A DNA stretch of 64,000 nt from Pocillopora damicornis (Eukaryota). Below are positions 1-64,000 of this stretch, piece by piece (positions within the stretch are counted from its first letter, which is position 1; every line of letters begins with the position of its first letter). The stretch lies in the NCBI RefSeq assembly GCF_003704095.1, contig NW_020844940.1, forward strand, positions 1 through 64,000. Direction: 5' to 3'. The translations under genes and the position numbers were made by a program. The notes beneath the pieces were generated by a model. It was not told where the DNA came from. It did no database searches and worked only from the letters and a program-made list of their open reading frames with translations.

Positions 1-33
1 ATTCTTCTCTTAATGCACAGATGTCTCACTTAA

Positions 34-235
34 CCCTTTAACTCCCATGAGTGATCAAGACATAATTTCTCCTTCAAATATCTATACTGTATCAACCAGA
101 TAAGTGATGAGAATAAAGAAAAAGATCAATTGGGGATAATAAGTTGATCCAATACTAAATTCTCTGAACTTACATTATTAGAATTGTATGGTTGACAGTA
201 AGGAGAATTACAAATTTGATCTGGGAGTTAAAGGG
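34..235. mobile_element. ~200-bp TTAA-flanked (piggyBac-like) MITE
   Basis: Terminal inverted repeats ccctttaactccca / tgggagttaaaggg, flanked by TTAA (30-33) and TTAG (236-239). The same family recurs more than 10 times in the window. Confidence 0.8.
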
Positions 236-1778
236 TTAGAGTGTGAGTGATTAATCAAAATTGGGTCAGCTTTTTTATGTGCACTTGTCATCAGAAAAGT
301 AGTAAAATGATAAAAAGATTTAAAATTTCGAACTGTACAAAGTTGCTAGGCTTTCCAAGAAAAATAGTATTAAAACATATTGTATTTAAAATGAGGTGTG
401 ATTATTTGCAGGTAATAATTTTTTCTTATTTTTATTTAAGAAGCACTTTTTGACTAAACATTTTATGTAGTATGGATATTTAAGAGCTTTAACAATTTTA
501 ATTATTTTTGTAGCTAATATAACTTTACAAGGAAAATAACTTATTGCGAACAAAATGATGATGCTAGATAGAACAATTTTTGTTTTTTGTGACGCAGGTA
601 TACGTTTAAAAGAACCACCTTGGAGTTTTCTGTCTCCATCTTTCAAACATCTTCCCATCAAATTAAGCAAGATTATTTTTTTAAAAAAATATGTAATATC
701 TGGCATCAGCTAAGTTATATCCCTTGTTTTTGCCAAGTAAATAATTTCATATGTTCAGATTCAAAATCTTTGAACATTATTTGTACCTATATTTTCTTAT
801 GAAATTGTTCAAAACATTTGCAATTCAAATTTATGGTGTAACTGTAACAGTAATTTACGTGCAGCTCATTTGTACAGAAACTTATGATAAAGATTATAGG
901 AACCAGTCAAGTATTCAAAATGTATCCGGTTGGTCTCTTATGAATGAAAGTTAACGTCGAACCCTTTCTTTTGACAACTGACTCCCTCTAGTAACAACAA
1001 AGCTTACAACTTTGGTTATAAGGGTTTGAAATTTTTACCTTTGTGAATTGCATACCCCTTCACATTCCTACTGGGCTAAAGTCACAGTTGTTGTGCAAGA
1101 AATAAAGCCTCACTCCTTCTCCGAAGAGGGAAAGGATGATCAAAGACCAGACTAAGAAAAGGGCAGAAATCAATGTCGCATCCTCATGAAAAGCGAAGTT
1201 TGTATTCTTAGCGATATCCAATATAAAAAGTGTATGGGGTGGCTGAGATTTATTTTGAACTGAAATCGTATTTTTCTTTACCTATTTTTCAACCAGCAGA
1301 TTTTCTAACAGAAGCCTATGACATGTGAAACGTGAACCCCACCCGCGACCAAAGATCCGTAGAGCCGTAGAGCCAAGTTGTAGACCCCCCGTATTTCCAA
1401 ACGTGATTAGTTTCCCATCAACTTTATACCCGTACTTTGTTAACTTTTCAAGCTGAACACTTAACGATTACTTCCACTGCTAGTCTCTCATTTGGTACCA
1501 ACTCGGAGGCCTTTGCCGTGTTAGTTACTCCCTTCTATCCCTCTGCTCAGCATAATAAGCACACAGCCGGTTCTCGCAGCTTTTTTTTTTTTTTTTAACT
1601 CGGGTGTCATTCGTAAACTATCTTTTTCGGAAAAATTATTTTAAAAGGTTCAGGGGAGCGTTGATAATTGCATCTTCTNNNNNNNNNNNNNNNNNNNNNN
1701 NNNNNNNNNNNNNNNNNNNNNNNNNNNNNNNNNNNNNNNNNNNNNNNNNNNNNNNNNNNNNNNNNNNNNNNNNNNNNN

Positions 1779-2802
1779 GGTTCCAGCATCATACAAAATA
1801 GAGAATCTAAGTCAACTAAAGACCCGAACACTGAAAACATATTGCCACCACTTGGCAGGTATTCAAACAACACCACCATTTACATATTGTGTGCAGTATT
1901 TCTTGTGATCTTATCGGTGGCTATTGTGTTTAAGTTGCAAAAGAAAAATAAAGGTAGAAGTCAATCAGAAGAAACTACAGCTGATGCACCTCCATCCTTG
2001 CCAGGCCCATCATTGTCAGGCCAATCAGAGCAAGGTGATGAAGCTTGTCATATTGATTTAGGAACAAACCATGTTGTTTATCGAGGTGCCCATTCAAGTG
2101 AGATGGGAGACAAATCCCTAAACACAGTATCCGCTTTGACTCATGGGACTGAAAATAATGGTTCAGGTAATTATTGTCAAACTTATTGTTGATTGATCTA
2201 CATTTCCAAAATGTCAGCTGCTAGTGTAAAGAGTAAGAAACTGACCAAAACTGTTTGCACTCATGCACACAGCAGCTTTGAAAAATATAGTGTTAATTAT
2301 TATTCAGATTATCTCACTTCCTGTTTCATTTTTCCTCCAAAGTATGGATAAATATGGTGCCCTCATGCTTAGTAGCTAAGCATCAGCAAGAGCTGACACT
2401 AATCTGACATTTGATATATTCCCATTCTCCTTTAAGGCACCAGTTTTGATAAATGAACTCGAGGCTCTGAGTCTTGGTTTTTTTTATTTTTGTTAGTGTA
2501 TATACATTTTTTTGAAAAAATGTTACCTTTATTGTAAATATAATTACACCCATGAGTATCAACCACCACTATGGTTTTTGAAGGCTGACATTTCAGACTG
2601 TAACCCTTTGTATTGCAGTAGCTCATTCAATTTGTTTATTAGTAATTTATTATTTTATCTCAAGCAGACAGAGTTGAGGTAGAAGCACAGCTTCCAGGTA
2701 CTCCTTCTTGTATTAATGAAACACCAAGGGATTTACACCAACCAACTGACAAGAACACATTACGCCCAAACATTGTACCTTGTCTGGTGCCTGCTTCCTT
2801 GG
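1779..2802 (+). CDS. Partial TNFR-superfamily gene (stalk, TM and juxtamembrane exons), paralog of the 6389-9960 gene in inverted orientation
   Basis: Exon 1779..2166 encodes GSSIIQNRESKSTKDPNTEN...IYILCAVFLVILSVAIVFKLQKKNK...ENNGS, highly similar to the TM part of 8160-8528 on the minus strand, with donor G|gtaatt. The intron is also homologous to 7708-8159. The next exon 2665..2802 (ADRVEVEAQLPG...VPASL, G|gtgagt) is phase-compatible. The segment is bounded by N gaps on both sides. Confidence 0.7.
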
Positions 2803-2940
2803 GTGAGTGTCAGTTTTAGTGCCTAGTACTTATGAGTATTNNNNNNNNNNNNNNNNNNNNNNNNNNNNNNNNNNNNNNNNNNNNNNNNNNNNNNNNNNNN
2901 NNNNNNNNNNNNNNNNNNNNNNNNNNNNNNNNNNNNNNNN

Positions 2941-4319
2941 TCATGATGTTTTTTATCTTGCCCGCAGCAGTCACTGCATGGATGACATCCACCAGATATC
3001 TTATCCATATAGAAGCCCTTGTGACATGTTCCTAGACACTTTGTGGTATCTGATTCAGGGGTACACTCTCCAGACTTTTTCTCATGTTTGTCACAGTTTC
3101 AGCAACTTTTGCAGGTGGTGTAATCATGACTGTCTGAGAAATTTACCCCACCAATACAAGGGATACATTTTATTGGTGTGCTAATTGAGACACTAGAAGC
3201 ACAAGGCACAGTTGCTCCATGCCCCATTGGGCATTTTAACATAGTACATTTCCAGAAAATGGAATAAGTAGCATTTATTACTCGTTCTATTTCATCAGGT
3301 CCTGGCTTTCGACGTTTTTGAATATTCCCAAATGCTTCATATAAAACAACAGCCAACTGCAAAACAGTTTTTTAACTTTATTAAGAACTTAATTTATTAA
3401 CACACAAGCACATGTACACAAGCAGAGGTTATTACTTCTCAGAAATTACATGGAAAGAGAAACATCAACAACCGTGTCATTGCTATCAGAAATGATTACA
3501 GGTCTATTCCAACCAAAGTCTTAACTCCATGTCATTTTAAAGATGTAAATTTTAAGTTATTTTTACAGCAGGTCCAGACCTGTCCTTGGGGTTGCCTCAG
3601 ACTGACCTACCTCAACAAAAAGTATATGTATGTATGCATGTACACATATGTACCCATTTTTACCAGATTTTCCCAATCGTGTTCACAAAAATGTAAAATA
3701 AAAAATCAAGCACAACTAAAACTAAGGGCACAATAATATAGATATAACTGTTGCTCAAGTAAGCACGGTTATGACAGCATTCGCAATTTGGCGTTTTATA
3801 TGCGACAAATTTAACATTCACTCGAAGACAGGAGCAAAAGTAACGTAAAAAAAAAGGTTTCAGAACATGTTGTCAAGAAACTGGTTGAAAATAAGTAGGA
3901 AATACACTTTCAATTCATGATGACATTATTTTGAAGAAAAAACCTTCGCACAGCACACTACAATAAAATGATAAATTTTTTTTCGTTTCTCTGGAAGACT
4001 GTAATAGAAATCTTGATCAACGAAGGGTGCGTGAGCTTCTGAGTGAAACCCTCGCGATGAAACTTACTGCGACATAGTTGTTAGCGAGATAAGTTATGAA
4101 AAAAATCTGTAAAGCAGTTATAGATTCCGATTTTACTTTACTAAGCTAACAGAAAGCGCGTAAAGGGCGTGTGACGATAAATCAAATTACTCCATTTTCA
4201 ATCATTTTCTTGCGCGTTCTGAAACTTTTTTTAGAAATACTGTACTAATAATATTATGCTGATTTGCAACTTTAATTGTGATCACCTACCAAACAACAAA
4301 TGATCTTTGCTGTTTTCAT
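2941..4319 (-). pseudogene. TNFR-superfamily gene (3 CRDs) with in-frame premature TGA; 3' part lost in the gap
   Basis: Exon 1 4319..4290 is MKTAKIICCL|gtaggt. Exon 2 starts at 3356 (ttttgcag|) LAVVLYEAFG...KCPMGHGATVPCASS...CIPCIGGVNFSDSHDYTTCKSC*NCDKHEKKSGECTPESDTTKCLGTCHKGFYMDKISGGCHPCSDCC. The cysteine pattern continues in frame past the TGA at 3101-3099. Confidence 0.7.
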
Positions 4320-5680
4320 GATGCCGCTGCGTAGATAAGCAGACCACAGTCGTCATGCACACACAGATCTACAGAATACAATTTCAAGAGGATTTAGGTC
4401 AGCTGTTAAGAGATTTTTCGTCATTGATGGAAGTTTACATCGTAAATTTCATCATCAAGCGTACGCAAAAATTTTCTGGAGGTTAGGCGAAGCAGCAGTT
4501 TATCAGAATTGCACAAAAACTTACCTCCTTAAGTGCAAATTCTACAGCCAATATTATTTTAAACTTATGGATAGATAACTCGAGTACTGTCGCTGCTCCA
4601 AAGTTATTTACAGCCGTTGCATGGAGATTTTGCTGAGGTATCATATATGCATGAAAACGTACGTGAGATATTGCTGATCGATTACGTAAACCGTTTGTAA
4701 TGCGCCTGCGCCGATGACTTACTAAATGACGGATCATGACTGCGAGGGAGCGTGAAGAGTTTGGTTTGACATCACTTTGGATCCCACTTCGGATCCCTCC
4801 GGATCCGAAGTGATGTAATTCAACCAATTTGCGTGTTTTTAAATGAGTATGAAAAATAATATGGTGTTTTAAAATGGACGGCGAATAGCTTCCATCTTCT
4901 GAGTGAGATTCAGTGTTTCATCAGGCTTCCATGACAATTTGCAAGTTTGCAAGATGGCACAGACATAAATGTCCTATCATAGATCTCCCATACCTTTCTG
5001 ACTGCAACGATATCCAGGAGGTAGTTTTATACATACTGGTAAAACTGCCTCATGAAAAACAAAAATTCCTTGTATAGTAGTAAGGTGCAAAATTAATCTT
5101 TGATAAAGCTCATCTATAACACAATACAATATTTACTAAAAAAGTGGCTCTTGAATACATATAACTCCATCATAAGAAAAAAATTAATCTTCTCAAATAA
5201 TCACACTTCATTATTACAAGCAACATGTATAAAATTTACTACCCTATTTGAAAAGTCTAGTGATGTTAAAAGTTAAAAAATTTTAAATTTTAGAGTCAAA
5301 TTCATCATTTTACAATTATGCTGATAAGAGCACATGAAAGGGTTAATTTTGGTAAAACAAACTTGACCTTATTTTGATTCATTACGCAGTTTCACTATAA
5401 GTGAAACATCTGTGCATAAAGAGATTATCTCATATTACATAAAATGATATGATTACCAATGATTGCAGAAATTTATTGCTCCTTTTGGAATAGAAGTAAT
5501 GGTGACAAGAAAACTCTTTGAGCTTCGGTTAAAACAAAGTAAACTTTACGATTGTGACTTTAAAAGTAACATTGAACTAATATTATGCAGCCAACACAGG
5601 CAATCATTTCTAGCTAGTAGTTAATTAAAGCAAGCTACTGTAACACACACAGTTGTAACAAGTAGATGGTAAAAATTATA

Positions 5681-5939
5681 CAGCTATTTCAATTTACGTT
5701 GTTGGATCAAAGCCTCAAGCCTACAAGACAAGACTGAAGGGGAATATGGGATCTTAATGAATAATTATCGGCAAAATTAACAATGCCTTGTCCAATACTT
5801 ATTGTATTTTCAGCCTCCATGTCCATCTCGCGCCGACAACCCTGAAAGCCTAAAATTAATTCTAATCTACCCATACCGCCTTTCGGTCTTGTCCCGTACC
5901 CTTGAAGCTTTGATCCGACAATGTAAATTGAAATAGCTG
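5681..5939. mobile_element. Tc1/mariner-type MITE with TA target duplication
   Basis: ~39-bp TIR cagctatttcaatttacgttgttggatcaaagcctcaag vs cttgaagctttgatccgacaatgtaaattgaaatagctg (3 mismatches), with TA on both sides (5679-80, 5940-41). Confidence 0.8.
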
Positions 5940-6115
5940 TATATTGATTCAATGTATTCTGCAATCTACAATTGACTTGATCATCTTTAAAGAAATTCAT
6001 AGTGGAAACAGAATTCAATCAATGCCAAATGCCAGCATTTAGCTCCTAACATCAACAGTTTAAAGCTATAGCTTCACAGAAATTCTGGGTGTTAAAGGGC
6101 TCAAGATAAATAGAC

Positions 6116-6328
6116 TAAAGCTTTCAACCCTGAGAGTGAGCGGCATCTAAGTTCTCCCTTTGGTAATGCTGCTAAATTATTCATTAAGATCACAAGACTG
6201 AAAGAAATGATCACCAGCCTAGGAGGATTTCGATTGATTGTTAAACAAATTCTCCTTGTAAGTACCAAAGGAAATGTATCGAAGAGTGTGTAGAATATGA
6301 ATAACGATGTTTAGGTGTAAAGGTTTAA
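6116..6328. mobile_element. Degenerate copy of the TTAA-MITE family
   Basis: Internal motifs (ttctccc, ttctccttgt...gtacca) and worn TIRs resemble the 34-235 element. Boundaries are approximate. Confidence 0.55.
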
Positions 6329-6388
6329 GGATCATTGTAATCTTTGAAGAAAGCAACATGTATCAGATGCTATATAGTTTATGTTCCT

Positions 6389-9300
6389 CTAAATCACTCT
6401 TGAGGGCTGAATATTTTCTTGCCACTCAAACAGAATCCAGTCCTTGATTTCAGTAACAACATCATCTCTTCCCATTTCTTCAAGAATGATTTTAAATCTT
6501 TCCACACAGGTTTCTTTCTTTGAGTCAAAGTGCCGTAAGATTTCTTGTGTTTGATTACCCTTCTGTTTTAGCAACAAGATGGCATCTTTGTCCACACCAA
6601 CTTTTTCCCCAAGGAGGCGATAATCATTCCAACTTATATCCTGCAAAACATCCAGTTTCTGACAAATCTTGCAGTAAAACTGGTAACGTATCTTAGCAAC
6701 TTTTTGGCTGAGCAGAGAGTCAAGGAATTCTTGGGGAATGTCAGAAATTTGTGGGAAAGAAGCTGTTTGGTCAAAAAGCCCTGTTGTGGAGGTGGATGTA
6801 GATTTTTTCCCAAGTCCTATAACAAATAAAACAATTATGTCTATTTAGTAAATAGCTTAGTTTCAACTAGGTGGATACTGAAACTTGAAGTGGAATTTAT
6901 GGGATAATCAGAATTTAACATAATAGAGATTTAATCACCATGTCAGGGTTGTTTATTATATTCAGTTTTCCACTCCAAGATTAAACTGTACTTTAAACTT
7001 CATTTTGTTAAATGAAAAAGTTACATAGCAGTTAATTCCTCACAATTAAAGTGAACCTGTTCCTCCTAGATGCAGCTACAATCAGTGTCAAAATTAGTTG
7101 ACACATCATATTTGAAGAGTTCTGTTCATGTATAGAATAACACTCCAGAACTGTTTCTACCACACTCTAAATTATGGACAGGACCCCCCTCCCCCATTCC
7201 ATGTTGCCTGTATGTAGAAAAAAGAGCACAATATTACTGCATTCTGGCTTCTTTTTAAATTGGATACCNNNNNNNNNNNNNNNNNNNNNNNNNNNNNNNN
7301 NNNNNNNNNNNNNNNNNNNNNNNNNNNNNNNNNNNNNNNNNNNNNNNNNNNNNNNNNNNNNNNNNNNNNNNNNNNNNNNNNNNNNNNNNNNNNNNNNNNN
7401 NNNNNNNNNNNNNNNNNNNNNNNNNNNNNNNNNNNNNNNNNNNNNNNNNNNNNNNNNNNNNNNNNNNNNNNNNNNNNNNNNNNNNNNNNNNNNNNNNNNN
7501 NNNNNNNNNNNNNNNNNNNNNNNNNNNNNNNNNNNNNNNNNNNNNNNNNNNNNNNNNNNNNNNNNNNNNNNNNNNNNNNNNNNNNNNNNNNNNNNNNNNN
7601 NNNNNNNNNNNNNNNNNNNNNNNNNNNNNNNNNNNNNNNNNNNNNNNNNNNNNNNNNNNNNNNNNNNNNNNNNNNNNNNNNNNNNNNNNNNNNNNNNNNN
7701 NNNNNNNTACAAAGGGTTACTGTCTGAAATGTCAGCCTTCAAAAACCATAGTGGTGGTTGACACTAATGGGTGTAGTATAATTACAATAAAATTAACATT
7801 TTTTTAAAATATATAACTAACAAAGATAAAAAACAGAGAGACTGCATAATCACAGCCTCAAGTTCATTTATCACAAATGGTGCCTGAAAGGAGAATGGGG
7901 ATATATTAGACATGAGATTAGTATCAACCCTTACTGATGCCTAGCTGTTAAGCATGAGGTCACCATATTTAACCATACTTTGGAAGAAAAATGAAACAAG
8001 AAATAAGATAATTTAAAGAATAATTAACACAGCAACTGTATTTTTAAAAGCTGTGTACATGAGTGCAAACAGTTCTGGTCAGTTTCTTACTCTCTGATCT
8101 AACAGCTGACATTTTGGAAATGTAGATCAATCTACAATAGGTTTGACAATAATTATTACCTGAACCATTATTTCCAGTCCCATGAGTCAAACCTGGCAAT
8201 GTGTCGTCTCCCATCTCACTTGAATGGGCACCTTGATAAACGACACAGTTTGTTCCTAAATCAATATGGCAAATTTCATGATCTTGCTCTGACAATGATT
8301 GCCCTGGCAAGGATGGAAGTGCATCAACTGTAGTTACTGCTGACTGACTTCTACCTTTATTTTTCTTTTGCAATTTAAACACAATAGCTACTGATAAGAT
8401 CACCAGAGATATTGCAAACAATGTGAATATGATGGTGTTGTTTGAATAACTGCCAAATGGTGGCGATATGTTCTCAGTGTTCGGGTCTTTAGTTGACTTA
8501 GATTCTCTTTCTTGAATGATGCTGGAACCAGCACGAACGAAGGAGCTAGTGGCAGAAATGACCAAATTTGCCGTGGTGGCGAAAATCTGGGAAGGAGAGG
8601 TAACTGTTCCAGATGCAAAAATTGCATGGCTTGTTTGTGAACTTTCCTGAGGGTGCTGTAGGATTTCCACACAATGTATATCCCTCTCATAAGGAATAGT
8701 CGATCCGCAAGGGACAGATGAAGTTGAATATCCCTCAATGCATTCTGGGCAAGGGAAACAACTGTGGCATTTGCCTGTAGAATCAATTCTTTTTATCTCG
8801 CCCGTACAATCTGGGCATCGAGCCGATGCCACTCGCGCAGGGACCTAGCAAAAAGTGGTAAAATGGAGCATTAACCATAGCATAATCAGGCGTGAAAGCA
8901 ACGGTTATTAAGTCTATCAAAATATTATGTGACTATTACGACTGCTTATTTTTTGGTGCGAAATCTTTCTTTTACTTAATTTCGGAAATTCAAACTTACA
9001 TCACCAGTTCCTTGCTTTAATCATATCAGTTACGTGGCTAAAATAGCGGCACTATAGATGTAACTTATCAAATATTATAGCAGCATAAATTTATGTGGAA
9101 AAGGGCATTACAGTTTTGATTATTACACATGGTTGACAACCTCGATCGATAGAATTCTCGAATGGTCAGGACATAACATTTGCGCTTGTTCTGACCACAG
9201 TGCAGACGAAACATTCAAGGGAAATCAAACAGAATCGCAAACATAATCCAAACCCATGGGCTACGAAAAATCTATCTAAGTTTTCAAAAGTACCAGTGAG

Positions 9301-9960
9301 GCCACTAGAGAGAAGTCCTCCATCGGAAAGGTCCGCCATTGTAATGGTTGAAATCGAGGCGATAGTTGCCATGTATGCCTATGTATATGTCAGGGCATAT
9401 CATGTAAGCACGATGGATGATATGCCCTGACACAATGCAGTCCAGATATCGATATCGTCTTTCTCGACAGCAATATCATCCTAGTCAGCATTAGGGGCCG
9501 CTTGTTCGCAGGGAAGTTACTTAAATTCCATGCTAAAAACTCCATCATAGTATTTTAAAATCGTGTGTGAAGAGTTTTGATGCTTGGTCCAAATTTCGCA
9601 AATCAAAGCAAAAACTTGTAAAGAGGCGTTACCGGTAGTTAATTTTTAATGAAGGACAGAACTTAAATAGAGACAAAAAAGAAACATAGACTATTATGAA
9701 GCCAAACGAAAAATTCACTCTTATCTTGGACTACCTACGTCTTGATTTAGCAATTAGGTCTAAAGTTCATAATTCAAATTCCATTGTCGATTCTAGCACT
9801 AGAAATGTTGAAAATCGGTTCTACAAAAACTTTTAATCAAATGTGTGAAATCCCAACTAATAACCAATCATTTCTTACTTACAGTTGAGATGAGGACCAG
9901 TAAGATCGCCGCTGTCATTTTGCAGATTAAGCTTTCTTCGGGAAACGCGAAAGAAGCCAT
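6389..9960 (-). CDS. TNFR-superfamily death receptor-like protein with a single CRD, Ser/Thr stalk, TM helix and death domain
   Basis: Exon 9960..9883 is MASFAFPEESLICKMTAAILLVLIST|gtaagt (signal-like). Exon 8844..8160 carries CRD CPDC..CHSCFPCPECIEG..VPCGST..IHC, an S/T stalk and TM IIFTLFAISLVILSVAIVF. One exon probably lies in the 7268-7707 gap. Last exon 6816..6389 (tag|GA, phase 1) has the death domain ICQKLDVLQDISWNDYRLLGEKVG...LEEMGRDDVVTEIKDW. Confidence 0.8.
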
Positions 9961-10150
9961 TTTCTGCGAAAAACATAAAGTATGAGAAAATTTTTTTAAA
10001 CTATTTCCCTCAAAGTTTTAGATTGACTTGCTTCTTAGCTAATTCCTACAGCCTTGATCAGCCTAAGCATCGAGTACTACATACCTTGAGCGAGAAATGA
10101 ACTAGATACAACCATAGATTGAAGTTTATCAGAAAGAAAGGGGAAAAAAA

Positions 10151-10161
10151 GGGGTTTCCCC
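10151..10161. promoter_or_regulatory. NF-kB (kB) site GGGGTTTCCCC
   Basis: Matches the 11-bp p50-type kB consensus, ~190 bp upstream of the ATG at 9960. Confidence 0.5.
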
Positions 10162-11864
10162 TAATTTGATATTCATCACGTGTACATGAGCTAGCTCCAA
10201 CCATGTTCGACTTTTCTTCGTATTTAAAAAAAGTGGAACAGTGGATGCTCGCGAAATAAAGGCTCGACAAAAAGCGAGAGAAATTTTTGAAGATTAATAG
10301 CAAAGATGTTTAGAACTAAAATAATAATTAAATGTCAAGTGAAACAACTTGGAAAAAAAACACAATGGTATAAGATTTATTGTTACTTTTTTGGCTATGG
10401 AGGAAAAGAACTTCGGGTGACAGATCACGCATCGTATGTTAGACATTTGTGGGACCAATCGTCCAGCGAATGCAACTGTTTAAGTTCAAATTTCTTTTAA
10501 GAAAGGAGTATCGGCTTTTTGTCCAGAGATCTCAAATGATTCCAAATATTGACAAATTCTCTGAGCTTGAGCATAATTCAATATTGCTCGGTTGTCGATA
10601 CTTGTACGCTTCTGATCAGACTGCCGGGCACGGTCTCGAATGGACTAAATGCACGATAGTTAGAAATTTTCACCAAAGTGCCTCAGAAAACCTCCGTGAA
10701 ACTTCTGAAGAGTATCCGGGTTTTGGTATAGAAATGTCAAGCGATTCCAAAAATTAAATTGGTTTTAAGTGGACAATTTTTTCGAGCTCGAGAACTTCAT
10801 TAAAACCTGCTTAGTACATTCCACGTTTGTTCAGAAATGTTGCATGGTTTTTCAGCAACACTGTAAAACACATTAACATTATAGTATGCACGCGCTCGGA
10901 GATATTTGTAAAAAAAAAAATTAATTGTTAGAATCGATTGACGTTTCTAAACAAACGTCTGATGTTCCTGAGAAGTTTGAAAGAACCCTTCGGTGGAAAT
11001 TCTGTGAAAAAAAAAACTGCCGAGCATTTAGCTGTCTATTTGAGACCGTGCCTGCTGCCGAGCATTTAGTCACAGCGTAACATTAATTGATTTTTTCTTT
11101 TTTCGCCATATGCAAATGATCGTAATTTTCGAGTGATGTGACCTAAAGCACTTCCGTTTGATGTGTTTGAAGCACTTTTCGTTCGAGTCTTGTTTTGTAG
11201 ATTTGAAGCCAGTTTTGACGGAAACGCTTGCTCAGCACTATGTTGTGCTGAGCAAGCGTTTTCGTCAAAACTTCAAATTCACAAAACAAGACTAGCGTCG
11301 ACACACTCGGCTTCTTCCTTCAACAGTTCTGTCAATTTAGTTAAAATTTTCTTTTTCCGAAGTAGTATGCTTTTCTTGTATATTTTGATGTCTTGCATTT
11401 AAGATCATTTAAAGAATGAAATTTTGTTAATGTGCTTGCATCACCGCCTGAGCTGAGGACAAATCTGACTTTTGCGTACATGAAAAAAAATGTAAAAATT
11501 CCCATGAGTCAGCATGTTGTGAAGTTCAAAGGGTATTTAAAAAAAAAAAAAAGCTGGAACAATGAACCTCGCATTTCCAGAGCTTTCGTTCATTTTACTT
11601 CAGCTAAGTTAACAGGATGGGGACCAAATAGCTGCTTGAGTTTCAAATTGATTCACCGCACTGACGAAATATGTTTTTAATGGTGCATGATTATTCTCAA
11701 CCCATATTATTATTTGAACTTTTTTTTTCCTGAGGTATTAATGCTGTCTCCAAGCTAATTAAGTATTTCATTCATTGCAATTTTAGAAGTTACCAAGCGG
11801 ATTATCATTCTGGCTTTTGTGTAAAGGTTAAAAATGTCATGTCAAAATGCTGGTGGAGAAATTA

Positions 11865-21851: not shown

Positions 21852-24800
21852 ATGCTGTTATTAGCAGAAGCTGGGCGCACTTTGAACAAAGATTTGACGA
21901 GCCTCTTTCGGCACAACCTGCAAACTCCGCACGTTCTCGACCGGCTGGTTCACGAGCTTCACAGTGACAAAGAGCTATGCAGTTACTTGTTTTTAAATCA
22001 TCCTGGCTCAGAGGACATGCTGTGGGGGCTTATGAACCTCTTGATGGAAGATTCACGGTGAGAACGCGTTTTGTTTATGTTCAAGTGAACAGCTGAAAAT
22101 TTGAAAGGTTGTTGTGTGAAACTTTCAACACTGTTGAACAAAAGCGAAGTTGGTTTTGAATGAAGAGCTAACTATAAACAAAATTAAATCAGCAAAAACA
22201 TTTTCGAAAGGTCAGTATCAATTGCAGTAACAAACCAGCGGGTTGCGAAGGTGATGTTAATGAGTCGATTAGTTAACTATTGTCTTCATTTGTGTTGTGT
22301 TTGGGATTACACAAAAGCCTAGCGAAAACAAGATAACTGCAAGGTTATATTAACCACTAATTGAATCTTGCATTCATCTCTTAAAAAGGCACAATGTTAT
22401 GGATGATTTATTTTTGCAATAATCGTTAAAAAAACCTGCCTTCCTTAAAACTGCGGGCCGCGATCTCTTGATTCTAGGAAAAGATCACATTAAAATGAGG
22501 CAACACAAAACAGTTTAATATGCTCTCAGTGTTTTTGTTCAAAGGATTGTTAGTCTGAATTTTTTTTCGGTAAATGATAGATTGGATCATTGCAATTATT
22601 ATGCTAAGTTTAATCTCTCCTAAATATTTAGTTTTATATTTTTCATCCGCTTTTCCCGACCACAGGAAATTTTTGTGTAATTTTATATTTGAGTAATGTT
22701 TACTTTGCATGCCATTTGACGTAAGCTTTCCTAAATTATTCTCATGTTAAATTTTAAAAGTTAGATAATTAGTGATATTTCAAAGTTGAGAGAAAAACTT
22801 CATTGTCATTTTTGTGGTTTTATCTGAACATGCGTCTCTTCTCAGACTAATTTTGTGATAATTATCCTTATTGACACCCTGCTTATTTCCTCTGTTGATT
22901 ACAAATATTTCCTGTGGTGCCCATAAGTTTCTTAACGTGTTAAGAATAATTTATTTCCTGCTTGTCATGACAAGCTTGTCTTTTCTGTTTTCCGTATGGA
23001 AATTTCTTTTTGCACCTGCCACCCTTTCACTTCCAAGATCAAAATATCATTTCTCTGTACTGTCTTCCACACATTCCACATTTTATTTATCTTTTTACTA
23101 AGAATTTGTTGCTAAATCAAAAAAACATCCCAATTGATATATTTCTTCCTTCCCTTCTGCTTTATATTGTAAGGGGATTTCCTTTGAATCTCTCCTGGGA
23201 ATGAAAGAGTAAAATTTACTATCCAAATTGTTTCTTGTTTCCATGGAAACCATTTGATCCTGAAACTTTGAGACTGAATTTCCACTAGCNNNNNNNNNNN
23301 NNNNNNNNNNNNNNNNNNNNNNNNNNNNNNNNNNNNNNNNNNNNNNNNNNNNNNNNNNNNNNNNNNNNNNNNNNNNNNNNNNNNNNNNNNNNNNNNNNNN
23401 NNNNNNNNNNNNNNNNNNNNNNNNNNNNNNNNNNNNNNNNNNNNNNNNNNNNNNNNNNNNNNNNNNNNNNNNNNNNNNNNNNNNNNNNNNNNNNNNNNNN
23501 NNNNNNNNNNNNNNNNNNNNNNNNNNNNNNNNNNNNNNNNNNNNNNNNNNNNNNNNNNNNNNNNNNNNNNNNNNNNNNNNNNNNNNNNNNNNNNNNNNNN
23601 NNNNNNNNNNNNNNNNNNNNNNNNNNNNNNNNNNNNNNNNNNNNNNNNNNNNNNNNNNNNNNNNNNNNNNNNNNNNNNNNNNNNNNNNTGAGCTCTGTAA
23701 ATTTTCAGAAGACCCATAATAAATCATTGCTATTGATAACTTGAGGATGGATCACTTTTCTTATAGAACTGCTGGTAATGCATCATATGTGATTGGAACT
23801 CTGGCTGAGACAGACCTAGGTAAAAGACGAATTGTTCAGATATGCACAGACAAAGGTGACCAGGCCAAGAAAANNNNNNNNNNNNNNNNNNNNNNNNNNN
23901 NNNNNNNNNNNNNNNNNNNNNNNNNNNNNNNNNNNNNNNNNNNNNNNNNNNNNNNNNNNNNNNNNNNNNNNNNATTGGTAACTAATTTCCCCAAGGTGTA
24001 TCACCCTTGAATCAAACATTAGGGTCACTGCAAGAATATTATAATAGGAATTGATCACTACAACTAAGAAGCTCTTGATTGTTCAACAAATTCANNNNNN
24101 NNNNNNNNNNNNNNNNNNNNNNNNNNNNNNNNNNNNNNNNNNNNNNNNNNNNNNNNNNNNNNNNNNNNNNNNNNNNNNNNNNNNNNNNNNNNNNNNNNNN
24201 NNNNNNNNNNNNNNNNNNNNNNNNNNNNNNNNNNNNNNNNNNNNNNNNNNNNNNNNNNNNNNNNNNNNNNNNNNNNNNNNNNNNNNNNNNNNNNNNNNNN
24301 NNNNNNNNNNNNNNNNNNNNNNNNNNNNNNNNNNNNNNNNNNNNNNNNNNNNNNNNNNNNNNNNNNNNNNNNNNNNNNNNNNNNNNNNNNNNNNNNNNNN
24401 NNNNNNNNNNNNNNNNNNNNNNNNNNNNNNNNNNNNNNNNNNNNNNNNNNNNNNNNNNNNNNNNNNNNNNNNNNNNNNNNNNNNNNNNNNNNNNNNNNNN
24501 NNNNNNNNNNNNNNNNNNNNNNNNNNNNNNNNNNNNNNNNNNNNNNNNNNTGAAAAAATATGAAAAAGCCCCAGGAAAGGTCATTGGTCCAACCTTTTGT
24601 AATATTGTTGTTTAAGTTTAACAATGACCTTATTTAATCCACAGGTAGAGGGATGAATGCAGCATTTGCTATTGGGAGACTGTGTGACTTTGAAGCTGGA
24701 TGCAAAAGAATGTTATCTNNNNNNNNNNNNNNNNNNNNNNNNNNNNNNNNNNNNNNNNNNNNNNNNNNNNNNNNNNNNNNNNNNNNNNNNNNNNNNNNNN

Positions 24801-27800
24801 TGAGTAGGTGGAATACTTAGCGAAATGTTTTTGATAGAATTATATGTTTCTTGACTGTTACAGATGTATGTATGAGTTCTTTNNNNNNNNNNGTTTTCCA
24901 TGTGCTCATTGCAAATTCAAAGATTAATTATTTCTTATAAGTATTAGCACATATGTTAATTCCAAATCAGATGAGATTATTACACTTGTTCATTTATAAT
25001 GTTAAATATGTTGATTTCCCCTTGCTCTTTTATCCTGTTCATTTGGAAATTTAATAACTACCCTGCAGGGACATTGTTATTGCATGTGTTTCTCTAGGTA
25101 TCAAAAAACTGAGAATTCTCAGTGTGCTGTGCAGAATTCTCTGGCTAAATTTTGCTGGCTTGAGTAGTTTCTTGTTCAAATTTGGAGAATATTTTGCAGC
25201 TATTTTACAACATATTATTCTTTAATTGAAACCTTGAATTTAATTTTACTAATAAACTTATTTCTGTTATTGAATAGATCAACTCTCTCATTGACATGCT
25301 GCACTCTGCTGACTCTGGATGTTGCAAGAATGCTTGCTTTGCATTAAGCTGCATAGCATCCTTAGCTCAAGGACATCAGCGCCTGCTGAATCATGAGAAG
25401 ATTAATAGCATTGTTGACATTCTTTGCTCTCTCCTGGCTGCAACTGATGAAGAAAGCATCTGGTTTGCATCAATGTAAGTGAAGATAGCATTGCGTTGAC
25501 TGTGTTTTACTGACCATGTAAGTGATATAAGTGTACTTCTTTTGCTAGTTAGTTAGTCTGTATATTGTTGAAAGATATATTGAGCCACAAACAAAGGGGA
25601 AAAGAAAAAACAAATCAAAACAAAAGAAATATTGGCAAACTGATCCAGGTTGAATTCAAACCAACCCGGGTTTATATGGATAACTTGATGAAGAACAAAG
25701 TAATGTGTGGTAGATTGGAACAAATTGACCTGAAGAACAAACTGACGCACAGCAGGTGCATTATGTAGAAAGAGCAAAGATATAAAACCTTTAAAAAACA
25801 TTCTAACAAAAATTAACATTAATTATTAGGCATGTCTACTACATACTACCAGTAAATGAATACTGTGTTTTGAAGTTCTTTTGATAACCTATTTTGACTA
25901 GAATGATTTTAATAGGTATGTGTGTGGTTAAAACCCTCTCTTATTGGAATTCATTGTTTTCTATGCCATGTACTTACACTAACATTGCGTATTCTTCACT
26001 TTTCTGGAAAACATTAAAGGATGTTGCATACCTTTGCCAGTCAAAAAAGTGGCTGTTTGTATCTCAGGACTCAGCCCAATGTGAGGGAATCCTTAGAGGT
26101 TGGTACTCAATATGTTTTCTGTGTTAAATTTGGTCCTTCCATTGTCATGTGGGAAATAAGGTTAGATATTGGGCACTTTTGAAAAGACAAATTCACTATT
26201 CATTTAAGTAATAGACTACTACATGTTTGTTGTTGTGTTGCATGTATTAGATGGTATACAATAACATCAAGTTGCAATCTCTAATAGTGCCATTAATTTA
26301 AGGGCACTGGTTAGTTTGTCATTTTATCCTTTCATTTTCAATTCATGTAAATAGCTATTCTCCACATCACATGTCGTGCATTTCTTATAATACAAGATCT
26401 AAGAACAATGTTCCCTATCTGATATTTTCCTTTCTTATAACCTTTCTGCTAATTAACAATTAAGTTAGTGGTGTTACAAGGAGGAATCCCTTTTTGGTCA
26501 CTCATGGAGTGCTAAGATTAATTTTTTTGTTTTTACTTGGTAGGCTCTCTTAGAGAGGCCAAGTCTGAAAGAGGATACTAAGGAGGAAGTGGAAGCAACT
26601 CTGGCCATTTTAGAAAAACTTCCCCGACCTAAACCACCGAACATTAAAGGTTTGCAATAATATTGTGCATTGTAGTATGGTAGTTCTATTACCCTAACTC
26701 AACTGATGCATTTGACATTTTTAATCCTAGCATCATGCATGACACTTGTTATCTATGAACTTTGCAGCTTTCTTGCTTGTCACAGAGTTTTCCGTATCTC
26801 CATGGTAAGGTATATGAGCATGAAATCTAAAGGTCTATTAGGTTTGATTCCTATTGTGGGGGATCGACTCAGGTTTTATTTTAGGGTCCTATACACTCTT
26901 GGCAAATTAAATGCGATAGTTGGTTAGTATGGTACTTACTTCTGAAGTCTGTTTTGTGGTGGTGTCTGATTTTGGACACCAGTGTCCAATATTAGTTGCT
27001 ATGTAGTGTTCTATTTTGAGAGACTAGGGTCCAATTTTGACACTAGTGTCCTCAATCAAGCAATTGAGTCCAAACCTGAAGACCTGTGTCCAATTTTTGA
27101 CACCAGTATCCAAATTGGACAATAGTGTCCAAAATAACATACTTTACTGCAAAGTTGGAAGTGAAGAAAAGAAGGGCACTTGCATTGAGTAATCTTGAAG
27201 ATGTAGCTCAAACAAGTTATCTCAGCAACTTCTATCAATGGAGAAGAACTTCAAAAGAGGAAGTCAATGGGTGTTCATGAAATCTTTGGAAATCATACCT
27301 GATTTTTGTGTGAAATTGGTTGGGCATATTGAAAATTGGGTTAGACAATGTTCATTGACTTACAGTTATTTTTCAGCTCTAATGATGTTATAATAATATA
27401 GTTATATCAAAAGTTAAACATGGTAATGTAAAGTAGGTTGAAGTTTGGTAGAAATGATGTAAGTTGCCTTGTTTTTAACCTGCAAGTGGAGAGTGCCTAC
27501 AGTATTATTGTGAGCTGGGATCCTATTCATCCAAAAAGTGGTCTTGATGTCACATACCTTCTTTTCCAAGGTAATAAATTCATATCTGTAAAAAAATTAA
27601 GGTAGCTAAACATGATTCTCAACAAAAGATAGTGGAGGCCATTTTCATACCTCTTAGCAGTTAGAATTTGTTTTTTGTAGTGATTGCAATGTATGTCCAC
27701 CTTCTAGACTAGTTTACAGTCAAGTCGCCCAAAAGTCATCTTTCCTGAAGTCATTGGGCCCGAAACCAGAGTCATGTTACCTGAAATCCTAAGTTATGTC

Positions 27801-30800
27801 ACCGGAAATTTTATCAAGTGTTAAAACTTGAAGAAAAGTTTAATCTTAAGTAAATTGCAAGGAATAAACTTGTAAAATGTTGACTCGTGAAACTCAGGTT
27901 GTTCGTTTCGCTGTCATTTGAGAGAAAATTAAAGGGTATATAATAAACTGCTATAGGGATTAGAACCTATAGCCAAGAAACTTTGCAGGTTATATTGCAG
28001 GGTTTTGCCTGCTACTCCTGTGATCAACTCATTATAACACATCCATTAATGTTGCTTAGAATAAATAAAGAAGGAAGAAAGAGAGCAAACTGAAGACTGT
28101 TACAAAATGTTTTCCAGACCCAGGAAAAATTTGTTAGCATGCAAATGTTTATCCTAGTAATATTTTTCACAATTTAATTTAAGAAGATCCATATATCTGT
28201 TAGGTCAAAAGATCAGTCATACATATATATATATATATAATTATATATATCTCTGTTTAATGTTCATTCAATCCAGATGAGAAATTGGTTTACTCTGGTC
28301 CAAGAACAAGTTACATAGCCAATGACCTAACACCAAACACAAAGTACAGCTTCTATTTACAAGCCTCAACAGAAGGAGATGACAGTCCTCTAAGCAAGAA
28401 TGTGTCTGTTGTTACTCCTGAATCAGGTACTTCTAATCCCATTGAAACTCCTACCAGTAAACAGGTCAAGTCAACACTTGATTAGTGTGATCCTTGAGGT
28501 CTATTTCAACAAAAGCAAAGTAGTGAGCTGTCCACAGTGATGGCTCTCTTGTCTTGTGGATTAAGTTAATTAGAATTTGATTTGAATTTGAATCTAATTG
28601 ATTGTAAAGGATGGCTGAAACACCCCCAGAAAGGGCCATTGTTGATGTTAGCTAGATCTTTATCTGAGTAGGAAAAACATCGAAACTTGATTAAAAACTG
28701 AAAAATGAGAAATTCTCTGTTAGTCAAAGTCATGGAATCCTTAAACTCTAGAGACTGAGTGGGTGTATTGTCAGCGCTCCCTTTCTTTCAGATTCTCTGT
28801 TATCTTAACATCCCCTAAAAGTTGATCTTAATGGATATAATTGCATGTTCAAACCCTCTACTGTATATAAAGCCTTTTTCATAAATTAGTAGTGTGTGAG
28901 TAATAACAATTTCATTTCTTATGATGTCCTTTGTAATACACAGTTCCAAGTGCACCTCAGTCTCTCCAAGTGTTAAACAAATCTACATCACAGATAAAAA
29001 TAATGTGGGAACCACCAGAAACTTCCAATGGGGTACTTAAGGGATATCAAATTGTTGTGAGAGGTATATCTTTTAAAGTATTTTTCCATACTCAGTTGCA
29101 GTGAAAATTTGTGTCATTGACATCATATTATATTATATATTATATTATATGTATATAATTTTGATTTTGTATGTAATACCTAACAAAAATGCAGGCTTAG
29201 CAGTATAGCCATTGAAAAATCATGATAAATACAATTGATTTGCCTAACTTAACATCATGAAACAAATGATGAACTGTTTGTTTATCTAAATAAAACCATG
29301 ATGAACAACAATATTTTCTATAACAACAATGCATGTGTCAGAAGACCTTCAATCAGTCATTTGAATGAAGTGTAGGCCACAAGACATTAAAAGTAATTAT
29401 CATGTTTTTCTGTACTATTGAGGTAAGACGTCCAGTCTTGAAGTCCATGAGAATTACTTCATTTTATCCAGTTTGCCTCCTGACACTGAATTTACATTCC
29501 AGGTATGTAAAAAGATCCCACAGTCTTTGCTTACACACAGGATGGGTGCCACAAGCAACCAACCTAAGCATTTTTCTGCTTTATTTGTCTTTAAGGTGTT
29601 TGCTCTGACAAGCAAGGGACGAGGAGAAGCAGCCATTCTAACAACAGCTACTGATGATCTAGGTTGAGTAGAAAAAAAAAAATTTGAATATTGATGTCTT
29701 ATACCCAATGATATTAATTAAAAACTGATGATTGTTCAAAAACAGTAATCTAGTAAAAGAGTTACGTGGCTCAGTACTTAAATTCCTTACTTTTACACTT
29801 GTGCCAACAATATTTAGCATTCTAAACATTTTAGTAAATGATTTTATTTTTTATTTCATAGTTTGTATTGCTGCTACTCATCCTTCCTTGAGTATTATTT
29901 AATATTAACCCTTACAGTCCTAGGAAAGAGGAATTTCTCCTTACAAAGTCAGTACATTTTAAAGTACAAACTTTAAGGTAGCAAGAAGGGAAAATGTAAA
30001 CTAAGGGACTTAGTTTGCAATGAAACCAATTTCCTAGAGATCAAATTACTACAAATGTCATGGCCGACACTGCTGAAGACTGATATTTAGATATTGGGAG
30101 TGGAAGGGTAACTAATAATGTTCTGTGATCTCTGAAGCATCATGAGGAATTGAACTGTATGTCATTAATACTACATCAATTTATCTCTTGCAGCATCACA
30201 TGCTCCACCCAAGCCAGTGGTTCAGGTGCTGGGTCGTCATGAACTGATGATATCTTGGGAGAGTCCTCCCAAACCACTTGGAAGGATTAACAGCTATGAA
30301 GTCAGAGTAGATGATGTGGTATGTATGTTGTGAGAATAAACATCTTATAGTTTATTTTTACAGTTTTAACAGTGATCTAAGCTTTATATCAATGTTTGTC
30401 GAATGAACACGTTACTGTAACAGTTACTACTCTAGTGATAACCATGGTTTCTTAAAAATCACAAACTTTAAGCCTCTCAAAAAAGATATATTGTGCAAAT
30501 TAGTCATGCAGAATTCAACACCCTTGTACAGTTACCATGAAATGTTCCAAGGTCATGTTTGTAAGGTTTTGCTTTATTTTTTGTGTCAGCCTATTAGTCT
30601 TAATCTAACATGACTCTTTTTAATGATAATGCTTTTATTTTGACTAGTGCCTATGCATTCAGCAAATATATGCTTGGAGAATGTATTACTCCTTGTATGA
30701 ATCATTATCTTGCTTTAACAGGCAATTTACAATGGAGTTGAAAAGAGCTGTACTGCCAAGTCTCTCAAACCCAATACAGAATACTCAATCACAGTAAGTC

Positions 30801-33800
30801 TACACATTGGCACTCCATAAGAAAAGTTAGTTCCTATTCAATACAGCCAGTTCATGTACATAACTTTAGATTTAACCACTTTTTTTAAGTGAACAGACAG
30901 AAAAAGTGTCTATAGACAGCTTAAGTCAGGGGTGCAGAGGGTAACAGGCTGAAGGCGTGGCATATAAATAGTTGACAAATCTTGGGAAGTTAATGGCAGT
31001 GATTTGGAAAAAAATAACTCTCCTCCTCTTTTTGAGGTGTTGAATCAGTGAGTCTGTTGTCTTTTAGGTCAGTGCATGGTGCAGTGAGGGTAGGTGTGAA
31101 AGTGTCCCAACCAAGAAGAGGACAGGAAGAGAAGTATACAGTGAGATACTTCTGATCTGTTGATATTTAAAAGAGGAGTCTAGGATTGTAGACATATGCC
31201 CCAATTAAGGAACAATTACTCATGACACTGTTATAATAAGTGACAAAGTGATAAAGCCACAAACATGATAAAGTTGCAGTTGGGTGTGGATTTCATCTGA
31301 TTGGATAAGAATAGTTTAGCAAAACTGATTATTTTGGACATAAATTCAAATATTGCTCTCAACTGACACAAGCTAAGCAGTAATGTAGCAGGCCAGTATG
31401 TAGTCACTCATTTTTGTCACACCTGACAAGGCAGTAGTTGCCTGTGACATTCACTCTACAGCAATGGTCTATGATGATGAAACTACATGGTGTAAAAAAA
31501 AATAGTAATAAGTAACATTAACTCATTAACTGTATGAAGACTACAATGACTTTCCAATACAGTTAATAACCATTTCTGTTGCTGTTTCTGCCTAATTAAC
31601 AATTCCATTAATTTTCTAACCTTAAAGGGAATTTTGCCAAAATAGACTCTGAACTCAGGTATTTGTTTTTCACTCAATTAATTTTTAATAACAAACAACA
31701 AAATCTACTTGCCCCTAGATGAATAGAGAATACAACCAAACTAACTAAATATGTAATTTATTTAACTAAAAATCAGTAACACTTAGCTCTTTTACCGTTT
31801 GGGAAGACTTGCTCGTTTCTTTTCTTCATCTTGTTTTGGAAATGTTGCTGCAACAAGTGTATAGTTCCTTATTCAACTCTTAGTCATTTATACCCCAACG
31901 TCATTGTGCATATTCTCTACACAGTTATCCATACTATCCTATGGTACTGATAAGGAGAATTTGATAGACGATCCTCTTTGGTGGTCACTTCCTTTATTCT
32001 CATGACCCTAATGTTTGATTGAGTTGTGATGATGTGAGGAGAAATTACATGCTAGTCACTCTTAGGGGTGAATGTGTTAACTACTTTATTTTTACTTCTG
32101 TTTGATTAATGATTTCTTTGCACCTGCACTATGTACACGGGCTCAGTTTAGCAGTCTGTCTTCCGTGTTTTTCTTCTCTGTTATCTACTTACTCTCTAGT
32201 TGTTATTCAACAGGAGTTGTATTTGATGCCTGTCCCATTCCAAAACCGTAGCTCTTTACTATTGTCAACGAAAGTAGTACAGGCATCTCTCACCTCGCCA
32301 ATAGCATAGGAAGTACTTTTTTCTGACGTGTTAAGTTTTCATTTTCTTTCATATAATTGATGGTGGCCATAAAACTGGCAAACATATTTCCCTGTTAGGT
32401 TGGATAGGAAGGGTATTAATGGAGTGTCACTTTAAGACCAAATTCTCTCTTGGGAAACAAGAAGGTTTCAGTAACTTCGTCAAGTCATTTTGATTCCATC
32501 TAAGTCTTGCAAAACTGTCTTCACCTTGAAGGAGATTACAAAACAGTCTGGTGAGATAGAAAAACACAATTGAGGTATTGATAAATCAAGAAGAAGCAAC
32601 GATGGCTTAATTAGGATGTCGAAGATTGAGGTGGATTGTAAATGATGACTTTTGTAAATGTAAACTAGCTACTTGAATTAGAAGGTAACAGTTTGCATAT
32701 TGCACTCACACTGCACATGCACGTTTTTTAACAGACCCTTTGTGTACAGCGAAGGGCTCCACAAGGCCAAGAAATGCACGTACATCCACAAAGACAACTG
32801 CTTCAGCTGCTGCTAAAGCTTCTACCAGTAAAACAAAAGCTAAAGGTGCTGTTTATATAGCTAGCTAAATTATAAATTGAAATGTAAAATTCAAACGCAT
32901 AAAAGTAATGCGCAACAGCACTATAGATTATAAACTTGGCCGTTAGGTATTGAAAAAAAAAACTGATTTGTGCTATCATGACCAGCTCAGTAACATCGAA
33001 TAAATTTGTGCGTTTGACGATACCTTCTTTTAGATACGCCCAATTCATTATCCATGATATAAATTTCGATCTCCGTCATTGTATTACGTTCTTTAGCACA
33101 TTTCGGTGATGATGATGATGATTCTATAACAAAAGACAATTCTAATAATCTCAACCCATTTCATAGTCTCGTGGCTATAACTCATTGCTAAAAACTAATA
33201 CTGATCACCATGTACAAATTAACATTCACTTTTCAATGATATTTCCAAAGTTTGTAATTCCGAGCTGAGTGAAATATCTAATATAATAATATAACATTTT
33301 CTGAAATTACAATTTATCTTCTAAATTTCAACCTGACTGAATTGAAGATACTGTATAAATCTGAGCATGGATCAGAATAACACCAAGAGGCCGACTACAA
33401 GTTAAATGACAGTTGTGTACATAGACCACCTCGATTAGAATTACCACTCCATAGAATGCTTCAAGACAGCATGTATCTGGAAAACGTGAGCAGTTCAGGG
33501 TATTTTTCTCACAGCAAGCGCTGTCAAATGTTTTGACTAGTTTTTTAGCTAGACATTTATATATTTTTTCAGAGGTGCATTTGGTAACATAATAATTGCG
33601 GGAATACCTTCCTTATCTAAGCGCATAATTGACCAGTTTATTCGGCTGGTTCCCTAACATCAAGCCTTACTTGGTCTTGTTCCTAATTTGAAGATTTCTT
33701 TGCAGCTCCTACCAGAAAGCCTTTGTATCCATTTGAAAAGAAAACTGTACCAGTTAAGCAAGAAAAGGGTGAGGGTTTGATTTTAAGCGACATCTTGTTA

Positions 33801-36800
33801 AATTTGGTGAAATGTTTGCAACCAAATGTACTCTTATGTTAGGGTTCTGTTATTACACTTGGCTCGATGTATTTGTAGAGAACTGAGGGCGTGGCTGTTA
33901 AATTCGCACTTGCTCGCATTTAAACGGCGCTGAACCAAAATAACTTAGTAGGGAAAAAAGAAAAGAAAATTTGTACCATCTGCGATGATGGACGAACTAT
34001 GTGTGGTACGTGCTCATTTGTTTCTGCTTTGTGGGAGGTGCATTTTATGGGGTTTGGGTTTCTATTACTTTCCTTTTACAGCCATAGTCAGAAAGGATTC
34101 ATTTTACCAGAATTCCACAGTTAAAAGTTCTCTCTCATTTCTCTGAGTTATAAACAGCGGTTTTTCAGTGTTTATCAGTCTTTACTCGTCATTACTTTCT
34201 CCAGTACTAAGAAGAGCAAGGACTGCCGAAGTGCTGAGAGTTCCAACAGGAGATAGTACACTAACAGCGGACAGTAGGGAGGCAAAACTCAAGAGGAACG
34301 GGGTAAACTTATCTTGAGGTTTATTACTATGACATTAAGGAATCTGTGTCATTAAAAAATGAACGTCGAATTCATGCCGGATTCATCTACATTTGAAGCA
34401 ATTGCAGACAAAAAATTCATTCAACGTAGTTTTGATATTTTGAATTTCAGCATAAAATAGAAATCAATGGGTAGCTCGGGCAAAAAATCCCATAAACTCT
34501 AAAGTTTGTTTGTGGCTCTACTTGTATCTGGAAGTCACAGGTTCAAGCTTTGTGGAAAGCTGAATTCTTTTTTCAGACCTTACTTTCAGCTGAAATGTTA
34601 GTGATTACCTCCGCCAGTGGATCACGTTGATGACATTGCGTTTATCTTTTTTGTTTTACTCTTAGATATTAACTGAGAAGAAGACTCGTCCTCATACAAC
34701 CATAGGAAGGGAAGATGTGTTGAACAGCTCCCAGCAATCTATCAAGAAACCCACTGGTAATGACTTTATCATCATATGCTCTCTGGTAATTAGCCTTTTC
34801 ATTGCTGGCAGAAGAAAAGAAAACAATTGGCGCATCAAAGGTTTATCCTTTTACTTCAAGAAGATTATCAAAAGAATGCTAGTTTACGATGTTAAATTGT
34901 GAACAAAAAAGGACAGTGACACTTCCTTTTCTGGCGGTTATGTGGTTTTTTTTTGTGGCAGGGTTGTTGAAAGTTCCGCAAACCTTTTTTTCTTGGTCAA
35001 CGGCTCCCTGATCGTCGAAAATAAACGTAGCAAGAATACGTAACACCTTTTTCGGCACAATGAAGTAATAGTTCTTAATTGGTAGCGTTATAGTTTCATT
35101 ATTTTGTGCCTTTACATTCCGTTTCTATCTTATTGCCTAGCATCGCAGTTTCGGATTTCACTCGGAAATATTTTGCACTGGAGTGGTATCAAAGAACATC
35201 TGAGATGTGATTCTTTTAGTCACAAACTTGGGAAAAAGGAAAACATCTGAGTGAGGGAAAATCTGAATCCCAGTTAGGAGTCAAACCCTAGACCTTCGAA
35301 TTTCTAAATTTCGTGATCTGAATTGCTCTACTACTGTGCTATAGAAAACTTTATATTAAGTTGGCCACATACTAGGTTCATGTGTAACCAAGCTGTACAT
35401 GTGTCTCTTGTTAGGGCGTAAAACAACCAAGCCTCAGTCGCCTAGTCTGTCGCAGTCACTCGAGTCCTTGGGGAAGGATAGTGACGATTCAAAGGTAGTA
35501 ATGCTATCTTTTTGAGGAAGTTATTTCGTATTGCGTAGTCTGAGATCGAAGGCTTATTAACACCTCCGATATTGTGTTTTTGGAAGGAAGAGGGGGATTT
35601 TGAATGATTGTCCGTGGATTTAGAATCCTACGGCAACGTTTGTGAGAAAATTTTTAGCGGTTATTCAGCATTTCAAGAAGCTAGCTGGCTTTTTATGTCA
35701 CCTTGAGCTCCTATTCGCCCCTCGTGATAATTTTTTTGCTCAGATTGGCCGCTCTGGCTATGTTGTTTTCGGTTTTGCGACATTTAAATGCCATATGGAA
35801 AGATAGTTTATATGATATGCTTATTTTAATTTCATCCAGAGTACAAGCCATTCATTAAGTGGCTCCAGCTCAGCTTCATCAGCCAGTTGTGAAGTGAAGG
35901 ACAGGAGAGCTGTGAGTGATGCTGCTCAAATAGAAATTGGAAAAAAACTGACTAAACGTAATTCTCAGCTTGGAGGCTCGGCATCCTCGTTAACAAAAGA
36001 AAGGGCTGGAAAAGGTCAGTGCTGGCCTTATACTTTGGATAATGCATCTCTGTTCTCGCGCTGAACACTGTTCTCCTCGCTTGAAATTTAAGGGGGTACT
36101 GCACATTTGATTTATCATTAAAAAAAAAGTGGATCAAGTCAGTATCTGAGCAACTGCGCACCCTCCCCCCCTTCGACAACAGTCAACTGAGAACAACTCA
36201 GGGTGAACTCAGAGTTAATGTTGGGTTGGTAAAGGGGAGGCAGGTAGGTGCACAGTTGCCCGTATACTGACATTGATCCATTCGTGTAAATTTCCAAGTG
36301 AGTGTTTTTGTAAGTTGAGGGCAATGTCGTGAAGTGGCTCAATTAGTTAAAAATGAAAAATTCCATGATTATGTCGTGACTCAACAGTGTATCACTGAGC
36401 TTTACACAGTCATAGTCCCCTAAGTTTTTTTCCCGCTAAAATTAAGTCGTCAACTTATGTGTCCTATGTGACGAGTGAAATTTGGGGATCATTGTGTTAT
36501 GGGAAGAACTGTTAAGTAATCTTAAGCTTATTCATTCTACAAGTTGATTTCTCTTGGTTTTTGCTTGCTTTTCTTTTCAGGTCCAATAATGATGAGAAGG
36601 TCAAGTCTTCCGGGGAGCGGAGGGGTATCTGGTAAAAGATCCTCTTCTAGATCCACTACAGTTAAAACACCACAAATAACAATTGGAGAAGATTCTCCTT
36701 CGGCTTCTAAGGACAGACAAAGGTACATCAAACTAACAGACTCTGGGACTGTTCGTGCAAATCAGTCGAACATGTATATTGATTAGCAAGGTCTTTGTCA

Positions 36801-37644
36801 TTGAAAATGGTGGGGGCGGGGGTAGGGAGAGGAGTATCCGTGGAGGACCAGCTTAGCTGCTGGACCCTTCCCGGTTGCTGTAGCACAAGGTGAAGAGGAG
36901 TACTGGTACTCTCTTTCAGATGGGATGCTAGTCTACGGCGCGTTGCCCTCGGCATATTATCACGTTTCCTCGTTAATTTATTGGTGTTGGTACCCATCCG
37001 AACTTTTGTGTAAAGTAAATTGATTTTTCCAAGAACATTATGATATTGATTGTTAAACAAATCCTCACAGTCATTATCACAATAAATGTGGAGAGATCAC
37101 TGTGGAGAAATTGCGTACTGATGGTAGAGAATGAGCGTGACAAAGATATTTTACGTTTCGACCATGAAGTAACCTGAAGTACATCCGATCCATTGAGTCT
37201 TTTTGTTTATCTATTTATTTATTTATTTATGTATTTTTTTCAGTGGGTCATCCTCTGCTCTAAGAATCACTAAAATCGCAGGGGAGGTTGCTTCTCTTCA
37301 GATCTCTGAAGGAAATGATGCGTAAGTGTTTTAAATGGAGGCTGTGCAATATTGCAATGAGTATAATTTTGTGGTCTACTGATCAGAACGTACAAAGGTT
37401 GGGTATTTTCTTGTAACTTTGTCTCAGATTTTGCTTTTCTTTTTGGGGGAAGGTGAAGTCGTGTCAATCATTGTAACTGAGTGTCACTGTTTTCCATGTA
37501 CTTTATTTTAGGAAACCCCCCCGACCACAGAAGAAGACTCAGTTTGCCTCATCGTTTAATGAACTGAAACAGGTGCACAGAGGAACCAGGACAAACAGTT
37601 CAAGAAGCAGCTCCTCTGAAGGCAGACATGGGGAAGAACAATAG
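21852..37644 (+). CDS. Uncharacterised intracellular protein: N-terminal ARM/HEAT-like repeats, 3 fibronectin type III domains, Ser/Arg/Lys-rich disordered tail
   Basis: Phase-compatible GT-AG exons: 21852-22057, 23767-gap, ~24645-gap, 25278-25474, 26020-26098, 26544-26649, 27487-27570, 28277-28426, 28944-29063, 29423-29502, 29596-29662, 30194-30318, 30722-30793, 31068-31140, 33706-33768, 34205-34302, 34666-34756, 35415-35494, 35840-36014, 36581-36722, 37244-37321, 37512-37644. ARM-like: NASYVIGTLA, NAAFAIGRLC, NACFALSCIA. FN3: IIVSWDP..LTPNTKYSF, IMWEPPETSNGVLKGY, MISWESPPKPLGRINSY..LKPNTEY. Confidence 0.75.
26709..26872 (+). mobile_element. Degenerate tRNA-derived SINE, same family as 59192-59386
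   Basis: acatttttaatcctagcatcatgcatgacac...aatctaaaggtct...ggtttgattcct...gactcag aligns to the reverse complement of 59192-59386. Confidence 0.55.
26971..27134. repeat. Degenerate minisatellite of a palindromic unit ttggacac(ca)gtgtccaa
   Basis: Variants at 26972, ~27029-27052, ~27086-27113 and ~27115-27132. Confidence 0.6.
29909..30108. mobile_element. TTAA-MITE family copy
   Basis: ttaa-ccctt...aatttctccttaca...tgggagtggaaggg. Confidence 0.6.
36131..36279. mobile_element. ~150-bp MITE
   Basis: Imperfect TIR ggatcaagtcagtatctgagcaactgcgcacc vs ggtgcacagttgcccgtatactgacattgatcc. Confidence 0.65.
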
Positions 37645-39388
37645 ATGGATGGAGATGGAACAAAGAATCTTTAAACCATATGCTCAACCCCGGGGAGGGA
37701 CAAGAGGATAGGCACGGGTGGGCTGGGGGGGGGGGGGNNNNNNNNNNNNNNNNNNNNNNNNNNNNNNNNNNNNNNNNNNNNNNNNNNNNNNNNNNNNNNN
37801 NNNNNNNNNNNNNNNNNNNNNNNNNNNNNNNNNNNNNCAACTAAGAGCAGCGCACCACGACTCCAAGGGTTGTGTTACAGTACATACAAGCGGGCGCGCT
37901 TGACAGGGAGGACCGATTGGGGGTGGTGGAGAGCGTAAACTCCCTGTGAGAGAGGGGCTCAAATTTAAAGCTTATAAAATTTCCTAAATCCTTTTGGTAA
38001 AAAGCTTTGTGACGGCCATTGTATGTTACCGAAAAGTGTGCGCAAAATTAACCATGGGACTGCATGATACCTGATGCATTTACAAGCCTTACGTTGAATT
38101 TCCGCTTTCATTCCGAATACATCCTGGAAGAAACCGAAGTAGACTAAAGACGAAATATTTCAAGCAGCAACATATTTTGATCGTATAGACCGTTTTTTNN
38201 NNNNNNNNGGCTAATTTTGTATAGAGCTAAGAAATTAAATTGAATTAGATTTTTGATCTGTTTTTGTAAAGGAAAAAAAAAGATTTAAGTTATAGAGATG
38301 AANNNNNNNNNNAGATGAGAATTCTAAATTTTTCAAGTGTTTGATTTTCTTGTTATTCTAATAAAAGTTGCCAACGTTTGAAGTAAATTTTAAGAACCGC
38401 TAAAGTGTAAGGGTTAAATACTGTAAAGATTTAAAGGTCTGTTAGGCCTCATTTTAGGGTTTTTGGGTCCCAAAACATTTCTCAAGTCTGGGAATGGGGA
38501 AAGATGNNNNNNNNNNNNNNNNNNNNNNNNNNNNNNNNNNNNNNNNNNNNNNNNNNNNNNNNNNNNNNNNNNNNNNNNNNNNNNNNNNNNNNNNNNNNNN
38601 NNNNNNNNNNNNNNNNNNNNNNNNNNNNNNNNNNNNNNNNNNNNNNNNNNNNNNNNNNNNNNNNNNNNNNNNNNNNNNNNNNNNNNNNNNNNNNNNNNNN
38701 NNNNNNNNNNNNNNNNNNNNNNNNNNNNNNNNNNNNNNNNNNNNNNNNNNNNNNNNNNNNNNNNNNNNNNNNNNNNNNNNNNNNNNNNNNNNNNNNNNNN
38801 NNNNNNNNNNNNNNNNNNNNNNNNNNNNNNNNNNNNNNNNNNNNNNNNNNNNNNNNNNNNNNNNNNNNNNNNNNNNNNNNNNNNNNNNNNNNNNNNNNNN
38901 NNNNNNNNNNNNNNNNNNNNNNNNNNNNNNNNNNNNNNNNNNNNNNNNNNNNNNNNNNNNNNNNNNNATATTTTGTAGAAGTGTTTTCAGGAACCCTGGT
39001 TGTTTTGTATCATTACATACCATCCAAACTCAATTCTCCGTTACCTAGAGTTCAGGCATCCATTTCCTTCGAAAGTAATTATTTGTTTTTATTTGTTTTT
39101 CTTTTTTTTATGAGTGTGTGTAAAATGTACCATTCAAGTTCGCGTGCTTCGTTAGAGATTATAGTAGTCTCGTGGTGGCGACTTGGTTGTGATGTTGCTT
39201 GCGGCGAGACTGGTTACCCCCAGAGAATTCTGGGTCATAAAAATTCCAAAACGCGCGAAATCGAAACACAAGGGACATCTGGTCTAGAAGAGTTGTTGTA
39301 TGGCGTCGTCACCAGACGGTAGGCCTTTCAAATTATTAACAGTCTTCTTTTGAAAGCTAGAAGAATTAAAAGAAGTGAGGCATTAGCA

Positions 39389-41726
39389 ATGAACGGAGCG
39401 GTAATTCCTGGTACACCAATAGCAGTGGACTTTTGGAGATTGAGGCAGTGTCCACANNNNNNNNNNNNNNNNNNNNNNNNNNNNNNNNNNNNNNNNNNNN
39501 NNNNNNNNNNNNNNNNNNNNNNNNNNNNNNNNNNNNNNNNNNNNNNNNNNNNNNNNNNNNNNNNNNNNNNNNNNNNNNNNNNNNNNNNNNNNNNNNNNNN
39601 NNNNNNNNNNNNNNNNNNNNNNNNNNNNNNNNNNNNNNNNNNNNNNNNNNNNNNNNNNNNNNNNNNNNNNNNNNNNNNNNNNNNNNNNNNNNNNNNNNNN
39701 NNNNNNNNNNNNNNNNNNNNNNNNNNNNNNNNNNNNNNNNNNNNNNNNNNNNNNNNNNNNNNNNNNTTGGGAAAATCCTCTATACCGGGGATTTTCGTCA
39801 TTGTGAACGCATAGCAACACATTCTGCCATTAACAGAAGAGTATTTGATGTGCTGTATCTTGACAATACTTACTGTGATCCCAATTGTATTTTTCCTTCT
39901 CGTACTGAAGCAACTNNNNNNNNNNNNNNNNNNNNNNNNNNNNNNNNNNNNNNNNNNNNNNNNNNNNNNNNNNNNNNNNNNNNNNNNNNNNNNNNNNNNN
40001 NNNNNNNNNNNNNNNNNNNNNNNNNNNNNNNNNNNNNNNNNNNNNNNNNNNNNNNNNNNNNNNNNNNNNNNNNNNNNNNNNNNNNNNNNNNNNNNNNNNN
40101 NNNNNNNNNNNNNNNNNNNNNNNNNNNNNNNNNNNGAAAAATAATGAAATAACTAGGAAGAACATGCAGGCTTGGAACTCTGAAGAACCAACCATTGCTA
40201 TTTTACCAACATGCCTTTATGTTGGTGGGAAAAACCCCTTTGNNNNNNNNNNTAATGTTTTTGTAGTTCCATACTCTGATCATTGTTCTTTTGAAGAGCT
40301 GCAAAAGTTTGTTCAGGTTGTCAAGCCGAGGAGAATCATTCCGATTGTGCATAAACACAGACTGTCACAAGGGGAAACNNNNNNNNNNNNNNNNNNNNNN
40401 NNNNNNNNNNNNNNNNNNNNNNNNNNNNNNNNNNNNNNNNNNNNNNNNNNNNNNNNNNNNNNNNNNNNNNNNNNNNNNCCGAGGAGAATCATTCCGATTG
40501 TGCATAAACACAGACTGTCACAAGGGGAAACTATAAATACTAGAGTGAACATGCATGTCTTCCAATCTTTGCTGGATTATTCTCCATTACAGAAGTACAG
40601 GATCCCTCATTCTGTAACATGCTTCATGAGTTCCATAGCACAGCAGCCCAAGAAGACAAAGGCAAGAGGTCAGCTCTTTACAAGAAAGGCTGCTAAGATC
40701 AAGAAACCTCAAGGGGTAGTCTTTCCTACCAGTCCTGGGGAAAAAGTAGAGAAAGATGAAAAGTGTGGGTTAGACACAGGCAATACAGAGTGTAGTCCTT
40801 CCAAAGAGGTCCCAAGAGATCAGAGAAGTCCAGTCACAGCTGAAGACCTCCAAAAAGGGGGAATGTCAGATAAACCAGTACTCAGTATAAGAGAAGAGAC
40901 CACAGAAGATGAAAATAAATTAGCCTCATCAATAGACAACAAATCAAGCTCATCTGACAATGACAAGATAGAAAGATCAAACAAAAGTGCTCTCAATTGT
41001 GAAGACACTAATTCCAAGGAACAGATGATCACAGAAGATGAGATCAGTACTATTGTTTCACCAAACATAGAATGTGGCAAAATTGGCAGTGAACCACAAG
41101 GAATGTCAGAAGTGGATATTGATTACTTTGATGTAATCATCCCTGCCAATGAAGTCAATCTAGTTGCCTCCTCCACCATTGAACCTTTCATGTCCGGTAG
41201 CAAACCTGAAGGAAACCTGCATCTCACTGATGTTTCCAATGGAGAAGGTTTTCAGTGTGAAAGTATGGTCCAGGAGACAAGTGGAAATGAAAATAGTTTG
41301 GTTGATTTGTCATCAGGCAGAAAAGACTTAACAGAAAGTCAAGTGCAAGAGGAACCCAAGGTTTTTTACAGTGTGGATGTTAATAGGGTTAAACACATTA
41401 CATCTACTTCAGCCAACAAAACCAAGTGTTTGTTTGATGAACATTTGAGTTCCCCCAAGGAAAATATTTCCAACTGCAAGATCAAATGCAAGGATGCGAA
41501 TGACAATAATGCATTTACTTCAGCAAAGAATCTTTCCTTGAAGAATCACTCTCTGAAAAGGAAGTTTAAAGATATTGATACTAACAGCTGTGAGAAGGTC
41601 ATCAATGGAGTTGACAGTCATAGATCAAACATGGAAAAATTCAACATTTATACTGGATACACTTGTGATTTTGCAAGAAAGATACTCGAAGATTTGGTTG
41701 AAACTGCACCTTCAAAAGATAAGTAA
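39389..41726 (+). CDS. DCLRE1B: 5' exonuclease Apollo / SNM1B (metallo-beta-lactamase, beta-CASP)
   Basis: The N-terminus MNGAVIPGTPIAVDFW matches the Apollo start. Motifs ILYTGDFRH, LYLDNTYCDP, PTIAILPT and VPYSDHCSFEELQKFV are present, followed by a long disordered C-terminus. Interrupted by N gaps; no introns visible in the sequenced parts. Confidence 0.92.
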
Positions 41727-41864
41727 CTGAATGCCGATTAGACATTCATTGGACATGATTACCCCAATTCATATTATGCATCTAGTTGTGTTTAAAATGT
41801 CATTAAACTTAATGAAGTAAAGAAAAACCTGCACAGTCATCACTCGACATGGTTTACCTGTTAA

Positions 41865-42068
41865 CCCTTTAAACCCCACAGATCTGATGTTAATTCTCCC
41901 CTATAGCTACAACACATTTCATTGTAACTAAGTTATGAGAATTTGGCGTTAGATCAAGACAAAAACCTGTACTTGATAAATTTGAGAATTCTCATCATAT
42001 CTTTGCTGGATAAGGTATGGACATTATAGGGAGACGTAACATGTTAATCACTCCTGGGAGTTAAAGGG
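41865..42068. mobile_element. TTAA-MITE family copy with intact TTAA TSDs
   Basis: ttaa|ccctttaaacccca...ctgggagttaaaggg|ttaa. Confidence 0.8.
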
Positions 42069-43726
42069 TTAACACCCCTGTGATGATCTCAACCCTTCTA
42101 CTCCCAAGATCTGTGCACAAACCTATGTTATTGTGTGCCACCCAGTCTTAACAATGTTTGTTTTGAGAATCTGGTTTTAAATCTAGCTATTTCCCCTGTT
42201 TATATTGTGCACTAAGGGTGACTTGGTATTGTGGCAGAAGTGAATTTTCAAACCACAATCCTGCACCCTAAATAAATTTTAAACAAGTTTGTTTATTTTT
42301 CTAAGTTGAGTGGAAGCTAGGTGTTTTCTTCATTAGCACATGCACTTGCAAAGTTTCAATCCTTTGAAAAACTTAAGGTAAAGAAAATTATAGAAACAAT
42401 TAATCAAAGTAACTATTGTTAGAGTTATTGTACAATTATAGCAGCATCAATGTTTATATTTTTGTTGATTGAAATTCCCAAAGTGTGATTAAGGAAAACC
42501 CTTGTCAATTATATTACCAGAGGGGGCTCTGAGTAGTGCCTTTCTTTTACTTATTTCTTGCAAGTGACACAAGTGTTGGAGTGAAATACAAGAAAACTTT
42601 GGCAAAATAACTTTGCTTGCAGTCTGACTTTACTGTTGTTTTACTTGCATGAATGCCTTATTGTGTTGTAGGGATTCCAGATCAATTGGAGTTTGCTTTG
42701 TTGCATAATGAAACCAACCAGTGCTCTTTGTAAGCCACTGTCTTACTGACTACATATTTCTCAATGACCAGCAACTTCAATAGGACAACAAGTGTCTTGA
42801 ACTGTAATATGTTTTAGCTTCTGCTTTATTTACTAGATATGTAACCAAAAAGTTTGATTAAAACTGAGGAGCAAGGAATAATTAAAAAAAATAGGAATTG
42901 GCTGTGTCCTTTGGACACTCAGTTTTTTCCTGCTAGCCATTGTCTTCATATGGCTGGCTACATGGCAAGGGAGAGAAAAATAAACTACAACAAAATCTGA
43001 ATGAAATCACTTTGGCAACTATGTATTTAATTGTTTCCTTTTGAATGAAAAATACAAAAGTGGCAGTTCTTTTCACCTTCATTTTAGAGTGTCTAAAAGA
43101 ATGTCCCAGATAAAAGTGCCAAGAAAGGATAACTTCCCATAGCTTCCTTGGCTTTTAATTCTCATGCCCGACCAAGACAGAATTTCTCCCTACAAATCAA
43201 TACAATAACAAGCAGAAAAGTAATAAGAATAAAGAAATGTATTAACAAGGGGTTCATCAGTTGGTCCAGTACCAAATGCTCCTAAATAACATCACGAGAA
43301 TTGAGTGGCAGACAGTAAGGAGAATAACTAGTGAGATCTTGTGGGTGAAAGCTTTAAACATTTTTGTAAAAGTCTAACAACTATGAACATGAGGATTTGT
43401 GTGAAAATGTTATCATGCTCCCCAAAAAATGTTCAGTGTAACTAGGTGTGAGACAACTAAACCATAATCAACTGGTAACCAGGTTGTGGATTTGAGGATT
43501 GTTTGCTTGTCCTGAACTTACTTGGAATTGATTAGCAGGCAACTAACCTGTCACAGTCAAATTGAAGGTTTTCACAGTTTTCAGAGTTTCGAGCTAGACC
43601 AGCAGTCACTTTGCCTGCTGCCCCATCTTGATTAATGTATGACAAGGAGTTCATTTTCCCATCAGTGCAAAAAACTAAAGCAAGTGATGGGCTGAGACAT
43701 AAGTTGGTTTTGTCTCTACTGCCTTT

Positions 43727-43929
43727 TTCCACTTCTCAAAGATCTGATTGTTAATTCTCCCCTCTAACTGGAACACATTTTCTTGTAAACAAGTTACAAG
43801 AATTTGGTATAAGATCAAGATAACCTTTACCTGACAAGTTTGAGTATTCTTATGACCCGTTTGTTGGATGATGTATGGATATTATAGGAAGAAGTTGAAT
43901 GTCAATCACTTCCAGGAGTTAGAGGTTAA
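43727..43929. mobile_element. TTAA-MITE family copy
   Basis: gatctgattgttaattctcccctcta...caggagttagaggttaa is similar to 41865-42068. The left boundary is approximate. Confidence 0.65.
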
Positions 43930-44075
43930 AAGAACTCCTGATCACACATAGTTGCTAATTTAAAGTTAATCTAACACAAGCCACCAATCTATATTTTATT
44001 TGCTATATTTTCATTTAAGTGGTTCAACGTTCATTTCATGGTATAAAACTGTCCTGGGGTATGAAGGTTGTACAC

Positions 44076-47000
44076 TTATTTTAAGTATGCTGTAACCTCC
44101 TTTTTGAGATTTGAAATTTCTTCTGACAATGGCAATTGATCAGGATTAAGAAAGAAATTTTCCAGTTGAACAATTTCCTTAAGTTGTAAATAAGCCAATT
44201 GCTCATTTGTCCGCTTAACAAATGAGTAAAACTGTTCACTATACAGAAGATCCATTGGAATAATCTCAACAACATCAAATGCTGATTTCTCCTGGTCCAG
44301 TTTTGAGAGCTGATCAAAAACCTGTGCAAGATAGGTTATGTAATGTTCAACATCACTGAGAAATCCTTTGCATACCAGAAACCTCTGTGGGCTGAAAAGA
44401 TGTGACACCACTGGTTTAACAATGGCTAATTTATCAAACACCTGGTGCAATATAAACAAAATTCCGACACTGAACCTTGTCAGTGTCTGGTGAAAGTTAA
44501 GGACAAACATTCCTCCACTTTCTAAAAGCCTCAGAGCAACTATGCAAAGATAAACCATCTCTCGTTTTGAACTCAACTCATCAGTGTGGCTGAAATTGGC
44601 AAAGACAAGGTTTACTCTCTGGGAGTTACAGAGAGTTTCATTGTTAATAGCTCCATGAGGTGTTCCACTTTCTGTTGACATGTGTAACCAAATGGAGTTG
44701 AATCTTGCACTCTTCTCTTGTAAGTATTGTTCTAAGGAGTATGGGCCACTGACAAGATTCAGCACAATTCCATAATTTTCACCCTTTGCCATTTCTGAAA
44801 AGAAAACAAGATTATCAAGATTTCGCAGTTCTGCTTCCCCTCCACTTGCCATCTTGACAATGTTTGAAGGATTCACTTTGTCCAAAAGACCTCCGAGATT
44901 GTCAGCATTTTCTCCTCTTAGAATTGCTGCCTGTTGATGTGCCTCCTGCAACTTGCTAATGTAGATTGGGGTGCAGAAACGTGAATTCAAAATGGCCAAA
45001 AAACGAGCTGCAGTCTTAGGTTTCCAGCTCTCTGGTGAAGAACTCTTTGTCCTTGGTAACCATACAACTTGATCATGAGAAAGTGGAATAAGAGGGACGC
45101 TGCTACTGACTTGAGAAAGGTCTGCAACAAGATCGGAAATATGTTTATGAAACAAATTATCAAAAAATTTATCTTCCTCTCTGTCTTGTTTCATAGACAC
45201 TTGAAGGCTGTTTGTGAAAGATTGGAATGTGTGGCATACCAAATAATTGTGGGTCATGGTCATTTTTTTGTTATGAAATTCAGCAAAAAAAAAAAAAGAA
45301 AAAATAATAGGCCTCAACAACACATCCCTTCAGGGGATAATTTACAGAATTTGTAGTTGTTTTTCCCCAACAACCACAAGCGATTTATTTAGGAATTTAA
45401 AGATAGGCTATCAGGTACTAAGCCTGAAATGAGATAAATTGTATTCCTTGGTTACAGATGAATATAGGCTCATCAGTACCACGGTAATAACAATGTTACC
45501 AAATTGTAGAACTGTAAATTTTTTTTCCAGTTATTTGACTGGTGTTCCAAAATGAATAGATTTTGGTAAATCACAGAATGCATTTATACAAGTCATGCCA
45601 TTGGATTTTGGGCTCAGTAATTTGTATGGGGCTATGCTTGGGCTTTCAATTGAGAAAATTAGTCTAACATTATTAAGACATTTTAGGTGGTTGCCTAATT
45701 TTACAGTTTGAAAAGTTACCTCTCCTAAGTAAAACTTGTAATACAGCAGGTCTGAAAGTGCTCTTCTGAGAAATGTCCACAACATAACCATTTTTTGATA
45801 AGGTCTTGAAAAAAATACAATAGTTTACATAGGTTGCTTCAATCAAGGAAATGAAAAACCCATCACCCTACCTTGCAAAGTTCTGGAATGAGATGGACAA
45901 AATTTTAACTGACTATCAACTTTGATTTTGTCCAGCCAGTTCTGGTGAAGATTTCCTTGTCTCTGGTTATAACTTCCCCTCTGACGTGTACCAGCAAAAG
46001 TCTCAGCAAAAGGGACACAATTTGTGGGCCCTCTGTTGAAGCTTAACTGTGTCCCATCTAAGCTGGTACTCATTACTATATGCTCCTCTTCACTGATTGG
46101 CTGCAAGTGGAATTTTTCTACATAGTTTTCCACCACAAGCTGACGAAGTTGATTGTGTGCCTTTCTCTCTGCAGAAGTCATGTAGTGGAACTGTTGAATG
46201 TTCAGATCAATGGCTTCCATTTGAAGTCCTGTAAAGTACTTCTGGCATGTTCTCAATCTCTCCAGAAAAGTGGTGGGAATTGATTGTAAAGAAAAGAGGC
46301 TTGGTAATGGGCAGTGTGGAGTGAAAGCCTTTCTCAGTTCTTCTAAAATGCAACTTGGAATTTGCTGTTCTCCAATAAATCGGAGGCATACAATATATAC
46401 TTCTGAATTACCAGATTTACTAGTACCTAGAAGAAAACAATGAAATAATTTGTTCCTCTTCAAAACTTTTTTTTGGTAAAACTTGATATATTTCAATGTT
46501 TCGATTGTTCAAAATAAGTATGGGGTGTCTTAAGTTAGAGGAGTCTAGGTAAGATTTTCCATTAACCCCTTAACTCTCAAGAACTCATTTTTAATTCTCC
46601 CCTCTAGCTTCTACTCATTACCTTGTAATTAGTTTTGAGAATTTGGTGATAGATCAAGAACATCATTTCTACCTGACAGTGTCTAATTTGAGTATTCTCA
46701 TTACCAGTTTGCTAGGTAATGTGAGGATATTATAGGGAGAAGTTATATGTTAATCACTTCTGGAAGATAAAGTGTTAGGGAGTTCCCAAGTCAGTGTCTA
46801 ACGGGGTTTACCACCTTTTCTCACTATGACACAGAAGGTATCCCATACAACTCAGTAGATCTCTCCTATAAGCTGCGCAATGAGTTATATACATGTTCCT
46901 ACCTGGTTTAATGACTTGTATTTCTTGAAAAACACAAGTAAGAAGATACATCAGAGAAACTACTTGATGCTCAAATGCAGTGAACATTTTGAACACAAGC

Positions 47001-48595
47001 TGCGCAATGAGTTATATACATGTTCCTACCTGGTTTAATGACTTGTATTTCTTGAAAAACACAAGCAAGAAGATACATCAGAGAAACCATTTGATGCTCA
47101 AGTGCAGTGAACATTTTGAACACAAAGTTTCCTCCTTGGCAAAGTAGGTTCATAGCAGCTACTGCCTCACAGAAGATTAATTGCCCCACAAGACTTTCTT
47201 GTTCATCGGGTTGATTAGCACAATTAATACTGCCATCTGCTGTCACCTGAAGAGTGACAAAACCGACCCAAAGAGAAGTATTATTAGACTGTAACTGGTC
47301 TCTTTATTTTTCAATTGAACAGTCAAGATGCCCTATGAAGCAACTGTTCCCTGAGCCCAGGAGATGTGGAGCAAATATTTAACTGGAGAGCTTAAACCAG
47401 ATTGTTGCAGAAGTACCTTTGGGGTCTAAAGAATGTGTAATAGGTGGTGGTGGGGGGAGGGTGCCAAAAGACCAGAAAAGATCCATAGTAAGAATCTTAC
47501 AAACTCAAGTCAAAATTTTGATACATTAGTTAAAATGAAATACATAGAGAATGTTTTCTTTTTTCAGGTTTTTGATTTTGATTGTCAAACCCTCCCACTG
47601 AAATCATGTAACTAAGTTTCACTCATAGACCTTCATTTGTAAAATATCAAAAAATGTTACAGCTCTGGTAAAAAGATTAGGAGACATTCCACCTTCCACC
47701 TAACATGAAGACATAAATAACTAAAATCAGTGGCATATCAAATTCATGTATCTGGGCCTCTGATCTCAAACAGTTTCCAGAATCTCACCCTTAAGTGCCC
47801 AAATTTACACAAACTGGCTGGAGCTACATTATCACAATGAAACCTTCAATCGAAATAATTTAAAGAAAATAAATCATTGTTAGACAACACAAGAGGACTC
47901 TTATGACTTTTCCCTTACCAAGTGACTTTCACCTGTCTCCTGTTTAAGAGAATCCAGATTAGCCAGATTCATCAAGTCTCCAGTTCCATCAACACCAAAA
48001 TTCCAATGCGACAATGTTTTTAATAATAAACCTGTCATCATCCAGCATGGCTTCCAGGTCATTTCCTTCGTAGTAAGGATTCAGAGTATTAGCAACCCAC
48101 TGCCAATCCATACCGTTGTAATGGCTCTTCAAAAAGTGATTCAAACTTGCAACAAAAGCTCCAGGGGCCTCACAGAGGTGCACAGAGCGAAATTTTTCAC
48201 TCCTTTGTGCATCCTCTGGGATAAGATCAAAGGTGTTTAAGATTTCGTAGAATTTTAGTCCAGGCCTGTGTACACATCTCTGCATTGAAGTTCTCTTTGA
48301 GGTGCTTCACGACAAGACCGGCTTTATGAGTTCTACGGGTGTGCAAATGCCATTTGACAATATCCATATCATTCAGCAAACTCTTCTTCCGATTCAAATC
48401 ATCTTTTAGCGAGATCAGGTCGGCTAGAATGAATGGTGGTTCTTGAAACATCGTAGACGAATGCGGAAGTTTCCATGCTTCCTCGTTTGATTTTAAAACA
48501 AATTTTTTGTTAAACAAGGCTTCTATTTCCTCTTGGAAGTTGAAAAAATCGTGTGCATGACGCTTTTGGTACTTTCGTCGTTTCTTAGACGCCAT
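44076..48595 (-). CDS. CMTR2: Cap-specific mRNA (nucleoside-2'-O-)-methyltransferase 2 (FTSJD1); two apparent frameshifts in exon 1
   Basis: Motifs AEMCTQAW-K-FYEIL, SVHLCEAPGAFVASLNHFL, ANTLNPYYEGND, VTADGS, FVFKMFT and KPGTSKSGNSEVYIVC give the K-D-K-E tetrad. A C-terminal second Rossmann-like domain follows (TLTRFSVGILFIL, RFLVCKGF). Exons 48595-47919, 47246-47030, 46426-45872, ~45199-44076. Confidence 0.92.
46566..46778. mobile_element. TTAA-MITE family copy in a CMTR2 intron
   Basis: ttaa|ccccttaactctcaa...aatcacttctggaagataaagtgtta. Confidence 0.65.
46870..47123. repeat. 127-bp tandem duplication covering the 3' half of CMTR2 exon 2 and its donor site
   Basis: 46870-46996 vs 46997-47123, 4 mismatches seen. 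Confidence 0.9.
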
Positions 48596-48813
48596 TGATA
48601 ACGATTAAGATGAACAAAAGACGTTCAAAAGACTACGAAGTGGCCTACATGCGAACCGAAAGCAGCCATATTGACGGACCACTACCGAAAAGACTGGGAT
48701 CTAATCTCTAGACACTCTATGATGACAGTGTGGAAGAGTAATTATTTGCAATTATTCCGCTGTCCCGTTTTAGTTTTGTAATTTAATTGATCGCTGAACA
48801 GAGCTAGGCTAAC
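48596..48813. promoter_or_regulatory. Putative bidirectional promoter shared by CMTR2 and KDM8
   Basis: Divergent start codons only 218 bp apart; the interval contains several CpGs. Confidence 0.65.
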
Positions 48814-50711
48814 ATGTCGGACTTCCCAGCTGGAACCAACAGCGCTGTATCAGTGCTCCAGGTGCTTCTCCCGTCAGTTCAGGATGCTAAAGATTTAAAG
48901 CTTGCTCATAATCTATGTCAATTATCCAAGTTTGGGGGTGACCCAGTACTTTTTCTTCTAACTCAAGGGATACATGAGTTCTTCTGTGGTAACCTAGACA
49001 GTTGTCTGTCAAGTTGTCAATCTGTGATTGATATCTGTTGGGAGAAATGTAATACGGGTCACTGGAGAGATGTGAATGTAATCTGGAGGGAGACATATTC
49101 GTATGCAAGTTTGTTCAAGGCTCTTTGCCTCGACGGCGTAGGAAGACAGATAGAGGCCATGAAGACTTGTGACATGGGACTTCTGTTAGGGGCCCCCATT
49201 TTGGACAACATTTTAACAAGGCTTGCAACTGAATTTCAGAAAAATGTTAAGTCAAGTAGTATAACTGATCAAGACACAGCAGACAGTACTTTAGGTTGTT
49301 ATGAATCTAAAATTCATTCAAAAGGAGAAGAAACAAACTTTTCAGCAGTTGTGAGATCCAAAGAAAAAAAGAGGTTGAGGGACGACTCAATGAATCTTCA
49401 GCCTGAATCTAGTGGAGATGAACAGTTATCTACAAGTATTAATTCTACAAAGAGAAGGAAGGGTGTTGCAAATTTACCCATAATTGACAAGAATTATGAA
49501 CTGAGCCATGTTTGTTGTCCATCAATCGAAGCTTTTCTCACAAATCACATGCAGAAAGACAAACCAGTAATTCTTGAAGGAGTAATGGATCACTGGCCTG
49601 CAAGAACGAATCATCAATGGAGTATCGATTATCTTAAGAATATCGCTGGTTATCGCACAGTTCCAGTGGAGCTGGGCTCACGTTATACAGATGACACATG
49701 GACACAGAAATTAATGTCAATAGGAGATTTTATTGACAATTATATCAATCCAATTGAAAATGGACAAGAGTCTGAGATTGCTTATTTAGCTCAACACCAA
49801 TTGTTTGATCAGATCCCCGAGTTAAGAAGAGATATCATTACTCCTGATTACTGCTACATTGGAGAAAGTGATAATGAGGTTATCATTAATGCCTGGTTTG
49901 GACCTAAGGGTACAATTTCACCCATGCATCATGACCCTTATCACAATCTATTGGCACAAGTGGTTGGAGAGAAATATATACGACTTTATTCCAAAAGTGA
50001 AACAGGGAAGCTTTATCCTCACAAATCTACCCTACTGAATAACACAAGTCAGGTAATTTGTGTTCCTTTCAGAAGAAACATATTTGTGTACAGTCAGAGA
50101 AATTGTCGTCATTTCTCCTTTTGCAGTTGACCTTCATTCTTTACAGAGATGTTTCCTTGCCTCCCTCAGCATGTTAATATCCACATTAGAAAAGAAAACT
50201 GACCATGTCCCTCTTTCTTACCCTAGTCTGTAAAGGAAGTTAGAGGTATCTGGAGGAGTGTGTTTCCATGGCAACAATTGTTTTTCAGTGATTAATATAA
50301 ATCACTTGATCGACTAAGGTGGATGAGATGGGCCTCTACTGGTAAACCTTCATTTGTGTCTACTCAGCGTATGCCAGTTGGAGCCAGTGGGGAACTACTT
50401 AAAAAGCAGTTAACATGTCAACCAAAGAAGCACAAATACTACTGAAATAACTTCAAATAAGTGTCATATTTGAAATACAATCCTTATTACAAATTAGAGA
50501 TACTTTTACATAAAAATAAGATTTCTATCCAATTTTGTATTTTCAGGTGGATGTTGAAGTGCCTGATCTCGTCAAATTTCCTGAATTCTCTTCAGCAGTT
50601 TATCAGGAGTGTATTTTGAAGGAAGGACAGATGTTGTATATCCCCCCGTATTACTGGCACTATGTCAGGTCCTTGTCTCTCAGCTTTTCTGTCAGTTTCT
50701 GGTGGTCCTGA
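48814..50711 (+). CDS. KDM8: JmjC-domain 2-oxoglutarate oxygenase JMJD5 / KDM8
   Basis: N-terminal [12 protein letters not shown] and [10 protein letters not shown]. JmjC domain with [27 protein letters not shown] and [30 protein letters not shown]. Exon 1 48814-50052 (CAG|gtaatt); exon 2 50547-50711 (VDVEVPD...[25 protein letters not shown]). AATAAA at 50742. Confidence 0.95.
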
Positions 50712-51321
50712 CCGTTGAGCTTTGTCATACTTTTTTAACGCAATAAATGGAATATACAACCTGAGGAAGCCATCTTAAGAGTTCTATCCAGAAAAAGTGA
50801 AGAAATCACGTGGGCAAAGGTCTATTTGAATATTTTCAATTGTGTGACGAGTACTTTGCGTTATAATATATTGGTCTAGAAAACTTGCGCCACCTTCTCA
50901 ACCAATTAGATTTAAAACTCAAACCATTCGCGACAAAGTTACGCGCCTTTTTCGCGCGCCTCAAATAGCTTTCTCTTTGTTATTTGAATATCGATTGTTT
51001 TCTTGTGATGTCTTCTTCCTTTTCGATTGGATGCTGAGAACAGGACTGAAAACATTCCTCCCATGCTTCCTTGGACCGTTTATGCCACTCCTAGAGATGA
51101 TCTTGGATGCTTCATTTTCGTTCCCTATAATTTGACAAGTTTTTGCCGCCTTTTTTGACTCTTTGGGATTGATTTTCTTTTTTCTTGGACGTTTTTCAGT
51201 CTTTCATGAGCGATTTTCTTCAAGGTGTCGTCGACGTTCTTTTGAGCCAAAATCTTGAGATAGCACCTTTCAACACCCTGGAAAAATCAACAGAGAAGAA
51301 AGGTCAAAATATCATTGTTAA

Positions 51322-51529
51322 CCCTCTAACATCGAACATCAGTATGAATACTCTCCAAGCTGTTTTCTACGCATTTCTTAATGTGCTGAGAACGTAATTG
51401 AATATCTTTTACAATAAGAAGCTTCTCGACTTGGAGATAATTTCCTTTAATCACGTGTTTTCAACTTTTTTTTCAGGGGTGATATTGTAAGGAGAAATTC
51501 GATACTGGTCACTCCTACGGGTCATAGGG
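51322..51529. mobile_element. TTAA-MITE family copy
   Basis: ttaa|ccctctaac...aggagaaatt...ggtcactcctacgggtcataggg|ttaa. Confidence 0.7.
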
Positions 51530-54174
51530 TTAACACGTTATTTCGTTACGTAAGACGCGATCTGACCAATCATCTTTTTCAGAGCTATTCGTGAAGTATC
51601 CAAATAACCGTACAATATCGCAGGATATAATTTGTACTCTATTTGCGCGTTATTTTTACTTTACTTCGTGCAGTTGGATAATAATAAATGTTTCTTTACT
51701 GTTCTGTACTGTACTGTACCTCTAACACTTGTGGAACTGCCGACAATTCAACCAATAGTGCTGCAGCCTCACATTGAACCGCTACGAGTCTAGATGACAT
51801 CATAAGGTTGTACACGCTCTGTATGAAACAGCTGACGTTTGGAATAGTCCGTCGGGATTTCTGGTGAAATTAAAACCAAATTAGAAATCAGTGACAAAAC
51901 TCAGGTCAAACAAAGTTTGAAAGAACATCATCTTTGCTGTTATCTGACTTGGCATGGAGGCAAATCAAAATTGTTAATTTTTCGTGCTAAACATCGTGAA
52001 TTACGCCAAAGGGACATAACTTTCTATCCCTCACTCTTAATAAACTACATGTTTTTAATGGTCTCGAACTTCCTTTTTAGAACAAAATACCCTGTCCACT
52101 GAGCTGTTTCGCCATCCTTTAGTTTATGACGGTCCTCACAACATATCAGGTGATACTTGATTTGAGAGCAACTTGTGGTGAAAAATCAAACGCTGTGTTT
52201 ATGGTGATGTTTTGAATAATAGATTGATATGTGATTCGACATGATCAACACCGTTCGACTCAATATCATGAAAGTGACAGATTTCAAGAAGTCGCTTTTG
52301 GGGGCCTTTTGATCAATCTGTTTGGAATTATGTGCTTATGAGAAGTGGAAGGAGAAGCTTTGTGCAAAACATCCAACTGAGAGTGCTCCATAAAACCAAG
52401 TTTTTAGAAATTCAAGATACCATTAAGTGACCCTAACGGAGCTCGAGATAAAGGTATATTGATAAGCGGGGAAACTATCACTCCTTTCAGATTGAAACGA
52501 GTATCCATAAGGTCTAATAAGGTCTAGAACGGGAGAGGCTGGTTTTTCTAATACTTTCAAGTTATGCTATCTCCGTAGGTTAAGCTAAGTATTAAAAAAA
52601 ATTAGAATAAAGGGTCTAAGCTTCAGAGCTTTTCTGTAATTATGAAGACAAGAGTTGAGATTTTTTGTATCCCACAGTTGATTACAGCGTTGTGATCAAT
52701 ATCTTTACAGCGATTAAGCCTCCAACAATCCTTGCGGATTGGTCTCGGGTCACTTTGGAATTTCATGGATCGAAGGCCTTCCGGTTTGTCTAATAAACAG
52801 GAATCCAAGTGATTTTAACGTATTGAACGAATTTCAGCCTCAATATCCGCTCTGTCATGACACATAATCTACCGGTAAATCCTCGCGAAAAAAGACAGAT
52901 AGAAGCATGTGACGTTCTTAAATCATGTGGGATAAGATCAAGGAAATGTAATGTGACGCGAAACTGAAAAAATCTTTTGGGTAACGCCCCTGAGCAGGAT
53001 GTGTAAAAATACAGAACTATATTATTTCCATATGAGATTCTTTCACGCTTCAACACAATTCACAGTATGACTCGCGGTATTTTTAACTCAGTAAATACAA
53101 GTCCCATGAAAACCACCGTCTTTTCAATAAGTTAGTGCCACATTGTGCTATGAAACACCTAAATAAAAATCTAATAACTGACTTGACGGGCTCTTTGATT
53201 GGTACTGATAATGAAGTATAATAACGCGACTGAATATTCTGTTAATTACATCAAACTCAAATGGGTTTTCATACGGTAAATTAAAATAATGAAACAGTTG
53301 TGAACTCACCCTAAAACCGTTATCACCCCGAAGAAACATAACTGTAAGTAGTGTACAGTGAAGTGGGATGTACACAGTACAAATCACAAGATATCACTGT
53401 TGTCAAAGTACGAGAACGTCACTCGGGCGGACTTTCGACTGTCCCTTTTCCTGATCTTGATAAATTCAACCTTTAAAGATTGTATCAAAAGCGTTTTCCT
53501 CGAAAAGTATTTTTCGAAATTTCCCTGATACACCGTGAGAACTGTAGACTTGCGAGTCGGCGTAGTCTGTGGGGCTGATCCGTAACAAACGCTTTCACAG
53601 TTTGTCACTTGTTTCTGTGAGTAGGTGGTTTCGTGACCGGAAGTGAATTTCCTTCATATCTCCGCAGGCCCCCCCTACGTGAGGCATTTGTGTCGTGGGT
53701 TTATCGTTTTTATGACGCACTCAGTTGTGGCTGGCTGATCATGTGAAAAGCAAATGACTCAGAGTACTTAATCTGAGAAACTTTACTTTGAAAACAAAAG
53801 ATGAAAACAAAGTATCTGAATAAATTTGAATAATCGACTTTCAAAACTTCCGAAAGTAAGCGGAACAGTTGTAAACAAATATATTTAGTGTATCAAAACA
53901 GAAGTTCATTTCTTGACGTTTCCGATATTCAAGGATAAATCAGTGTATCAAACCAGTGGCTCCAACAGACCGACTCTCACGCAAACAATATTTTGACTGA
54001 TAACCAGCTCCAACAAAACAGCGTGATCTGTCAGCGGTATGTCTTGCAGGCTCGCAAAAATGTGAAAAAATGGCGGTAATGCAGTGGCGAAATGATTTGT
54101 AAAATATACAGTTGAGCATTGTTTCGTATCCTGTAATCATTTATACTTCAAAGAAGGCTTGAGCGGACAGTACC

Positions 54175-57100
54175 ATGGATTCTGTAGCCGAGGACGATAT
54201 AACTCTTCCTCTAGATTTTGATCGGAGGTAATTTGACAATGACATCTTAATAGTGTTTCGCTTTGTTTGACAAGTTGTTTTGGGTTCATCGATCGCTGTG
54301 CGGTTTTGTCCGGGGTTATTAATCCTTCGGGTTGATCTATTATTTATATTGATAGTCTTTCATTAGCTTCATTTGCAGCTTGAATAAAGCTTATTTTGAT
54401 TCTAAATTTCATCCCCTTAGCACTAACCTCGCAAGGTTCAGGGAGGCTGTTGTGGCGGGCACGGGAGGTGACATGTTGGATTCCTCCGCTGAATTTTCCG
54501 AGGGGTTAACAGTACGACCTACAACAACAGGTTAGGATTTCTATTTTTGCTTCAGAGTTCCGCTCCATCGTCGAGCTGGGGATCTCGCATCTCAGGCGCC
54601 AATGGCTCATTTGTAATTCATTACTTTGCCATTTTTCCAAGGCATGCAGTGCACGTATACGTAATCCCTGTCAACTTTTTGAGATTTCCAACCTTGTAAA
54701 ATTGGTCAGGAATTTCGAAAAGCCACACTAGCCTGTTTAGCTTAGACAGTGTGAACGTCAAGATAAGAGACAATTTGGATTTGTTACTCTTTGTTGCCCG
54801 TGTGATTGTGAGCAGTTGTTCATAATTTAGACATAAGGATTACAGTCTCGTAATTTGAGTCTTAAGATGAGATGTCTGTCTATAAGAATATCACGCAGTT
54901 GAGATAACAGCTTTCAGTTTAGAAAAAAATTGTTTTCTCTGTAGTGTAGTTAAGTTCATAGTTACTATAACAGTGTTACTAATAAACATAATTATAGCTA
55001 CGGTATAGTTATCAACATAATTACAGCTTTAATTACCATGACACAGCATCTGCCAGAGTGCAGTCATGATCAACACATGAATTCTTTCCACAATACCAAA
55101 ACATTGTCTAGCCAACAGGTAATAAGAAGCAAGAAATTGATCCGTTTTGTAAGATCTTGATGGAATGATAAACTCTCATAGCTTATTTTAAAGGAAATGT
55201 GAGGAAAGGAGTAGAGAGAATTTTGATTCAGATCACTTGGAAGGGTTCCAAATGTTTTAGTTTAGTGTTCAGGCGCAAAAATCAGAAATTCAGTCTTCCT
55301 TTACAATATCAAACTTGCAGACTAAAATCTAAATGGATGAGTAATAACATTCATATACTTTGACCCATTCTTTCTGCATTTTTGACCCATCACTTTGGGA
55401 AAGACAGAGCTTAGAAACTTTAGATAAATTGAGGGACAAACTGCATGTGCATCAAGAATCTTGTACACTAGGTACACTACAGTGAAAATAATAAGCTGAA
55501 GTACACTTTATCTCCTTCTAGGTGCAGCTAATCAAGACAGTGGTGGGTCTCCTCAAACAAAAACAATGAAAGACTATGAATATGTAAGTGAACTTTAACA
55601 GTGATACAGTGTTCTAATCCTTTGTTAGACTTGAAATAAAAGAAACTCTTTGTTTCTCACCATTATGAAACTACAGCATTAGGTCAAGATTTCTTGGATA
55701 GTGGACCATCTTTTTGCTTGGACTGTTTCTTCCCCTTGGAATATGAAGCAGCCAAAAAGAGTTCTGTACTATTGTTAATTGTAAGAATTTTATCTGATCA
55801 CTCCAAGAGTTTACTTGTTCCTTAACAATCTCAGAAACATATTTTAGAAAGGTGCAACTTCATCAACTGATTATGCCTGGCTGCAATTGTAACAACCCTC
55901 TCATTCTCAATTATCTCTTTACCGACCCCAAAAATTATGGTTATAGATCACTAAGTATACAGGGTTGATTTTTATCCAATTCTTTTGGTCAGTTTATCAG
56001 CTTTATGCAGTTAAAAATTAATTTTGATATCAGTTTCAATAATTCCCAGGAGCTGACAAAAGCTTTTTACAGATGTGTGTGTCTGAGCTTCCTGTCCACC
56101 TGTGCTTCAATAGCCATATTACTTACACAGTTAAAAGCAGTTGGAATTATTCTTCTTAAAATGCGCATATTTGAAGCCTATTTTTTTTCCATTTTTTACA
56201 ACTAAATTTGAAGTGAACTTTTATTTCAGTTCTTCTTTAGTTTGAATATTTATATTCTTCTTATATTCAAAGTGGCCCCTGTTGATAGAGGGAAAATGAA
56301 AATTTAAGGCATTTCAGGGTTACAGCTGACAGCATTAAGGAGTAAAAAGTCTCAACTCAAGGATGAATATTTTTGAGGTCATTTGGCTAATGTGGGCAAG
56401 ATTTGCATTTAAAGGATAACTTTATTTTTTCAATTAAACCATGGCCAAACAGCTGAATGAGGTTTGAACAATATTTATCTGCAAAATTGTCAAAATATTA
56501 CAGCAGGAATTGTGATTTGTTTCCATGTTGGATTTTTGTCTTAGGATTGTCTGGAGGTGGCTGAAAAATCAACACAATTAAAAAATATAATTTTTGTGTG
56601 CAATTAATTACATTCTGCTTTGTCTGTTCATAGCAAATATCAGAGCTAAAGAAAGAAAATTTTGGTTTGAAGCTGAGAATTTATTTCTTGGAAGAACGTG
56701 TTAACCAGAGTGGTGATGTTCCAGAGGACATTTTCAAGGCTGTAAGTAAAATTGACTTTTTATAAACTAAATTTCCTGTTATTTGTTTATTTCTTGATTG
56801 AAAGTATCAACTTAATTACTCAATAAATTCCATTTACTTCATAAATTTTTAGAATGGAGTTAATGCAGTATACAGCTTGACTTACTGTAGAAGAAAAAAA
56901 TCAATTTATTCCATTTTAGATTAAAAGATTTTAAAGTCATCTTAGTGAAAAGGTTACATGTACTTTTTGTAAATTAAGGAATTGTAGAGGTTTGGTGTAC
57001 TAAGCAAAAAGGTTTTGAAATTTTTAACCCTTTCACTCCCAAAATCTCCTTAGAAAATCTCCTTACTGTTTGCCATACAGTTCTTATGATGTCAGTTTTG

Positions 57101-60100
57101 AGAATTTGGTACTGGATCCCCTTATTGATATTTTTCTTTATTCTCATCACTCATATGCTTGATATTGTATTGATATCGTGAGGAGAAATTCTGTCTTGGT
57201 CACTCATGGGAGTTAAAGAGTTGATGGATTAGGGATTTTAGTTTGAGATGAGCTATGGCACAAAATTGACAGCCTAAGGAAACAGTGTTAAGGAAGAAAT
57301 CAGGAACAAATTGAAAGCTTAATTATCACGATCTCAGTTGAAACATAGAGAAACTCACTCTCTCAGTTTAATAATTTTTTTAAATCAATTTTATTAAATT
57401 ACAGATTGAAACATATGTACCCATATGTAATTATATAAATTTTTTTTTTTAATTCATTATTTGAGAAAATCATTTTTATTTTTTGTCAAAGAACATTGAG
57501 CTTAAAGTGACAGTGGAAAAGCTGAAGAAAGAATTGGTTGAAAGACAGGAATTGCTGGTTAAAGCCTCGTAAGTGCAAACTGTGTAATTTTAACTGAAAT
57601 TCCAAAAATACTAATTTTAGTCACAAAAAATGCCATAGCTTGATTTTCACTCATTGATAAAGCACTTACATCTCTCTTTTCTTTTCATGCATTTTTATAC
57701 TTCTCATTTGCAGTTTACATCCTGTCTAGTCTTTCACCTTCTCTATTTTGTTTCATGTTCAGTGATGTGCCAAGTTTCATTCTAGGAGAGTGAAACACAC
57801 CCTGTTTGGAATTGATTTTAAATTAGATTTTTCCCCTCTTAGGAATGCAGTGGAAACCTTTGCTCAAAATAATGACACACAGATTAAACAGGTGGGTATT
57901 ATTTAAATACCGGTAGCAATCAGTGAACAATGACAATATACTGAACATGTTGCCTGGTTCGGTTTAAGTAATTCTGATAGTGTTGGTATTGATGACAGTG
58001 AGTGATGTTTTGGCAACCCTGAATGAAAGCTATGTTCAGAGTTATCTGAGGATCTGTTTGTTACTACAAAAACCACAGATTTGTGAAATGGGCCTGAAAT
58101 CGTGCCCACTCCACTGCTTACGTATCGCATAGTTCCAATTGCTGAAGTGTCATGTTAGATGTCATGGCAGAGCTAAGCGCATCTGGGATGTTTTATTGTC
58201 GTGGAAAAGCTCCTTGAAAAGACATAAGGAGGAAGATAATGCTAGACATTATCAAAAAAAGGGGGAACTTCACCACAGCCTTTTCTTTGTAAGAAGTTTC
58301 TATGGCTACCAAAGAAAACAGGGTTAAGTATGAAACATTAAAAAAAAATTGGAAGGAGGAAATGGATATGAAAACATGAAGAATGGGAATGGAATGTGAT
58401 GTAACTGTTTAATGAAAGTGGGAGGGACAGGGATGTGTAAATGTAGCCCTGTTTCACAGGTTGGTGGTTTTCACAGTACTTGATCACAAAGTAGTGGGCC
58501 TGATTGTTACTATTTTATGTGCATAAAAGTTTGCTGTTCGTGGCCTTTTCAACATTTTTGAAAACTATTGTTATAATATCCACTCAAAAGTAAGGCCAAG
58601 AAGGCTTAGCTACAGGCAGAAAAGAATCCAGGCTCTGTGTACTTATTTAATGCTGTTTAACCACACAGCTTACAGAAGAACACAATGAAGAACTGAGAGA
58701 GATCAGGGAAGGATATGAAACAAAACTTAAAGAAATGGAACAGGTTTGATGTTTTATTTGTTAAATGGTGTCTCCAGAAGGGTTCAATTTAGATTTAAAA
58801 GACCACATAAATTTTTATGCAGTGTCATAAAACAAAAACCAACTCTGATGTAATCACAATGACCAATCAAGACAATGGAATGTGTTGTAGAAAGCTAGTA
58901 AGAACTTCAAGCTGGTTTCAGTTTTGTATGTCATTTATTGGGGGTGGGGGGGGGGCAGGGGGTAAAGAACTCTGTAAGCCTTTCAGGCAGTGTACAATAA
59001 ACAGTAAAGAAAAACATGTAGCCATCCTCAATGGAACCAGGAGACACATTGCTTTCAGTTTTCTGATTGAATTCTTGAATATTGCTGGTCATTTTATGCT
59101 CTCTCTGTTTCTAGGAATTGGCAATTGCTAAAAATGAACTTGAGGACACAGCTGATAGGCTTGTAAGTGACTCAAACTGTTACTTTTATGAAGAAAGATG
59201 TTTTCGTCTTGTCACGAGCATGGGACAAAAAAAAATTTCTGAGTCCCCATGAGGAATCGAACCTCAGACCTTCAGATTCTGTGCCCCAATGTTCTACTAC
59301 TGAGCCACAGAGACTCCATGGTGAGCAAGGTCTACTATGAAGTTCACATGACATGTGTCCTGCATACTGCTAGGATCAGCAATGTTACTTTTATGTTGCT
59401 TGATAATAGCCCTTTGTTATTTTATAGCTCTAGGTCAATTATCAGACCTTATAACTTGTGAATTATCTTATTCAAGCAAACAACTTTCATAACTCAGATA
59501 CAATCACATTAACTGTCTGACCCATTAAAAGTGACGTGCATCTAACCTTTCCTCACAATATCAACCCTAAATCAAACATTGAGGTCACAAGAATAATAGC
59601 CTGCAGTGCAGGCGTCTTGTTAGTGCAAGCTAACGCTAAAAAGCTCGCGATCGGTTGTTCGACCGGCCATTTTTGATTTGCAGTTAGAGTGGATGGTGAG
59701 GGTAGGGGGTGGGGGAGGGGAGAAAAATCTTCACTCCCTTNNNNNNNNNNNNNNNNNNNNNNNNNNNNNNNNNNNNNNNNNNNNNNNNNNNNNNNNNNNN
59801 NNNNNNNNNNNNNNNNNNNNNNNNNNNNNNNNNNNNNNNNCCTTCCTCTTAGTTTGTTAATAAGGAGTATTTGGTATGTATTTTCTCAATCTTTTTTTTT
59901 CTAAAGGTTGCCATGAAGGCCACTTTAGATGAGAAAGACAGGTAAAAGTGAACTACACATTTCCTTAATATTTACTTTCTTGATCAGATACTTTTGCTTA
60001 CATGACATCAGCAAGGTTTACATACATATTTGATCTTCCAGTTAATACATTTAAATATTGACACTTACTGGTGATCTCTCTGATGCCCTTGTCTCATTTT

Positions 60101-62313
60101 TCAGGATGATAGATGATTTGAGAGGGTCTCTTGCTTCTGTACAGGCAGAGAACAGGGTTAGTTGGTTTTTCAACACTTCTCAAATTTCTTTTGACTGATT
60201 TTCGAATCCTCTGTGTTTAGGTGGTCAAAGTATTTTTTCAGACCCTGGCTAAGATTGAGCTTACTCTGTGATGATCTGTAACAATGAAGGCAATGGCAAT
60301 AATGATGACAGCAGCAACAGTAATGAAAGCAATAACAACAATAAATAATTGTTATACAGGTCATGATAGTTATTTGCTAGAATGAGAGGGATATATTTCT
60401 AAAGTTCTAATTAATTATGAATTTTTTTTTTCAGGATTTGAAAGAAAATTTGGACAACCTGAAGGATATTCAAAGCCAGCTGGAGCAAAACATCCCCCAT
60501 GTATGATCAATTATTAGTGAAAACATTTTTGGGATGACATTAAATGCATACATACATTGGAGTGTCTCACACTCTTGTCAATTTGTTTATCTACATATAT
60601 TTTCTATATTTTTCTGCTGTAGTGTAACTGGCTGATTTTTATGTAAATCAGTATTTATAGTACAGCCTGAAGGCTAGAAAGTACTGGTAGATTTTGAAGG
60701 GATTCCTGGGATTAGTGGCCATTCGATCCTTCCTAAAAGTATTTTAGTGCACAATTTCAAAGTTGCCAGATTGCTATTTGATCAGTAAGCCTTTATTACA
60801 CATACATGCTCTTCAATGGGAGTAATTATCTGTGTGTAACAGGAGTTATCACTTGAAAGGTTTGAGAACTGGGGTCATGAATGAAAATGGTTACTGAGAA
60901 ACTACTAGGGGAGATGTGAATAAATGCTAGGGATTAACCTCATTAGGGTGGTATCCCCTCAAAGAAGGCTTGCAACAAACTGAATCACTTCAACTTTTGG
61001 GTACAAAAAAATCTGGGTTTAAATTCAGCATAAATTACACCTGCAACACCTGATCTCTTCAGATGGGTGGAAAAATTTTGGGAGACTTTTCTGCAGTATT
61101 TTGTTAATACATAGATAACATTTCTTAATGGTATGTCTTCTTTCTTCATAACAGAGTTTAGAAATGAATGAGAAACAGATCCTAGAGTGCCAGAGGAGAA
61201 TCAAACAGCTGACAGAGGAACTAGAAAACAAAAACCATAAATTAGAGGTAAGCTCACAATTCAAAGTTTACATATCAGGTCATCATGGGTAAGAATTAAC
61301 TCTGAAATAAGTTTTTTAATGTAAATCTGGTAATGAACCAACTGTGCGTTTTTGCTCTGATAAAGGAACTGAAGGAGAAAGCCAAGAAAACAGAGAGGAC
61401 CAACAGGGTAAGAATCACTGTTTTTCCTGCAGTTGTATGAATTGCTTAAATAATGCGTCTAAGTGGTGGAAAGTTTAAGAAAGGGTTTGGAGGTTTTTGA
61501 CTACTTTGGTAACCACTGTAAAGGACCATTCACCACCAGACTATTCCAGTGTTTCTACCAGTTTCAGTAGCGTGAGGTAGCTACAACCTTGGACGCACTT
61601 TGTTCAAAAATTCACATTTCAAATAATTAATTTTGTCCTAAAAAATGCACTCCCACCTNNNNNNNNNNNNNNNNNNNNNNNNNNNNNNNNNNNNNNNNNN
61701 NNNNNNNNNNNNNNNNNNNNNNNNNNNNNNNNNNNNNNNNNNNNNNNNNNNNNNNNNNNNNNNNNNNNNNNNNNNNNNNNNNNNNNNNNNNNNNNNNNNN
61801 NNNNNNNNNNNNNNNNNNNNNNNNNNNNNNNNNNNNNNNNNNNNNNNNNNNNNNNNNNNNNNNNNNNNNNNNNNNNNNNNNNNNNNNNNNNNNNNNNNNN
61901 NNNNNNNNNNNNNNNNNNNNNNNNNNNNNNNNNNNNNNNNNNNNNNNNNNNNNNNNNNNNNNNNNNNNNNNNNNNNNNNNNNNNNNNNNNNNNNNNNNNN
62001 NNNNNNNNNNNNNNNNNNTTAAATCTGTAAACCAGAGTAGCATCAAACCATGTCTGATTGTCCACCTGGTTGTCGTTTGAACTTTAATGTATTTTATGGC
62101 CCTTGTTAGCAAGGTTGCAGTTGGAGATAGGGACATCAGTTAGCTCCCACAGCTCTAACGTGTTCGCCCAGTGATGTGCTTGTAAATGAAAACTTGCGGA
62201 CAAATGTGTAATTTTGTTTTACTGTTGGTCAGGAGTTGAGAAATCAGCTTCATGATAAGGAAAGGGAACAGCATCTTAATTCAAGGAACTCCACCGATAA
62301 TTCACTATCTCTG
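54175..62313 (+). CDS. CDK5RAP2: CDK5RAP2 / myomegalin / centrosomin family protein, 5' part (continues beyond the last exon found)
   Basis: Start MDSVAEDDITLP. CM1 (gamma-TuNA) motif TMKDYEYQISELKKENFGLKLRIYFLEERV, then NIELKVTVEKLKKEL..LLVKAS and coiled coil. Exons 54175-54227, 54421-54530, 55522-55583, 56634-56741, 57492-57568, 57843-57891, 58669-58743, 59115-59162, 59907-59941, 60105-60156, 60435-60500, 61155-61247, 61366-61407, 62233-62313. Likely co-ortholog of CDK5RAP2 and PDE4DIP. Confidence 0.85.
57028..57220. mobile_element. TTAA-MITE family copy
   Basis: ttaa|ccctttcactccca...catgggagttaaagag. Confidence 0.75.
59192..59386 (-). mobile_element. tRNA-derived SINE
   Basis: The minus strand shows Pol III A-box TGGCTCAGTAG and B-box GGTTCGATTCC in tRNA-like spacing. 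Degenerate copies lie at ~26709 and ~35210-35385. Confidence 0.7.
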
Positions 62314-62911
62314 GTGAGAATAACACATTTTTCTGTTCAGAATTATTCATGGACTGCAATTTCTCCCTACAATATTTCCCTTGAATCAAATCAAGAAATT
62401 ATTGATCTTCAATCTAAGAAGCTCCTTATTGTCAAACAATTATCCAAGTCAGTACTGTTGAAAACAAAAAGAGAACAATAGGGAGAACGTGAATACTAAT
62501 GTTAGAGTAAATGCATATTCTTCATATTGTTCTTTAAACTTTTCCTAGGGTGCTGACAAGGAGAATTTGTCTAACAATCAAGAGCTTCTTTAGTTGGTGA
62601 TCAGTTCCTTTATTCTCCTGGCCTTAATAATAGATTCAGGGGTGATATGGTAAAGAGAAATTAGATGCTAGTCACTCTTAGGGGTTAAACGATTAATGGC
62701 TTGAAATAAGGAGTAACAATTAATTTGGTGAGAGTAGTCCTGAACAAGACTGTTGTCGGCGGTAATGATCGACGTTTAAACAACCAAGCAAAAGTCATCC
62801 TTAGAGTCTTTCAGCCAATAACATCATGGCAAAGCTGCCAGATCAGTTTTCACAAATCATTTTTGTTACAATTGACTTACAGATAGCTCCTCCTTGGAAA
62901 ATAACTATTGG

Positions 62912-63163
62912 TATATACCACACAGGTGAATAGAACTATTCGCGCGCGCTGATTGGTTAGTTCGGAAGTGACTAACAAGTATTATTCACCTTCGAGCAGC
63001 CGATGAGACGAATTCGCGCGTCGGGAGTTTAATTTCCGATTATTTTCGGTGAATTGACAGAAATAAGCTGATTTTTTGGTTTCTGTAGGTTACCTACTGA
63101 AACAGTTATTCACCTCATTGTCGGTGAAAGAGGTGAATATTCATTTCGGTGAATAATGGTTAA
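62912..63163. repeat. Interspersed repeat / MITE-like sequence
   Basis: CpG-rich block in an intron with repeated ggtgaata / tattcacc inverted motifs. Confidence 0.4.
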
Positions 63164-64000
63164 TTGTTTCCTTTCCGCATAAATATGCCGCAGAATTCCG
63201 GCGGGGGTGGAGTCTGTAATATTATGCTAAGTTTCCACCTGCAATATCGCAGGAATTAGTGATACCGCTGCTTAGATTTTGGGAATTTCGAAAATGATAT
63301 CCTAACGGTATGTTGTAAGAAATTTTCGGTCATTTTTCGCTTCACATCGCTGTAGCCTGCGTGTTTCGTGTTTGAAGTTTTGCTTCCTGTAACCAAACGA
63401 GATTTGGTTGACATAATGGCTGAGCCTCAAGAACCGGCTGCTGCTGAGCTAGAAGCCTTGTCCACTGCCATTTCCTGTTGTTGACTTAGGTCGACCAGCC
63501 GTAGCGCTACAACTCGCGGAGGGAGTGGAAGTATGCCAAGAGGAACTGTTAGGCGAGTAATTTCAAAGGTTCATATGTTTTATCTTTCTTTCGGTTTATG
63601 TTCACTATTTCTCGGCCCCCGGTGTTTCATAGTGTACTTTCAGATTTTTGGTTAGTCTAGGTTTGTTCTTTGGTTGCACTATCGGCGCTCGCTCGTTGAA
63701 GTTGAGCTTTATTCTGATTTGTTGTTCGCTCTTGTCGAGCTCGAATCAGAATACGCTTGTGCGTTACTCGCCGTGTGTCGGCTTTGTCTCACTTTCGCTT
63801 GTGTGTGAAGCGTCACTTTTCTGGTGGACGCCCTGTGTCCTGTTCGTTCGGTTGTCAAGCATAAATTTTCATGTGCCGTGTGTCGGCTTAATCTAGGTTT
63901 TATTTATGTGTTAAGCGTCAGTTGTTTGACAGACGCCGTATTGGGCTTGTGAGCCAAGCGACGATTTAAAATAATCAAAAGCCAAAAGTGTCGGCTTGAG

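Follow-up and report, generated by a model that had tools for sequence, protein, structure and literature searches.

The window analysed here is the whole stretch of 64,000 nucleotides (64 kb) of Pocillopora damicornis DNA. Within it, three tandem and apparently non-coding units, ~1.2 kb each, occupy positions 11090-15379 between two TNFR/death-domain genes. The original prediction had set the locus in a TNFR cluster, and the region is indeed flanked by minus-strand TNFR-like genes with death domains, of which TNFR-C shares 47% identity with a named protein of Stylophora. The first unit, copy 1, contains a fold-back of 108 bases in non-coding DNA 5' of TNFR-like gene B. The gene model places this hairpin at ~1.0-1.1 kb upstream of the probable start of gene B, and thus presumably outside its exons. 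The features are collected in Table 1.

Table 1. Positions of the hairpin, the repeat units and the flanking TNFR-like genes in the window.
Feature	Position	Strand	Remarks
Left arm	11186-11238, 53 nt	.	Reverse-complement copy of the right arm; new sequence
Loop	11239-11244, 6 nt	.	
Right arm	11245-11293, 49 nt	.	Ancestral; 4 nt less than in the left arm; collinear with both sister copies
Diverged ~25-nt tandem duplication	11134-11183	.	Directly left of the left arm; copy 1 only; repeated 7-8-mers at 11134/11159 and 11146/11170
Unit copy 1	11090-13290, ends approximate	.	Length ~1.2 kb if the inserted element is left out; identity to copies 2 and 3 ~70%
TA-flanked element with terminal inverted repeats, 977 bp	11865-12841	.	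Inserted in copy 1; Tc1/mariner-type MITE by anatomy
Unit copy 2	13290-14420	.	Without hairpin; 100-N gap 14164-14263; arm homologue 13413-13467
Unit copy 3	14420-15379	.	Without hairpin; ends in an N gap; arm homologue 14537-14591
TNFR-like gene B	6389-10160	-	Death-domain exon 6389-6844; cysteine-rich/transmembrane exon 8044-8836; signal exon ~9883-9963
TNFR-like gene B, 5' end	~10085 (exon end); 10151 (site)	-	Probable 5' UTR exon; kappaB-like site; exon boundaries by eye from splice signals
TNFR-like gene C	16355-18310	-	TNFR_c6 below gathering score, death domain above; units lie 3' of its stop codon

On the 3' side of the arm, copy 1 agrees with copy 2 at 382 of 540 positions and with copy 3 at 353 of 509, and copies 2 and 3 agree with each other at 513 of 601. 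A profile of the three units gives a meaningful E-value in the window only for the units themselves and for the left arm. Because of the 100-N gap within copy 2, copies 2 and 3 could be haplotigs, but it is more likely that they are tandem paralogues, since the gap is in register with the tandem arrangement. A 7-nt duplication in copy 3 (14588-14608) is carried by the related record P0133 and missing from P0135 and P0139, and it is thus polymorphic.

We have also considered the possibility of a coding exon over the arm. The plus-strand frame across it runs without a stop for 71-86 codons in each of the three copies, the minus-strand frame of copy 3 resembles a signal peptide, and the only ATG-started frame across the stem has 44 codons. 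No Pfam match was obtained for the unit frames tested, and no Rfam family for the unit. Among 21 candidate translations from public contigs, nine match the unit (49 member sequences); all nine are copy-2-like or copy-3-like, and their stops and frameshifts vary from record to record. The frames in related contigs are 51, 62, 63, 73, 132 and 134 residues long, with differing shifts, and a comparison of the minus-strand frame with 1.84 billion representatives returned one match, namely a frameshifted translation of the same repeat unit. The coding exon was rejected on the basis of the missing Pfam match, the freely shifting and stopping frames and the frameshifted nature of the lone match, and the repeat unit looks non-coding.

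The hairpin is a real inverted repeat. The two arms, the 6-nt loop, about three mismatches and a 4-nt bulge had been described beforehand, with coordinates that proved to be exact. When the left arm is reverse-complemented and aligned with the right one, there are 46/49 identities, 3 substitutions and one 4-nt gap, which forms the bulge. On the plus strand, the positions of the three substitutions give two G.U wobbles and one mismatch, while the inner 28 bp of the stem are unbroken, including one G.U.

A folding calculation, suggested as a check along with the original prediction, yields a minimum free energy of -76.7 kcal/mol for 11170-11310, with z = -11.8 and none of 200 dinucleotide shuffles as good. 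At -79.0 kcal/mol, the tile containing the hairpin is the lowest of the 2315 150-nt tiles in the window, for which the median is -26.9. The plus strand of the hairpin is more stable than the minus strand (-73.0 vs -68.4 kcal/mol). Copies 2 and 3 had been said to carry the right arm only, and this is what we find; their homologous stretches (131-136 nt, both strands) fold weakly, at -24 to -32 kcal/mol.

The sister copies also reveal how the left arm came to its place. From the shared upstream anchor to the right arm there are 59 nt in copy 1, compared to 36 and 37 nt, unlike the left arm, in copies 2 and 3. The 53 nt of inverted sequence therefore stand in place of 30-31 nt that copies 2 and 3 have kept, with the 6-nt loop left over. 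No target-site duplication is present, and on both of its sides the right arm runs collinearly with the sister copies. The simple inverted duplication originally proposed was thus correctly seen as local, but the left arm replaces ancestral sequence and is not merely added. Common states of the two arms that differ from those of copies 2 and 3 point to the right arm of copy 1 itself as the template of the left arm, in an event that followed the divergence of copy 1.

Several changes have followed. With copies 2 and 3 as reference, that is, with the ancestral state polarised by paralogous copies only, two of the substitutions are on the left arm and one is on the right, all of them transitions. 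No compensatory pair is present, as each of the three is confined to a single arm with no partner change. That two of them appear as G.U on the plus strand is uninformative, because any transition gives a G.U on one of the strands. The spacer is 4 nt longer in the left arm and 6 nt longer in copies 2 and 3 than it is in the right arm; because the left arm retains a longer spacer, like the sister copies, the 4-nt deletion in the right arm would be later than the event. The arms differ from each other by ~6%, vs ~15% between copies 2 and 3. The hairpin thus appears to be young relative to the unit duplications, and its earlier description as newly born holds in this relative sense only: with three substitutions and one deletion since the event, it is not brand new.

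These observations fit a template switch. In such an event, the growing strand would leave its template near the present-day loop, read 53 nt of adjacent sequence backwards and then return, with 30-31 ancestral nt being replaced. The stem would have been perfect at birth, and ordinary mutation would have added the three transitions and the 4-nt deletion. The hairpin would be neutral, with transcription too low or processing too imprecise for a miRNA gene. We consider it probable that a template-switch-type replacement in copy 1 made the inverted repeat, most likely as a neutral change. Judged from the alignments, the 53-nt inverted copy in place of 30-31 unrelated nt fits the definition of a template-switch mutation (TSM), for which an inverted fragment of at least 15 nt has to account for at least five differences from the ancestral sequence better than point changes would. 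The sharp gain in folding energy that also characterizes TSMs is seen in the -73 kcal/mol of the hairpin vs -24 to -32 kcal/mol of the corresponding segments in copies 2 and 3.

Template switching is presented in the available text of PMC10710096 as a complex replacement in one step, by which stems arise from unstructured sequence. There, 57 of the 6,054 suitable genic template-switch hairpins in primates (0.9%) are annotated as miRNAs. This prior comes from primates, which may count against the argument for neutrality when it is applied to a coral. The hairpin is similar to the TSM hairpins and TSM-born miRNAs of that text in the one-step replacement, in the miRNA-sized stem formed from unstructured sequence and in the later point changes. 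For those hairpins the pre-mutation state is seen in relatives, while here it is seen in paralogous copies. The miRNAs described there are from primates and mice and are intragenic at 99 of 111 loci, whereas the coral hairpin is intergenic. The locus would thus be a coral example of a template-switch mutation, legible because two sister copies preserve the ancestral sequence. It is important to point out that the hairpin is one among several fold-backs per 64 kb: there are at least four others in the window, and hairpins of similar size are not rare here (16079-16156, 20226-20373 and 9388-9432). No report of this locus was found in the literature search, to the extent of the texts accessible to it.

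Another option considered was that the hairpin is a young hpRNA/endo-siRNA or proto-miRNA locus. It would be transcribed either from a divergent TNFR-B promoter (plus strand) or by read-through from TNFR-C (minus strand), and Dicer-cut small RNAs on AGO2 would cleave the transcripts of copies 2 and 3. The size of the hairpin suits a precursor, and the stem-loop is as stable as miRNA precursors are required to be. However, the stem is long, 49 bp vs the 30-35 bp of canonical miRNA hairpins, and the loop is smaller than the canonical value; according to the accessible part of PMC12553114, a too small loop hinders DGCR8. The plus strand folds better, and the TNFR-B promoter, ~1 kb away, could transcribe the hairpin divergently. 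In primates, 4 of 12 intergenic template-switch miRNAs are situated <1 kb from a gene promoter (PMC10710096, available text). The arm is also the best-conserved 49-column window of the unit (45/49 vs copy 3 and 43/49 vs copy 2, with a background of 71-72%), which hints at constraint but is borderline after correction, with P = 0.026 for copies 1 and 3, 0.37 for copies 1 and 2, and 0.11 for all three. The plus-strand stability, the nearby promoter and the conservation of the arm keep the small-RNA possibility alive, although they are not strong arguments.

Targets were predicted with a plant-style scan of all 22-mers from both strands of the stem against the window, with penalties up to 4. This gave 94 guide-site pairs, 91 of them in copies 2 and 3 (best penalty 1.0) and three near 5712, all at a single site (3.5). 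The best penalties obtained with 12 shuffled left arms are 4.0-6.5; the 5712 site beats all 12 of them and is at chance level by alignment score. Small RNAs from the stem would thus pair closely with the sister copies, as had been anticipated, but this complementarity follows from homology alone. Furthermore, none of the 94 predicted sites in the 64-kb window is exonic. In the sequenced part, the first two canonical poly(A) signals 3' of TNFR-C are found at 15049 and 14868 (387 unknown bases precede them), and the copy-3 site is located past both, by ~280 and ~460 nt. For copy 3 to be part of the TNFR-C mRNA, the 3' UTR would therefore have to pass both signals.

In Drosophila, hpRNA endo-siRNA loci have a long stem that feeds the siRNA pathway and pairs with paralogous sequence. 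The coral stem, likewise long, could enter such a pathway and be complementary to paralogous sequence as well, but it is a single short stem and from a different phylum. Such Drosophila loci are mentioned in the accessible part of PMC12553114. The inverted-duplication model invoked in the original prediction has been published for cnidarian miRNAs (PMC7713132), where, in the text available, it concerns inverted copies of protein-coding target genes; here, however, the source is intergenic and carries no coding signature. Extended homology to a protein-coding target is absent within the window, considering the lack of exonic sites and of Pfam matches for the unit frames. As in the cnidarian and plant miRNAs of that type (PMC7713132, available text; e.g. 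Nematostella miR-2041b), we have a hexacoral hairpin with extended homology to a nearby locus, but their target is protein-coding, while the coral homologues are non-coding tandem copies. The same source proposes a route from hairpin to endo-siRNA to miRNA in Hexacorallia, which speaks for a small-RNA function.

The hairpin was also compared with known families and catalogues. No Rfam family reaches its gathering score over the hairpin or over copies 2-3; for the hairpin, the best match is 45.9 bits vs a gathering score of 211, with generic hairpin matches only. By eye, none of the 37 P. tuahiniensis miRNAs (Table S5 of PMC13343488) and none of the 31 S. pistillata miRNAs (PMC3962355) matches the stem, as far as the accessible parts of these sources go; the catalogues are small, from adult tissue and strictly called, and their species may be without the hairpin. 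The use of a heterospecific reference is a further limit on such negatives (bioRxiv 10.64898/2026.07.19.739451, in the part available). In the compiled cnidarian list (Table S2 of PMC13343488, available part), 11 short stem fragments gave only chance overlaps of 7-11 nt among the matches listed, for example with spi-miR-temp-2 and -6, and six stem fragments looked up in the text of papers gave, among the matches listed, three unrelated papers on rice and human. According to the available text, the CoralmiR set comprises 436 miRNAs, including those of P. verrucosa (bioRxiv 10.1101/2021.11.03.467195). The proposed proto-miRNA thus keeps its precursor-like size and stability, but has no Rfam family and no match to a family or mature sequence among the catalogued coral miRNAs compared, and we regard it as possible but unlikely. 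For a small-RNA locus of any of these kinds, our estimate is likewise that it is unlikely.

The most far-reaching version of this idea would be a functional regulator, namely a miRNA or endo-siRNA gene at birth, made by one template switch and transcribed from the neighbouring TNFR promoter. Its small RNAs would silence transcripts passing through copies 2 and 3, perhaps 3' extensions of the TNFR gene that precedes them. The birth of miRNAs by template switching would then be known from Cnidaria too, and the state before the mutation could still be read in the adjacent copies, but we find this decidedly improbable.

Alternatively, the unit could have been duplicated as a cis-regulatory or 3'-flank element belonging to the TNFR cluster, with the arm functional as DNA in all copies, in which case the inversion would tune TNFR-B either through a second binding site or through a cruciform. 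The units are located 1-5.5 kb upstream of TNFR-B, and motif matches are found for AP-1-type sites at 11505 and 13654 and for an octamer at 11110, but short motifs of this kind are common by chance. The conservation of the arm would fit as well, with the borderline significance noted above counting against it. We judge this explanation to be quite unlikely.

The palindrome could also be part of a dispersed MITE or another transposon, which had been named at the outset as a finding that would overturn the miRNA proposal. Elements with terminal inverted repeats abound in the region, the other long fold-backs of the window seem to be related to MITEs, and over ~30 nt the arm is similar to the element at 5677-5943. 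This likeness was rejected as homology, however, because it is at chance level: 61 of 150 shuffles of the right arm and 12 of 150 of the left arm reach the scores. The arm of copy 3 scores better against shuffles (3/150), with a gappy match near 26978. Within the window, the flanks differ, neither a target-site duplication nor a further copy is found in the 64 kb, and the right arm continues collinearly into the sister copies. In public contigs, all nine translated matches are close to copy 2 or 3, with no diverged dispersed copy among them. The apparently MITE-derived hairpins at 16079-16156 and 20226-20373 do share with the template-switch hairpin a long near-perfect stem and a similar size and energy, but the latter has no element boundaries, target-site duplication or dispersed copies in the window. 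A transposon origin is thus very unlikely. The least probable case, an assembly artefact in the form of a fold-back chimera, draws on the gappy assembly (20 N runs) and on the fact that no independent record of the hairpin was found in searches that could hardly detect copy 1 (44-codon frame look-up, prokaryote genomes), but it is extremely unlikely, as there is no gap within 2.8 kb of the hairpin and a fold-back read of one molecule would not produce the four differences between the arms, which go in both directions when copies 2 and 3 are taken as reference.

Several other elements were noted in the window. The element at 5677-5943, downstream of TNFR-B, is 267 bp long and has long terminal inverted repeats. 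An older terminal-inverted-repeat element of 426 bp, with flanks alike at 6 of 8 bases, is found at 10627-11052, between copy 1 and the TNFR-B promoter. A dispersed MITE-like element at 15933-16325, with a central hairpin at 16079-16156 (-45 kcal/mol), is probably within the TNFR-C 3' UTR, because it ends 30 nt past the stop codon; its relatives are at 30-238, 41860-42073, 43154-43363, 43734-43936, 46562-46777 and 57018-57222. The second-strongest fold-back of the window, at 20226-20373 (-70.5 kcal/mol), has a shorter relative at 19900-20010, and both look as if they belonged to a common coral MITE. A perfect 16-bp inverted repeat with a 13-nt spacer (9388-9432) is located in the first coding intron of TNFR-B; it would be transcribed if TNFR-B is, and it is too short for a canonical pre-miRNA.

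Finally, positions 1779-2612, between two 100-N gaps, match the TNFR-B exon region at 7708-8529 in inverted orientation and with 84% identity, and would be either a paralogue or a mis-oriented haplotig. Further along the window there are a metallo-beta-lactamase nuclease-like gene, SNM1/Apollo-like by eye (39323-41726), an FtsJ-like, CMTR2-like methyltransferase with a weak Pfam match (44076-48604), and KDM8/JMJD5 (48808-50130), with KDM8 being 70% identical to a Desmophyllum protein, 64% to a Montipora one and 96-99% to several other clusters, as would fit a stony coral and, given the many near-identical records, Pocillopora. A weak tRNA-like match of 31.7 bits at 59242-59314 is probably a tRNA-derived repeat or pseudogene.
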